Assembly: GCA_047284725.1 (NCBI GenBank)
Contig: JBJBEO010000001.1
Location: 862,044-926,043, forward strand
Length of the DNA stretch: 64,000 nucleotides
Source of the DNA: Synechococcus sp.
GTDB taxonomy: Bacteria > Cyanobacteriota > Cyanobacteriia > PCC-6307 > Cyanobiaceae
Reading direction: 5' to 3'
Below are positions 1 through 64,000 of this stretch, piece after piece. The first letter of the stretch is position 1, and every line of letters begins with the position of its first letter. The notes under the pieces were generated by a model. That model was not told the origin of the DNA. It ran no database searches and saw nothing but the letters and a program-made list of their open reading frames with translations. The translations under genes were made by a program, and so were the position numbers.

Positions 1-1
1 A

Positions 2-511
2 TTGCTCACGGCGAAGCCGATCATTTATGCCACCAATGTCAGTGAAGACGATCTGGCCTCCGGCAATTCCTACTGCGAGGAAGTGCTGGCCCTGGCCGAG
101 AAAGAGGGGGCTGAAACCGTCCGCATTTCCGCTCAGGTGGAAGCGGAGTTGATCGAGCTCGGCGATGACGAGCGTGCTGATTACCTGGAAGGTCTTGGCG
201 TGAGCGAAGGAGGTCTGCAGAGTTTGATTCGGGCAACCTATCGGTTGTTAGGGCTTCGCACATACTTCACCACTGGCGAGAAGGAAACCCGTGCCTGGAC
301 CTTCCGAGCGGGCATGACTGCTCCGCAGACGGCTGGAGTGATTCACACCGACTTCGAACGTGGCTTCATTCGTGCTCAGACCATCGGCTGGGAGAAACTC
401 CTGGAAGCAGGATCGTTGGCTGAAGCACGCAACAAAGGTTGGCTGCGCAGTGAAGGCAAGGAGTACGTCGTTGAAGAGGGCGACGTGATGGAGTTTCTGT
501 TCAACGTCTGA
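2..511 (+). CDS. ychF: Ribosome-binding ATPase YchF, C-terminal part (5' end outside window)
   Basis: ORF is open from the window edge. The conserved YchF C-terminus is present: IHTDFERGFIRAQTIGW...EGKEYVVEEGDVMEFLFNV. Confidence 0.9.
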   Translation: MLTAKPIIYATNVSEDDLASGNSYCEEVLALAEKEGAETVRISAQVEAELIELGDDERADYLEGLGVSEGGLQSLIRATYRLLGLRTYFTTGEKETRAWTFRAGMTAPQTAGVIHTDFERGFIRAQTIGWEKLLEAGSLAEARNKGWLRSEGKEYVVEEGDVMEFLFNV

Positions 512-940
512 ATCAGGGGCGTTGAGGGAAGCGATGGCTGGACTGCTGCTGTGGCGTAAGAGCTGCGGCGATCCCGATCAGATCAGGTCTTTGGCACTGC
601 TTCCGATCTCAGCTGGCGGCTGCCGGGAGTCTTGCTCTGAGGTCCAATCGGCCCAGGGCTTCCAGGCTGGCTCTGTGGCTGGTACGGCCGCTTCCACCAA
701 GGCATTGTCCGTCCAGTAGTCGGGGGACTCGAGGATGCCGAGATGCAAGAGACAGGCTGGTCCAGTCGACACGACTGAGGTCTACAGATTTTCTTCAGCA
801 TGGCCTGGCTCATCGCTCCGTGGCAACCTCTGGCGATCAGGTCGGACGAGCCTCTGATTCGGTCAAGCCGATTGTCTGATCCCATTACGGCTCACTGTCT
901 GAACACACGCCGCAGCCCGTTGCTTGAGCGCTTGCTCTGT

Positions 941-1180
941 TTATTGGGGGGTGTTGTTGAGGTTGGCCCGATAGGTTTTGCAGTGATAGGACGAGTGTTT
1001 GACGCGCGTGTTGGCGTTGTTGGCACAGTTGAAACCTTCCCTGAATGAGGCACGCTTGGCCTCATCCAGTTGCGCAATGCCCAGCACTCCAAGCGCAATC
1101 AGCACCACTAACGCAATCCCCGCACCAGTGCCTTGGGGGTAAAGCCTCGGAAGTGTTGGCTGACGCACGTTCTTGGGCAT
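941..1180 (-). CDS. Small hypothetical membrane protein
   Basis: 79-codon ORF with one hydrophobic span (GIALVVLIALGVLGIAQL). No family recognised, and coding status is uncertain. Confidence 0.3.
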   Translation of the reverse strand: MPKNVRQPTLPRLYPQGTGAGIALVVLIALGVLGIAQLDEAKRASFREGFNCANNANTRVKHSSYHCKTYRANLNNTPQ

Positions 1181-1249
1181 GGGCAGAGTGGTTGTGACGT
1201 CTGGAGTGTGATGAACGTCTGAATTACTTCAACTGAACCGCAGGCTCCA

Positions 1250-1651
1250 TCACCATGTCGCCTTTTTGAGCGATTGATAGGTCTTCCATGTCAGGTCATT
1301 GTCGAGGCCTGCCACACCAAGAACGGTGACACCCATTTTTTGATCGCACTCAATTTCCACGGATAAATACTCATTGGTGCTGTATCCGGACACCTTGCCG
1401 ACTCGGTGCTTTGTTGAAAGGGTGTCGTCGTAGAACGAATCAATTCCCTCTTTCTGGATTGCTTTTTTTGCTCCCGCAAGGCAATCCTCCACCTTGCCGC
1501 CGTGGGAGAAGGAGGTGACATACAGAAACGGTTTGGCGTTCACTGCGGGGGCGACTGCGAGCAGCACGGTGAACAGTGCACCCGTGGTGACGGTCAGTTT
1601 TGATTGGAACATCGCACCTGGGTGAAAACGCTTGAGCACCGTTGAGGGCAT
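1250..1651 (-). CDS. Hypothetical secreted protein
   Basis: Signal-peptide-like N-terminus (GALFTVLLAVAPAVNA/KP). The true start is probably the internal Met (MFQSKL). Confidence 0.6.
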   Translation of the reverse strand: MPSTVLKRFHPGAMFQSKLTVTTGALFTVLLAVAPAVNAKPFLYVTSFSHGGKVEDCLAGAKKAIQKEGIDSFYDDTLSTKHRVGKVSGYSTNEYLSVEIECDQKMGVTVLGVAGLDNDLTWKTYQSLKKATW

Positions 1652-1730
1652 GGGATGGTCGTCGAGCTTGGGAATTGTCGCTCACCTTCAGACCACGGTC
1701 TTGGCGTCATCCCGCACGTTGAAGCCTGCA

Positions 1731-3176
1731 CTACCTCCTCCGCGGCTGTTGACGCGATCCCACAGGATCGCTCGATTCTTCAGGGATCCCCCCAGCCCCA
1801 AGGCTGGGTTCATCAAGCGAAGCTTGCAAAGGAAGAGCAGCGAGACCTGCCGTGTAGCGCGGTCGTACGCCATCGAGCAGAGGCAGGCTGAACAGGCAAA
1901 GGGCTGCCATCAGTAACCACAGCAAAAGACCGTGCCCTTGACTGTCAAGCAATGCGCCAGCCACCAGTGGTGCCCCGGTGGCACTGATGGCAAAGCATTG
2001 CGAGAACAACGCCATGGCGACCCCTCGATGCTCCAGAGGCGTTTCTTCAACCATGGCCTCTGCCGCTGTCGGTAGGAAGGCGGCTTTGCCGAAGGCCATT
2101 GGCAGCACTGCCAAAGCAATCAGGCTGACGCCACCACTCCAGAGGGCTGAGCACGCCAAAAGCACGCAGCCCGCAGCAAAGCTGCACAGGCCAATGCCCA
2201 ATCCAAAGCGCAGGCTGCGTTGGGAGACCCAGTTCCCGACGGGCCACTGGAGCACCACCAGCCAGCCCAGTTCAAGGGCAAGAAGGGCGCCGCTCCAGGC
2301 TTCACTCAACGCGGGCCGTTCCAGGCCTCCGCGCACCAGATCGAGCGGCAGGGCACTTTGCAGCAGGGAGATCATTCCTGTCGCCACGATGCTCACCGCC
2401 AGGACGGGCACGAGTGGCACAAGCCACTGGAAACGTTGATGTGGTTCGGGCCGACGCGTCTGCTCTGCACCAACGGCATCCAGGTCTTGGTCGGTGATCA
2501 ACGCCCGCCGTCCGTCGGGGAGCGGGCGCCAGGCCAGCACCACCAGCATGGTGAGGACGGCCATGGCCTCCACGACATACACCGCGCGAATCACGCCAAG
2601 AGCGGCCAGCAGTGCTCCACCCAGGGCACCGATGGCCACCCCGAAGGCATCGGCGCTGCGGGCCAGGGCATAGCCGCGGCTTGATGGACATCCGCCGCTG
2701 CTGAGGGGAACAGCCAATTCAATGGCTGGAAAATAGAGCCCTGCTGCAATGCCGATCAGCATCTGGCCGCAGAGGTAGCCGCTGAAGCTGGAGCTGGGCA
2801 GCAGCACCAGATCAGCCAGCAGTGCCAACACGGCCGCCGCGCGAACAGGCCAGGAGCAACTCAGCCCTCGATCGAGCAGAACGCCGCAGAGCAGACGCAC
2901 CACAGTGCCCACCAAGGCTGCCGCTGCCAGACCTTGTCCCACCTGGCTGGCGCTCAGGTCGACATGGTGAAAGATGATCGGGGTCATATAGATGACGCCA
3001 CCCGCTCCGATCGAAGCGAGCAGACGGATCCACGCCACTTCCTGCAGCGCTGCGGGAAACTGGTTCCACCAGTTCAAGGGCCTTGGCCTTGCGACGACGA
3101 CGCTCAACAGGACGACCCACGCGTTGGTGGGCGGAGAAGGGAGTGGTGTGCAGTCTGGTGGTTTCGTTGCTGACAC
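1731..3176 (-). CDS. MFS-type transporter
   Basis: Many Gly/Ala/Leu-rich hydrophobic spans and an MFS motif-A-like loop (GVLLDRGLS). The 5' end overlaps the divergent ORF at 3083, so the true start is probably further downstream. Confidence 0.8.
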   Translation of the reverse strand: MSATKPPDCTPLPSPPTNAWVVLLSVVVARPRPLNWWNQFPAALQEVAWIRLLASIGAGGVIYMTPIIFHHVDLSASQVGQGLAAAALVGTVVRLLCGVLLDRGLSCSWPVRAAAVLALLADLVLLPSSSFSGYLCGQMLIGIAAGLYFPAIELAVPLSSGGCPSSRGYALARSADAFGVAIGALGGALLAALGVIRAVYVVEAMAVLTMLVVLAWRPLPDGRRALITDQDLDAVGAEQTRRPEPHQRFQWLVPLVPVLAVSIVATGMISLLQSALPLDLVRGGLERPALSEAWSGALLALELGWLVVLQWPVGNWVSQRSLRFGLGIGLCSFAAGCVLLACSALWSGGVSLIALAVLPMAFGKAAFLPTAAEAMVEETPLEHRGVAMALFSQCFAISATGAPLVAGALLDSQGHGLLLWLLMAALCLFSLPLLDGVRPRYTAGLAALPLQASLDEPSLGAGGIPEESSDPVGSRQQPRRR

Positions 3177-4738
3177 CGCTGACGGCCCCCGCCTCCTTGC
3201 GGGCTGCTGAACAGCTGGAGGTGAGCATCGATGGGGTTGTGATCCCTGTTGAAATCAACGATTTGCTCGCCTGGGCTCGTTCGGATGGGGAGTCCAACAC
3301 TGAATTGGGAATCTGGCTGGATCTGATGGACCCAGCCAGCAGAAAGGGCATGCTTGAGCTGCTGCAGGCACCGTTGATCACGGATCGCAGCATGGCCCGT
3401 CAGATGCTGAAGAGTTGGGCCGGCCGGCGGCTGGTGGATGAAGTGGCCGACCTGGTGCAGGTCGATGACGACACGGTGGGCGTCACGGTGCTCAATACGC
3501 TCGAGCGCTTGCTCAACCGTCAGCCGCAGGTCAACAGCCTGGATCTGCTCGAAGCGTTGCCCGCCGAACGCGTGCGCCTCGATCTCGACGGCCTGGTGGA
3601 TGCGGCCGATCAATGGCGCCAGCAACTCCAGCAGCAGCAGGCCCTGGTGCGGCGGCTCGATCGGATCCCCATCAAGGTCGCCGATCCGGCCCTTGCAGTT
3701 GTTTCAGAGCAGGGGTCCGTCGCACAACCGGAGCAGCAGCTCTTGCCTGTGCTCCATCGCCGGCGACCGTTGCAGCTTCAGCTCTGGCAACCCACCCAGG
3801 GGATGCGTTCCCGTCTAGGCCATCAGCGACGCACCTGGATTGTGCTGATGCCCGGGTTGGGCGGAAGCCCCGACCATTTCCGCTGGCTTGGACGCCTCTT
3901 GCGTGCCAATGGCTGGCCCGTGGTGGTGCTCGAGCATCCCGGCAGCGATGCCGAAGCGGTGGATGCCTGGTTGCAGGGGAAAAGGCCTCCCCCGGGAGCA
4001 GAGGTGCTGCCCGATCGCCTCAAGGATCTCGACGCCGTTCTCGAGGCCAAGGCCTCTGGGGTGCTGCCTGTGGAGGGTGAGCGGTTGGTGCTGATCGGCC
4101 ATTCCCTTGGTTCGCTCACCGCCTTGCTGGCCAGTGGACTGCGGCCTCGGTCGGGCCTGGATTGGCGATGTCAAAGGGCTCTTGATGACCTTCCCCTCAG
4201 CAATCTCTCCCGTTTGCTGCAGTGTCAGTTGACGGCCGTGAGCCTTCCCGAGAGCAAGGCCCCGGCTCAACTGGCGGGGGTGGTGGGCATGAACAGTTTC
4301 GGCAGCCTGCTCTGGCCGCGAAGGCGGCCTCAGCCCCTGCCCGTTCCGGCACTGTTCACCGGAGGCACCCTCGATCTGATCACCCCGCCTCTGCAGGAGC
4401 AGCTGGAGCTCCTGCTGGCCACTGCGCCACAGCCCGGCAGTGCTGCGGTCCTGGTGGCAGGCGCGAGCCACTTCTCTCCGATCCGTGTGGAGGGGCAGGA
4501 CGGCGACGGCCAGGGGGATGATCTCTTCCGGCTAGGGGAGGAGCTGGTGGGGGTGCAGCCGCTTGAGGTGCAGGCCTTGCTGGCCGACGAAATCGTGTCC
4601 TTTCTGGAAAGGATCGAGGCCAACAGCATGGCTTCAGAGCCTTTGGCTGCGGACGTTGGCCATCTCCATCGTCAGGTGGGCGAGCTGCATGTGCACCGCA
4701 TCGATGCGAGCGCTGCGGCCGGGTTGATCAGTGAGTAG
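3083..4738 (+). CDS. Alpha/beta-hydrolase with a cyanobacterial DUF1400-like N-terminal region
   Basis: Nucleophile elbow GHSLGS (G-x-S-x-G) and a hydrophobic signal-like N-terminus (SLVVSLLTPLTAPASLRA). The start codon is uncertain (possible GTG near 3143). Confidence 0.8.
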   Translation: MALRRRRSTGRPTRWWAEKGVVCSLVVSLLTPLTAPASLRAAEQLEVSIDGVVIPVEINDLLAWARSDGESNTELGIWLDLMDPASRKGMLELLQAPLITDRSMARQMLKSWAGRRLVDEVADLVQVDDDTVGVTVLNTLERLLNRQPQVNSLDLLEALPAERVRLDLDGLVDAADQWRQQLQQQQALVRRLDRIPIKVADPALAVVSEQGSVAQPEQQLLPVLHRRRPLQLQLWQPTQGMRSRLGHQRRTWIVLMPGLGGSPDHFRWLGRLLRANGWPVVVLEHPGSDAEAVDAWLQGKRPPPGAEVLPDRLKDLDAVLEAKASGVLPVEGERLVLIGHSLGSLTALLASGLRPRSGLDWRCQRALDDLPLSNLSRLLQCQLTAVSLPESKAPAQLAGVVGMNSFGSLLWPRRRPQPLPVPALFTGGTLDLITPPLQEQLELLLATAPQPGSAAVLVAGASHFSPIRVEGQDGDGQGDDLFRLGEELVGVQPLEVQALLADEIVSFLERIEANSMASEPLAADVGHLHRQVGELHVHRIDASAAAGLISE

Positions 4739-4768
4739 GGCCTTGTCGACGACGTCCTTGTGAGGAGC

Positions 4769-5788
4769 TCAGTAGCGGACCCGGGGATCGAGCAGAGCCA
4801 CCAGCAGATCGACCATCACACTCACCATCACCACCAGGGCAGCCACCACCACCACAATCCCCTGCACCACGGGGTAGTCGCGCTGGTTGATGCTCTCCTG
4901 AAGCCGAAGGGCGATGCCAGGCCAGGAGAAGGTTACCTCAATCAGAAGGGCGCCACCGATCAGGGACGCCACAGTGATGCCGGCGATGGTGAGGACCGGC
5001 AACATGGCATTGGGCAGGGCATGGCGCAGCACCACCTGGGCTTCACTGAGGCCGCGGCTCCTGGCCGCTTCCACGTAATCCGATCGCAAGGCCCGGCGCA
5101 GATTGAGGCGCAGCGCATTGGTGAACACGCCGCTGAGGAGAAGCCCCAGGGTGCAGGCCGGCAACACCAGATGGCGCAGGGCGCCGTTGAGGGCAACCCA
5201 GTCACCACTGATCAGGCTGTCGAGCAGCAGGAAGCCACTGCCACTGGGAGGGAGGAGGCTGGGGGGAAACCGTCCCCCCACAGGCAACCATCCCAGAATC
5301 ACGGCAAAGAGCAGCTGCACCAGCATCGCCACCCAGAAAGGAGGCAGGGCGTAGGTGCCGATTCCGTAGAAACGACCGGCCAGATCGAGCTTGCCTTCAG
5401 GGCGGGCAATGCCGCTGAAACCCACGGCGAGGCCACTCACAGCTGCCACCAGCAGGGCCGTGAGACTGAGCTCAAGGCTGGCCGGCAGGGCTTTGGCAAT
5501 GATCTGGCCCACCGGTTCCTGGTTGATCAGGGCTGAACCCAGGTCGCCATGAAGCAAACCGTTGATGAAATCACCGTATTGCTGGAGTAAGGGCTGATCG
5601 AGACCGAGCCGTTCCCGCAGCAGGGCCTTGGCGGCGGCCGGGGCGCGGCTGCCCAGCACGGCATCCACTGGATCGCCCGGGGCCACCCGCAGCAGCAGAA
5701 ACACCAGCGTGGCGATCAGCCACAGCATCACGGGTGCCAGCGCCAGCCTGGTGGCGCAATACCGCAGCAATTCACGCCCCCGTGCCAT
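4769..5788 (-). CDS. ABC transporter permease, peptide/nickel (DppB/OppB-like) family
   Basis: Typical N-terminus (LLRYCATRLALAPVMLWLIATLVFLLLRVAPGDPV) and multiple TM spans. I place the start at the internal ATG at 5788, which overlaps the upstream stop as TGATG. Confidence 0.85.
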   Translation of the reverse strand: MARGRELLRYCATRLALAPVMLWLIATLVFLLLRVAPGDPVDAVLGSRAPAAAKALLRERLGLDQPLLQQYGDFINGLLHGDLGSALINQEPVGQIIAKALPASLELSLTALLVAAVSGLAVGFSGIARPEGKLDLAGRFYGIGTYALPPFWVAMLVQLLFAVILGWLPVGGRFPPSLLPPSGSGFLLLDSLISGDWVALNGALRHLVLPACTLGLLLSGVFTNALRLNLRRALRSDYVEAARSRGLSEAQVVLRHALPNAMLPVLTIAGITVASLIGGALLIEVTFSWPGIALRLQESINQRDYPVVQGIVVVVAALVVMVSVMVDLLVALLDPRVRY

Positions 5789-7377
5789 CAGTGCTTCTCC
5801 CTCAGACGGGCCAGCATCAATTGACCACTGCCATCGAATTCGAGGGGCGCCAACCGTGTCTGGGCCCAGGCTTTCGGCGTCACCAGCCAAACCGGCAGAT
5901 ACGCGGCACCCTCAGCCGCTTCCCGATCGATCTGCAACAGCAGGTTCAGGCGCTTCTCCCCCAGCAGTGAATCGCTGCGGCGAAGGCTCTGTTCCAGGCC
6001 CGGGCGGGTCCAGAAGCTGCCACTGATCACCGCTTCCCCTTCTTCGCAGATGTCGCCCGAGGATTGCGTGCAACTGAGCAGCGGCGTCAGATAGGCCTCT
6101 GGGTCGGGATAGGAGCCCCCCCAATCGAGCATCACGGCCTTGAAGGCCCCTTCGCCCAGTTGGCGATAGACGGTGGTGGATTCCACTCCCTCCAGCTGGA
6201 GCACGATGCAGTCGGCCAGATCCCGGTTGAGCTGCGCTTGCCATGTGAGCGCCATGAGGCGATCAGAGGGCACGTTGGAGCGGTAGGTGAATGGCACCGT
6301 CAGGCGCTTCCCCTGGCAGTAGCCAGCCTTGCTCAACAAGGTGCGGGCACGCTCAGGGTTGTAGACGGGCCAGGGTTCCGGCTGGCCGCCGCGCAGGCTG
6401 GGGGGAACAAGCGACCGCAACGGTGTGCGTTGCTGGTGACTCACCCTGGCGCTGATCAGATCACGGTCGAGGCTGTGGGCGAGACCCTGCCTCACCAACG
6501 GTTGTTGCAGGGGGGGGTGATTGCTGAGCAGTGTGACGTAGCCGATCTGAAGCGCCGGCCCAGCACTGGCCTGAAGCAGTCCCTGCTCCGCGCGGCGATC
6601 GAGGGCCAGGCGTTGGTCTTCGTCGAGGGAATCGGACAGAAGCACATCCACTTCACCACTGCGCAGTGCACCGAATAACGCGGTGGAGTTACTCAGATTG
6701 ATCAGGTCAAGACCACCGTTCTCCGGGGGAGGGCCCCAGTAACGGCGGAAAGGCACCAGGCGTTGCTGCGTGGCGCTGTAATTGCTCAGGCGGTAGGGGC
6801 CCGTCCCTACGAAGTTGTCGTTGAGAAAGCTGTCTTGGTGGTTGACGTAGGCCTTGGGTGAGATCGGTGTGAGGTACTGGGACGTGAGCAGACTTTCCAG
6901 TGAACTGGAGGGGCGATTCAGTCGGAGGCGCAGCACATAGGGCTGTGGCGTTTCAATCGTGCGGATGCGATCCCCCACCACGTAACTCTGGGTGCCGATC
7001 CGAAGGAAGCGGCGCAGGCTGAAAGCCATGGCCTCGGCGTCGAAGCGGCTGCCGTCGTGGAACAGCACATCCCGCCGAAGTGGAATGGTGACCGTCAGTC
7101 CTCCGTCGCTGAGCTGGGGCGGCTGCGACGCCAACTGCGGGCGGAGCGTTCCATCGGTGTCGCGCTTGTAGAGCGTGTCGCCAAGGGCGTTGAGCAGCTG
7201 AAGGGTGCCGTAGGTGCTGGCTTGGGCCGGGTCGAGCGAGGCAATGCGGCCGGCGCTGGCCACGGTGATCCGATCACTGGGGGAGTGGTGCTGGCAGGCC
7301 AGTTGACTGAAGCCAAGCCCTATCACCATGGCAGTGACTGTGCCTGCTCCTGTCCAGTGACGATGGTGCGGCTGCAC
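5788..7377 (-). CDS. ABC transporter substrate-binding protein, family 5 (peptide/nickel type)
   Basis: 529-aa periplasmic-type protein with a signal/lipobox-like N-terminus. It sits immediately upstream of, and is translationally coupled to, the permease. Confidence 0.85.
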   Translation of the reverse strand: MQPHHRHWTGAGTVTAMVIGLGFSQLACQHHSPSDRITVASAGRIASLDPAQASTYGTLQLLNALGDTLYKRDTDGTLRPQLASQPPQLSDGGLTVTIPLRRDVLFHDGSRFDAEAMAFSLRRFLRIGTQSYVVGDRIRTIETPQPYVLRLRLNRPSSSLESLLTSQYLTPISPKAYVNHQDSFLNDNFVGTGPYRLSNYSATQQRLVPFRRYWGPPPENGGLDLINLSNSTALFGALRSGEVDVLLSDSLDEDQRLALDRRAEQGLLQASAGPALQIGYVTLLSNHPPLQQPLVRQGLAHSLDRDLISARVSHQQRTPLRSLVPPSLRGGQPEPWPVYNPERARTLLSKAGYCQGKRLTVPFTYRSNVPSDRLMALTWQAQLNRDLADCIVLQLEGVESTTVYRQLGEGAFKAVMLDWGGSYPDPEAYLTPLLSCTQSSGDICEEGEAVISGSFWTRPGLEQSLRRSDSLLGEKRLNLLLQIDREAAEGAAYLPVWLVTPKAWAQTRLAPLEFDGSGQLMLARLREKH

Positions 7378-7404
7378 GTTGGAAGATGCCCTGTAGGCGT
7401 CTAT

Positions 7405-7752
7405 TCAAAGGCTGTTGATGGCTCCCTGGGCATCCTTGTGGTGATCTGAAGTGTCCGTCTGTTGGATGTCCCCTAAGGACACCTCAAACACATCGGATCC
7501 ACCATGGGCCTGCAGCGGCCAGCGCCTCACCCAGCAGCGGTCGTGGCAATCATCAATGCCGATCACCTGGAACAGCTGTTGGCTGTCATCCAACTGAATG
7601 CAATCACCCTGATGCACATTCATCGATGACGCTTCGCTCGGCTGCTCACAGCGTTGACCGTTGACGAGCATCAGTTCGTTCGACATGAACAGTGCAATGC
7701 ACAGAACGGCGAATCCTGACCGTGTTAGGGCTGGATTGTTACCACTCTGCAC
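7405..7752 (-). CDS. Hypothetical protein, DUF3104-like
   Basis: Shares the LFQV-x-x-[IV]DD...WV core with the ORF at 10936-11265 (QQLFQVIGIDDCHDRCWVRRW). The start is uncertain because there are several internal Met codons. Confidence 0.5.
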   Translation of the reverse strand: MQSGNNPALTRSGFAVLCIALFMSNELMLVNGQRCEQPSEASSMNVHQGDCIQLDDSQQLFQVIGIDDCHDRCWVRRWPLQAHGGSDVFEVSLGDIQQTDTSDHHKDAQGAINSL

Positions 7753-7798
7753 GAAGGGGTGGTGGTGATGCGAGCTTTCGCTTCACGGGTGCGTTGCG

Positions 7799-9118
7799 TC
7801 AGAGGCAGCCCAGGTGAGCGGCAAGACCGCGCACGTCAGGCAAAGCCGTGATCGCATTCAGGGCAGTCCGCATGGAGCCGTTGTCGACTTCATGGGTGAT
7901 GACAACGATCTCGGCGCCTGCATCGCTGGCATCGAATTGCACGATCGACTGGATCGAGACGCCTTGCTCTCCGAAGCAGGAGCCGATGCGACCGATCACA
8001 CCTGGGGTGTCATCGGTGGTGAAGCGCACGTAGTTGCGTTGATGGATCCGGTCGCTGTTCACCAGGCGGCAGGCTCGCCAGCTGCTGGCGGCGAGCAGAG
8101 GGTCGAGATTGCCGTCGCTGTCGTTGAGCTGACGGATGCCGGCGATGTTGAGGATGTCGGCGACCACGGCCGAGGCGGTGGGACCAGCCCCGGCCCCTGG
8201 GCCATAGAACATCACCTGGCCGATCGGATCGCCTTCCACCAGGATGGCGTTGTTCACACCGTTCACTCCAGCGAGGGGATGGTCGCTGGGGACCAGGGTG
8301 GGTTGCACCCTGACCGCCAAGGGCTGGGATGTGGTGGCGCCTTCGCCAGCCTGATCGACCCGTTCCGCCACCGCCAGCAACTTCACGCCGTAATCGAGTT
8401 GGGTGGCGTAATCCACGTCGCGGCTCTGCAGGTCGCTGATGCCAGCGGTGGGAATGCCACTCCGATCGATCGGTCCGCCGAAGGCCAGGCCGGAGAGGAT
8501 GGCGATCTTGTCGGCGGCATCCAGGCCGTCCACATCTGCTGCGGGATCGGCTTCGGCGTAGCCGAGATCCTGGGCGTCCTTTAGCACGGCGTTGTAATCG
8601 GCCCCCTCCTGGGCCATGCGCGTCAGGATGTAGTTGGTGGTGCCGTTGATGATGCCGCTGACCCGCTGAATCCGGTTGCCGCCCAGGGATTGTTTCAGCG
8701 GTTCGATGATCGGAATGCCTCCTCCGACAGCCGCTTCGATCAGCACGTAAACCCCGGCCGCCGCCGCTGCAGCGGCCATTTCCTCGCCATGGCGGGCAAT
8801 CACCGCCTTGTTGGCTGTCACCACCGATTTGCCAGCGGCAATCGCGCGCATGATCAGGGTGCGGGCGGGCTCAATGCCGCCCATCACTTCCACCACAACC
8901 TGCACGTTGGGATCGTCAACCACGTCCTGGGGATCAGTGGTGAGCAAGCCAGGATCGAGCGCGACCGGTCGCGGCCGCTGCAGATCCCGCACGGCCACTC
9001 TGGCGATCTGCAGATCACCGATCAGGGGATGGCGTCCTTCCGGTGAGTTGAGGATGGCTGCCACCCCTGCGCCCACGGTGCCAAGTCCGAGTAGGCCGAT
9101 GCCGATCCGTGTCGCCAT
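7799..9118 (-). CDS. hom: Homoserine dehydrogenase
   Basis: NAD-binding N-terminus (IGIGLLGLGTVGAGV), the GIINGTTNYILT motif, and an ACT-like C-terminal domain. Confidence 0.92.
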   Translation of the reverse strand: MATRIGIGLLGLGTVGAGVAAILNSPEGRHPLIGDLQIARVAVRDLQRPRPVALDPGLLTTDPQDVVDDPNVQVVVEVMGGIEPARTLIMRAIAAGKSVVTANKAVIARHGEEMAAAAAAAGVYVLIEAAVGGGIPIIEPLKQSLGGNRIQRVSGIINGTTNYILTRMAQEGADYNAVLKDAQDLGYAEADPAADVDGLDAADKIAILSGLAFGGPIDRSGIPTAGISDLQSRDVDYATQLDYGVKLLAVAERVDQAGEGATTSQPLAVRVQPTLVPSDHPLAGVNGVNNAILVEGDPIGQVMFYGPGAGAGPTASAVVADILNIAGIRQLNDSDGNLDPLLAASSWRACRLVNSDRIHQRNYVRFTTDDTPGVIGRIGSCFGEQGVSIQSIVQFDASDAGAEIVVITHEVDNGSMRTALNAITALPDVRGLAAHLGCL

Positions 9119-9154
9119 GGGATGTGTCCGTTCACGTCGCTCAGTGCAACGACT

Positions 9155-9616
9155 TTATGCAGAGGGGGTTGTGGCGCTGGGGTCGAGTCGTGACGCCTGG
9201 GCCTGCATCATGCGGAGGATGTTGAGGAAGCCATTGGCGCGGGATGGGGTGAGGCTGGCCTGCAGGCCCGTCGCGGCAATGAAGCTGGGGTCCACTGCGG
9301 TCACCTGGGCCGGCGTGAGACCGTCGAGGCCCTGGATCAGGAGGGCTAAGAGTCCCTTGGTGATCAGGGCATCGGAGGCGCCCTGCCAATGCAGAACGTT
9401 GTTCTCAAGTTTTGCGTCCACGAACACCTGAGAGACGCAACCTTGCACCTTGCGCTCCTCGGTCTGCAGCTCTTCCGGCATCGGGGCTAATTTTTTGCCC
9501 AGCCAAAGAACGTACTCGTAACGTTTGCGTGCGTCAGAAGTGCTGTTCAGCTTCTCCGCCAGCCGGTCGAGGGCGGCACTGCCGAAGCGGCTGCGGGCGC
9601 TGGCGGATGGATCCAT
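9155..9616 (-). CDS. sufE: SufE-like cysteine desulfuration protein
   Basis: SufE-type core: KVQGCVSQVFVDAKLENNVLHWQGASDALITKGLLALL. Confidence 0.85.
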   Translation of the reverse strand: MDPSASARSRFGSAALDRLAEKLNSTSDARKRYEYVLWLGKKLAPMPEELQTEERKVQGCVSQVFVDAKLENNVLHWQGASDALITKGLLALLIQGLDGLTPAQVTAVDPSFIAATGLQASLTPSRANGFLNILRMMQAQASRLDPSATTPSA

Positions 9617-9622
9617 GGCGGT

Positions 9623-10090
9623 TCAGCCCTGTCGCAAGCGTTGAACCCTACCGAGGAGAGCCAGAGAGATGCCGGCTCCAGCTCCGCCAAGCGCTGTGAG
9701 CAGGGGGCGGGCGCTGAAGGGGGCCTGGCTGACCGCATCAATCTGCACCTGGCCTTGACGGATGGGCACGGTCAGATAGTCGCGGTGGCCCGGGCCGCCA
9801 TCCACCTGCAGGTCCACCTCGCCATCGTCGAGAGCAGGGAGTTCAAGGGTGAGTTTGCCGTTTGCGTCCATGCGCCCCAGTTCCCGGCCAGGATTTCCAT
9901 CGGCCTGCAGCAGTCGCACGATCGCTCCCTGGGCGGGTTCCCCGGTGGAAAAACCACTGCTCAACTCCAGTGAGCCGCTGAGGTACTGCAGGCTGGATTC
10001 GATCCCATGACTTTGCACCGCTGCAGGCCAGAGGCCACCCAGGGTGACTGCCGTGACTCCGAGCAGGAGATGGCGCAACGATCGGGGCAT
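9623..10090 (-). CDS. Hypothetical exported protein with C-terminal membrane anchor
   Basis: Signal peptide (LLLGVTAVTLGGLWPAAVQS/HG), a beta-rich middle region, and a C-terminal hydrophobic span (LLTALGGAGAGISLALLG). Confidence 0.6.
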   Translation of the reverse strand: MPRSLRHLLLGVTAVTLGGLWPAAVQSHGIESSLQYLSGSLELSSGFSTGEPAQGAIVRLLQADGNPGRELGRMDANGKLTLELPALDDGEVDLQVDGGPGHRDYLTVPIRQGQVQIDAVSQAPFSARPLLTALGGAGAGISLALLGRVQRLRQG

Positions 10091-10188
10091 GGTGATGGGG
10101 CCAGCGGTGGTTCCATCCTGCGGCCGATCTTGAGCAATGGGAAGGGGACCCGGTCATGCCCTGGTCGCCCAGGATCACCAGCTCGACC

Positions 10189-10767
10189 TCAGCTGCACCA
10201 GGTCACGCCTTGCTCGCACACCCATCCATGGAAGGGTTGATCCCATGGCTCCCTCGGTAAGCCTTCATGGCTGATGCAGCTGGTGGGCAGGACCACCAGG
10301 GCCTGTCGCTGCCGCCACGACGCTTCGCCCCGCAGCCGGTCGTAGTAGCCCCCGCCATAGCCCAGTCGAATGCCGCTGTGATCCACCGCGAGGGCAGGAA
10401 CGAGCAGCAGCTGAAGCTGATGGGATTGCAGGGGGGGGCTTCCGATCGGCGCAGGAATGCCGCAGCCGTCACAGTCATCCAGTGGCCCTCCATCCCAGGG
10501 GCGATAGCTCATGCCCCCCTGGCCATCGCTGCAGGGCAGTGCCAATGACCATCCCCACAGATTCGGCAGGAGTGGCATCAGATCGGGCTCGCCCGGGAGT
10601 GGCCAGTAGAGCCCCAGGTGGCCGGCGTTCCGGGTGAAGCGTGGCTGGCTGTTGGATGGCAGCAGCAACTTCAGCACCGAAGCGCGGATCGCCTGGTCAT
10701 CCCGCTGCCTGCGGAGCCTGCGGAACTGCCTCCGCAGGCTCTGTTTGTCCTGATCGGCAGCGCTCAT
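10189..10767 (-). CDS. 5-formyltetrahydrofolate cyclo-ligase
   Basis: Family signature GYGGGYYDR near the C-terminus, with appropriate length and layout. Confidence 0.8.
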   Translation of the reverse strand: MSAADQDKQSLRRQFRRLRRQRDDQAIRASVLKLLLPSNSQPRFTRNAGHLGLYWPLPGEPDLMPLLPNLWGWSLALPCSDGQGGMSYRPWDGGPLDDCDGCGIPAPIGSPPLQSHQLQLLLVPALAVDHSGIRLGYGGGYYDRLRGEASWRQRQALVVLPTSCISHEGLPREPWDQPFHGWVCEQGVTWCS

Positions 10768-10935
10768 GGCAGCACGTCCCAGCGTCCCCTTGACGTCAGA
10801 GGGAGGACCAACGCGGTGGGGACGGGGTGACTGATGTGGGGGAAGGGGCGGTCGGCATCACGCTGATCCACAGGGGCGTGCACGGGTGGCCATTTCTCTT
10901 TGAAGAAGATTCTCCTGTCAAAGCGCATTGAGCCA

Positions 10936-11265
10936 CTACGCAGCGTCCAGGCCGTCCATTCCCCAGAGGACGTGACTGACTTGGTCAGCGTTGACCCAGC
11001 GGATCACGCCGTCATCGACATCGGCCACTTGAAACAGGCTGTTCATGGCCGGATCCCTGGCTCCGCCCTCGCACCAGACCACTTGGCCCATCCACCAGCC
11101 TGGATCATCCGTCTGTCCCATGGCCTTCAGGTTCTGAACCACGACGTAGTGACCAGGCCTGACACTCAAGAACGCTGGCGGTGGCTGCCCTTCGAGCGGA
11201 TGGCCCTGACCTGCGCTGCGATCAATCGACATTGATACACCTGTTCTGTCTTCCGTTCTAGGCAC
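10936..11265 (-). CDS. DUF3104-like protein
   Basis: Motifs VRPGHYVVV...PGWWMGQVVW...LFQVADVDDGVIRWVNADQV, as I remember them for this small cyanobacterial family. Confidence 0.7.
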   Translation of the reverse strand: MPRTEDRTGVSMSIDRSAGQGHPLEGQPPPAFLSVRPGHYVVVQNLKAMGQTDDPGWWMGQVVWCEGGARDPAMNSLFQVADVDDGVIRWVNADQVSHVLWGMDGLDAA

Positions 11266-11366
11266 GGTCTCCGTTTCAGGAATCAGCGAACCTGCTCACA
11301 CGTGTAAGGGGATGCGACTGTCCACAGAGCTTGTGACTCTCCCGTGACTTTCCACAGACCCGTTGG

Positions 11367-11852
11367 CTAGCGCCAGCGGCCATCGATGTGGCGGCACCCC
11401 TTCTCGGGAATCCAAAAGCCCTCCGCTGCCCGGATCAGCTCCAGCTTGTTGCGGTGGTGCCCGTAGTAGAGGCTGCTCCCCAGTCCGACGGTGAGGAGTT
11501 TGGTGTCGGCGTCGTTTGGAGCACGATCGCTGAAGCTTCTCAAAGGCACTCCGTTCTTGAAGACGATGACGGTGCCACCGCCTGGCTTGTCTTGCCCCGC
11601 GGTGGCTGCCGACCACCAGTTGCTGCCGTAGCCCTGATAGTTGCCCTCACGGAAGTGGATGATCCAGTTGCCGTTGAGATAGACGGCGCCTTGGTATCCA
11701 CCAATCCCATTGGTGGACGTGAACTGGATGCTGGCCTCTGGAATCACCTGACTGGTCCAGGTGCAGGAATAGGGGTAATGCTGCTGCGCGAAGGCCAGTG
11801 CTGGTGATAGAAGCAGGGCTCCGGCAACCAGAGGAGCAACTCCGTTGTTCAT
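11367..11852 (-). CDS. Hypothetical secreted protein
   Basis: I chose the internal ATG at 11852, which gives MNNGVAPLVAGALLLSPALAFA/QQ, a clean signal peptide. The mature part is Gly/Trp/Tyr-rich. Confidence 0.6.
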   Translation of the reverse strand: MNNGVAPLVAGALLLSPALAFAQQHYPYSCTWTSQVIPEASIQFTSTNGIGGYQGAVYLNGNWIIHFREGNYQGYGSNWWSAATAGQDKPGGGTVIVFKNGVPLRSFSDRAPNDADTKLLTVGLGSSLYYGHHRNKLELIRAAEGFWIPEKGCRHIDGRWR

Positions 11853-12344
11853 CTGAGCTTTGACTGCACCAGGGGTTTGTCTATCAGGCCCCGTCCGAAA
11901 GGTGCCTGCCACGAGGGGTGGCAAGTTCTGCAGGGGTTGGCCCCTGATAAGAGTTCGAGATGAGGGGACCTTATGGCTGAAGCCAGGTCAGAAAATCATG
12001 TGCTTTTGATGATTTTAAATTCGAGGAACAAGGCCTCTGCCTCTGCGTAATCCTTGCTTGAGCGCAGTTCAAACACTTGCTGTTTCCACCAGTCCCAGGT
12101 GTCGATCTGAATCAGCGCAGCCAACATTTTTTCGCCCATCGCAGGCCTTGACGACTGATTTGACGCTAGAGACAGAACCGTGGGCTGGAGGTGTTGTCCA
12201 CTACAGATCGTAATCGTGCGGGTGCAGAAAGCTTCGAGTGACGAGGAGGCCAGGGTTGGGACTGGCCGCAATCGGAATCTGTCGTGACCAAGCCGTAGGT
12301 TGTGGTTTCGTGGATTGGTTGTTGTGCTGGCCAACAAGCTGGAT

Positions 12345-12749
12345 TTGCAGTCCTGGAAAGTCAAGGGTCTCGTTGCGATTCTCTTTCTTGCTGCCTTGGT
12401 TCCTGTTGTCGGCAAAACACTTGTGGACAGCAGGTATCCCTCCTTGGAAAAAGCAGAGGAGGCGTGTATCGCTTGGCAGCAGTCTGGGAATGTCCATGAA
12501 TCGCTCACAGACCGAGAGGCGTGGGATCTCTACGGCCGCGAAGTCGGGCAAGGCAGCTGTGACTATGTCACTCCATCGCTGACGCGAAGATTCTTTGCGC
12601 AGATGAATGGGAAAGAGCTCGTTAAATCTCGTTATTGCCTTAATAACAAGGCGACAAACACAATCGAAGGAAGAAGAAATGAAGCCATGGAAGTCGGATT
12701 GAACGGGGATAACGGAACCTATCAAGCTGAACAAACGTTCAGGTATTGA
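12345..12749 (+). CDS. Hypothetical secreted protein in a low-GC islet
   Basis: A TTG at 12345 would give (M)QSWKVKGLVAILFLAALVPVVG, a signal peptide. The mature part contains conserved-looking Cys residues (EEACIAWQQSG...SC...YC). The start codon is uncertain. Confidence 0.4.
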   Translation: MQSWKVKGLVAILFLAALVPVVGKTLVDSRYPSLEKAEEACIAWQQSGNVHESLTDREAWDLYGREVGQGSCDYVTPSLTRRFFAQMNGKELVKSRYCLNNKATNTIEGRRNEAMEVGLNGDNGTYQAEQTFRY

Positions 12750-12854
12750 TCGCTATTGCCGACCGGGCACGATCAAACACAAGCTGTGGGGTGGCTGTCG
12801 TTGTGATCAAGGCGCTGAGCCTCAACAGCGTTGAGCCCTGGCGCGTCTTGGACT

Positions 12855-13049
12855 TCAGTTGAAGCTTGCGGTGAAGCGGTTCACCCGCAGGCTTCGATCT
12901 TTCTCTCTTTGGATCTCGCTCAGAATGAGGCTGAGGTAGCGATCGTCAGCACCGGTCTGCTGCTTGAGATCATTCAGGACATCATCGATCGCTCTCACCG
13001 CAGCCGGTATCTCATTCCTGAGGTGCTCCTTGGTCGGCTTGTAGGCCAC
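12855..13049 (-). CDS. Small hypothetical protein
   Basis: 64-codon ORF with helical-looking, non-repetitive composition. No family recognised. Confidence 0.4.
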   Translation of the reverse strand: MAYKPTKEHLRNEIPAAVRAIDDVLNDLKQQTGADDRYLSLILSEIQREKDRSLRVNRFTASFN

Positions 13050-13160
13050 GGGTTTGGAGCGAAAGAGTGATGAAGTTAACCAGCGTTTCCTTGCGCTGGC
13101 TTGATTGTGGGCGTTTGCAAAAGAACCAGACCGCCGGAGTGCGCATTGTCGTGTTGGCCT

Positions 13161-13643
13161 CTAGCGCTGAAACCAGCCCGTCAGCGCGACCGCCAAGGCA
13201 TCGGCGGCATCATCCGGCCGCGGAGGCTCGCTCAGGTTCAGCTCCCGCATCACTGACTCCAGCACCTCGTCTTTGTCGGCGTGGCCGTTGCCGGTGAGGG
13301 CCTGTTTGATCTGCATCGGCGGGAATTCAAGGATCGGCAAGCCAAATCGGGTGAGGGTCATGATCACCACACCCCTGGCCTGCACCACAGCGATGGTGTT
13401 GCTGGATCGATAGAAGAAGAACTTTTCGACTGCCGCCAGATCCGGCGTCCAGATCCGGATCAACTGCCGCAGATCCCTGGCAATCTCCACCATCCGCTCG
13501 CCTTCGCTGCGACCGGGATCAGTCCGGATGATGCCGCAATCCACCATGCGCTGGCCTTCAACGCCTCTACCCGCATCGGGGTCGACATCGATCACGCCGT
13601 AGCCGACACGGGCAAGGCCTGGATCGATGCCGAGAATGCGCAT
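13161..13643 (-). CDS. ruvC: Holliday junction resolvase RuvC
   Basis: MRILGIDPGLARVGYGVI N-terminus and RuvC-length ORF. Confidence 0.92.
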   Translation of the reverse strand: MRILGIDPGLARVGYGVIDVDPDAGRGVEGQRMVDCGIIRTDPGRSEGERMVEIARDLRQLIRIWTPDLAAVEKFFFYRSSNTIAVVQARGVVIMTLTRFGLPILEFPPMQIKQALTGNGHADKDEVLESVMRELNLSEPPRPDDAADALAVALTGWFQR

Positions 13644-13659
13644 GGAGTGGCGCTCTGCC

Positions 13660-14748
13660 TCAGGCGGCTAAAGCCAGCTCGAAGTCGGCCGTGTCGGTGC
13701 TTTCGCTGCGCTCGAACACCTTGCAGAACACCTTCACCACCCGGTCGCCGGAGTCGACCTGCTCCAGGGGGTCTTTGCGCAGACGGTGACGCAGGCAGCA
13801 ACAGGCCACCCGGGCCACATCGTCTTCACTGACCTCGGTGCGGCCCTCGAAGGCAGCCAGGGCACGGGCGGCACGGTTCGTGACGATGTCGCCACGGAGG
13901 CCATCCACATCCAGGTCTCCGCAGACGGCGGAGATGCGTAGACGCAGGTCATCGTCGATGCGCACCTGATCGAGGCGCTGCTGAGCGTCCACCACCCGTT
14001 GCTGCAAAGCTTGCTGTCCGGCATCAACGCTGGCGCTGAAGGCCTCGGGGTCGGAGTCGAAGGCTGTGCGTTGATCCACCACCTGCACGCGCAGTTCCGG
14101 CTCGCGGACGGTACGCACCTCCACGCTCATGCCGAAGCGGTCGAGCAACTGGGGACGCAGCTCGCCTTCCTCGGGGTTGCCGGAGCCGATCAGCACAAAC
14201 CGGGCGGGGTGACGCACCGACACGCCTTCCCGCTCCACGGTGTTCCAGCCGGAGGCGGCGGAATCGAGCAGCACGTCCACGAGGTGATCGTCGAGCAGGT
14301 TGACCTCGTCGACATAGAGCAGGCCGCGGTTGGCCTTCGCCAGCAGGCCGGGTTCGAAGGCCCGCACACCCTCACTAAGGGCTTTTTCGATATCGATCGT
14401 GCCGCACAGGCGATCTTCAGTGGCTCCCAGGGGCAGGTCGACCATCGGCACCTGGCGTTCCTCGGTCCCCAACGTTTCGCCATGTTCCATCCGTTCCCGA
14501 ACATCACTGCTCTGCAGATCAGGATCGGTGGGTGAGCTGTTGTAGGGGTCGCCGGCGACCACCTCGATGCCGGGCAGAAGATCAGCCAGAGCACGAATGG
14601 TGGTGGATTTGCCCGTGCCTCGGTCTCCCATGATCATCACGCCGCCGATCCGTGGATCGATCACGTTGAGCAGCAGGGCGAGCTTCATCTCCTCCTGACC
14701 GATCACGGCGGTGAAGGGGAAAACCCTGCGCTTACGGGGTGCACTCAC
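13660..14748 (-). CDS. chlI: Magnesium chelatase ATPase subunit I
   Basis: VFPFTAVIGQEEMKLALLLNVIDPRIGGVMIMGDRGTGKST (Walker A). GTG start overlaps the upstream stop (GTGA). Confidence 0.95.
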   Translation of the reverse strand: MSAPRKRRVFPFTAVIGQEEMKLALLLNVIDPRIGGVMIMGDRGTGKSTTIRALADLLPGIEVVAGDPYNSSPTDPDLQSSDVRERMEHGETLGTEERQVPMVDLPLGATEDRLCGTIDIEKALSEGVRAFEPGLLAKANRGLLYVDEVNLLDDHLVDVLLDSAASGWNTVEREGVSVRHPARFVLIGSGNPEEGELRPQLLDRFGMSVEVRTVREPELRVQVVDQRTAFDSDPEAFSASVDAGQQALQQRVVDAQQRLDQVRIDDDLRLRISAVCGDLDVDGLRGDIVTNRAARALAAFEGRTEVSEDDVARVACCCLRHRLRKDPLEQVDSGDRVVKVFCKVFERSESTDTADFELALAA

Positions 14749-16214
14749 GGGCTGACGCTCAATGATGGAATGGATTGTTTCACAGGCAGGATGGTCAGGA
14801 CCTGAGGCGGCGTGGCATCGGCGGGATAAATCAAGCGAACACGCACAGCCCGTCGCTCGCCGGGCCCGAGGCTGACACGACCGAGTTCCGTTCCCGCCAG
14901 CCCCTGACGCAGCACCACGTGCAGCAAGCGCCTTCCGCCTGCGCTGCCTGAACTGCTGTCCATTCCCCTGACTTCCACAGGCCCGCGGAACATCACGGAA
15001 CTGCGGGGAGGGTCTTGAAACTGCAGGCTGGTGGCTGTGCTCCCACTCTTGATGGGTGATTCCAGGCTGATCGCCACCGTGCGGGCTTCAGCGCTGGAAT
15101 TGAGCAGCGGCAGATGAAGGTCGTATTCCACCCCGTAGTTGCCATGGGCAGCCCAGGCGGTGCCTGGGCTGAACCGCTGCAATTCGGCGGTTTGCACCTG
15201 ACCGGTGCCGAGATCGCCCCGCTCGAGGCTGCTGATCGGCCAAGAGATGGGGTGGTTCGGCAGGGCCAGGGTTGAGCGTTCAGGGTCGGTGACGGTCGCG
15301 CTCCAGCGCGTTCCCACCTGGATACCGCTGACGCGGGAGTACACCATCTTTCCGCGGCTTCCCCGTGGGGTGGGCTTGTGTTCCTTCGGGCTGAGCTGTC
15401 CAGACTGCAGCAGCGATTGCCATCGGTTCAGGGGCGGCGGGTTTGATGGGTCTCCCTGCGCCGCGACTGTGGCGAGGTGCACTGCCCCAGAGCTGCGCAG
15501 TCGCAACTGCAGATTGCGCCCATTGAGCAGCGGATCAAGACCCGCCACAGGGATGGGCAGCACCAGCAGGGTGCTGGCGGCGCCAGGTTGCAGTGTCCAG
15601 CGACCGGGGAGTTCCTGGGCGCGATCACCCCGCAGAAGATCACCCGCGACGCGACTGCCGGGGCCGGAGGCGATCGCTGCGCTGGTCTCAGGCATCACGG
15701 CCGGCAGGGGCAGAAACGGGGCTGCTGTCTGCTTGGGCTCCGTCGCCTGTGACAGGGAGGTGCTGCCTCCCACCAGCTCCAGGGTCACGGGCGATGGACC
15801 CACCGGTTGCGCCATCACCGCCAGCCACAGGGTGGAGTCGAGTTGCTCGACGCTGCCGGCATAGACGTGATGACTGAATAGATCGAAGCGGCCATTGAGG
15901 GCCTGATTGAGCCCCGGGCTTTGGGGAAATGTGGACAGCAGGATCCCATCGCCGGTGATCAACTCGGGGTTGTTGTCGTTGACAACGAGCACCTGATCAA
16001 GGCCGCCAGGCAACGCTCGTACCTCCTGGGGTCGCTGGATCAGGCGTTTGGCAGGCGCTGTGGCGGCTGCTGAATTCGCCGCGTTGGCGCCCTGTTCAGC
16101 AGCAATCACGTTGAGGTCGAGGCCAAACCAGCTGAGGCTCAGGAGGCTGAGACTGAGTGGCAGCAAGGCCTGGCTGCGGGGTCTCGCGGTCATGGTGCTG
16201 CTGCCGTTCGCCAC
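14745..16214 (-). CDS. Conserved secreted hypothetical protein
   Basis: 489-aa ORF with a signal-like N-terminus (LLPLSLSLLSLSWFGLDLNVIAA), coupled to chlI by a 4-nt overlap. It may be the cyanobacterial DUF3370 type, which I cannot verify here. Confidence 0.7.
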   Translation of the reverse strand: MANGSSTMTARPRSQALLPLSLSLLSLSWFGLDLNVIAAEQGANAANSAAATAPAKRLIQRPQEVRALPGGLDQVLVVNDNNPELITGDGILLSTFPQSPGLNQALNGRFDLFSHHVYAGSVEQLDSTLWLAVMAQPVGPSPVTLELVGGSTSLSQATEPKQTAAPFLPLPAVMPETSAAIASGPGSRVAGDLLRGDRAQELPGRWTLQPGAASTLLVLPIPVAGLDPLLNGRNLQLRLRSSGAVHLATVAAQGDPSNPPPLNRWQSLLQSGQLSPKEHKPTPRGSRGKMVYSRVSGIQVGTRWSATVTDPERSTLALPNHPISWPISSLERGDLGTGQVQTAELQRFSPGTAWAAHGNYGVEYDLHLPLLNSSAEARTVAISLESPIKSGSTATSLQFQDPPRSSVMFRGPVEVRGMDSSSGSAGGRRLLHVVLRQGLAGTELGRVSLGPGERRAVRVRLIYPADATPPQVLTILPVKQSIPSLSVSP

Positions 16215-16231
16215 AGTTCTAGGGGGCCTGC

Positions 16232-17359
16232 TCAGTTCTGGCGGGGAGGTGCCGGTTTTGGCTTGAGCACGGGTGCCATGGCGGCGGCCATGGCGCGAAT
16301 CAGCTCCGTGGAGCGGGGATCATTGAACGGACCCTTCACGAGGAAAGCGGCGACGGCCCGGCTGCCGTCGGGGAGTTCGATCAAGCCGGCGTCGGCGTAG
16401 GCGATGCCGATATCACCGGTTTTGTTGAAAACGCGATACCCCTTCACCATCAGGCTCTCATCAGGTCGACCCTGTTCTCCCCCCAGGCCTTTGAGCAGTC
16501 CGCCGGGGAGAAGTCGGTTGGTCACCGAGGTGCCCATCACCTCGCGGAACAGGTCGCGGCTGCGGGTGCTGAGGGTTTGGCCTGTGTCGACCAGGGCGAT
16601 GGTGCGCGCCAGATCGCGGGCGCTGGTGGTGTTGGTCCCCTCCAGGTCAGGCAGCCAGTTGTTCACCGCCGTGGCGCTGAGGCCGAGGGCATTGAACCGT
16701 TCGTTGATCACCTCCTTGCCGCCGACACGCTCGATCAGCAGGTTCGTGGCGGTGTTGTCGCTGATGCGAATCATTTCGGTGGCCACTTCATGGGTGGGGA
16801 AGCGGCTCCCCACAGGCCGGGTGGCCATCCAGCCAGCGCCGCCGCCCACCACCGTCTTGGTCATGGTGAGGGGCTCGTTCCAGCGCAACCGTCCCTCATC
16901 CAGCAGCTCCAGAGTGGCCAGCAGAATCGGTGTTTTGATCGAACTCGCAGCCGGAAGCGCGGTGTCGGGGCCGAGTTGGGCGTAGCGACCATCGTCGAGG
17001 ACGAGCATGAAGGCGCTGACCTTGAGGTCCTTCTGCTGCGCAGCCAGCTGGGCCCAGCGCTTGCTCAGGGTGGTCATTTCCTGGCGCGTTTCGAAGCGGC
17101 CCAGGTCATTGCCCCAGGGCTGACTGGTCACCTTGCTGGCAAGGCTGGGTTCAGGGTTGTTCTTGGCTTGGTCGTCGTTGCTGGGCAGGCTCAACCACTC
17201 CGGCAGCTGCAGTTGGCCGGTTTCCACCTGCGGCGCCAGCATCTTGAGGGCGGATCCGGTGATCACGCCGAGGCCGATGCCCATCAGCATCAAGCGGAGC
17301 ATCAGGCGCAGGGGTTTGCCCCATCCAGGTTGGTTGCGCTTTGAACGGCCGGTGCTCAC
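16232..17359 (-). CDS. Class A beta-lactamase-related serine hydrolase
   Basis: S-x-x-K (SSIKTP), SDN (RISDNTA) and KTG (NKTGDIG) motifs appear in the canonical order. There is an N-terminal membrane anchor. Confidence 0.8.
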   Translation of the reverse strand: MSTGRSKRNQPGWGKPLRLMLRLMLMGIGLGVITGSALKMLAPQVETGQLQLPEWLSLPSNDDQAKNNPEPSLASKVTSQPWGNDLGRFETRQEMTTLSKRWAQLAAQQKDLKVSAFMLVLDDGRYAQLGPDTALPAASSIKTPILLATLELLDEGRLRWNEPLTMTKTVVGGGAGWMATRPVGSRFPTHEVATEMIRISDNTATNLLIERVGGKEVINERFNALGLSATAVNNWLPDLEGTNTTSARDLARTIALVDTGQTLSTRSRDLFREVMGTSVTNRLLPGGLLKGLGGEQGRPDESLMVKGYRVFNKTGDIGIAYADAGLIELPDGSRAVAAFLVKGPFNDPRSTELIRAMAAAMAPVLKPKPAPPRQN

Positions 17360-17386
17360 CAGGGTTTGCGGAAGTGTGGCCAGAGA

Positions 17387-18163
17387 TTAGGGGCGGTGTT
17401 GCCGAACCGCCCAACGCAGCTGACGCACCATCCCCCTGAGCAGAGCCACTTCGTCGGCGCGGATCAGTCCTCGCTGCAGAAGCCCGCGCACCTTGGCCAT
17501 GCGGGCCCTTGCGGTGTGATCCAGCAGGAAGCCCACCTCCAGCAGCAACTCCTGGGCGTCGATGAGACAGGCTTCGAGAACTTTTGGGCCGGCTGGCTCG
17601 CCGTCCGGCTCGGGACTGCCTTCAGGTCCGGTGGAGGCTGATGGCTGGATTTGTTCGGGGTTCAGGGCCGCTGCTCGAAGTCGTGCCACTTCATGCAGCA
17701 TCACGGCAACGGCATGGGAGAGATTGAGAGATGGATATTTGTCATCGCTGTGCAGGCAGATCACCCGCTGGCTGAGCAGCAATTCCTCGTTGGTGAGGCC
17801 GTGGTCTTCTCGTCCGAACACCAGGGCCTGGGGCTTCGCTGAGCGACCGCTGATCATCCACGGCAGCACCGCCTCGGGCGGGCCAAGGGGAATGCTGCCG
17901 TGGTCGAGCCGGCCGGCGGTGGTCACCACCCGGCTGCAGTCGCTCACGGCCTCCAGCAGCGTGGGATAAAGGCGAGCTGCGTCGAGCACCGGCCGTCCAT
18001 GCACGGCCATGCGTTGCGCTTCCGGGGCCTTGGGATCACAGCGCGGTGCCACCAGGCGCAGGTCATCGACCCCGAAGTTGGCGCAGAGTCGGGCGACACT
18101 CCCCACATTCAGCGGGCCTGCGGGCTCGACCAGCACCACGCAAAGAGGTGCCATTGCCATCAC
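17387..18163 (-). CDS. SpoU/TrmH-family RNA 2'-O-methyltransferase (TrmJ-like)
   Basis: N-terminus VVLVEPAGPLNVGSVARLCANFG and the SPOUT-type C-terminal half (LVFGREDHGLTNEEL...LNLSHAV). Confidence 0.85.
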   Translation of the reverse strand: MMAMAPLCVVLVEPAGPLNVGSVARLCANFGVDDLRLVAPRCDPKAPEAQRMAVHGRPVLDAARLYPTLLEAVSDCSRVVTTAGRLDHGSIPLGPPEAVLPWMISGRSAKPQALVFGREDHGLTNEELLLSQRVICLHSDDKYPSLNLSHAVAVMLHEVARLRAAALNPEQIQPSASTGPEGSPEPDGEPAGPKVLEACLIDAQELLLEVGFLLDHTARARMAKVRGLLQRGLIRADEVALLRGMVRQLRWAVRQHRP

Positions 18164-18582
18164 TCGTCAGCCGTGAACGACTCAAGGTGGGCGAGCAGAT
18201 CGGCCATCTCCTGAGGGACCACTTCAAAGCGAGGCATCGGCGGGGTTGCTCCACTCACCACCTGATGGATGATCTGTGGATCACTGAGCCGGTTACTCAC
18301 GCCCCGGAGGCTGGGGCCGACCAGTCCCTGGCCGGCGATGCCATGGCAGCCAGCGCAGTTGATTCGGAACAACAAGCCGCCGTGTTCGGCATCACCATCG
18401 AGGGAACGGGTGGCGATCACATAGGGATTGCGAGCGGAGCTGCCCATCACCCAGAGCATCAGCACCACACAGGCGAGGGCCGCCAAGGTGATCAAGCCAG
18501 CGATCAGTCCTCGCCGCCGTGGCTCCGTTGCTGCAGCAGTTGATGACGGAGCGGTCACGATTGCGTCGAAGCCATGGAACAA
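18160..18582 (-). CDS. Membrane-anchored c-type cytochrome (CytM-like)
   Basis: Haem-binding motif CAGCHG follows an N-terminal hydrophobic anchor, with a distal Met (PPMP). The start codon is uncertain (TTG at 18582 or GTG downstream). Confidence 0.8.
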
Positions 18583-18614
18583 TTGTGATCAAGTTTTCCA
18601 TTGGGCGCGACACC

Positions 18615-18728
18615 ATGATCGAACCCCTGCTCTGCGGCATCGTGCTGGGTCTGATCCCTGTCACCCTTTTGGGCCTGTTTGTGGCAGCTTGGAACCAATA
18701 CCGACGTGGCAGTGCTCTGGGGGGCTGA
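18615..18728 (+). CDS. petG: Cytochrome b6-f complex subunit 5 (PetG)
   Basis: The 37-aa product [37 protein letters not shown] is the canonical PetG sequence. ATG at 18615. Confidence 0.9.
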
Positions 18729-19290
18729 GAAACAGCACGCCACTGCTGCCATAGCGGCGTTGATCCAGATCCCGCCATCCTTCTGGGATGGCGGGTTTTT
18801 GTTTGTCGGCGTGCTCGCACAGCACGAGTGCATCAGGCCTTAGCCACTGGCCACTCACCAGGGCAGCAAGGCCGCGGCTGTAGAGGTTCGAGGCGTAGGG
18901 GGGGTCGAAATAGACCAGATCGAAGCCCGGATCGTCGTCAGGACGGCCATGCTCCAGCCATGGGACGAGATCCCGCTGGACTACTACGATCTGAGCTGGT
19001 TCAGGCTGGCCTGTTGCTGTTGCGTTCAGATTGCTACGGCAGATGGCAGCTGCGCCGCTCTGCCGTTCAACGGCCACAACCCGCAGGGCGCCGCGCTGAA
19101 GGGCTTCGCACCCCATCACGCCGCTACCGCTGCAGAGATCGAGCCAATGGGACCCTCGCAGACGCTGCCCCAGAATGTTCATTACAGCCTCGCGGACCCT
19201 GGCGGTGGTGGGCCTGGTGTCGTCCCCTTTGGGGCTGCGTAGTTTGCGCCCCCCCGTCAGTCGTAACTGCGCCTGGCCTGGTTTGCTCAC
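18661..19290 (-). CDS. rsmD: 16S rRNA (guanine966-N2)-methyltransferase RsmD
   Basis: [15 protein letters not shown], the SAM-binding [15 protein letters not shown], and the DPPY motif ([10 protein letters not shown]). Confidence 0.85.
18771..18800 (+). terminator. Rho-independent terminator downstream of petG
   Basis: 10-bp perfect stem CCCGCCATCC / GGATGGCGGG, 5-nt loop, then TTTTTGTTTG. It lies 43 nt after the petG stop and inside the antisense rsmD ORF. Confidence 0.65.
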
Positions 19291-19922
19291 CGAGGTAAAG
19301 GGGCACCGTTGTCGAGCCAGGCGAGCCAGCGTTGCAGCAGGCGTTGACCGGCTTCACCTGATTTCTCTGGGTGAAACTGGCATGCACCCAGCCTGCGGCT
19401 CCAGACGGCTGCTGTCGCTGGAGACTGGCCGAATGGGGCCGTGGCGGTGAGGACGGACGCGTCGGTGGGATGGGCGGCGTAGGAGTGCACGAAGTACATC
19501 CATTCCTGATCGTGCTCAGAGCTCAACAGGGGTGAAGGAGTACAGGGCTGCAGGCGGGCCCAGCCCATGTGAGGAATGCGCTCGCCTTGATCATCCGGCA
19601 GTTTCTCCACCCGGCCAGGCAGGAGACCAAGACCGGGGCTGCTGCCTTCTGCGCTGCTGTCGAACAACAACTGCAAGCCAAGACAAATGCCGAGCAGGGG
19701 CCTGTCGTCGGTATGCCAACGCTGCAGATCGGGGACAAGGCCGGTGGCCGTGAGACGGGCCATTGCAGGGTCAAAGGACCCAACGCCAGGCAGGATCAGG
19801 GCATCGCAATGATCGAGGTCGCTGGGGTGGTGGACTGCAAGAAGGTCCACGCCAAAACGACGAAAGGCAACCTGCACCGAGTGCAGATTGCCCATTCCGT
19901 AATCGATGAGACCGATCGTCAA
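19287..19922 (-). CDS. hisH: Imidazole glycerol phosphate synthase, glutamine amidotransferase subunit HisH
   Basis: IGLIDYGMGNLHSV, LPGVGSF, the nucleophile-Cys motif ICLGLQLL, and FVHSY. Confidence 0.92.
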   Translation of the reverse strand: MTIGLIDYGMGNLHSVQVAFRRFGVDLLAVHHPSDLDHCDALILPGVGSFDPAMARLTATGLVPDLQRWHTDDRPLLGICLGLQLLFDSSAEGSSPGLGLLPGRVEKLPDDQGERIPHMGWARLQPCTPSPLLSSEHDQEWMYFVHSYAAHPTDASVLTATAPFGQSPATAAVWSRRLGACQFHPEKSGEAGQRLLQRWLAWLDNGAPLPR

Positions 19923-19936
19923 GTTGACGACTGCAA

Positions 19937-20260
19937 TCAGAGGTACTTAGAGATCGTGCCAGAGAGGGTTGCCTTGGGCACGGCACCGACAACGGTGTCG
20001 ACCTTCTGACCACCTTTGAACACCATCAGGGTGGGAATGCTGCGGATGCCGTATTGGCTGGCGACGTTGGGGTTCTCGTCGGTGTTCAGTTTGAAGACCT
20101 TGATCTTGCCTTCGAACTCCTTGGAGATTTCGTCCACGATCGGAGCCACCATGCGGCAAGGGCCGCACCATGGTGCCCAGAAATCCACCAGAACAGGAAC
20201 ATCGCTCTGAAGCACGTCCTGTTCGAAGGAAGCGTCGGTAACGGCAGCAGCGCTAGACAT
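19937..20260 (-). CDS. trxA: Thioredoxin
   Basis: [10 protein letters not shown] active site in a 107-aa ORF. Confidence 0.95.
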
Positions 20261-20368
20261 TCACGTGTCTGAATTGATGGGTTGAAACTTAGCAACGGTT
20301 TCGCCGCAATCCCAGGGATCCCGCTCGTTTTGAGGGGAACTGTGATCTGCTGGGCCTGCCTTGAAGAC

Positions 20369-20390
20369 AAAAAGCCCGAACGCGTCGGGC
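20369..20390 (-). terminator. Probable Rho-independent terminator downstream of guaB
   Basis: On the minus strand: GCCCGA-cgcgt-TCGGGC followed by TTTTT, about 100 nt after the guaB stop. Confidence 0.55.
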
Positions 20391-20490
20391 CGGGGGGTGT
20401 GAGGAGTGTGCAGGCCGAAGAGGCCTCCACCCTCGAACATTACCGCCTGTCTCAGGTGGTCTCGGCCTCCGTAGACAGGCGTCGGTCTGC

Positions 20491-21654
20491 TTACTTGCCC
20501 ATGCCCAGTTGCTGGGCTTTTTGATACACCTTGCCTTCCGTGAGTAGGGAGGGAGCGACCACCACCTCCACCTGCTGCATCTCTTTGATCGTGCGAGCAC
20601 CAAGGGTGCCCATGGAAGTTTTGAGGCAACCCAGGAGATTGTGCGTGCCGTCGTCGAGCTTGGCGGGGCCTCTGAGAATGCGCTCAAGGCTGCCGGTACT
20701 TCCCACGTTGATCCGGGTGCCACGGGGAAGCACAGGGCTTGGCGTGGCCATTCCCCAGTGGAAGCCGCGTCCAGGAGCCTCTTCGGCACGGGCAATGGGT
20801 GAACCGATCATCACGGCGTCGGCACCGCAGGCGATGCATTTGCAGATGTCTCCACCGGTGACGATGCCGCCATCAGCCACGATCGGAACATAACGACCAC
20901 TTTCTTTCTGATAGTCGTCCCGTGCTGCGGCGCAGTCGGCTACCGCGGTGGCTTGCGGGATTCCAACACCCAGAACACCACGGGATGTGCAAGCGGCACC
21001 TGGACCAATCCCCACCATCACACCGGCAGCACCAGCACGCATCAATTCAAGGGCGACGTCGTAGGTGACGCAATTGCCGATCACCACCGGCATGCCCATG
21101 TCACGGCAGAGGGCGGCAAGGTCGAGGGTTTCCTGACCAGCTGGCCCGATGTGGTTTGTTGACACCACAGTCGCTTGAACGAAGAAGAGATCGGCGCCGG
21201 CTTCAGCAATGGCTTTGCCAAAGCGAAGGGCGGCCACAGGGGTACCGCTCACAGCCGCGATGCCGCCCTGGGCCTTGATGTCTTGGATCCGCTTGCGGAT
21301 CAAGCTCTCCTGCACTGGCTGGCTGTAGATCTCCTGCATCAGGGGGACGAATTCGTCCTTGCCCACAGAGGCGATGCGGTCGAGAACAGCATTCGGATCG
21401 TCGTAGCGAGTCTGAACGCCCTCCAGGTTGATCACACCAAGGGCGCCAAGCTGGGACAGTTTCACGGCCATGCCCACATCGACAACGCCGTCCATGGCGC
21501 TGGCGATGATCGGGATCTCCCGTTCGATACCGCCGAGGCTCCAGCCGGTATCGGTGACCTCAGGATCAACAGTGCGTCCGCCTGGCACCAGGGCGATCTC
21601 GTCGATGCCATAGGCCCGGCGGACAACTTTGGAGCGACCAAGCTGAATGTTCAC
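20491..21654 (-). CDS. guaB: IMP dehydrogenase family protein (short, CBS-less cyanobacterial type)
   Basis: TIM-barrel IMPDH/GMPR sequence ([11 protein letters not shown]...[17 protein letters not shown]...IVADGGI.TGGDI.K). Confidence 0.9.
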
Positions 21655-21749
21655 CGCAAGCCAATGAAAGATCCGGTCAAGCTAACAAGCGGCCACGGCC
21701 GACCTGGTGAGCCGGAACCCTCTAGGCAGTCGCGATCTGGCGTTGATGT

Positions 21750-22475
21750 TCAGCTCTTGCCACCGGTGAAGGCACGCCAGCCCTGGCGCAGGCCTTCGAT
21801 CACTTGACGGCGCTCGTCACTGCGCACCAAGCGTGTGGCTGAAAACGAGATGGCTGAGCAGAGACCCACCAGCTCCAGCAGCCGTGGCGCTAAGGGAATG
21901 GCGCCGATGGCACTCAAAAGACCGGAATACACCTTCAGGATCAGGAGTAGGCCAATGAAGATGGCCAGCAGTCGCAGAGGTTGACGAGCCCGATTGATCT
22001 GCTCGCCGATGTCGTTGGCGTCAAACCAGTCTTTGATCTTCGCGGTGAGCAGATCCCATTCACCGCCCTGACTGGTGGCGTTGCTGTTGGGTTGGCCTCC
22101 AGGGATCGTGATGCGCTCTGCAATCGCCGGATCAGCGGGAGGGGACGCCGGCGCGGGAGGGCTTGGTGGAATGGAGGCCGTTGAGGCCGCCTGGGTCGTG
22201 ACTGCGGCGGCGTTGACCTCCGCAGCGGATGCCAGATGAGGTTCAGCCTCGATGCTTGCGGTGGTCGGTGCCGGCGTTGTGGTTTCGCTCAAGGCCTCGA
22301 TCGCTGAAGGACTCGAGGCTGTTTCCTGCTGAAGGGCATCCTCGCCATCGGCAGGAGAGTCGGCTTGAACGGTTTGATGAGACGACGCGTCTTGATTGGC
22401 GCTGTCATTGGCCGTTGAAGAGCTTGCCGATGAGGGCGCCGTCTCTTGGTTGGAGAGATTGAAGTCGGAGCTCAT
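21750..22475 (-). CDS. CAAD-domain (CURT1-like) membrane protein with long Ser/Ala/Thr/Pro-rich N-terminus
   Basis: C-terminal module LRLLAIFIGLLLILKVYSGLLSAIGAIPLAPRLLELVGLCSAISF. I set the start at ATG 22475, because the longer tracked ORF would run into gyrA. Confidence 0.75.
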   Translation of the reverse strand: MSSDFNLSNQETAPSSASSSTANDSANQDASSHQTVQADSPADGEDALQQETASSPSAIEALSETTTPAPTTASIEAEPHLASAAEVNAAAVTTQAASTASIPPSPPAPASPPADPAIAERITIPGGQPNSNATSQGGEWDLLTAKIKDWFDANDIGEQINRARQPLRLLAIFIGLLLILKVYSGLLSAIGAIPLAPRLLELVGLCSAISFSATRLVRSDERRQVIEGLRQGWRAFTGGKS

Positions 22476-22613
22476 CGCAGCACGCTTTTTCCGCGGCGAG
22501 CTTAAGGGCACCAGGCCAGGACGACCTTGCCCTTTCCATGAATCGGTATTGATTGCAATACCTGGTAAGTCGAGACCTGCCGCGATAAAGTTGCTGAGGC
22601 TTTTAGGTCTTGT

Positions 22614-25217
22614 ATGGCGGATCCAGTGGGGCCCGGCAACGGCGGTCCCGGCGAGTCCGACGACCGGATCATCCAGACGGATTTGCGCAACGAGATGTCG
22701 CGCTCCTATCTGGAGTACGCGATGAGCGTGATCGTCGGGCGAGCCCTGCCCGATGCGCGAGACGGTTTGAAGCCTGTGCATCGCCGCATCCTTTATGCGA
22801 TGTACGAGCTGGGTCTCACCAGCGATCGTCCCTACAGAAAGTGTGCCCGTGTGGTGGGTGAGGTGCTGGGTAAGTACCACCCCCACGGCGATACGGCTGT
22901 CTACGACGCCCTGGTCCGGATGGCCCAGGACTTTTCCATGTCGATGCCCCTGATCGACGGGCACGGCAACTTCGGCTCGGTCGACAACGACCCGCCGGCC
23001 GCCATGCGATACACCGAATCGCGACTGAAGGCGCTCACTACGGACAGCCTTCTCGAAGACATCGAGGCCGAAACCGTTGATTTCGCCGACAACTTTGATG
23101 GCTCCCAGCAGGAGCCCACGGTGCTGCCCGCCAGGATTCCACAGCTGCTGCTGAATGGCTCAGCGGGTATTGCGGTGGGCATGGCCACCAACATCCCTCC
23201 CCACAATCTTGGGGAACTCATTAATGGTCTGCTGGCCCTCATCGAGAACCCGGAGCTCGAGGACGAAGAGCTCATGCGCATCATCCCCGGGCCCGACTTC
23301 CCCACCGGCGGCCAGATTCTTGGCCGTACCGGCATCCGTGAGACGTATCTCAGCGGCCGCGGTTCGGTCACCATGCGCGGCGTGGCGGCGATTGAAACGA
23401 TCGAAGCTCCTGGTCGCCCTGATCGGGATGCGGTGATCATCACCGAACTGCCCTACCAAACCAACAAGGCGGCGTTGATCGAGCGCATTGCCGAGATGGT
23501 CAATGACAAAAAACTCGAGGGCATCTCCGATATTCGCGATGAAAGCGATCGGGATGGTATGCGCATCGTGGTGGAGCTGCGCCGGGATGCCTACCCCCAG
23601 GTGGTGCTCAACAACCTGTTCAAGCTCACGCCACTGCAGAGCAATTTCAGCGCCCACATGCTGGCGTTGGTGAACGGGGAGCCGATCCTGCTCACCCTGC
23701 GCAGGATGTTGCAGGTGTTCCTCGACTTCCGGGTCGAGACGATCGAGCGCCGTACCCGTTATCTGCTGCGCAAAGCGGAAGAGCGCGACCACATCCTCCT
23801 CGGTCTGTTGCTGGCCCTGGATCAGCTCGATCCGATCATTGCCCTGATCCGCGCCGCTCCCGATACCGCCACCGCCAAACAGCAGCTGCAAGATCGTCAC
23901 GGTCTCAGTGACATTCAAGCCGACGCCATCCTCCAGATGCAGCTGCGCCGGCTGACGGCCCTTGAGGCCGACAAGATCCGCCTTGAGCACGAAGATCTTG
24001 TCACCAAGATCGCTGACTACAAAGACATCCTTGGCCGGCGTGAGCGGGTCTTCGGCATCATCCAGGACGAGCTCACTCAGCTGCGCGACCGCTATCCGAT
24101 CGAGCGGCGCACGGAAATTCTCAATATCGCCGCTGGCCTGGAAGACATCGATCTGATCGCCAACGAGCGTTCGGTGGTTCTGCTGACCGAAACCGGTTAT
24201 CTCAAACGCATGCCGGTGAGTGAGTTTGAAGCCACCAGCCGCGGCACCCGCGGCAAGGCCGGGACCCGCAGCCAGGGTGAAGAAGCCGTGAAGCTGTTCA
24301 TCAGCTGCAACGACCACGACACCCTGTTGCTGTTCAGTGATCGGGGCGTGTCCTACGCCCTGCCTGCCTATCGCGTGCCCCAGTGCAGCCGTACTGCCAA
24401 GGGCACCCCGGTGGTGCAGCTCTTGCCGATTCCCCGGGAGGAAGCGATCACCACGTTGCTGGCGGTGTCGGAGTTCAGTGACGACAGCGATCTGCTGATG
24501 CTCACCAGCGGTGGTTTCATCAAGCGCACCCGTCTCTCGGCGTTCAGCAACATTCGCTCCAATGGTCTGATCGCCATCAACCTGGAAGAGGGCGATGCCC
24601 TCACCTGGGTGCGGCAGGCGGTGCCCGGCGACAGCGTGCTGATCGGCACCAAAGCCGGCATGACCATTCACTTCCGCCTGAGCGATGAGGAGCTCCGCCC
24701 TCTTGGACGCACTGCCCGTGGTGTGCGTTCAATGAATCTCCGTGACGGCGATGCCCTTGTGAGCATGGATGTGCTGCCGGTGGAGCTGGCCGACAAGGTG
24801 GCCCAGAGCAGTGAGGATGCTGCAGACGAGGACGAGGGGGCGACAGCTGAAGGCCCCTGGGTGTTGGTGGCCTCGGCCAGTGGCCTGGGCAAACGGGTGC
24901 CTGTGACCCAGTTCCGCCTGCAGAAACGCGCCGGCATGGGTCTCCGTGGCATGAAGTTCCGCAAAGAGGGCGACGAGCTGGTGGCGTTGAGGGTCCTCGG
25001 CGCAGGGGAGGAGCTGTTGTTGGTGAGCGAAAAGGGTGTGATTGTGCGCACCAGCGCCGATGCCATTCCGCAGCAATCCCGTGCTGCTACTGGTGTGCGA
25101 CTGCAGAAGCTCGACAAAGGCGACAGCCTGCTCAAGGTGGTGCTGGTGCCGCCGGAACCGGAATCCGACGAGGAGGATGCCGACGCCCCAGAGGCCAGCG
25201 CAGAGCAGGACAACTGA
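22614..25217 (+). CDS. gyrA: DNA gyrase subunit A
   Basis: [33 protein letters not shown], catalytic-Tyr motif [10 protein letters not shown], and an acidic C-terminal tail. Confidence 0.97.
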
Positions 25218-25219
25218 CC

Positions 25220-26488
25220 TTGCCGGACAACTGGGCTGGCCTCGATGTGTTGGTGCTGGGGGGCGGACCTGCTGCCCTCTGCATCGCCTCGGAACTGAAC
25301 CAACGGGGTGTTGCGGTGGGGGGCATCGCCCCAGATCCGGTTGATGCTCCGTGGCCGAACACCTACGGCATCTGGGCTGACGAACTGAGGGCGGTGGGTC
25401 TCGAGCACCTCCTGGAGCACCGCTGGAGCGACACCGTCAGTTACTTCGGAGAAGGCGGATCAACGGCTCAGGATCAGGCCACAGCCCATGGGATTGACTA
25501 TGGCCTGTTTGATCGCGCGGCCCTGCAGCGGCATTGGCTTGAGCGTGGCAAAGGGGTGGTGTGGCATCAGGACACCGCTGAACGGGTGGAGGTGCGTGGA
25601 TCAATGACCACCGTCACCTGCACATCCGGCGACACGTTGACGGCGCGCCTGGTGATCGATGCCTCCGGCTCGCGCACGCCCCACATTTCTCGCCCGGATC
25701 AGGGTCCGGTGGCGGGTCAGGCGGCCTACGGCGTGGTAGGGCGTTTCTCCCAACCGCCGATTGAGGCAGGTCGGTTTGTGTTGATGGACTATCGCTGCGA
25801 TCACCTCAGCGCAGCGCAGCGCCAGGAACCCCCCACGTTCCTGTATGCGATGGATCTGGGCGATGGGGTGTTCTTCGTGGAAGAAACCTCACTCGCTTTG
25901 GCACCAGGTGTTCCCTACGAGGTGCTCAAGCAACGGCTGCAGCAGCGCTTGCATCAGCGCGGCGTGGAGATCACCGAGGTGATCCACGAGGAGTTCTGCC
26001 TCTTCCCGATGAACCTGCCGCTGCCGGATCGCCGTCAGCCCGTGCTGGCTTTCGGGAGTGCGGCGAGCATGGTGCATCCCGCCTCCGGTTACATGGTGGG
26101 GGCATTGCTGCGGCGCGGTCCTGCCCTGGCCGCAGCTGTCGCCGATGCTCTCGCGAATCCGGTTCTGAGTTCAGCAGCGTTGGCCCGTTGTGGTTGGCAG
26201 GCTCTGTGGCCCCTGGAGCTGGTGTTGCGTCATCAGCTCTATCAGTTCGGCCTGGGCCGGTTGATGGACTTCAACGCAACGCTTCTACGCACCCACTTCG
26301 CCACCTTTTTCTCCTTGCCGCGTGAAGAGTGGTTTGGCTTCCTGACCAACACCTTGCCTCTGCCACGGCTGATGGCGGTGATGCTCAGGTTGTTCGCGCT
26401 CTCTCCCTGGGAGTTGCGTAGGGGCCTAGTGCTGGGGGCAGCGTCGCAGCAGAGGCCTCGGTGGGGTGAGCTGACCGCTGACCGTTGA
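25220..26488 (+). CDS. crtL: Lycopene cyclase, CrtL type
   Basis: FAD-binding fold VLVLGGGPAALCIASEL and a CrtL-length ORF. TTG start 2 nt after the gyrA stop. I cannot tell the beta type from the epsilon type. Confidence 0.85.
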   Translation: MPDNWAGLDVLVLGGGPAALCIASELNQRGVAVGGIAPDPVDAPWPNTYGIWADELRAVGLEHLLEHRWSDTVSYFGEGGSTAQDQATAHGIDYGLFDRAALQRHWLERGKGVVWHQDTAERVEVRGSMTTVTCTSGDTLTARLVIDASGSRTPHISRPDQGPVAGQAAYGVVGRFSQPPIEAGRFVLMDYRCDHLSAAQRQEPPTFLYAMDLGDGVFFVEETSLALAPGVPYEVLKQRLQQRLHQRGVEITEVIHEEFCLFPMNLPLPDRRQPVLAFGSAASMVHPASGYMVGALLRRGPALAAAVADALANPVLSSAALARCGWQALWPLELVLRHQLYQFGLGRLMDFNATLLRTHFATFFSLPREEWFGFLTNTLPLPRLMAVMLRLFALSPWELRRGLVLGAASQQRPRWGELTADR

Positions 26489-26494
26489 CCGCGC

Positions 26495-28069
26495 TCAGGC
26501 CTTTACCCTCACCCAATCCGCTGGCTGAATCAGCGGGAACAGGGCGTCCTCCTGCTCCACGGCGTTGAGCCATCCCTCAGGCAGATCCTTGTCACCAGTG
26601 ATGGCGCCCATCAGTTGCCAGAAGCGGTCGAGGTGGCGCTGCACCCGTTCTTTGGCCAGTTCGGTGGTGGTTCCCGATCGCAGAATGAAACTCCAATCAC
26701 TTGATTGGGCGAGGAGGAGTTCGCGACCGGCTTGATGAAGAAGCCTCAGCCCCAGTTCACTCCCCACCCCGCGGCTGCAGCGATCCACCATGGCCTCGCA
26801 GGCTTTGCTCCATTCGGGAATGATCCAGGCATTGGTGTCGTTCAGCCAGTAATCGTGAAACCCGCCGCGGCCCCAGCTGGAGGGGCAGGGGTCACACACC
26901 TGAAGGTTGGGGGTTCCGGAGAGGGCACTGCGCAGGCTGGAGAACTGCACTCCTTCCGTTGGGCCTTGGCGGAACAGTTCTGCCAGGAACCTGGGCCCCT
27001 CGAACCACCAGTGGCCGAAGAGTTCAGCATCAAAGGGCGCCACCAGAAGTGGCTCGATGCTCATGCTGGATTGGAGATGGTCGAGCTGGAGCCGACGTCC
27101 CTGCAGGAAGTGCTGGGCATGGTGCCTGGTGCGCTCGAACGCCAGCTCCGGCTGGTAAGGCTGTTTGGCGTCCAGAGGGGCGCTCTGGTCGCTGACGCGG
27201 TGCAGCTTCAGACCGAGCGGGCGTTGCCCGGGTAAACCGTGGGCGGCAACCCGTTCAGGGGGCAAGTCCCAGCCCAGGTCACGGTGGAATTCGCGGTAAA
27301 GGGGATCACCGGGATAGCCATCTTTGGCTGACCACACCGGCAGGGTGGCATCGCTGTCACGGCCAAAAAAAGCAACGCCGTTGCTGCTCACGATCGGGGC
27401 ATAAACCCCATAGCGCGGTCTGGGTTTGGCGTGCAGCAGGCCATGGCCATCCAGGATTGCGTAGCGCAGGCCGGCATCACGCATCCAGAGATCAAGCCCT
27501 TCGTAGTAAGCGCATTCCGGTAGCCAGATGCCGAGCGGACGTTCGCCGATCAGGCGGTGGTGTTCACGCACTGCCGTGCGGAGCTGAGCGCGGACGGCTT
27601 CAGGGTGCTCCCGCAGCAGAGGTAAGTAACCGTGGGTGGCTCCGCAGGTGAGCAGATCCACGACGCCCCTGCGCTGCAGGGCGGCGAAGCGGCCGATCAG
27701 GTCGCCTTCACAGGCCTGCCAGTTGGCGAGATGTCGCCGAATCGTCTGATCCAGATGCTCGGCGGCTTCGCGACGATCGCTGGGGGCTTCCTGGAGAAGG
27801 CCAAGCCGAGCTTCGAGCCAAGCGGGAAAGCGTTGCTGAAGCGTGGAGTCGGCGAGCAGGGACAACAGGGTGGGCGATGTGCCCATGGTCAGCTGGGGCT
27901 GCTGGCGTGGATCGGCCGCTGCTGCCTCAAGGGTCTCCAGGAGCGGCAGGTAACACTCGATCAGGGCCTGAAAGAACCAGTCTTCCTCGAGGGAATTCGG
28001 CTCGCTGCCACGGACGTAGGGCAAATGGGCATGGAGAACAAGAGCCAGTGCTCCGTGACTCACATCCAC
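26495..28069 (-). CDS. Glycoside hydrolase family 57 protein (putative alpha-glucan branching enzyme)
   Basis: N-terminus [15 protein letters not shown] and GH57-type layout ([26 protein letters not shown]). Confidence 0.85.
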
Positions 28070-28190
28070 TCCCCATCCATCGCACGAATGTACTGGTATT
28101 TCCGGTCCTGATCGCAGGATTGGCGGCGGCCTCTCGCTTAGACTGGGCTATCTCATAGTCAATCCGACTAGCGCCCCTCTCGAGGTTGCC

Positions 28191-29816
28191 ATGGCCAAGG
28201 ACCCCGGCCGCGTCTTGATCTTCGACACCACCCTCAGGGATGGTGAGCAGTCTCCTGGAGCCAGCCTCAATCTGGAGGAGAAGCTGGCGATTGCCCAGCA
28301 GCTGGCGCGCCTTGGGGTGGACGTGATCGAAGCGGGTTTCCCTTTTGCAAGCCCCGGAGACTTTGCTGCCGTGCAGCGCATTGCCCAGCAGGTGGGCGGT
28401 GAGACCGGTCCGATCATTTGTGGCCTGGCCAGAGCATCACGCGCTGATATCAAGGCCTGTGCTGATGCGGTGGCTCCGGCTCCCCGTCGTCGTATCCACA
28501 CCTTCATCGCCACCAGTGACATTCACCTCAAGCACAAGCTGCGCAAAAGCAGGCAGGAGGTGCTGGCGATCGTGCCTGACATGGTTGCCTATGCCCGCTC
28601 CCTCGTTGATGACGTGGAGTTCTCCTGTGAAGACGCTGGTCGTAGTGATCCCGAGTTCCTCTACGACGTGATCGAGGCGGCGATCGCCGCCGGAGCAAGC
28701 ACCATCAACATCCCCGACACCGTTGGCTACACCACCCCCTCGGAGTTCGGCGGCCTGATCACCGGGATCGACCAGCATGTGCCCAACATCGATGAAGCTG
28801 TGCTGTCGGTGCATGGTCATAACGACCTGGGCCTGGCGGTGGCCAACTTCCTTGAAGCCGTCAAAGGTGGCGCTCGCCAGTTGGAATGCACGATCAACGG
28901 CATCGGCGAGAGGGCGGGGAACGCGGCTCTCGAAGAGCTGGTGATGGCGTTGCATGTGCGCCGTCGCTATTTCAATCCCTTTTTCGGGCGTGAGGACGAC
29001 TCCCCCACGCCCCTCACCGCTGTGCGCACCGAGGAAATCACCAAGACCTCGCGTCTGGTGTCAAATCTCACCGGCATGGTGGTGCAGCCCAACAAGGCGA
29101 TTGTGGGAGCGAATGCGTTTGCCCACGAGTCGGGGATTCATCAGGACGGTGTCCTCAAAAACCGCCTGACTTATGAAATCGTCGATGCCCAGACGGTGGG
29201 CCTCAGCGACAACCGGATCTCTCTGGGCAAGCTCAGTGGCCGTAGCGCGGTGCGGGCACGGCTTGAAGAACTCGGCTACGACCTCAGTCGCGATGATCTG
29301 GATGAGGCCTTTGCCCGTTTCAAGGATCTGGCCGACCGAAAGAGAGAAATCACCGATCGGGATCTCGAAGCGATCGTGAGTGAACAGGTGCAGCAGCCGG
29401 AAGCCCGCTACCAGCTCAAGCTGGTGCAGGTGAGCTGTGGCAGCAGCCTCCAGCCCACGGCCACGGTCACCCTTGCTGATGAGGATGGTCAGGAGCAAAC
29501 AACCGCTGCGATTGGCACCGGCCCTGTCGATGCCGTCTGCCAGGCGTTGAATGCCCTCGCCGGTGAGCCCAATGAACTGGTGGAATTCTCTGTGAAGTCA
29601 GTGACCGAAGGCATCGATGCCATCGGAGAAGTGACGATTCGCCTGCGTCGTGATGGACAGCTGTTCTCCGGCCATGCCGCTGACACCGATGTGGTGGTGG
29701 CTGCGGCCCAGGCGTTCGTGAATGCCCTCAACCGCTTGGTGGCAGTCCAGCACCAGCAGCCCATTCATCCCCAGCGCGATGCTGCCGATGTCGCGGCAGC
29801 CCGCCCCAGCCTCTGA
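28191..29816 (+). CDS. leuA: 2-isopropylmalate synthase
   Basis: [28 protein letters not shown], and the C-terminal LeuA regulatory domain. Confidence 0.95.
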
Positions 29817-30656
29817 GTGATGTCAGCTTCTGTGCGTGCCAGGGCCAGCGCGATCCTGCAGCTTCTGCTCTTGATCCTCTTGGCTCTGGTGGTGCTGGTG
29901 CCGTTGCTCTGGTTGGTGAGCACGTCCCTCAAGGGTCCGGCTGAAGACATCTTCAGTTCACCGCCAGCACTGTTGCCTTCGCAGCCAAGTCTGAATGCCT
30001 ACGTTCAGGTGTTTGGCTCCAATCCGCTTGGGACTTATCTCCTCAACAGCACGATCGTGAGTGGATTGGCCGTGACGGCCAATCTGTTGTTCTGTTCTCT
30101 GGCTGCCTACCCGCTGGCGCGGATGCGCTTCAAGGGGCGCGGCTTCGTGCTGGCGCTGGTGGTGGCCACGATCCTCATCCCTTTCCAGGTGGTGATGATC
30201 CCCCTCTACCTGTTGATGGTGCAGCTGGGTTTACGCAATACCCTGATGGCTCTGGTGATCCCTCAGGCTGCCACGGCCTTTGGCTTGTATTTATTGCGCC
30301 AGAGCTTTCTGGCCGTGCCGGTGGAGTTGGAGGAGGCAGCACGAATCGATGGCTGCAGCAAGCTCGGTGAATGGTGGAACGTGATGATTCCTGCCGCCCG
30401 GGCCGATCTGATCACCCTGGGAATGTTTGTGTTTATCGGCACCTGGAGTGACTTCCTCTGGCCTCTTGTCATCGTTGACGACCCAGCGCTCTACACCCTG
30501 CCCATCGGCTTGCAGCAGCTGGCCAGCAGTTTTTCGCTGGATTGGCGCCTTGTGGCAGCAGGTTCGGTGGTGTCGATCCTGCCGGTGTTGGTGTTGTTTG
30601 TGGTTTTGCAGCGTTTCATCCTCCCCAGCGCCAGCAGTGATGCGGTGAAGGGTTGA
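29817..30656 (+). CDS. Carbohydrate-type ABC transporter permease (MalG-like)
   Basis: EAA loop (LEEAARIDGCSKLGEWWNVMIPAARADL) and six hydrophobic spans. GTG start directly abuts the leuA stop (TGAGTG). Confidence 0.85.
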   Translation: MMSASVRARASAILQLLLLILLALVVLVPLLWLVSTSLKGPAEDIFSSPPALLPSQPSLNAYVQVFGSNPLGTYLLNSTIVSGLAVTANLLFCSLAAYPLARMRFKGRGFVLALVVATILIPFQVVMIPLYLLMVQLGLRNTLMALVIPQAATAFGLYLLRQSFLAVPVELEEAARIDGCSKLGEWWNVMIPAARADLITLGMFVFIGTWSDFLWPLVIVDDPALYTLPIGLQQLASSFSLDWRLVAAGSVVSILPVLVLFVVLQRFILPSASSDAVKG

Positions 30657-30657
30657 T

Positions 30658-31053
30658 TCAGGGACTCTGCGTCAGCGGTGTTGTTGGTGTGATCTCGAAG
30701 GGATCTGGTTCAGGGGTGGGCTGAAGAAGGTTCTGTTCCAGCCGGAGCTGATCGCTGTGTTGCTGAGCGGTGCGGCTGATCCGATCCTCCAGCTCCCGTT
30801 GGTTGTTCTGCACCTGCTTGAGCTGTTGCGCCAGGAGTTCAGTGCTGACGGATGGATTGTCCTGGAGGGTTTGTTCGACATCGCTGAGCCGTTGCTGCAA
30901 CTTGTTGATGCTGGTGGTCTGTTCGCCAATCGCTTGCCAAAAAACAACGAACAGAACGCTGAGCATGCTCATGCCCGTCACGGGGATCAACATCAAGGCC
31001 GCCTGTCTCCACTGCATGGGCCTCAGCCGATCTCCGCCAGTGGTAGCAGGCAC
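30658..31053 (-). CDS. Hypothetical membrane-anchored coiled-coil protein
   Basis: One TM span (LMLIPVTGMSMLSVLFVVFW) followed by a Gln/Leu/Glu-rich heptad-like segment. Confidence 0.55.
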   Translation of the reverse strand: MPATTGGDRLRPMQWRQAALMLIPVTGMSMLSVLFVVFWQAIGEQTTSINKLQQRLSDVEQTLQDNPSVSTELLAQQLKQVQNNQRELEDRISRTAQQHSDQLRLEQNLLQPTPEPDPFEITPTTPLTQSP

Positions 31054-31085
31054 CGCGTCAGGATGGAACCCATCGCATAAATGGG

Positions 31086-31334
31086 TTGATGGCGCTTGCC
31101 GATTTGGATCAGTTGCTGGCGTTGCGCAACAGCGATCAGGCCCTGGCGGAACGCATGGAGGGCCCCCTTGATCTGGAGGAGCTGATCGCGCTTGCCGCGG
31201 AGCGGGGTCTCGAGGTGTCGGAGTCCGATGTTTTTGAGGCTCAGCGGCGCGAACAGCAGAGGCGCTCGGCCACTGAGCTGCAACAGGATGCGGCTCAAGA
31301 GTCGCGCCGGTTGCGCCATTTCATTCAGGGCTGA
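31086..31334 (+). CDS. Nif11-like domain protein
   Basis: LDQLLALRNSDQALAERMEGPLDLEELIALAAERGLEVSESDV follows the Nif11-type leader-domain pattern. Confidence 0.7.
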   Translation: MMALADLDQLLALRNSDQALAERMEGPLDLEELIALAAERGLEVSESDVFEAQRREQQRRSATELQQDAAQESRRLRHFIQG

Positions 31335-31547
31335 TCAGCGCAGCATCACCACATCCGGTGTGACGCCAAGAATCTGACCGATCCAGATGGCGTGGGTCAC
31401 GGCACCTTCATGGGTGTGAAAGGTCCAGGCCTGTTGCGGTGATGTGACGGTTTCGATGCGTTCATCGTCGCCCGTCACTCTCAGATAGGCCCCAGCCCGG
31501 GGACAGCGGAGCACGAAACGCTCGAAGGCAAAGGTGGAAATCCCCAT
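31335..31547 (-). CDS. Small hypothetical protein
   Basis: 70-codon ORF with ordinary composition, convergent with and abutting the Nif11-like gene. Confidence 0.5.
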   Translation of the reverse strand: MGISTFAFERFVLRCPRAGAYLRVTGDDERIETVTSPQQAWTFHTHEGAVTHAIWIGQILGVTPDVVMLR

Positions 31548-31644
31548 GATCGTTCTCGCTGAGACTCACTCCTGCCATAGCGGTCTACTGGCAGGGTCCC
31601 TGGGTCATGACCGGATTTTCTCCAGGTCTGTGATGCGGCTGGTC

Positions 31645-32088
31645 TCAGCCCGAGGCTGTCTCGCTGGTTGGCATCGGTGAGCTTCGGATCCACTGCAGTC
31701 CGTTCGGTGCCACAAGGGTGCTCTGGTGGCCGCCCTCACGAAACCAGCTCCCTTCACGAGGTTGAAGCGCCGGAAGGTCCATGTCCCACTGTTGGCGGAA
31801 GTAGGCCCGTTCGGCGTCTTGGCTGGCGGGGGAAGAGTGACGCCAGTGCACCAGCGTGAGTTCAATCGCTTGGATTGACACCACGGCCAGGCGTTCTCCC
31901 TCGCTGCTACCGGCAACGATCTGCTCGTCCACGTTTTCCTGGCTGATGAACAGCCTGAGCCTGCTGCTGGTGTCGCGGCCGTCGAGTGGATACTTGCTGA
32001 GGTACAGCGAACGTGCCCGTTTGAACAAGGCAGATGGCGCTCGTTGCATCAGGCTTTCAAAGGCCTGTTGAAGCCTGGTGCTTGGCAT
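31645..32088 (-). CDS. Hypothetical protein
   Basis: Only the C-terminal 147 codons of the 348-codon tracked ORF look protein-like (MPSTRLQQAFESLMQRAPSALF...). The upstream part is Arg/Pro/His-rich antisense-type sequence. Confidence 0.5.
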   Translation of the reverse strand: MPSTRLQQAFESLMQRAPSALFKRARSLYLSKYPLDGRDTSSRLRLFISQENVDEQIVAGSSEGERLAVVSIQAIELTLVHWRHSSPASQDAERAYFRQQWDMDLPALQPREGSWFREGGHQSTLVAPNGLQWIRSSPMPTSETASG

Positions 32089-32136
32089 CGGCACGGTGAC
32101 CTGAGTGATACTGGTGACAGTTTGCCGTCTGGACCA

Positions 32137-32373
32137 GTGGGAGAGCGTCGTCGGCTTCGCTATCGACTCGTTGCACTGGATGGCAGCCCCCATCCTGTGC
32201 TCGACGCTCCCTATGAGTCGATGGAAGCGGCGGCGGCGGCGGCGCAGCGTTGGTGTACGGGGCAGGGGCGCCAGTTGGCGATGGGGGACAACGGAATTGG
32301 CGTGGAGGTGCAGACCAGCTGTGGTGCATGGCGTACGGTCGACTACCCCCTCAGTTGCCTGCGATCCCGCTAG
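32137..32373 (+). CDS. Small hypothetical protein
   Basis: Protein-like segment LRYRLVALDGSPHPVLDAPYESMEAAAAAAQRWC.... The start is uncertain (GTG at 32137 or ATG at 32044). Confidence 0.35.
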   Translation: MGERRRLRYRLVALDGSPHPVLDAPYESMEAAAAAAQRWCTGQGRQLAMGDNGIGVEVQTSCGAWRTVDYPLSCLRSR

Positions 32374-32399
32374 ACCAGGGCTGCGAGTGGCTGGCTGTG

Positions 32400-32708
32400 A
32401 TGTGGGTGAGCGTGGATCTGTGTGTGGTGCCCCTGGGGGTGGGCGTGTCGTTGGCTCCCTATGTGGCGGCCTGTCAGCGCGAGATTGAGCGGGCTGGCCT
32501 GGAGCATGAGCTCGGCCCCAACGGCACGGCGATTGAGGGTGACTGGGATGCGGTGTTCGCCTGTGTGCAGGCCTGTCACGCCGCGGTGCATGCCCTAGGA
32601 GCCCCTCGGGTCTACACCACGCTGAAGCTGAACACCCGCACCGATCGGCAGCAGAGCTTCCGCGACAAGGTGGCCAGTGTCCAGGCCGCATCGGACGCTC
32701 GTCCCTAA
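32400..32708 (+). CDS. MTH1187/YkoF-family (thiamine-binding-like) protein
   Basis: MWVSVDLCVVPLGVGVSLAPYVAACQREIERAGLEHELGPNGTAIEGDWD matches the roughly 100-aa family pattern. Confidence 0.75.
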   Translation: MWVSVDLCVVPLGVGVSLAPYVAACQREIERAGLEHELGPNGTAIEGDWDAVFACVQACHAAVHALGAPRVYTTLKLNTRTDRQQSFRDKVASVQAASDARP

Positions 32709-32812
32709 GGAGGGGTTGGCGTTCTCGAGGCTTGAAAACCGGAGAACTTCCAACGAAATGAGGCCCAATCCCCTGACAACGGGTCCAATGAGACCAGGAA
32801 TGGGATCAATGA

Positions 32813-33331
32813 ATGGTGAGGTTTCGTTCCTTTGGACTGCCCTTGGCGCTGGGGTTGATTCTTGGTGTGGGGGCTGGTCCTGAGGTCAGGGCTGAAACCT
32901 GGGATCGCATCGGCAGCTTTGCGGCCACGCTCCGTCGGGCGGGCACGTCCACGCTCGTGGCTCGCGATTGCCCAAGCAGTCTTCTTGGTGCTTTCCACTC
33001 CCAACGCAATGCTCTGCTGATCTGTGCCAACAATCTCCCCAATGATCCGGTGGAGATTTGGGGGGTGTTGGCCCATGAGGCCGCCCATGTGATGCAGCAC
33101 TGTCGGGGCGGGCCGCTGCTCGTTGATGGCCAGCTTGAACGCGCGATCGCCCGGGTGCAGGCCAGATCGCCACAGATTTTGAAGGAGCTGAAGCTTTATC
33201 ACCGCAGCCAGTATCGCGATGAAGTGGAGGCACGCCTGGTTCAGACGCTGCCTGCCGACCAGGTGGAGGCTCTCTTCGCACGGTTCTGCGCTGATCGCCT
33301 TGCTTCCCCCTTGGAGGACCCAGCTCTCTAG
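32813..33331 (+). CDS. Secreted protein with HExxH motif (DUF4157-like metallopeptidase signature)
   Basis: Signal peptide (FGLPLALGLILGVGAGPEVRA/E) and LAHEAAHVMQH. Confidence 0.7.
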   Translation: MVRFRSFGLPLALGLILGVGAGPEVRAETWDRIGSFAATLRRAGTSTLVARDCPSSLLGAFHSQRNALLICANNLPNDPVEIWGVLAHEAAHVMQHCRGGPLLVDGQLERAIARVQARSPQILKELKLYHRSQYRDEVEARLVQTLPADQVEALFARFCADRLASPLEDPAL

Positions 33332-33379
33332 GGGAGCGACGCCTCCGTCGTCAGGCGACTGAAGCCGCGCTTCTACCGT

Positions 33380-33811
33380 GTGGTGGCGAAGATCGGGCCG
33401 GCAGCCATGAACACCAGTGTGCGCGGTTATTGGACCATGACCTGGTTGGGGTTGGTGGGCAATGTGCTCGCCCTGCCTCTGATCGCCTGGTTTGCCTTTT
33501 TCACCCCTGAGGCCTTCAGGGTCGCCAATGTCAGCCTGGCGTTTGCATTGGCCTGGCCCGCTGCGGTGGTGGGGATCGTGGCGTCGGCCGGGTTGTTGGC
33601 GGCGCGCCGCTGGGGCTCCGTCGTGGCGCTCGTGGCCTTGTCGATGGCCCTGGCGGCCTCTCTTCCCTACGGCATCGTGCGTTTTGCGCTGTATTGGATC
33701 GGCGGTGATGCCTGGTCGATGGGTGCCATCGCCGTCCTGTTGGCGCTCTTGAATCTGCTGGCGTTGCTGTACTGGTGCCAGCCCTCGTTGCGTCGGGGTG
33801 GGCCGCTCTAA
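33380..33811 (+). CDS. Hypothetical four-span membrane protein
   Basis: Four clear hydrophobic spans. The start may be the internal ATG (MNTSV). Confidence 0.65.
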   Translation: MVAKIGPAAMNTSVRGYWTMTWLGLVGNVLALPLIAWFAFFTPEAFRVANVSLAFALAWPAAVVGIVASAGLLAARRWGSVVALVALSMALAASLPYGIVRFALYWIGGDAWSMGAIAVLLALLNLLALLYWCQPSLRRGGPL

Positions 33812-34459
33812 ATGCCCAGTCTTGGCGGCTGTCCTTTGCTGTACAGCGATCCATGGCTGCTGGTGGTGGACAAACCGGCGGGTTTGCTCTGTCAGCCGGG
33901 TCTTGGCCCTGCACTGGCCGATTCCTTGATCAGTCGTCTGCAGCTTGAGGAGCCGGGCTTGCGCTTGATTCATCGCCTCGATCGCGACACGTCAGGTCTG
34001 CTGCTGGTGGCTCGCTGTGCTGAGGCCTTGTCGACCTTCAGCACAGCCTTCGCTCACCGCCGCATTCACAAGTTGTATGTGGCTGATGTTTGTGCTGATC
34101 CGCCTGCCCTCTCTGGTGTTGTGGATGCTCCCTTGGCGCGGTTGCAGCGCTCACCGCCCCGCTATGGGCCCCATCCCCAGGGGCGTCCCAGTCGGACGCG
34201 CTGGCGTTCCTGGGCTTGGTCCAATGGTGGCCGGCGGCTGTGGCTTCAACCCCTCACAGGTCGGTCTCATCAGTTGCGGGCCCACCTTGCTGACCTGGCT
34301 TGCCCGATTCAGGGGGATCCGATCTATGGCTGCACTGGCGAGCCCTGCGCATCGGGGCGCATGCATCTGCACGCCACAGCCCTGAGTCTGCGCCATCCCT
34401 TCAGTGGTGAACGGTTGCGATGCCGCAGTGAAGTGCCGTTTCGGCGCTTACCGGTGTGA
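33812..34459 (+). CDS. RluA-family pseudouridine synthase
   Basis: Catalytic motif HRLDRDTSGLLLVAR and C-terminal HQLRAH. Confidence 0.88.
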   Translation: MPSLGGCPLLYSDPWLLVVDKPAGLLCQPGLGPALADSLISRLQLEEPGLRLIHRLDRDTSGLLLVARCAEALSTFSTAFAHRRIHKLYVADVCADPPALSGVVDAPLARLQRSPPRYGPHPQGRPSRTRWRSWAWSNGGRRLWLQPLTGRSHQLRAHLADLACPIQGDPIYGCTGEPCASGRMHLHATALSLRHPFSGERLRCRSEVPFRRLPV

Positions 34460-34487
34460 TGAGTGAGTCAGCGTTGTGTCTGATCCT

Positions 34488-36617
34488 TCAGGCCGGGAAG
34501 CCCCGTTTGTAACTGGGGATTGGATAGGGGATGCGGCGATGACGCATGCGCCGCCACACCCTCACAAAGGCGCGAATCACGAGCTCCAGTTCAGCGCGAC
34601 TGAGGCTGCTCAACTGCAGCTGTCCATCCCACTGCCGGGCCTCCACAATGCGACGCACTGTGCGTTTGGCATCGGCATCACTGGTGTCGGGGGGCAGGGA
34701 CCGGAGGGCGGCTTCGCAGCCATCGGCCAGCATCAGGATCCCCGTTTCCCGTGACCGTGGGCGTGGTCCCTTGTAGCGGAAGCGGGCTTCAGGGATGGCG
34801 GGGTCGGCTTCCCGTGCCTTATGCAGGAAATAGCCCATCTTCAGTGTGCCCTGGTGCTCTGGAATGAAGTCGGCCAGGGGGCGGGGCAGGCGATGGCGGC
34901 GCGCCAGTTTCAGTCCTTCATCCACATGGGCCTGGAGAACCCCGGCACTGGCCAAGGGGTCGTTCAACCGATCGTGGGGGTTGACCGCATCACCCACCTG
35001 ATTCTCGATAAACCATTCCGGCGCATGCAGCTTGCCCACATCGTGATAGAGGGAACCGGTTCGGATCAAGTCAATATCGGCGCCGATGGCCCTGGCCCCT
35101 TCCTCCGCCAGGCCACAGATCATCAAGGTGTGTTCGAAGGTGCCTGGCGCTTCTGAGGACAGGCGGCGGAGCAGCGGGCGCTCTTGGTCGGCCAGTTCCA
35201 TCAGCCGGGCCCTGGTGAGCAGGCCGAAGGAGCTTTCCAGGATGGGCAGCAACAGGATGGCCACCATCAACAGAATGCCCAGCAGCAAGGCTTCTGAAGC
35301 GAGCTCGCCGGCGTCAGGTGCTAATCGTGTCCAGGCGCTGACGCCGGCATTGATCTGGCTGCGCAGCAACAACCACTTCACCGCGAGGGCTGCCAAGGGC
35401 AGCACCACGGTCAGTTGGAGCAGCTGGGCACGACTGCGCACGCGGCCGGCTTGAAGGGCCGCTACCACGGCAATCGCCGCTGCGATCATCAGCCGACCTT
35501 CCCCCAGACCATTCACCGGTTGCGGCCACAGCAGGCTGGCAATGGCCAGCCAGGCCAGGCCACAGCTGGTGCCCAGCCCCTGGGCCAGCAGCAGCGTGGG
35601 GGGCACCAGCAGCGCAAGAGGACTCACCGCCGCGCCGAACCAGATCTTGCTGCCCTGCACTAGCAACAGCAGCCCCAGGGCCAGCAGGCCGTGGGACTGC
35701 TCCAGGCAGGGACGCTCACGCCGCATGATCAGCAGCATCACGGCGCAACCCGCCAATGCTTCCGTGAAGCGAGCCAGCCAGATCTCCAGCCTGGGGCTGC
35801 GGCTCACAAACCCGAAGTAATCGAGCACGTCGTAGGCCTGGGGGCTGATCGGCTCTCCTTTGCTGGTGATCAGGCTGCCCTTGGTCACCTTGATGGGGGG
35901 AACGCCTTGCTGCGTAATCAAGGTTTCGATCTTGCGCTGGCTCAGCAGAGCGTCGGTGCGCAGATTGCTCGAGCCCTGAAAGGCCGTGGCGAGGAGCTTG
36001 CTGCCGATGGTGCGGGCGGGGGTGCTGGCGTCCCCGAGTTCCTCCAGTTGGAGCGACGCCGCATCGCGTAGTTCGCTCACCGCCAGGCTGTTGACCAGGC
36101 CTTGGCTCAGCATGCGTTTCGCCGCCTTGCGCACTGCTTGATGCCACTGTTCTGTGGTTTGCGGCGTCTGGTTGGTGAGCCAGAGCTGTTCCACAGGGGT
36201 GAGATTCACGGGCCCGACGCGATCAGCTTCGTCGCTGCGGGCCACCCGCTCCAGTTCGCTCAACTGACGTTCGAGACGCTCACGCAGGCGTTGGCTTTCC
36301 TGTTGGTCAATGACCTGGACAAAGGTGTGAGGGACCAGGCTGGAGCGGCGTTGCTCCAGGGCCTCGCTGTCGGGAACCAGGGCGTCTTTGGGGGCGACTT
36401 CATCAAAGGGAGCGGGCATGCCTGGGCGCAGATTCGGCTCCACCAGCCATGGCCAGCTCGACACCATGGCCACCAGCAGACAAACCAGAAGAAGACCGGC
36501 TTTTTGCGATCGCTTCCACCGCAGCACGGGCCGTCGGGGGGATTCATTGCGCAACCAGCTTTGCCAGAGCCGATGCAGGCGATGAAGGCGTGCCACAGCA
36601 GGGTGCGTTGAATTCAA
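34488..36617 (-). CDS. 7TM-receptor-type HD/HDIG phosphohydrolase (PgpH-like)
   Basis: Extracellular N-domain, a seven-span hydrophobic block, then an HD domain (FEHTLMI...SLYHDVGKL...HVDEG). Confidence 0.88.
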   Translation of the reverse strand: MNSTHPAVARLHRLHRLWQSWLRNESPRRPVLRWKRSQKAGLLLVCLLVAMVSSWPWLVEPNLRPGMPAPFDEVAPKDALVPDSEALEQRRSSLVPHTFVQVIDQQESQRLRERLERQLSELERVARSDEADRVGPVNLTPVEQLWLTNQTPQTTEQWHQAVRKAAKRMLSQGLVNSLAVSELRDAASLQLEELGDASTPARTIGSKLLATAFQGSSNLRTDALLSQRKIETLITQQGVPPIKVTKGSLITSKGEPISPQAYDVLDYFGFVSRSPRLEIWLARFTEALAGCAVMLLIMRRERPCLEQSHGLLALGLLLLVQGSKIWFGAAVSPLALLVPPTLLLAQGLGTSCGLAWLAIASLLWPQPVNGLGEGRLMIAAAIAVVAALQAGRVRSRAQLLQLTVVLPLAALAVKWLLLRSQINAGVSAWTRLAPDAGELASEALLLGILLMVAILLLPILESSFGLLTRARLMELADQERPLLRRLSSEAPGTFEHTLMICGLAEEGARAIGADIDLIRTGSLYHDVGKLHAPEWFIENQVGDAVNPHDRLNDPLASAGVLQAHVDEGLKLARRHRLPRPLADFIPEHQGTLKMGYFLHKAREADPAIPEARFRYKGPRPRSRETGILMLADGCEAALRSLPPDTSDADAKRTVRRIVEARQWDGQLQLSSLSRAELELVIRAFVRVWRRMRHRRIPYPIPSYKRGFPA

Positions 36618-36639
36618 ACGCTAGCTCCAACGAGCGGGC

Positions 36640-37575
36640 ATGCTGGAAGCAGTGATGACCTCGCCCATGGCCCTGAGGTTGGATGGCAAACAACTCGCCT
36701 CAGAGTTGGAAATCCGTCTTCGGCGGGAGATCGAGGTCGCAACCGTGCACGCGGGGCGACCTCCAGGGCTGGCGGTGCTTCGGGTGGGTGATGACCCCGC
36801 CAGCGGGGTCTACGTGGCCAACAAAGAAAAAGCCTGCGCGCGCATCGGCGTGGCGAGCTACGGCTCCCACCTGCCTGGCTCCAGTTCCCAGCACGACGTG
36901 CTGGCCGCCATCGCTTCCCTCAACACTGATGAGCGCGTTGACGGCATTCTGCTGCAGCTTCCCTTGCCTTCAGGCCTTGACGAGGGGCCTCTGCTGGCGG
37001 CGATTGACCCCGACAAAGACGCCGATGGCTTGCACACCCTCAACCTTGGTCGCCTCCTCAAAGGTGAACCGGGGCCGCGCAGCTGCACCCCGGCCGGAGT
37101 GATGGCGCTTCTGGCCCGTCAGCAGGTGCCGCTTGAGGGAAAACGGGCTGTCGTGGTTGGCCGCAGCATTCTGGTGGGACAGCCGATGGCCCTGATGTTG
37201 CAGGCGGCCAATGCCACGGTGACGGTGGCCCATTCCCGTACCACCAATTTGGCGGAGATCACCCGGCAAGCGGATGTGCTGGTGGTGGCGGCCGGTCGGC
37301 CACGGATGATCGGTGCCGACCACGTGCGTCCCGGTGCCGTTGTGGTGGATGTGGGCATTCACCGGTTACCTCCACCCGCCGATGCTCCTGAAGGCACCAG
37401 AGCGAAGCTCTGCGGCGATGTGCGCGCTGAGGAGCTCGAGTCGATCGCCTCGGCTCTTTCGCCAGTGCCCGGCGGCGTTGGCCCGATGACCGTGACGATG
37501 CTGCTGGTCAATACCGTGGTGGCCTGGGCGAAGCGCCATGGCATCAGCCATGGTCTCGGGGATCTGGTGGTTTGA
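36640..37575 (+). CDS. folD: Bifunctional methylenetetrahydrofolate dehydrogenase/cyclohydrolase
   Basis: [60 protein letters not shown]. Confidence 0.93.
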
Positions 37576-37633
37576 GTTGGCGCCAACGCAACTCGTTCTG
37601 TGTCCAGCCCCCCACGCTTGTCCCTTGGCCTGA

Positions 37634-39128
<1,495 letters not shown>

Positions 39129-39132
<4 letters not shown>

Positions 39133-40628
39133 CCGATCCAAACGATCACGGAACCAGCAGCATCAATGCTGCCGACCTCACGGCAGATCAGCGGGAGGCA
39201 GCTGCTGCCTTCAGCCAATGGCTGGCCAGTGCCGAGCATGGTGTTCCCTTTGTGCTCAGCGGTTTTGCCGGCAGCGGTAAGACGTTTCTGTCGATGCGAC
39301 TGCTACGCATGGTGGAGGCCACCGGCCTCTGCTGGACGGTGGTGGCTCCTACCCACAAGGCGGTGGGGGTGCTGCGTCAGGCGCTGGCCTTGGAGGGTCT
39401 GCAGCCCACCTGGTACCCCTCCACCATCCACCGGCTCCTTCGTCTCAAGCTCAAGCGCCAGGGTGATCGCGAAGTGTGCGAGCCCACCGAACAGACCGCC
39501 ATGGCCCTTGAACATCTCGGGCTGGTGCTGATCGATGAGGCGTCCATGGTCGACAGCAGCTTGCTGTCGATCGCCCTGCAATGTGCCCATCCCTTCCGGA
39601 CGCGGCTGGTGTTTGTGGGGGATCCGGCCCAGTTGCCGCCTGTCGGGGAAGCCGATAGCCCCGTGTTTTCCATGGATCGGGTCAGTGCTTCCTGCCTCAC
39701 GGAGGTGGTGCGCCATCAGGGTCCGGTGCTGCAGCTTGCCAGCTGTCTGCGGGATGGACGCTTGGCCTGTGAACGTCCGCCCCTGTTGCCAGCCGTCTCC
39801 ACCGCGATGGGCAGCGTCGCCAGCCTTGACCGTGCCGCTTGGCTGGTGCGGGCCAAGGAGGCGTTGAAGCAGGCCTCTGTGAGCGATAACCCTGATGCCG
39901 CTCGGATTCTCTGCTGGACCAACCGCAGCCTTGAGGAGCTCGTGCCCCATGCCCGCCGGGCCATCCATGGCGTGATGGCGGATCAAATGCCGGTCCTGCC
40001 GGGGGAGGTGTTGATCACCCGCACGGCGGTGATGGCTCCGGCCTCCCGGGATGGCGGTGAAACCGGGGAGGAACCCGATCTGGTGCTGGGCTCCAACCGT
40101 GAGCTCGTGGTGGAGGATGTGAGCCCGGAACGTTGTGATCTGGCGGATTTCGGCCTCAGTGATGCGGAACTCCATGGCGGTCAACTGACCCTCGACGGCC
40201 TTGGGTCTCCGGTGATTGACACCCTCAATGCCCGTGTGCGTTGCGGAGACTTGGAACTAACCTTGCGGATGCTTCCAGCCGTTGGCAGCGAGGCACGCCA
40301 GCAGTTGGATCGGGTGATGCAGCGGCTGCGCACCCAGGCCCGGGACGCCGGCAAGCGCAACGGCCGTTCGCTTTGGCGGCGATTCTTTCTGCTGCGTGAT
40401 GCTTTTGCCTCGCTCGGTCCAGCCGCAGTCCTTACCGTGCATCGCAGTCAGGGCAGCAGTTTCGGTGAGGTCTTTGTCGCTGATGACGTGTTCTGGCCCC
40501 AAGACCGGGCCTTGCGCCGACAACTCGTGTACGTGGCGGTGAGCCGGGCTCGCCATGGGGTTTATCTGGTGGGACGCCCATCCAACGATCCAGAAACCTG
40601 GAAGCAGGCTCTTGCTGAGACCCCCTAG
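39129..40628 (+). CDS. RecD-like superfamily 1 DNA helicase
   Basis: Walker A (GFAGSGKTF), Walker B (LVLIDEASMVD), VGDPAQLPPV, and C-terminal LTVHRSQGSSF. Confidence 0.85.
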
Positions 40629-40810
40629 TCCGTCCTCAGTTGTTCGTTTCGATTCACTGTTTTGGTCAAGGGCTCGCTTGTTGTCACGTTGACTGATTGA
40701 TCAGGTCTGAAGTCGCAATCGACTTGCCTCCTCGCTTCCTACGAGGCGAAGAGGCGGTCAGAGTGAAGAACGAGCCTGACGACTGAGGTGAAGAGCGTTT
40801 CTGATTCAAC

Positions 40811-41556
40811 CTACGAACGGTTGCGGTACCAATTGAAAAGCCAGTCGCTCAAACGTTTGCGTTGACCGGAGGGCAAAGATTCATTGGAGATGGCTCTTTG
40901 CTCTGGATCCTGTTCGTTGACAACTGTTGAGGGAGTGAAGGAGTTGTCGAAAAGGAGGGCTGTGTCAGGCTCGTCGTTGTTCTGTTGCTCAAAACTCAGT
41001 CCAGTTTCGAGTGTCTCATTGTGCATGGCGACCAGGTAATCATCATGGGTGTAATCGCTTTCGTCGTGATGATCAGAATCGATTTGAATTCTTGTGCCTG
41101 GGGATAATGTTTCGCTCATAACACTTGATTCATGATCGGACGTGTCATGGTCCAACCCAAGTGCATGTCCGATTTCGTGCATGAAGACAGACAGAAGATC
41201 AATTTGTTGTGCTGCTTCGCTGCCGCCGAGAGCGAGTCGTGTGCCATCTGGCTGAACCTGGTATTCACTGGAATCCAAGGGAGTGGAATCGATAAACCAG
41301 CCATGTCCTGATGCATCACGATCCATGGGGATTCGGGAGTAGGAGTAACTCGCCAAAGCCATCCCATCCCATCTAAATCGTCAACTCTGATGTCCATTGA
41401 TTGGAGATCGTTGAGTTGTTGAGTGGTCATTGAATGGGATGTGGACCAGTGACGCACTGCAGCGTCGTAAACCGCTCGAATCAGATCAGGCTCTATTTCG
41501 GAGAGATCATGAACAAGGGGGGTGGTGAGGTGATGCCCCTTGTTGCCGTGCTGCCG
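40811..41556 (-). pseudogene. 5'-truncated and frameshifted fragment paralogous to the C-terminal metzincin-like module of the giant gene
   Basis: Two overlapping reading frames (41116-41457 and 40811-41362) together reproduce the module ...DIRVDDLDG / ALASYSYSRIPMDRDASGHGWFIDSTP...FMHEIGHALGLDH. Similarity runs upstream to an in-frame TGA at 41557-41559 with no credible start. Confidence 0.7.
41359..41373 (-). repeat. Pentanucleotide triplet (GATGG)x3 at the frameshift point
   Basis: The plus strand reads CCATC CCATC CCATC. Deleting one unit restores a single frame (DLDG-MALASY). Confidence 0.9.
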
Positions 41557-41841
41557 TCACCGTCAACCAAAGCTGAGAGTTGGCTGAATAGAAATCCTTT
41601 GTCATTGGTTCTGACTTCAAGTCGTCAAGCTTGCTACGGTTCCAGGCATAGAAAGAGTGCCAAATCTGTAAAACTCGTAAAAGGGGCATGCCAGTCTGGT
41701 CAACAAAGTTACAATTGAACGGTAAAGTGTCGTTTTTGGCCTGCGAATGAAGCAATGCTTGCGCAAGAGTTTTATTTTGCGACGCACTTCTCATCTCGTT
41801 ACGGTTTGCAAGATCATCCTCAGCTACGAAACTCATCCTTG

Positions 41842-42912
41842 ATGACATCACTGCCGAGTCGCAACATAGATCTCTTTTCAGCACGCGAGACGTTTTCCGA
41901 TTATTTAGTTGTTGATAGGTTTTTGCGTGACTTGGTGGGCATGCGTGGCCTGAAAACGGCCTTCGACCGACAAGTTGTCGATGCACTCGTCGATGGGCCG
42001 AAATCCATGACTGAGTTGACCAATCGCTTGGGTGCTGATCAAGCAGGAGCCCAACTCCTCTTAGGCATCCTTGCCGTAAGCGACGTGGTTGAACGAATCG
42101 GCGATAAGTTCATGTTGACGTCTAGCTTCAGGCAGGCACTCCAGTTTCGCGATCTTCTGGAAGCGAAGTTGGACTTCGCCGGTTTTGTCCTTCTTGACTT
42201 CATCGATAAGTTTGACTATTTGGTGAATGATTCTTCAAGGTTCCAGGGTGAGGCTCAACTCTTTAGATTATTTGATTACCAGAAGGCAAAGAATCCCACA
42301 GTTCAGAGCTACGCCTGGACAAAGGTTTGGATAAGGCTCACGACTTCATTGACTCGCTACGAAGCTAAAGCTGCACTCAATATCTATGATTTTGGTAAGC
42401 ACAAAAATCTGCTTGATATCGGCGGCAATAGCGGTGAGTTTGTACTTCGTATCTGCAAGGCACACGATGATATGCGTGCCACCGTGATGGATCTTCCAGT
42501 CGTCTGCGAGTTCGGTCATGATCACATCCTGGTCGAGCCAGAGCGGGAAAGAATCGGATTTTTGGCTGGTAGTGCTCTGATCGACCCGATTCCTCAGGGT
42601 TATGACCTTATCTGTTTCAAATCCATGTTGCACGATTGGCCTGATGGAGATGTTTGCCTGTTTTTGCAGCGCGCCGCTGAGGCCTTGGATCCTGGAGGGA
42701 CGCTTTTGATCTACGAACGAGCCCCTCTCGAATTCACCAAACGTTCATTGTCAATAGGGCAACTTCCCGTCTTACTTTTTTCACGCTGGTATCGCACAGA
42801 GCAATTGTACTGTGTACAACTTGAAAACCTTGGTTTTAAAGACATCAAAGTGCACTATTTGCAGCTCGACAGCCCCTTCTTCATCGTGGCAGCACAAAAA
42901 CCAGAGATTTGA
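41842..42912 (+). CDS. SAM-dependent O-methyltransferase, family 2 (with wHTH dimerisation region)
   Basis: LLDIGGNSGEFVL...VMDLPVV...SMLHDWPDGDVCLFLQRAAEALDPGGTLLIYE. The likely start is ATG 41842, inside the tracked ORF 41755-42912. Confidence 0.85.
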   Translation: MTSLPSRNIDLFSARETFSDYLVVDRFLRDLVGMRGLKTAFDRQVVDALVDGPKSMTELTNRLGADQAGAQLLLGILAVSDVVERIGDKFMLTSSFRQALQFRDLLEAKLDFAGFVLLDFIDKFDYLVNDSSRFQGEAQLFRLFDYQKAKNPTVQSYAWTKVWIRLTTSLTRYEAKAALNIYDFGKHKNLLDIGGNSGEFVLRICKAHDDMRATVMDLPVVCEFGHDHILVEPERERIGFLAGSALIDPIPQGYDLICFKSMLHDWPDGDVCLFLQRAAEALDPGGTLLIYERAPLEFTKRSLSIGQLPVLLFSRWYRTEQLYCVQLENLGFKDIKVHYLQLDSPFFIVAAQKPEI

Positions 42913-42915
42913 ATC

Positions 42916-43896
42916 ATGCATTCTTTCATAGGTCCTGAATCCTCAGTTGGTCCGAGATTTAATCCAACACGTCTGAAACATTTATTTCACTACGACGATT
43001 ATGTTGAAGTGACTATGCACTTCAAGTGCAATCTGAAGTGCGTTCATTGCATGATAGAAAATACTATGGATTGGCTAGAGCCTGAAGGCCTGACTCGTCT
43101 CGAAGAAGTATGTGCCTATAACGACCAATATCGACGCTGGAGGGGAATTATCTTTACTGGTTCAGAAGTCACTCTTAATGCAGACTTGCCAAAGTGGGTA
43201 AATATGGCACGTCATCATGGTTTCGAGCGAGTGCGGATCCAGACCAACGGTATTCGATTGTCTGACTACGCATATTGCCGAGAGTTAATTGATGGCGGTG
43301 TCAATGAATTCTTCATAAGTGTCACAGCGGCCGATGCCGAAACCCATGATTCGATTACGAAAGTCAAGGGGTCGTTTGAAAAGACAATTCGTGGTTTGCA
43401 TAATCTCGATTCATTCAATGATGTTGTCTCGATCACAAATACTGTCGTTACCACTCTCTCCTTCACACACTTGCCAATACTTGTGCGAGAACTTGGACAC
43501 CTGAAGAACCTGGCTCGTATGGACTTCTGGAATTTCTGGCCGATGAATGAAAATGACGACAAGGATCTGATTGCTTCTCATCTGGATGTCTTGCCATGCC
43601 TTCGAGACGCCATCGCAGAGGCACACAAGCTCGGTCGAGCCGTCGAAGTTAAGAACTTTCCCGAATGTTTGCTTGCTGATGATGGTCAATCATTAGATAA
43701 TGGACAGCCAAAGCTTGTGATTGATCCAGCCTTCTGGCCTGAGTTTATGCGTAATGGATTCAATCAGTGTGTCTTTCGTGACCAGTGTGGTTCTGTTAAA
43801 TGTCTAGGTTTGAATACCGCTTATGTGAAGAAGTACGGATGGCACGAAGATGTTTTGGTGCCATTGCCTGTTCTGGAGTCCTTCGACAATGCATGA
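42916..43896 (+). CDS. Radical SAM enzyme with additional C-terminal cysteines
   Basis: CNLKCVHC (C-x3-C-x2-C) at 43027-43050, a GGVNEFFISV-type barrel strand, and extra Cys at residues 251, 285, 291 and 296 (43666-43803). Confidence 0.85.
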   Translation: MHSFIGPESSVGPRFNPTRLKHLFHYDDYVEVTMHFKCNLKCVHCMIENTMDWLEPEGLTRLEEVCAYNDQYRRWRGIIFTGSEVTLNADLPKWVNMARHHGFERVRIQTNGIRLSDYAYCRELIDGGVNEFFISVTAADAETHDSITKVKGSFEKTIRGLHNLDSFNDVVSITNTVVTTLSFTHLPILVRELGHLKNLARMDFWNFWPMNENDDKDLIASHLDVLPCLRDAIAEAHKLGRAVEVKNFPECLLADDGQSLDNGQPKLVIDPAFWPEFMRNGFNQCVFRDQCGSVKCLGLNTAYVKKYGWHEDVLVPLPVLESFDNA

Positions 43897-45082
43897 ATCC
43901 TCTTCGATAAATGCTGATGCCGTTCGGATCTTTATTGAAGCAGACGGCATTGTGCTTGAGCTCGGGCACAAAGTAACCCCAGATGGAAGTGAATCTGATG
44001 TGATTAAAGGCCTATCTCGTATAAAGCTCACTCCACAGACCTTTCGTCGTTTTGGACTGGCATTGCATGATGCAATAAGTCTGTTGCCCAAAGAGTCTGT
44101 TCTTCGTTCTGGATCGATTCCGACTCCAACGCCACAACGCTCTTCCGCTGCAAAAGCCTCGCTGGAAGAGTTGCTTGATCCCACCATCAACCTTTCCTCA
44201 TCCTCAGCGCCGACACCGATTTCAAGCCAGGATGCACAGCGGGTGTTCAAGCTGATTGCCAGTCTCGGTGCACCTTATGTCCATGAGCGCTCTTTTCGGT
44301 TCCGTGAAGGAGAGTTATTGCCCAATCGATTCCTGCTGACTGTTGGACGCTCAGGCAACGGCAGCACTTCCGATGATGCTTTGATGGACCTATTCACTAA
44401 CCTTTCCCTTCCTGCACCATTCCTCGAAGCTGCCCGCCAGCACATTTCGGCGGCCCGCTGTATACATGTTGGCTTTGAGGGAGACGGCGACAGTCCGCTG
44501 CTGAAGGTCTATTTGGAGATTGGAGGTCCTGACCAAATTAATCAGTCAACGCCTGATGCCGCAGTCCTTGAGCACATTGCGTACAAGTGGGACGTAAGAA
44601 ACAGGGAACGACGAACCGTTGCTCGTTACTGGTGGTATCCATACCTAAATGCCAGTGAATTGAAGAAACGAGTTGTTGAATTGTATGCAGATCATGATTT
44701 AGAGGCTCAGGATATTGCCCTTGGTGCCATTGAAATGGCAGCGCAAAAGATGCCTGAACGTGACATTCACTACCTTGAGGTCGAAGAAGAGGGCAACCCA
44801 AGGCGTTCTTACTCGATCAATTTTTATGATGCGGGACTTCAGGTCCGGGATTTGCATACATTGCTGGCACGCATGAGAAACTATTTTGATGTATCGCCAG
44901 GGAAGTTTCAGATGCTCTATGACCAGATTAAGACAAGGCGTTTGGGACACATCGCTGGAGGAATTCACCGCAATGGAAAAGGCTTTTTTAATGTCTACTA
45001 TGGTCCTCAGTTCATGGATTACGATTGTCAGGGCCATTGGCGCAGTGCTGTGTTTAGGGGCAAAGACAACTGCGATTTCTGA
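43889..45082 (+). CDS. Unknown protein X (397 aa): DUF3467-like N-domain, Pro/Ser linker, C-domain related to protein Y
   Basis: ATG 43889 overlaps the radical SAM stop by 8 nt (ATGcaTGA). The N-domain contains RIKLTPQTFRRFGLALHDAI. The C-domain shows beta-hairpin signatures (LLKVYLEIGG, IAYKWDV, GFFNVYYG). Confidence 0.7.
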   Translation: MHESSSINADAVRIFIEADGIVLELGHKVTPDGSESDVIKGLSRIKLTPQTFRRFGLALHDAISLLPKESVLRSGSIPTPTPQRSSAAKASLEELLDPTINLSSSSAPTPISSQDAQRVFKLIASLGAPYVHERSFRFREGELLPNRFLLTVGRSGNGSTSDDALMDLFTNLSLPAPFLEAARQHISAARCIHVGFEGDGDSPLLKVYLEIGGPDQINQSTPDAAVLEHIAYKWDVRNRERRTVARYWWYPYLNASELKKRVVELYADHDLEAQDIALGAIEMAAQKMPERDIHYLEVEEEGNPRRSYSINFYDAGLQVRDLHTLLARMRNYFDVSPGKFQMLYDQIKTRRLGHIAGGIHRNGKGFFNVYYGPQFMDYDCQGHWRSAVFRGKDNCDF

Positions 45083-45084
45083 CT

Positions 45085-45954
45085 ATGCATATCAACGACC
45101 GCTTCGAATATATCACTGAGAAAGATTTATATCATAATTATTGCCTCTGGCCCTACCTGCCAGTTACTGCTTCCATCGACAAGTTTCGCTCTATCAATCT
45201 TCTCTATCACGCTTTTGACGTTGCAGAAATCGATCACCGTATTTTTGATTTTGTCGAGGCGATACGTGATGGCATTGGCAGCTTCCGCACGGTGTGGGGA
45301 ACTAAACTCATTAACAATAATTTGGCATGGGAATTTTACTTCTATGACTATGGGAGGCGTGTACGCGAGCTTTCGATCAGCAGGTTGATCAAGATTTTGG
45401 CGCCATTCACGCACTGCTCCGTTTCAGTCAACGAAAATATCAATTATTTTATGTTTTCGTTTGATGTCGATCAAGAGCTGATTACAGGTGCTCGTCAGCT
45501 TGATATTGTTCACATGTATCTCGGTAATGCTGGAAGCACTGTCTCCTCAGGAATTTCCTACGCCCTGAGCCAGCAGTCATCCCGCCTCGAGAATCTGTAT
45601 TACTTCTTCGAAGTGCCGTCCATGTTGCAACAGGTGATGGACAAGGTTGGTGACTCGGCCTACGTCGATGAAGCAGCGATTCCTATGGATTTTTTGGTGT
45701 GGCCGGAGCTTCGATCATGCACCACTATCTGTGTGGCCAACAAACAGAGCAATGACACAATTTACTTTTCTGGGTGCACTGTAGATCAGCTTTTGTACTT
45801 TCTGATTCGGATTGGGTATCCAAGTAAGATCATTGACTTTGTGCAGTCTAATCGCAATAATCTTGACCATCTTCTTTACGACGTGGGTTATGATTACCGC
45901 ACGAAGGGTGATAAGGTTGAGATCGTCAAGAGTGGCTATTACGGGATATTTTGA
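45085..45954 (+). CDS. Unknown protein Y (289 aa), paralogous to the C-domain of X
   Basis: ATG lies 2 nt after the X stop. Five aromatic-rich hairpin signatures are present (LAWEFYFYDYG, YFMFSFDV..IVHMYLG, ISYAL..LYYFFEV, ICVANK..IYFSG, LLYDVGYDY..EIVKSGYYGIF). Confidence 0.7.
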   Translation: MHINDRFEYITEKDLYHNYCLWPYLPVTASIDKFRSINLLYHAFDVAEIDHRIFDFVEAIRDGIGSFRTVWGTKLINNNLAWEFYFYDYGRRVRELSISRLIKILAPFTHCSVSVNENINYFMFSFDVDQELITGARQLDIVHMYLGNAGSTVSSGISYALSQQSSRLENLYYFFEVPSMLQQVMDKVGDSAYVDEAAIPMDFLVWPELRSCTTICVANKQSNDTIYFSGCTVDQLLYFLIRIGYPSKIIDFVQSNRNNLDHLLYDVGYDYRTKGDKVEIVKSGYYGIF

Positions 45955-46577
45955 ATCAATCCTATTCGACAAGAATAGTCGTGGCTGTTTCTGCACCGGT
46001 TGGTGGTGGTAAAACCTCTCTGGTGCGTGGTCTGGCGCAGGCTATGGATGGTGTTCCTTTTCATTTCGATCACTACGAAGACCTGACTCAATTGCCGCTT
46101 GAAGAAGTGAAGGCATGGCTCCATTTCGGTGCCGAGATTGCAGACCTTTCGATTCCCGCACTGACGGATGACCTGATGGATCTGAAGCATGCCAGCTCAC
46201 CGGCCGTACCCGCCAGTGGAGTGGCCATTCAAACCGCTCAATTTGTCTTTTTTGAGACCCCGTTTGCCCGGTGCCACCTTGAGTTAGATAATCTCATTGA
46301 CTTAGCGATCTGGATTGACACACCTCTCGACGTCGCTTTGGCCCGCAACATACGGGAGTTCATGCGGCAACCTGAGTTGAGATCGAAATTGTCTGCGTGG
46401 CTTCCTGACTACCTTGATGGCTATCTCGACGCAGTGCGTGACATGCTGTTGATGCAGCAGGAGACTGTTGGTCGTGCAGCAGATATCACCCTTGATGGGA
46501 CAGCCGATCTAGCGACAAACTTATCCATCGCAGAAAGAGAGATACGCAGGCTTCTGAAAAACAGATCATGCGACTGA
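45951..46577 (+). CDS. P-loop kinase of the uridine-kinase/PRK-like type
   Basis: Walker A (SAPVGGGKTS) at 45993-46019, then IWIDTPLDVALARNIRE. TTG start overlaps the Y stop (TTGA); a GTG start is possible a few codons downstream. Confidence 0.75.
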   Translation: MNQSYSTRIVVAVSAPVGGGKTSLVRGLAQAMDGVPFHFDHYEDLTQLPLEEVKAWLHFGAEIADLSIPALTDDLMDLKHASSPAVPASGVAIQTAQFVFFETPFARCHLELDNLIDLAIWIDTPLDVALARNIREFMRQPELRSKLSAWLPDYLDGYLDAVRDMLLMQQETVGRAADITLDGTADLATNLSIAEREIRRLLKNRSCD

Positions 46578-46646
46578 TATTTGACTCCTATTGGACAGTG
46601 TCTTCTTTCTGAATCAATGTGGGCAAAGCCTATGGCTCCGGTTCCT

Positions 46647-46940
46647 TTAACCTTTGAATGCGCCGTAACGCTTGACATGCTCTGACAATACGGTTTGGCT
46701 GACCTTGGCTAGTTCCTTGGCGACAGATGGGGTTAGGTGAATTCGATCGGTGAGCTTAGCTTGCCACTCACCCTCAGTTAATCCGGGCTCAGTGCGTCCA
46801 AATAGCAAGGTTATATCCTCACCAGAGCACGACACATTGCAGACATCTGCGAAGGACGTTGACAGGTTCTTGTCGTCCCAGGGGGCTTTACGGCTCTGGC
46901 TAGAAAGTTGCATGCTCGCAGAGGAATTAGGGGGGGTCAT
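46647..46940 (-). CDS. DUF3467-like small protein
   Basis: ITLLFG...RIHLTPSVAKELAKVSQTVLSEHVKRYGAF matches the DUF3467 pattern as I remember it (EFVLDF...RIILTPQHAKRLL.AL..N..KYE..FG). It starts 22 nt after the giant gene stop on the same strand. Confidence 0.7.
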   Translation of the reverse strand: MTPPNSSASMQLSSQSRKAPWDDKNLSTSFADVCNVSCSGEDITLLFGRTEPGLTEGEWQAKLTDRIHLTPSVAKELAKVSQTVLSEHVKRYGAFKG

Positions 46941-46962
46941 GAGAAGTTAATGGTAGTAATAA

Positions 46963-49900
46963 TCACTTCCGGCGAAAGAGGCCTAACAATGGATCCAAGA
47001 GCTCCTGCCCCCAGCCGAGAACGTGAAGCCTCCTTCTTGCCTCTGGGGCCGTAGGAATGTGATTTTTAATTCTCGCCTCTTTTAACGTGTTATCTGGACT
47101 CCTCCTGTCAGAGGTGACCTCGGCAGTAGTCAGTGTTGAAGTTTCCAGCTCAACATCTTGAACATCGATCGTGTCAAGGAGTCTGCGCTGCTCTGCGCTG
47201 AGTCGACGCTTCTGCTCCCAAATTGCAATCGCAGCAGCGCGTGTGTTCTCCAGAATCTGTGGCTGGATGTTTGGCAGCGATTTGCTCCCGTCCCCAGATT
47301 CAGTTAGCCTGTCTGCATCAGGATTCACGCTGGCGATGAGGTTTTCCTCATGCATCTCAGGCAGATGGCGCACACCAGCTTCCAGCATCTGTTCCATGAG
47401 CCCCTTCTCCTCATGGGATATACCGATAAGGTGTCCGATCTCGTGGAGCTGCACAGTTAAGAGATCCATTTGGTCGTAGGCGGACGATTCACTTGCCGCA
47501 ACATAGAAGCCTTCGTCAATTTCTTCGAACTCCTCATTGACATTAGGAGTTGCATCAATGAACCAGCCATGACCGGCCGCATCGAAATCGAGCGTGATGG
47601 TGTTGCCCTCAGCTGTTGCAAGGATGGAACCTTCAAGATCGTCCACACGTAGATCCACCGAATCAAGGAAGGTGAGTTGGGATTCAGATAGCTGGGCGGA
47701 CTGATCCCAAAGATCGATGGCTGTTGAGAAGGTGCTGTAAAGCAGCTTGCGGTCCACCTCATATAGTCCTTCGCTGTTGGTTTCTGCTCCGGTAACTCCT
47801 GCTCTCGAGTCGGGGGTACCACCGGCAAGAATGTTTTCGGAGTCTTGATGGGCCAAGTTGGGAGTATTCGTTCTAATGCGGAAGTTATCGAAAATACTGC
47901 TCCCGCCCAGGGTCATAAGGCCTACCTCACCGTCTACGACTATGCCGTTGTAGTTGTAGCCGATGACCGCATTGCCGTTTACGTTGACACTCACGGATCG
48001 GCCTTTGAGCGACACTTCGAGGTCATACTCGGTCAGCTCGTTTAGAGTCCATGCCGCCGAGGCGTCGTGGATTATTCCGGAATCCCTGTAGTGACCAATG
48101 ACCACCTGGTCGGCGTCTTCATCCAGGATGGCGAACTTGAAGTCATCTTCCTTGTAGTAGTCGAATACCACTCCACCGAAGGATTTGACTTTGAGATCAG
48201 TCCAGATGTTGAGGTACGAATCGTAGGCAATGTTCAAGCCGATGGTCGACAGTGCCACGTTGTCGCCAATTGCTGTGGCTTCGTACTTCTCGGTTTGCGA
48301 GTTGACCGTCCACGTGTCTTTTTGGACCACGAAGTCATCGGCGATGCCGTCGGAAAAGTCTTCGGTCTCATCGTAGGTGTAATCCGGAGGCAAAACCTTG
48401 ACGAAGACATCGTCAATGCGGGCCTTGGAGTCATAAGAGCCGATACCTATTAGTCCGTTATTGAGGTTGTACTGGAAACCATCATCATCGATACGTGGCT
48501 CGTAAACGTGGGTGAAGATATCCTTGCCATCAATTACTAACGATGCCGTTAAGCCGTTGATTGACAGAAGCACGCTGTAGTCCTTGTTGGGCCTGAGCTT
48601 GGCATTCGTCTGTTTGATCTCGTGCCAGCCGCTCGCATCGCGATAGCCCATTTCCAACTTGTCGTTGGAAATGTTGACCCCGGCCCACTTGAAGTCTGTT
48701 GGGTTCTGGTAGTCGAAGACGATGTAGCTGTTCGCTTTCGAGCCGCCGATGGGCTTGGCGGCGTTGATCGTCGCCTCGATTTCGTAGTAGATCGGCAGGT
48801 ACTCGTCGAGGTAGTAAACAGCAACGGCATCCCCGCCGGGCGTAGCTGGTGCCACCTCGAGACGGCCCTGATTGACGTTGAAGACTCCGCTGTCGACCAG
48901 GAATCGCTCATTGGTGCCATTGTTGAAGTCGGCACCTCGCAGCACGTCGCGGCTGCCGCCAGGGATGTTGCCTGGCTGCGGATCCTGAGGAGCACCTGTC
49001 TGTTCTTGCCATAGAGCATTGTCTTTCTGGGTGGTCAGCCCCAGTTCTCCGTTGGGCTCCCCATTGCGATCGGGGTTGTTGAACGTGTCTGCCGCGCGCG
49101 TCTGATCGGCGCCTTGGCTCTCCGAAAGGTCATAGAGGAAGTCGAACAGCGCTGGCGTGACTTGACGACTCACAGTACCAAGGCCGAATGCCGCGAACGG
49201 CACCAAATAGCTGTTGTACTCGCCGACCCAGTCAATCAGACGGTCGCCACCTGTATTGGCGATGAGCACATCCATCCCCGCGCCACCGAAGGCTCGATCC
49301 TCCCAGAAAGGATGGGTCTCCGGCTGGTCGTTGAGCTCACCGTTGGTGCCCAAGACATCGTCGGCGTTGAGCACGTCATTGCCCCAGCCACCGTAGATGC
49401 TGTCAGTTCCCGTACCTCCGACCAGCCAATCGTTGCCAAGGTCACCAAAAAGTACGTCAGCGCCATCGTCGAATGCGGTTCCGTACTCCAGATGTTGCTG
49501 TAATTTCGCACCTGTGTCTTTGTCGTCGAAGTTCAGGAACCACTCGAAGCCGTCGGTGGTTTTGTTGAGCGAGCCGTCAACGTTAAGCTCGATCTTGCGC
49601 AGTGGATCGAACTCGTCGTAAACCGCGAACTCTCCGTCGCGCTCACTTGAAAAGCGCAGTGCGTCCCCTGGGTTGAACGGTCTTGCCCAGTCGCTGCGCT
49701 GGATGGTGATGATGCCGTTGCCATCGTCGACCTGCGTGTAAGCCAGGGTCAGCGCCTCGGCTCCCGACATCGCGTCATCACCCGAGCCGCCGTGCAGGAA
49801 GTCGGCCTGAAGGCCGCCGAAGATGATGTCGTTGTAATTGTCCGAGGCGTCCCAGAGCTGATTGTCGAAGCCTTGGGTGATCGGGTTCACGTTGAACGGC

Positions 49901-52900
49901 GTCAGGTTGACGCTCTTCTTCAGCGCACCGGACACGTTGATCGTAGCCTGTTGCGCCTGGCCCGGCGTAGAAATTTCGAGGTCGAGGTTGCCCGCATCGA
50001 TGGCGTCGATGCCGAAGAACGACTCGCCCGTCGAGGCATTGCGGCTGGTGTAGATACGTCCGTCATCACCGATCACGCCGTCCTGGCCAGTGCCACCGGA
50101 GATCCAGTCGTTGCCGTAGCCACCGATCAGGTCGTCGTCGTCGGCATCACCGAAAAGCACGTCGTTGCCGACCATGCCGTAGATGAAGTCGTCACCCGAC
50201 TCACCGTGGATCTCGTCGCCGGCGCCGATGTCGCTCTCCTGGCTGGCAGGGTCGTGATCGATGCCGCCCTGGGTGTAGTCGACCAGGTCGACGGCGCGAA
50301 CGACGATGCGCTCGCTGCCGCGATTCTCGGAACTCGAGGACTGGTCGTAGGTAAACGCGAGCATCGCACCGCTGGAGTCGACCAGGCGGTAGATATTGGC
50401 GTTGTCACCGGCGATGGCATCGGAGTCGCGCCCGTGGCGTTCCTCGAACACCAGGTCGACCGCCTGATCCTCGACGGTGTACTCGTTGCGATTGATGCGC
50501 GTCGCCGCGCCGCCGAAGATCAGGTCCGCCGCGTCCGGACGATCCGTCGGATCGACCAAGCCGAACAGAATCGAGCTGCCGCCGATGATGTCGTCCTGGC
50601 CAAGGTTGCCGAAGATGACATCGGAGCCGCCGTTGCCCTCGATGTAGTCGTCACCGTCGTCGACGCCCTCTATCGAGGCGTTGACTACCAGCAGACCGTC
50701 ACTGTCGCGGTACGCACCGACCGTCGTCTGGGCGACGTTGCCGGCGTCGAGTTCGATGAACGAGTCACCCTGTATGGTGTCGTCACCGAGCTGACCGAAG
50801 ATTTCGTCATCGTCAGCGCCACCCGCGATGTAGTCGTCACCGAAGCTGCCGGCGAACGGAGTATCGGAGTGGTCGAGCAGGACGATGTCGCGTGCCGTAT
50901 CTCCGCTCGGGTCGAGCTCCGCCGCACCGGCGATCAGCGCCTTTCCGTCGGTGCCACCGACGATGTCCTCGCCGTAGATGGTGCTGCCCTGCAGCTGGCG
51001 GAAGCGTTTGCGCAACGAATCGCCGCGACGAACGATGGTCGCGTTGTCACCGGCGATGGCGTCGTTTCCGGCGCCGCCGTCGATGAAGTCGCCCGCGTCC
51101 TGGCCATTGGCGACGTTGTGCCCCCCGATGATGTCATCATCGCCGTTGTTGCCGAAGATTGTGTCGCTACCCTGCTGACCAAGGATAATGTCGTCGCCGG
51201 CATCGCCGGTGATGAAGTCCGCGTCGCCGAGCAGGTCGTCGAGAGGGAACCACACGCTGCTTCCGAGAGTTTCGGTCTCGATGGCGGTGAAGGTGAATGG
51301 CGGAGTCATCGTCGCTTGCGGCAGGGACGCCGGATCCAGCACACCTCCGAGCGTCTGCTCGATGCGGCCGTTGTCGCCGAAGATGAGGTCCTCACCGTCG
51401 TTACCCGAGATGGTGTCGCGACCGGCGCCACCGAGGACGATGTCATTGCCCTCGTCACCGGCAATTCTGTCGTCGTCGGGACGTGTGATGAACGTCTGAA
51501 TACGATCGACCGCGGCGTCGGCGTCAAGAGCTAGGTCCATGGTGCCGTGATCGCCGAAGATCAGGTCGTTGCCGGTGTTGCCGTGGATGTCATCACCGCC
51601 GGTCCCACCAAAGATCAGGTCGTCGCCGGCATCACCGAAGATGAAGTCGCCCGCGCCGTTGTCGGGGATGGTGCTGGTGATGAAAGTCACCTGCTCCGTT
51701 GTGCGGATGCGCTCCGTACCCGGCTGCAGGTCGATACGACCGTGGTCGCCGAAGATGATGTCGCCATCATCTCCGCCGTGGATGGTGTCCGAACCGGTCG
51801 CCATGTCGTCGCGGCTACGCGAGTCGGCTGTGTCGACGTCGACTACGCTCAGCCACAGCGTGGTGCCGTCGCGGTGCGGCAGGTCAACGTTGAAGCCGGA
51901 GTCGCCGTAAATGTGGTCGGTGCCTTTCTGGCCGAAGATCTCGTCGTTACCGGAACCGCCGGCGATGTGGTCACCGTCCATGCTGCCGAAGATGGTGTCG
52001 TCGCCACCACCACCGAAGATGGTGATGCCGCCGGTGAACTCAAAGGTGCCGTCTTGCTCGTCGGTGTCGACGCTGGAGATACCGCTCCAGGCCGACGCAT
52101 CGATGATGTCGTTGCCGGTGCGATCGAAGGCGATGGCGTTGCTGGTGATGCCGGTGACCATCGTGATGGTGGCGTCGACGCCGAGTTCTTCGACCGTCAG
52201 GCCGCCTGTCAGCGTTAATGTTGTCGCGGTGACGTCTGCGATCTCGTAAGCGCCGTCGTTGGCGATGCTGCCCTCGATCTCCACCGGGCGACCGACAACG
52301 TAGCCGTCGTCAAGCCAGCTGCCGCCGTCGTTGCGGCTGATGGAGCCCGCAGCACCCAGATCGACGTTGGCCTCCACTTTGATCGGCGCCGAAGGCACCG
52401 AGTCGTAGCGGCTTCCATCTTGCGAAGTGTCGCCGTAGACCACCAGCACGCCGGTGGCCTTATTAATTACAATTGAATCGCCGCCGACGATGGCTTCGCC
52501 TGTATCTGAGACGACCTTGGTCAAGGTCCCGCGGATGGTCTCGGTGGTAAGTGCTCCAACTACAGTGATAACGTCGCCATTGATGTCCGCGATCTCATAG
52601 GTCGCATTGTTGTCGTCGGTGTCGGTGACCTTGATTGTGTCGCCGACCTCGAAGCCCTCATCGATCCAAGAGGTGCCGTCAACGCGGGTGATATCGCTGC
52701 CGTCGAAACCGAGGTCGTTGTTGACCTCGAAGATGCTATTACCACCACCGTGAATTACGGTGACGAGTCGTTCCGCCGCGCCCACCGTGCCGTGGCTGGT
52801 GTCGTCGACCTGGAAGTTGTCGTTGCCGACACCCAGCATGATCTCTGTCACCTCGATGTCGTCGAAGGTGATACCACCCTCGAAGGTCACCAGCTCGCTG

Positions 52901-55900
52901 CCATCCTGCGCGATGCTGATGTCGAAGGTAGTGGTCGGCCCCATGCCCAACCCCTCGAGATTGGTCGGGTTGTCGAGAACGATGATCGGGTTGTTGTCCA
53001 GCGTCGTCGAGTGCAGGCGACCCGAATCGTCGGCGAAACTGTTGTCGTTGTAGACATTTAGCGTGTCAGTCTTGGTGGTCTCGTCGGTGTCATCGACGAA
53101 GACGTTGGGCTCGGTGGTCGACTCGGTCGGCAAGACGACAGCCTTCGACAGCGACCGGTCGCGACCCAGCGCGACACCACCCTCGATGACCACCGGACCT
53201 TCGATGGTGTTGAGGCGGTGCTGACCGAGGGTCGGGGCGCGCTCGACATCCTGTCCTGCCGTGGCCTTGAAATCGGGGTTCTGATCGATCACGACAGTCT
53301 GTTCTTGGAACCAGTCGGTGTCGGTGAACACCATTTCCGTGGTCAGTTCACCCGTCGCGATATTGCCGAGCAACGAGAGGATCGACTGGCCGTCGGAGAA
53401 CGCGCTCACCGTGACATCGGTGTCCGGCTGGCTCAGTAGGCGCACCGTGTAGGTGTCGGTGCCGGCGCCCACGACATTGTCCTCGATGACCAGCGTGCTG
53501 CCGTTGGACTGCTGTACCAGAATCCCTGGGGTGTCGTCGTCGAGTACGCGGATGCGCAGCTCGTTGGCATCGGCGTCGACATACACGCTGTCGCCCTCGT
53601 TAGCCGTGCCCTCGAACGAGCTGGTCAACAAGTGGTCGATACGGACTGATTCCGGGTTCTCCTCGGTAGCGTCGTCGCTGGCCTTCACGAACACCGTCTG
53701 CTTCACGTCGAAGGTGCTGGCGTCGAAGGTGAGTGCACTGAGCGTCGTGGTGAAGGTCGCGTCGGTGTAGAACTCCACCTCAGCGTTGCTTTCGATGTTC
53801 ACTGTGACGATCTCACCGGCCTCAGGCGCCACCGCAAGGCGCACGTCGTAGGTATCGGTGATCGCACCGGCGCCGACTACCCCTTCGAGAACAAGTGTGC
53901 CGCCGTCGGTCTCGTCGATAATGACGCTGCCGAGATCGTCGTCGCGTACCAGCACGACGGCATTCTTGATTTTGGCGCCGTTGTACGGCTCGTCGGCGCT
54001 GTGAATCATGTGGCTGACCATGACGTTGCGGTCGCCCTCGATGACGTCGTCACCGATGGCGCGGACGAAGACTTCTTGGTCGCTGTCCCAGTCGACGCCC
54101 GCGGTAAAGGTCAGAACCACGGCTTCGAAGAAGTTGACGCCATCGGTCGAGACCAGCACGGTGCCGGCGTCGCGGCTGCCACCGTCGCGTTTCGGCAGTC
54201 GCCTGTCGTGCGAGGACGAGGACGCCGCCGACACCGTGATGTAGACCTCGGTGCCGTCAGTCACGTCGGCGTCGGCGACCGACAGACCAACCATGTAGGA
54301 GTCCTCGTTGTCGACGCTGTCCTCGGTGACGACAATTTCGCCGTCAATGTTGTCGATAACCACCAGGCCGAGCGTCGGGGTGGCGACGTTGAACGGCACG
54401 CCCTCGATCAGCAGGCCGTCGTAGTCGGCGTCGCCGCTCATCGAGGCGTGGTTGATGGCCGCGCTGCGACCCTCGAGGTCCTGGCTCACCACGCGCTCGG
54501 TGACGTCGCCGCTGATGTTGAACGTATCCGAACCCAGACCGCCGATGATGGTGGTGACCGCGTTGGCGCGCGTGCCGAGTACGAAGAAGGTGTCGTCGCC
54601 CTCGAGTCCATCGACCTCGACTGCTTCCTCGACGCCATCAAGGCGAATGTTCAGGCCAGCTCCGAAGATGCCGTCCGGTGTGATGATGAAGGCATCGTCG
54701 GCCTCCGTTCCTATTGCCACCACCGTATCGAAGCCGTCACCACCGTTGATGCTCACTGGCGCGTTGACGTTGTACTCGATCTGGTCTTCGCCGTCGCCGG
54801 AGTTGACCTCGATCTCGCCATCGGCCACGAAGGCGCGTACCACGAACAGGTCGTTGCCCGACTCACCCTCCATGCGCAGCTCGGCCTTATTGGAAAAGAC
54901 GTTGAACTCGTCCTGGCCCTCGCCACCCTGCAGCACCGCCGCTTCACTGATGCCGAAGCTCAGCCAGTTGTCGTTGGTGATGCCAGTTAAGCGGATCTCG
55001 TCGGAGTCCGAGGTCAGGTCGATGCCTTCCTCCCACGGAGCCGTTCCCGGCACCGCGATCGGCACCGAACCGAACACCTGGCCGACCTGGAACATGTCGT
55101 CGCCCTCGCCGGCGTCGATAGTCATAACTGTGCTGGTGTCGTCGATGTAGAACTCGTCGTCCGCGTTGCCGGAGAGGATCTCCAGACGGCCGTTCGTGGT
55201 GCCGTCGTAGTTAATACGCTCGACTTCCGGATTTAGCACCGTGGCATCGTCGCTGACCGGGTTGAGCCACGCCACGAAGTGCTCGCGAATGAGGAAGTAG
55301 TCCTTGCCGTCAGCATTGTTGGCGTCTCCGATTTCTGTACCGACGATGGTGAGCTTGTCGGCACCGTCGTTCTCGGCGCCCGTATCGTGAACGTTGATCA
55401 GGTACTCGGTGCGGCCACCCGTGACGTTGATAACGACGCGGTCGGTCTCGGCACCGCCGTCGATGTCTAAAGTGTCACGAACTTGTTTGTTGCCCACGGG
55501 CACACCGTTGACCAGCTTGTCATCATCGAACTGCCGATCGTGGCGCGTGGTCATCCTCGTCATGTGATCGACGGTGATGAGGTCTTCACCCTCCTGGCCG
55601 AATACCTGGGTATGTCCGATGATGCCGGCTTCGGTGGTACCACCTTCCGGACGAATCTCGATCTCGTCGTCGTCGGCCTCCCCGAGGATGTCGATACGCT
55701 GGGCATACGTCTTGCCCTCAAGTATTATTAGTGCCCCGACGCCTGTGTCGTCGTCAAGATAATCACCTTCGATCCGTATATAATCGGTCGCATTGATCAG
55801 GCTAGTGGCGGCTAGGTGCAGGTTGTCGCCGGCGCGCAGGAAAATGCCGTTTGAGTCGATCGGCAACTGGGTCGCCAGCTGCGTCGGGATGACGTCGGCC

Positions 55901-58900
55901 GCCAGGACGGTACTGTTGGTCGAGACCAGTAAGTCGTCCCCCGCGGTGAGCGTGACGTCAGCGGTGGTCGCGTGAACCAAGCTGAACTGTCGCAACGTGA
56001 TGTCGGTGCCGGCGTCGCCAGTAATGTTGATGAAACCGGTGATGGCAGCGTTGTTCTCGATGATCAACGCTGCCGCGGTCGCATCGATATCTACCGAACC
56101 CGTCGTAGCCGTGACGTCAGAGTCGTCGATGGTGACGCTCTGCGCGGCGGTCAGAGAAACATCGGTCCCGGCGATCAGCACTGAGTTGTCAAGGCCCTGA
56201 GCCGGTGCATCAACGTCGTCGTTGGTGTCATCAGCGATGGTGAGGTTCATGCCAGCCATCGCCACAATCGCGTCGGAGGCACTGACTGTTGATCGGTTCA
56301 CGACCAGTACGTCATTACCGGCGGTGAGCGTTACAGCGCCACCTTGCGCCGTCACATCCGAGTCGTCAATGGTGACGTCATCGTTGGCGGTCAACACCAC
56401 GAAGGTGCCTGCCGTGATGATCGAGTTGTCTTCGCGATCGACGGTTTCGCCTATGTCGTCAGCATTGTCATCCTGGATTGTGAAATTAGTGCCTGCATTA
56501 GCCGTCAACGATATTGCAGCAGTCGCGGTTGAAGTGTTGGTGATGTTGATGTTGCCGCTAGTGGCCTCTAGATCCACATCGCCCTGTGTCGCCACCACTT
56601 CGGAATTGTCGATTGTGAGGTCGGCACCCGCTGTCATAAAGACGTGAGTCGCGGCGTTCATCACCGATGCCCGCGCGATCACGACATCGCGCCCGGCATC
56701 GATCAGAACCGAGGTGCCCGTGGTGATGTCGGTAGTGTTGTCGAATAGGACATCCTGCGTGGCTTCCGCAATAAGTGAGGAACCGGCATTGATGGTTGCG
56801 TCGATTGCCCTGATTGAACCGCTGGATCCGTCGGCGCTGTTGTAGTCGGCTTCCAGGACGATGGCTTTTGCTGCGGTGACCTGTGTGTTGGTCTCGAGGA
56901 ATAGGTCGTCGCCGGCGAACAGCGAAACATCACCGCCAGTGGACTGAATCTTGATCAACGTCTTGACGGTGAGGTCATCACCAATCGAAGCGGATTCGTA
57001 CGCGTGTACGACTATGTTGCCGCCGGCGGTAATGTTTTCGGCCACCGTGATCGGGCTCTGCGCCTCGAACAGAACGTCGCCGAATGCCTCGATACCGGTG
57101 GCGGACTGGTCGTTGTGTGAGATGGTCACCCCACCGACGTCGACCGCACCGCTGTTGTCGATGTAAACGTCGCCGCCGGTGGACTTGGCCTCAATGCGCT
57201 GCGCCTGCGTGTTGATCGACGCGCCGTTGGAGCCGATGCTGCCGACCGCGAACAGCCATAAGTGGCCCGACAGCACGTTGGTCGACGACAGGTCGGCGTC
57301 GAAGATGCCACCCTCGGGCGAGGTGATGAAGGCGTTGTTTCCGTTAGAGTCGATCTGGTCGAGGTAGAGATGCTGTGTGCCCGAACCGGTGGCCGAACGC
57401 TCGGTGATGTAGATGTTGCCGAGCACGCCATTGCTGGTGGCTTTGAGGCTTCCGGTGCCGGAGTACGAGCTATCGATGTCGAGATCGTTGCCTAGCTGAC
57501 CGATCGCTCCTGGAAGACCGGTGCCGGCGACCAGGGTGATGTGGTTACCGATGACATCGGCCTTGGTCTGTGCATCGATGCCGGTGGCGTCTGTGGAGTC
57601 CGGATCGAGCGGATTAACGAGGTCAACCGCGTCGAGGATCGACGCGTCCGCTTCGAGCCAAACGTCTCCGCCAGTCGAAAGAATGTTGCGGACGTTCATC
57701 GCCCCCGACGTTTCCGCCAGGAAGATGTCACCGCTTGCCGTGGCCGTGATGGTTCCGGAAACAGTGTCGAAGTCGAGCAGGTTGCCGGATGCGCCGATGC
57801 CATCGAGCGCCCAGAGAATGATGTTCTGGGCCTGGATGTTGGTGAAGTTGTTCTCCAGTCCATCGAGGATCGAGCCGTCGGCGGCGATCAACACCGCGTC
57901 GCCGCCTCCAGCGAACACTGTGCCCACATTCAGATCACTGGCGTCTTCGATGATGAATACATCTGCCGCGGCACGTGCGGTGAGGATTCCGCCGCCTACC
58001 AGGTCAACGTGGATTTCCTCGCCGTCCTCTCCGATGGTGCCGCTGCCGGCCTCAAGGATCAGGTTGTTGGCACGGAAGTTTGTATCTGTATCGCCGATAT
58101 CCGCCGTCAGGATGCTGGTCCCGACCTTGACACGGACCTCATCGCCAGTGACGGTGTCGCCCGACTTGATGGAATCGACGTAGATGGTGCCCTCGGAACC
58201 GAGGAACACCTGCTCGTCGGCATCGACGTTGACGACTCCGCTGGCCTCGATGTCGATGTCCTCCACAAGGTTGATGCGGCTGATGTCGATCTGCTGGGTG
58301 AAGCCGCCCGCGATATCTACCGTGACTCCGGTCTCGTCGTCGAGCGTGCCGCCGCTGTTGAGCGTCAGCTTGCTGGCGGTGACATTCTCGATAAGGAAGA
58401 ACTCGTTGGTGCCAGTGACGTTGGCGCTGTTGCCGGAAATGCTGATCACCATGCCGGCCTGGAAGCCATCGGCCATCCAGCTGCCGCTGTTCCGGGTGAT
58501 GGTGTCCTGCCCGGAAATCTCGTCAGCAAAGCTCACCACCACTGCGGTGGCAGTGGCGCTGACCACCGGCGCGTTCGGGTCAGGAACCACATTCAGCAGC
58601 TGAACCGTGGCGAGTTCAGCGGAAAGCGCCTGATCCAGCGTGATGACGTTACCCACCACGCTCTCGATCCTATAGGTCTCAAAATCTTCGTTCGCGTTGA
58701 CGGCATTGCCGACGACCTGGATGAAGTCTCCAGCAGTGAACGCGGCGAAGAGGTCTCCCGAAATGCGCGTCAGCGTGCCTTTGCCATCACTGTTGCCGAA
58801 CGCCACCTCCGAAGTAATCGGTGCGCTCTTGAGGTAAGTGACATCGTTACGCTCGGCAGCCGCCAGCGTCACACGCTCATCATCGGTAAGGGTGATGGTG

Positions 58901-61900
58901 ACGTCGACGTCGACGTTGCTTGCCGTGTTGAACGAAGCCGGCACAACAACGTTATCATCGTCATCGATGAAGCCGACCGTCAGCACGTTGGTGTTAATCG
59001 CAGTGATGATGTAGCTGCCGTTGTCGTGGCCCTCGACGAAGACCTGATCATTAACCGAGAAGCCCGACCAACCGCCTGAGAAGGTGATGTCCGAACCGGA
59101 GAAGCTCATCAGGCCTGACTTCGGTGCAGTGCGGAGCTTGGCGACGTCGATGTCGATGAAGCCCGAGGTCTCACCGATGCCTCCCCCGACGATCAATGTC
59201 ACATCGTTACCAGTGATGTTGGCCTCTTCTTCACTGACCGTGGTGTCCGAGACGCCTTTCAGCAGACCGGCACTGATGCTGAACAACAGCTCTGCCTCTG
59301 TCCACACCTTGAAGTTGCCCTCGACGTCCTGTTCTTCGGCGGCCGACAGTTCATACGAGAAGGCCTCATCAAAGGTATCGACGTCTGAAACGACGCCTAG
59401 GTTCTCAAGCAGCGTGTGAAGCGCGTGGTATTGGTCGGTGCGTGATTGCTCGAGCGCCTGCACCTGCAGCTCGTCGTAGTTGAGCCCAGTCGGGTCGGTG
59501 TAGAAGGCGAACTCTTCGGCCGTCAGCGCGACCTGGAAGTCGGCATCGTACGTTCCAGGGTCGGATTGCATGTTGCGGAACTGCCAGTACGAGCGATATT
59601 CCTGCGTACGCTGCGACTCCACCTCGATCTTGGCGTTCTCGATCTTGTCGAGGGCACCGAGCTCTTCGGTGAGGGAAAGATCCGACCACACGCCGCCCTT
59701 GAGTTCGTTGTATGTGCGTTCGTCTCGGGTCTGATCGTCGTTGACGTCGAGCAGATTGCCGTTGTCGACCTTCACCCAGACATCGCCTCCGGTGATGATC
59801 TCTTCGAGGCGAAGGTCACCATCGACCTCTTCGACGTACACGTCACCGGCAGCCTGGATGCTGACCTTGTCCTTCAGGAACGTTGGCGATATGGCGGAGT
59901 TGATCTCAAGCGGAGTGGCGGCGCTGTTGCCAACGCCACCGGTGGCTGAGGTCAGTGTGATGCTGCCACCGGTGATGTGGCTGCCGCCGAACGGCGTGCG
60001 GAGGTCAGTTTCCCCAACCCTGATCGCACCCGGCGCAAACAGCTCGACGTCGCCGCCATTCTCTGCGGTTATCTCTTCGATCGCCAACTCGCCGATCTGT
60101 TCCCTAATGTAGATATCGCCATTCTGGGTTGTTGCTTTCAGGCTCGAAGGATTGACGACGGCAGAGGTACCGGTACCGACCGCGGTGACGTCCGCCGTTT
60201 CGTCTGTAAGTGAAGCCGCTGCGTTAAGCGTGAGCACCTGCTGTGTGACGTTGTCGATGAGGTATGTACCGTCGTTCTTGTTGGAACCCACGATGGTGAT
60301 TGTGTTTCCGGCCTGGAAGCCGTCGAGGGTCCAGTCACCACTGGGGCGTGAAATGAGGTCATTGCCGAGGTGGGCGAGATCGTCGAAGAACAAACGGCCT
60401 TCGTACTCCTGCGTCGGGGAGTCCGTCACTCGCGTGACCAGCGGGTTGTCGTCATCAGTGCCTATTCCACTTAGGGCCTCGAGCTCAACCCGGCGGCCGC
60501 CGACGTAGGCGCTCAAGCCCACTGTTTCGATATCCTGCTGCGACACCACCCGGGTCAAACCTGTCGGATTGGCGATCGGTCCAATGATTTCGACAGCGCC
60601 TGTTCCAGTGGAGTTGACGATGATCCGCCCTTCGTCGTAGCCGAGGAAGGCAATGTCGATGGGACGATCGGCCTCGACCGAGTGCGTGTCGGTGACACCC
60701 TGCGTCTCGGTCTGCTTGTACTTGACGGTGATGGTCTTTTTCCCATACCAGCTCGTATTGGTCTTGCTCGACAGCACACCGTCGTCGTCGGTGCCGTATA
60801 CGCCGTCGGGGCCGGCCGGGTACTGGATACCGAGCGTCACGACCTCTTCGACGTGGTCGTACTGCGAGGTGTTGTCAATGTCCTTGTAGTAGTAGCCCGC
60901 TTCGTCCTCGAGCGTCGGCTGGTTTTCGATCTCGGTGCGATCCCAAGGACCGTCGAAATCTGTGCCAAGTGGGATGAACGCCCAGCTTGAATCGACTTGA
61001 GTGGCGGTGCGGATGATCTTCTGGGTCAAGCCGACCGTCCAGCCGAAACGCCAGCCCTCATCAGGCTGGTAGTTGGACAGGTCCTCGCTTTCCACAGCGG
61101 AGGTGTCGAGATTGTCGAGGTTGTTGAGTGAGTCACCGGCATAGACCGTTGAACCCGAGTTGTTGCTCTCGGTCACCGTGAATCCTTCGGCAGTCTGCTG
61201 GTAGATCGTCACCAGCGGATCCTCTGAGGTGCCGCGGGCCTTATCTCTGATGATGATTGTGCCTGCACCACGTTGCGAAGCGTCCAGCTCGTGGATCTTT
61301 AAGTTGTAGTTGGTGGAGTTATTGACTTCGATGTAGCCGTAGCCACCAAGCGCTCGAATCTTGCCATTGGCAGTATTCAGGATGTGTCCTGTGAGGTCGA
61401 TGGAGCCGCCGCTGACCCTCAGGTCAAGCACCTCGATGGTGTTCGTCGAGGCGTCGTAGATGAGGCCGAAGGACTCGCTGCGCAACGAGCTGTCTGGCAG
61501 AAAGAAACGACCCGTCTTCCCCCGCTCGAGCAGCGTGTTGATCTCGCTCTGCACGAACGAGTCGATGTTGAGAACGTAGTCTTCAACTCCGCTCTGGATG
61601 ATGCCGTTGATGTTGAGGTATTCGGCATCGATAACGATCTTGTCCGCGTACAGGCCGAGGTAGCCACCGCCCGGTGCTTCCGCAGCTACCAGCTCAGCTT
61701 CGATCCGAGCGATATCGGATTCGAGCGTCGCCTCGAGGGAGGAGCCGGCAGCAGCGTCCACAAGCGATGACTTCGCGGCCTCCAGCTCGGCGGTGAGCTC
61801 GGCAACCAACTCGCGCTGCGCGGCCGTCGATCCCGCCGGCTCGGTTGCGAACACGGTGTTCTGATTAGACGTGCTCGCCTCCGCGGTCCACGCCGCGGAA

Positions 61901-64000
61901 CTGGAACCGTCGCCGATCGGGCCAGTCGTGGCGTCCGCCCATGCGGTGTAGGGTTTGCCTTGTGCCTCGAGCTGGGAAACGTCGGGGATAAATAAGGTCC
62001 CGCCGGCGACAACGCGGAGGTTACCGGCGATGACCTCGGCCTCGATGATGACGTCACCATCACCGGCAGAGTTGGTTTCAAGAACCACGGTCGAAGTTGG
62101 AGCGATGATTCCGTCGCCGCTGATCGTCAGATCTGGCCACGGGTAGGTGACATTGACCTCTGCGGTCACCGGCGTCACCGTGATGGTGACGTTGTCACCG
62201 ACGCCGAACGGATCGGAGAAGGTCACGCTGTCGCCAGCGACGTATCCGGTACCGAGGCCGGCGACGCTGAAGTCGATGTCACCGCTTGAGTCAACGAATA
62301 CCTCGAGCGCGAGGCCTTCTCCAATGCCACTGGTTGAGGACTGTTCGATGCGCTGATGGAAGAAGCTCGTCCCCGGATCGGTGGGATCATCGGGATCGTC
62401 AGTGCCCCAGCCGACGCTGGTGGCCTCGCTGGCGCTGAGCGTCATGTTGACCACCTGGGTGAACGTTCCACCGGCGGCCGCTGGGTCTCGAACGTCAAGG
62501 AGGTTCTGGACTGTGATGGTCGGTGCGTCCTCGCTGCTATCGGGAATCTGCGAGAAGTCCGCCGTCACTGCATTCCAGTTGCCCTCGTTTTGGTTGAAGG
62601 CGTTGTCCTCGTCGACCAGCGTCTGGTTATCAGAGGTGATCTTGGCGTTGCTGGTGACCTCGTTGCCGTTGAAGAACAGGCCGCCGTTGACCTCAGGAAT
62701 GGTGATGCCGAGGATGCGCAGGAACGCGGGGGTGTGGTTCTGGATCGTGACGTCCGCGTCACCCGGCGCTATCCACTCTCCGCTGCCGTATAGCTGATCG
62801 CCACGGATGTCGATCATGCCAGCCTCGGCATGCACGGGGTTGATCGTCACAGTCATGACGAACTGCTCGTTGGCTACCTGAGCACCCGCGTTCGGGCCGT
62901 CGGGCACGGTTTCGAGCAGACCGAGCGCTTCGAGCTCCGCCGTGATGCGAGACACCTCACTGGAGTAGAAGGTCACCAGCTCTTCGTTCTCCGGGTACGT
63001 GCTGAGCTGCGACTGCGCGAAATCGAGCTCTCGCAATAGACTGTTTTCGAGCTTCTCCTGATTTTGGGTGAAGCTGATATCGCCTTCATCGACCATGTCG
63101 TCGTCGGAATCACGGCTGATCACTGTGACAAGGCCAGTTGTGCGATCCCAGTCCTCCAGGATGAGTGTCTGCTTGCGCTTGATACCGGTCTCGACGGTGC
63201 CGTTATTGATGACTACGGCGTGCGCTTCCGCCAGGCTGTTGCCGACGTCGGCGAACTTGCTCGGTGCCGAGAACAGGTTTGCCGCCCAGCTGTGGCCCGC
63301 GTTAGTCGCCGCAACGTTGCTGAGGCCGACTTCTTCAGCGTGCAACCGCACTTCACGCGCTGACTGAAGATGTGCCCCGCTGGCGATGTTGATCTCGTTT
63401 TCTTGGAACAGGAATGCCTCTGCGTCGAGATCGTCCACCGGGATCGCCGCCGATGAGTAGCTGTCGACGCGCGACTCGATGTCATACCAGTCCTCGGAGA
63501 AGTCACCATCCTCCGCAACCGCGAAGCGGATGTCGCCGTCGGCGAGAATGTTTGCGCCGGAGCGAATGATGATCTCGTTCTCAGGGTTGATGTCGACGAG
63601 TGATTCCCCGATCACCACACCCACACCGCCGTTGGCTTCGGCACTGTTCTGGATCGATATGTCGCCCTCGCCCCGCGCCGTCGCGAGGAACATTCCCGAG
63701 CTGTAGATATCGGCATCACCAATATCGATCCGCGCGATGTCGTTGAGTGTACGGATCGTGGAGCTGGTTTTGGCGCCGGCACCCAGGCCAGAGGCCTCGA
63801 AGGTGATCTTGTCGTATGCCGTTATTTTGTTTTTGGCCTTGAGGGTTAAGACCTGGTCGTTGGTGGGCAGGCCGACGATGTCGATATCGGCGTCGTCTTC
63901 AATCTTGACGATCGTGACCAGATCCAGGTCGGTGTCGCTGTCGGCACCCGCGCCGCTGATCAGCGCCTTGGCCGAGCCGTCTAGGTTCGACGAGCCGCCG
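46963..64000 (-). CDS. Giant multidomain exoprotein (3' part; 5' end beyond the window)
   Basis: The tracked ORF 46963-63693 has 5,576 codons. My own translation of 63694-63999 in the same frame found no stop (…[26 protein letters not shown]…), so at least 5,678 codons are visible. The protein contains beta-helix-type repeats, Calx-beta-like modules, RTX nonapeptides, LamG-like modules and HExxHxxGxxH. Confidence 0.9.
   Translation of the reverse strand, partial: [5678 protein letters not shown]
47413..47445 (-). other. Metzincin-type zinc-binding signature [11 protein letters not shown] within the giant ORF
   Basis: The reverse complement of 47413-47445 reads CAC GAG ATC GGA CAC CTT ATC GGT ATA TCC CAT. 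It is preceded by [12 protein letters not shown] and followed by [11 protein letters not shown]. Confidence 0.75.
47875..48940 (-). other. Two tandem, mutually similar LamG/concanavalin-A-like modules within the giant ORF
   Basis: Both start DF-x-x-G...F-V and share a core ([16 protein letters not shown] versus [16 protein letters not shown]). The fold assignment is by eye only. Confidence 0.5.
49230..52025 (-). repeat. RTX (GGxGxDxUx) calcium-binding nonapeptide block within the giant ORF
   Basis: At least a dozen readable runs, including [120 protein letters not shown] and [20 protein letters not shown]. Confidence 0.85.
53280..54380 (-). other. Three tandem Calx-beta/cadherin-like beta-sandwich modules within the giant ORF
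   Basis: Module boundaries are marked by [26 protein letters not shown] and [25 protein letters not shown]. Each is followed by TDTY-x-V-R-L and V-T-V segments. Confidence 0.5.
55900..56700 (-). repeat. Tandem repeats of about 240 nt (about 80 aa), beta-helix type, within the giant ORF
   Basis: [27 protein letters not shown]... recurs as [21 protein letters not shown]..., with near-identical nucleotide strings near 56111 and 56351. Confidence 0.6.

Follow-up and report, generated by a model that had tools for sequence, protein, structure and literature searches.

A recurrent radical SAM, methyltransferase and predicted PT-barrel gene cassette suggests an undescribed system for chemical modification of giant secreted proteins

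Closest described systems

The F-type peptide prenyltransferases of cyanobactin and other RiPP systems (PagF, LynF, KgpF, LimF, DciF and PatF) are ten-strand PT-barrel enzymes that modify ribosomal peptides within multi-enzyme maturation clusters. The window analysed here, the whole 64,000-nt stretch of marine Synechococcus sp. DNA, holds a five-gene operon in which two proteins, X and Y, are predicted to have the same barrel, with only 10-15% identity to the F-type enzymes in structural alignments. Unlike cyanobactin clusters, the cassette has neither PatA/PatG proteases nor a short precursor; it pairs two barrels with a radical SAM enzyme (rSAM) and an O-methyltransferase (OMT), X is fused to a DUF3467 domain, and its neighbours are giant genes. 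The top Foldseek matches of Y are hapalindole/ambiguine-type ABBA enzymes (AmbP1, AmbP3, FamD1, EpzP, NphB, CloQ, DMATS) at ~10% identity, and some cassette loci share a WelO5-family oxygenase with these pathways, but the cassette lacks their isonitrile synthase, polyketide or phenazine scaffold genes.

In RTX toxin systems, a HlyC-type acyltransferase lipidates the toxin in the cytoplasm, and type I secretion with a HlyD-family adaptor then exports it. The role proposed below for the cassette resembles this in its large RTX exoprotein, the enzyme encoded beside it and HlyD-family export. HlyC acylates Lys from acyl-ACP, whereas the cassette encodes PT-barrel, rSAM and OMT enzymes, and related loci have an ATPase resembling SecA together with an M50-HlyD fusion in place of an ABC transporter. 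The QhpD/QhpG (quinohemoprotein amine dehydrogenase), daptide and epipeptide systems use an rSAM with an auxiliary cluster, as the cassette probably does, and related loci carry a QhpG-like flavoprotein and an M50-type leader protease, as in Qhp/daptide systems. The cassette differs from all three in matching none of their families over cut-off, in having no PqqD-type RRE and in a presumed substrate of thousands of residues.

LEPR-XLL giants are linked to the cassette by the NF012209 motif, present on giants beside it. In C-terminal make-up, the giant in the window, whose N-terminus falls outside it, matches a Vibrio giant of ~8,000 aa that combines LEPR-XLL with RTX and serralysin domains (PMC10868602). 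SecA-like domains have already been proposed as exporters of giant proteins (bioRxiv 10.1101/2023.11.21.568195); the SecA-like protein of the cassette loci is instead encoded by a separate gene. Neither PMC10868602 nor bioRxiv 10.1101/2023.11.21.568195 mentions the rSAM/OMT/PT-barrel/DUF3467 gene set, and no description of the combination was found in the literature, in agreement with the original prediction that it matches no described pathway.

The five-gene operon and its products

41842..42912, + strand: OMT gene, 356 aa, class I O-methyltransferase family 2 with N-terminal dimerisation domain
42916..43896, + strand: rSAM gene, 326 aa, CX3CX2C motif
43666, 43768, 43786 and 43801, + strand: rSAM C-terminal Cys codons, invariant in homologues
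43889..45082, + strand: X gene, 397 aa, DUF3467-like domain and predicted PT-barrel
43919..44083, + strand: X residues 11-65, DUF3467-like N-terminal domain (hhalign)
44219..45016, + strand: X residues 111-376, C-terminal ten-strand PT-barrel in the AF2 model
45085..45954, + strand: Y gene, 289 aa, predicted PT-barrel (ABBA fold)
45951..46577, + strand: kinase-like gene, 208 aa, TTG start, P-loop

The operon is intact, compact and translationally coupled. The junctions, read directly from the sequence, were TGAatcATG for OMT/rSAM (+3 nt), ATGcaTGA for rSAM/X (-8 nt), TGActATG for X/Y (+2 nt) and tTTGA for Y/kinase (-4 nt, the kinase starting at TTG), which bears out both the coordinates and all four junctions of the coupled same-strand unit first proposed. 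An in-frame alternative OMT start is possible at 41755, but 41842 was favoured because homologues measure 345-359 aa. GC content was 43-51% in the five genes (mean ~47%) and 60-65% in the flanks; the ~40% first given for the genes needs correcting. The patch spans ~40700 to 48700, overrunning the operon at both ends, and takes in the cassette, a DUF3467 gene and the last ~580 codons of a giant gene. That these share one low-GC patch implies that they were acquired together.

Both enzyme family calls held in Pfam searches, the OMT matching PF00891 (81.9 bits, cut-off 22.3, E=5e-23) as well as PF08100, and the rSAM matching PF04055 (64.8 bits, cut-off 29.5, E=1e-17). The nearest solved relatives of the OMT were DsyB, Plu4895, MmcR and DnrK (E ~1e-19), all small-molecule methyltransferases. 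In the rSAM, the CX3CX2C motif at 43027-43050 corresponds to C38/C42/C45, and the C-terminal C251, C285, C291 and C296 were 100% conserved in 56 homologues; these four probably bind an auxiliary Fe-S cluster, as had been suggested. The rSAM fits no NCBIfam family, the matches covering its N-terminal part only and falling far under cut-off (best HxsC4, 102 vs 500 bits). The kinase-like protein has a Walker A P-loop (SAPVGGGKTS) and matched a PDB uridine kinase (E=8e-4), in keeping with the uridine-kinase/PRK-like call, but its scores against PF00485 (20.2 bits, cut-off 22, E=6e-4) and NF006085 (88.7 bits, cut-off 198, E=4e-25) lay under the curated cut-offs. Its gene was present in only 24/83 related loci, and it is an accessory, nucleoside-kinase-like protein.

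Profile searches gave no Pfam or NCBIfam match for X or Y, nor a PDB sequence match for Y, and the Pfam prenyltransferase families, including PTase_Orf2 and Trp_DMAT, matched neither. AF2 models were obtained for X (pLDDT 87, pTM 0.73) and Y (pLDDT 93.9, pTM 0.92). The best PDB matches of X in Foldseek were LimF, PagF, DciF, KgpF and PatF (E from 2e-7); all its matches with E<=0.001 were prenyltransferases, with the peptide prenyltransferases matching best. Y matched AmbP1, then KgpF, followed by EpzP, AmbP3, FamD1, NphB, CloQ and DMATS enzymes (E from 6e-7), and all its matches with E<=0.001 were aromatic or peptide prenyltransferases. TM-scores of these predicted structures were modest (0.35-0.54) at ~10% identity. 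Y and the C-terminal part of X are each modelled as a PT-barrel of ten strands (ABBA fold). The two had been described as paralogous, mutually related proteins of no recognised family; the second part stands, but no X-Y sequence similarity was found (BLASTP E=0.1; hhalign probability 0.5%), paralogy cannot be demonstrated, and their likeness is confined to the predicted fold. A 100% X-Y profile match was rejected as an artefact of X-Y fusion proteins within alignment A3.

In X, a disordered linker joins the DUF3467-like domain to the barrel. The DUF3467 protein of the window matched the X family with an hhalign probability of 90% (E=1.6e-6), and the X homologue P0148 matched PF11950 at 3.5e-11. 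Y was the best-conserved component, with 47-82% identity between phyla, 57 residues invariant in 120 sequences and 550 cluster representatives matched at E<=1e-3.

Giant genes, DUF3467 and export genes beside the cassette

By way of Y, 83 loci were collected from more than ten phyla, including Acidobacteriota, Burkholderiales, Acetobacteraceae, Nostoc/Trichormus, Planctomycetota, Desulfobacterales, Syntrophales, Rokubacteria and Verrucomicrobia. Y was accompanied by rSAM in 73/83, by X in 70/83, by OMT in 63/83 and by all three in 55/83, so the homologues clearly do co-occur elsewhere. Two gene orders were fixed (27 and 24 loci), and fusion proteins joined the X barrel to Y (P0392, P0402) or rSAM to Y (P0393). 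Synteny in 55/83 independent loci is far beyond what chance can account for.

The original prediction saw a unit encoding no convincing precursor peptide, transporter or regulator. That view overlooked a conserved context, which in the window comprises the following:

46647..46940, - strand: stand-alone DUF3467 gene, 97 aa (PF11950, 47.1 bits, cut-off 25)
46963..64000, - strand: giant RTX/metzincin gene, >5,600 aa, frame still open where the window ends
47359..51036, - strand: giant residues 4220-5445, a conserved C-terminal module with RTX repeats, lectin-like matches and a metzincin-like domain
41090..41505, - strand: frameshifted remnant of a giant C-terminal metzincin-like region, at the left edge of the low-GC patch, HEIGHALGLDHD

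The DUF3467 gene is convergent with the operon and immediately 3' of the giant gene. The C-terminal part of the giant has PF00353 RTX repeats and, near its C-terminus, the PF00413 matrixin-like motif HEIGHLIGISH; the lectin-like matches (PF06439 3keto-disac_hyd; PF21708 galactocerebrosidase C-terminal lectin domain) were weak and under cut-off. The protein was 63-73% identical to a 10,119-aa giant adjoining the cassette at locus L002, and its C-terminal 1,200 aa were 38-73% identical, in alignments reaching 1,250 aa, to cassette-adjoining giants at ten other loci (L002, L004, L008, L013, L020, L029, L038, L049, L050 and L055). This module had >570 homologues in the protein database. The remnant matched giant residues 5310-5442 in two frames (tblastn, 41% identity, E=2e-16), and PF00413 matched the ORF at 40811-41362 (E=3e-9).

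Genes of 3,800 to 10,271 aa adjoin the cassette in the window, L002, L083 and L084, and 23 of the 36 loci that measure 18 kb or more contained a frame without stops for 1,500 aa or longer. The N-terminal motif F.LE.LEPRLLLSAD opened giant frames in 20 loci, and the three LEPR-type giants tested all matched NCBIfam NF012209 (LEPR-XLL). The cassette-adjoining giants were not all mutually homologous. Several Burkholderiales loci, such as L001, L006, L009 and L016, had the cassette with extra tailoring genes and no giant gene in the DNA examined.

A DUF3467(-like) gene was free-standing in 36/87 loci, and the domain was fused to X in 35; the giant-then-DUF3467 order recurred in L002 and L085. The cassette was often joined to an export module of DUF3467, HlyD, M50 protease and SecA-like genes, of which SecA-like, HlyD and M50 genes were not found in the 64,000-nt window. 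The M50 domain is similar to the leader proteases of RiPP systems (NF041824, daptide protease, 2e-44), and the SecA-like protein (660-680 aa) has motor and preprotein-binding domains. Loci L085 and L086 lack the cassette and have a giant followed by HlyD-GAF, a 711-714-aa protein and SecA-like genes; the 711-714-aa protein, with no Pfam match recorded, occupies the position of the M50-HlyD fusion. A terminal HlyD ends the export set in L085, where alone of the two a DUF3467 gene was recorded, beside the giant and export genes.

The small DUF3467 protein could itself be a RiPP-like substrate, modified by the cassette and exported by the HlyD/M50/SecA-like machinery, with the giant a bystander or receptor. 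Its gene has a precursor-like position just 5' of OMT (type A) or of the export genes (type B), two copies are present in L011, L055, L056 and L070, as is common for precursor genes, and a Trp within a WDD motif is invariant in 13 aligned sequences, with a nearly invariant Tyr; the M50 likeness to leader proteases fits as well. Conservation nevertheless extends over the whole folded length; the tails beyond it are variable and only 4-20 aa long, and no core region can be recognised. L085 pairs DUF3467 with giant and export genes in the absence of any modifying enzyme, fusion to enzyme X better suits a recognition or chaperone module, and the Pfam family is broad, described from bacteria and archaea. 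We consider this decidedly unlikely.

Candidate substrates of the cassette

Accessory genes at related loci encode B12-rSAM, MiaB/RimO-like, QhpG-like flavoprotein and WelO5-like oxygenase proteins, functions characteristic of the tailoring of peptides or proteins; some loci add a CMAS-like methyltransferase beside the WelO5-like oxygenase. The B12-rSAM neighbours best matched TIGR04072 ('lipid biosynthesis B12-binding/radical SAM protein'), and the best PDB sequence match of the cassette rSAM was the archaeal tetraether lipid synthase GDGT-MAS, weakly and over the core only (E=5e-8). Together with prenyl chemistry being lipid chemistry, these matches would suit modification of an envelope lipid or glycolipid that anchors or receives the giant, the protein itself staying unmodified. 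As they are core-only and far under family cut-offs, as no recognised membrane-enzyme family is among the five proteins, and as the DUF3467 fusion and peptide-prenyltransferase likeness of X point to polypeptide substrates, we regard a lipid target as very improbable.

A small-molecule pathway, unlikely in our assessment, would prenylate, methylate and rearrange a primary metabolite (an aromatic amino acid, quinone precursor or nucleoside) while merely sharing mobile islands with giant adhesin genes, or would make a cofactor or signal needed by the giant. The small-molecule relatives of the OMT, the matches of Y to small-molecule prenyltransferases and the nucleoside-kinase-like protein all favour it, as do the WelO5-like and CMAS-like genes, additions of the kind seen in natural-product clusters, and the finding of no classical short precursor peptide. 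Against it, neither a scaffold-building enzyme nor a polyprenyl synthase belongs to the conserved set, and giant-gene adjacency holds over more than ten phyla and two gene orders. X, moreover, best matches peptide prenyltransferases and bears the DUF3467 domain that elsewhere accompanies giant genes and a protein-export module, with an M50 protease of RiPP type and, at the same loci, a SecA-like motor.

We tentatively favour, at somewhat less than even chances, a cassette for the maturation of a giant exoprotein, which it would alkylate (probably prenylate) and tailor further, with DUF3467 providing the targeting. ABBA enzymes act mostly on small molecules, which counts against such protein modification. 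In this maturation scheme, the cassette would have been horizontally acquired and would act on, or together with, the neighbouring RTX/metzincin exoprotein, putatively a LEPR-XLL-class giant. DUF3467, free and as the N-terminal domain of X, would bind an unfolded segment of the giant in the manner of a RiPP recognition element, candidate segments being the N-terminal LEPR-XLL leader and the C-terminal module. The X and Y barrels, in complex with the rSAM, would alkylate side chains from a diphosphate donor, the group transferred most likely being prenyl. The rSAM with its auxiliary cluster may carry out C-H functionalisation or cross-linking, the OMT may cap a hydroxyl or carboxyl group, and the optional kinase may supply or activate a phosphorylated intermediate. 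The modified giant would then be exported, in other genomes by the SecA-like/HlyD/M50 set.

The product class, originally left open among small molecule, modified nucleoside or lipid, and modified peptide or protein, is thus narrowed towards protein modification. The recurrence of the same genes beside giant secreted proteins in many phyla suggests an undescribed system for the chemical modification of such proteins.

Operon structure and conservation of the cassette

The window is DNA of a marine Synechococcus, whose LeuA shares a 90%-identity cluster with that of strains MIT S9509, UW179A and PROS-7-1. ORF calling recovered the five plus-strand genes of the original prediction (OMT, rSAM, X, Y and kinase), and the junctions between them, read directly from the sequence, were those described: +3 nt (TGAatcATG), -8 nt (ATGcaTGA), +2 nt (TGActATG) and -4 nt (tTTGA, with a TTG start). 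Promoter and terminator scans gave results no better than shuffles, and no riboswitch or other RNA was found in the window.

Homologues in a 90%-clustered database numbered more than 1,289 for Y (289 aa) and more than 286 for X (397 aa), and a search with a Y profile found 550 cluster representatives (clustering at 50% identity). With one genome taken per species, Y was located in at least 115 species; 80 of these loci, nearly all from MAGs, were fetched. The taxa include Acidobacteriota, Burkholderiales, Acetobacteraceae, Nostoc/Trichormus, Planctomycetota, Desulfobacterales, Syntrophales, Geobacteraceae, Rokubacteria and Verrucomicrobia, among others; Nostoc sp. FACHB-152 is a named isolate among the carriers. 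Genes were counted over the 83 distinct loci fetched through Y, of which many incomplete ones end at contig ends. The co-occurrence of X and Y with an rSAM and an OMT, proposed as a check on the original prediction, was observed for all four genes at 55 loci.

Cassette genes at the 83 distinct loci fetched through Y
rSAM: 73 of 83
X: 70 of 83
OMT: 63 of 83
Kinase: 24 of 83
OMT, rSAM, X and Y together: 55 of 83

The window's gene order, OMT-rSAM-X-Y, was found at 27 loci, and the order X-rSAM-Y-OMT at 24. Three homologous proteins are fusions: an X-barrel is linked to Y in P0392 and in P0402, and rSAM is linked to Y in P0393. Together, this co-conservation and these fusions argue that rSAM, X, Y and OMT form a functional unit, to which the kinase would be accessory. 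Another protein, the 3,798-aa giant P0485, has an N-terminus of LEPR-XLL type (DPLEPRVLLNGD, missed by the LEPR-XLL search pattern) and runs at its C-terminus into the final two thirds of a Y domain; giant and Y may truly be fused here, or the protein may be a chimera produced by assembly or gene calling.

Three genes lie in DNA of host GC content just left of the island.

37661-38614, plus strand: GGPP synthase (CrtE-like), 3 kb upstream
38611-39132, plus strand: DUF212 divergent PAP2 protein
39129-40628, plus strand: RecD/PIF1-like helicase

The GGPP synthase was considered as a dedicated supply of prenyl donor and rejected. It lies in host-GC DNA, and since a polyprenyl synthase was found at none of 87 related loci, its position beside the island is probably a coincidence.

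Giant proteins, DUF3467 and export genes beside the cassette

The unit does not stand alone: a DUF3467 gene, a giant gene and, at other loci, export genes adjoin it. The neighbouring features in the window are as follows.

46647-46940, minus strand: DUF3467 gene (PF11950, 47.1 bits versus 25), convergent with the operon and directly after the giant gene
46963 to the window end, minus strand: giant gene, an open frame of >5,600 aa with RTX repeats and a C-terminal metzincin-like HEIGHxxGxxH domain
41090-41505 (ORF 40811-41362), minus strand, at the island's left border: frameshifted remnant of the giant's C-terminal metzincin-like domain, HEIGHALGLDHD, matching residues 5310-5442 of the intact giant

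Because the frame stays open over 63694-64000 on the minus strand, the ATG at 63693 is not the true start, and the giant exceeds 5,576 aa. Its N-terminus lies beyond the window end, so the evidence for LEPR-XLL comes from related loci. Where N-termini are visible there (20 loci), a basic stretch is followed by F.LE.LEPRLLLSAD by pattern match, and three tested giants match NF012209 (LEPR-XLL) with scores of 30-33.6 bits (cut-off 17). Among the closest related loci, L002 has the same layout as the window, with cassette, DUF3467 gene and a 10,119-aa homologue of the window giant; at L083 a gene of 10,271 aa follows the cassette, and at L084 one of more than 3,848 aa precedes it. Of the 36 loci that span 18 kb or more, 23 contain a frame of 1,500 aa or longer that no stop codon interrupts. 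The 'giant' ORFs of c8 that lacked Pfam matches were discarded as antisense frames of plus-strand giant genes. The C-terminal 1,200 aa of the window giant (residues 4220-5445) are 38-73% identical to cassette-adjoining giants at ten loci in other phyla. Several of the giants at L004, L008, L020, L045, L050 and L065 end in a tail of approximately W-x-S/T-D/E-F-x-x-x-L-G ... PN-x-x-I-K/R-I, while a deltaproteobacterial group ends instead in GLMGWKVISGG ... KR-x-K-x-W-K-N-A-G-S-W-K; such common tail motifs could be secretion or modification signals.

The operon had been placed at roughly 40% GC; it measured 43-51%, with flanks of 60-65%. The low-GC patch spans ~40700 to 48700 and, outside the operon, covers the pseudogene remnant on the left, the convergent DUF3467 gene and, on the right, the giant's last ~580 codons. 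These codons (46963-48700, minus strand) have 50-54% GC, like the cassette, and the remainder of the giant gene 59-65%. This low GC, common to the giant's 3' end and the cassette, suggests that the C-terminal end of the giant was replaced, or was acquired with the cassette. Given the remnant and the intact giant, the cassette and DUF3467 gene are bracketed by two copies of the segment in the same orientation, which may be the scar of an integration or rearrangement. No tRNA was found at the island border.

In its full form, the second gene order reads giant, X, rSAM, Y, (kinase), OMT, DUF3467, HlyD-GAF, M50-HlyD fusion, SecA-like, HlyD (e.g. L046, L049, L057, L062, L070, L073 and L078). The M50 part is akin to RiPP leader proteases (daptide protease NF041824, 2e-44), and the SecA-like protein, of 660-680 aa, has motor and preprotein-binding domains. 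The export set looks like an exporter driven by a SecA-like motor where type I secretion uses an ABC transporter. No description of such a set following giants was found in the literature; export of giant proteins by SecA-like domains that lie within or close to them has been proposed (bioRxiv 10.1101/2023.11.21.568195).

Two further loci were found through the neighbourhoods of homologues of the giant C-terminal module, and the cassette is absent from both. L085 (36-10882) carries giant, DUF3467, HlyD-GAF, a 714-aa protein, SecA-like and HlyD genes; L086 (10001-22285) is similar, with no DUF3467 recorded and a last gene that has only an RND beta-barrel match. The presence of DUF3467 with giant and export genes in the absence of the cassette indicates that DUF3467 belongs with the giant and its putative export system and that the cassette is an optional addition. 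In L086 a SapC-family gene (14020-14817) separates the giant from the export genes, and sapC, tolC and hlyD are listed beside the LEPRxLL giants of Chlorochromatium (bioRxiv 10.64898/2026.03.19.712371), which hints at a wider gene neighbourhood around LEPR-XLL proteins common to the two.

The original prediction had seen no convincing precursor peptide, and none emerged at the 83 loci, where no small ORF other than DUF3467 is conserved close to the cassette. When every ORF of 25-130 aa lying no more than 1.5 kb from the cassette was clustered across all loci, nothing but DUF3467-like genes and antisense artefacts resulted, and a Pfam and NCBIfam search of the cassette proteins gave no PqqD/RRE match; the short precursor gene and PqqD-type recognition element by which a RiPP cluster is recognised were therefore both lacking. 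That DUF3467 is itself the true substrate is a distinctly doubtful alternative, given that it also occurs with giant and export genes where the cassette is missing. DUF3467 was also considered as a SecB-like chaperone and rejected at the sequence level, as hhalign against E. coli SecB and a profile search of the PDB gave no match; any likeness to SecB would be one of functional analogy only.

Predicted fold and chemistry of the cassette proteins

X and Y had been described as belonging to no recognised family, and neither has a Pfam or NCBIfam match at E<=0.1. Y has no match in the PDB by sequence at E<=10, and neither protein matches curated prenyltransferase families (e.g. PTase_Orf2, Trp_DMAT, cyanobactin prenyltransferases). 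Their supposed paralogy failed at the sequence level (BLASTP E=0.1; hhalign probability 0.5%) and held for the predicted fold, which they share. A 100% profile match between the larger X and Y alignments was discarded as evidence of paralogy, since alignment A3 contains X-Y fusion proteins and the match is an artefact. The name 'tryptophan halogenase' given to many X homologues by JGI (P0163, P0166, P0175 and others) has no supporting Pfam domain and is therefore probably a misannotation.

The structures of X and Y are AlphaFold2 predictions from 120-sequence alignments, not solved structures (Y: pLDDT 93.9, pTM 0.92; X: pLDDT 87, pTM 0.73). Both the Y model and the C-terminal domain of X show ten antiparallel strands in five alpha-alpha-beta-beta repeats around a central barrel. 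All Foldseek matches in the PDB at E<=0.001 were ABBA prenyltransferases, with E-values from 6e-7 (Y) and 2e-7 (X), modest TM scores of 0.35-0.54 and identity of ~10%. The matches to Y were AmbP1, KgpF, EpzP, AmbP3, FamD1, NphB, CloQ and DMATS enzymes, and the first ranks for the X C-domain were the peptide prenyltransferases LimF, PagF, DciF, KgpF and PatF. By these models, X and Y appear to be new families inside the ABBA/PT-barrel fold and not members of a known one. Enzymes of this fold hold the diphosphate and shield the carbocation with basic and Tyr residues that line the barrel. Judged from the alignments and the AlphaFold2 secondary structure, the predicted strands of both proteins carry K, R, Y, H, D and E residues that are invariant; they include K74, E83, Y85, Y87, Y145, Y172, K220, Y227 and K282 of Y and K206, Y208, K233, R305, Y313, R361 and Y370 of X.

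The N-terminus of X is predicted to form a beta-beta-beta-alpha domain, which a disordered linker connects to the barrel. The window's DUF3467 protein aligns to the N-domain of the X family (hhalign probability 90%, E=1.6e-6), and PF11950 is matched outright by many X homologues; the N-domain of the window X is linked to it only through hhalign and those homologues. In some X proteins of ~680-720 aa, two tandem PT-barrels follow DUF3467 (L049, L050, L057, L033, L064).

The family-2 O-methyltransferase was recognised as such (PF00891, 81.9 bits versus a cut-off of 22.3), with its LLDIGGNSG motif present and a weak match to the dimerisation domain, below cut-off (PF08100, 20.1 versus 25.6 bits). 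Of the proteins with solved structures, it is closest to DsyB, Plu4895, MmcR and DnrK, all methyltransferases of small molecules. The radical SAM assignment is likewise upheld (PF04055, 64.8 bits versus 29.5), the CX3CX2C cysteines C38, C42 and C45 being invariant in 56 homologues. Four C-terminal cysteines, C251-x33-C285-x5-C291-x4-C296, are also invariant in these homologues and support the predicted auxiliary cluster. The enzyme has no SPASM match in Pfam, SPASM-type NCBIfam matches cover the N-terminal core only, and it passes the whole-protein cut-off of no named NCBIfam equivalog (best HxsC4, 102.6 bits versus 500; MoaA, 59 versus 284). The fifth protein, described as a uridine-kinase/PRK-like P-loop kinase, has the Walker A motif and scores below every curated cut-off (PF00485, 20.2 versus 22; NF006085, 88.7 versus 198; udk, 30 versus 220); from the motif, it is best regarded as a putative P-loop NTPase or kinase of uncertain substrate.

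Possible role of the cassette

The strongest argument on substrate comes from the DUF3467 domain on enzyme X, which would make the substrate of the cassette whatever DUF3467 binds, most simply the giant polypeptide. We tentatively propose, with more doubt than confidence, that the cassette may be the enzymatic arm of a pathway, so far undescribed, for lipidating and tailoring giant LEPR-XLL/RTX exoproteins. DUF3467 would direct the enzymes to these substrates of thousands of residues, and a new type of export machinery, made up of a SecA-like motor, an M50-HlyD fusion and other HlyD adaptors, would stand in for an ABC transporter. An unfolded segment of the giant, be it the LEPR-XLL leader or the C-terminal end transferred with the cassette, would be brought in by the DUF3467 domains. 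Its side chains would be alkylated by X and Y, for which prenyl transfer from a diphosphate donor is the likeliest chemistry; the radical SAM enzyme might add a cross-link or C-H modification, the OMT cap a hydroxyl or carboxyl group, and the kinase, where present, provide a phosphorylated intermediate.

Extra genes that follow the cassette in some lineages fit such extensive side-chain tailoring: a WelO5-family 2OG oxygenase, a CMAS-like methyltransferase, MiaB/RimO-like enzymes, two B12-binding radical SAM enzymes (closest TIGR04072) and a Trp-halogenase/QhpG-like flavoprotein.

Variable tailoring genes 3' of the cassette
L001: 11512-13849
L084: 10908-16731
Also at L020, L009, L021, L045, L067 and L068

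Against modification of the giant, the OMT and Y resemble small-molecule enzymes, the giants adjoining the cassette are not all homologous to one another, and at some cassette loci no giant gene was seen within the DNA covered. The SecA-like, HlyD and M50 genes are, moreover, absent from the 64-kb window. The first of these points would suit a small-molecule pathway, which we consider unlikely beside the DUF3467 domain carried by X; that the cassette serves lipid modification seems very improbable.

Literature searches on DUF3467, LEPR-XLL, PT-barrel proteins with radical SAM enzymes and SecA-like proteins with HlyD returned no description of the gene set, and only passing mentions bearing on the function of the cassette, DUF3467 or LEPR-XLL. 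A Vibrio giant of ~8,000 aa combines LEPR-XLL, RTX and serralysin domains (PMC10868602), and LEPR-XLL is mentioned in passing for the Chlorochromatium giants (bioRxiv 10.64898/2026.03.19.712371).

The cassette is thus widely conserved and previously undescribed, contains two new families of predicted prenyltransferase fold and is genetically tied to LEPR-XLL/RTX giants, its function being inferred, as is every step of the mechanism. Giant surface proteins of Synechococcus matter for motility and grazing defence. Giant secreted proteins are widespread, their making, maturation and export are poorly understood, and no function has so far been assigned to the LEPR-XLL motif, to DUF3467 or to the X and Y families. 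If the cassette does modify the giant, the prenyltransferase fold would gain two new families, DUF3467 and LEPR-XLL would acquire testable roles as recognition element and leader, and the system would be one of the few in which enzymes alkylate a very large bacterial exoprotein, extending protein prenylation and chemistry of the RiPP type to proteins that are among the largest in bacteria.
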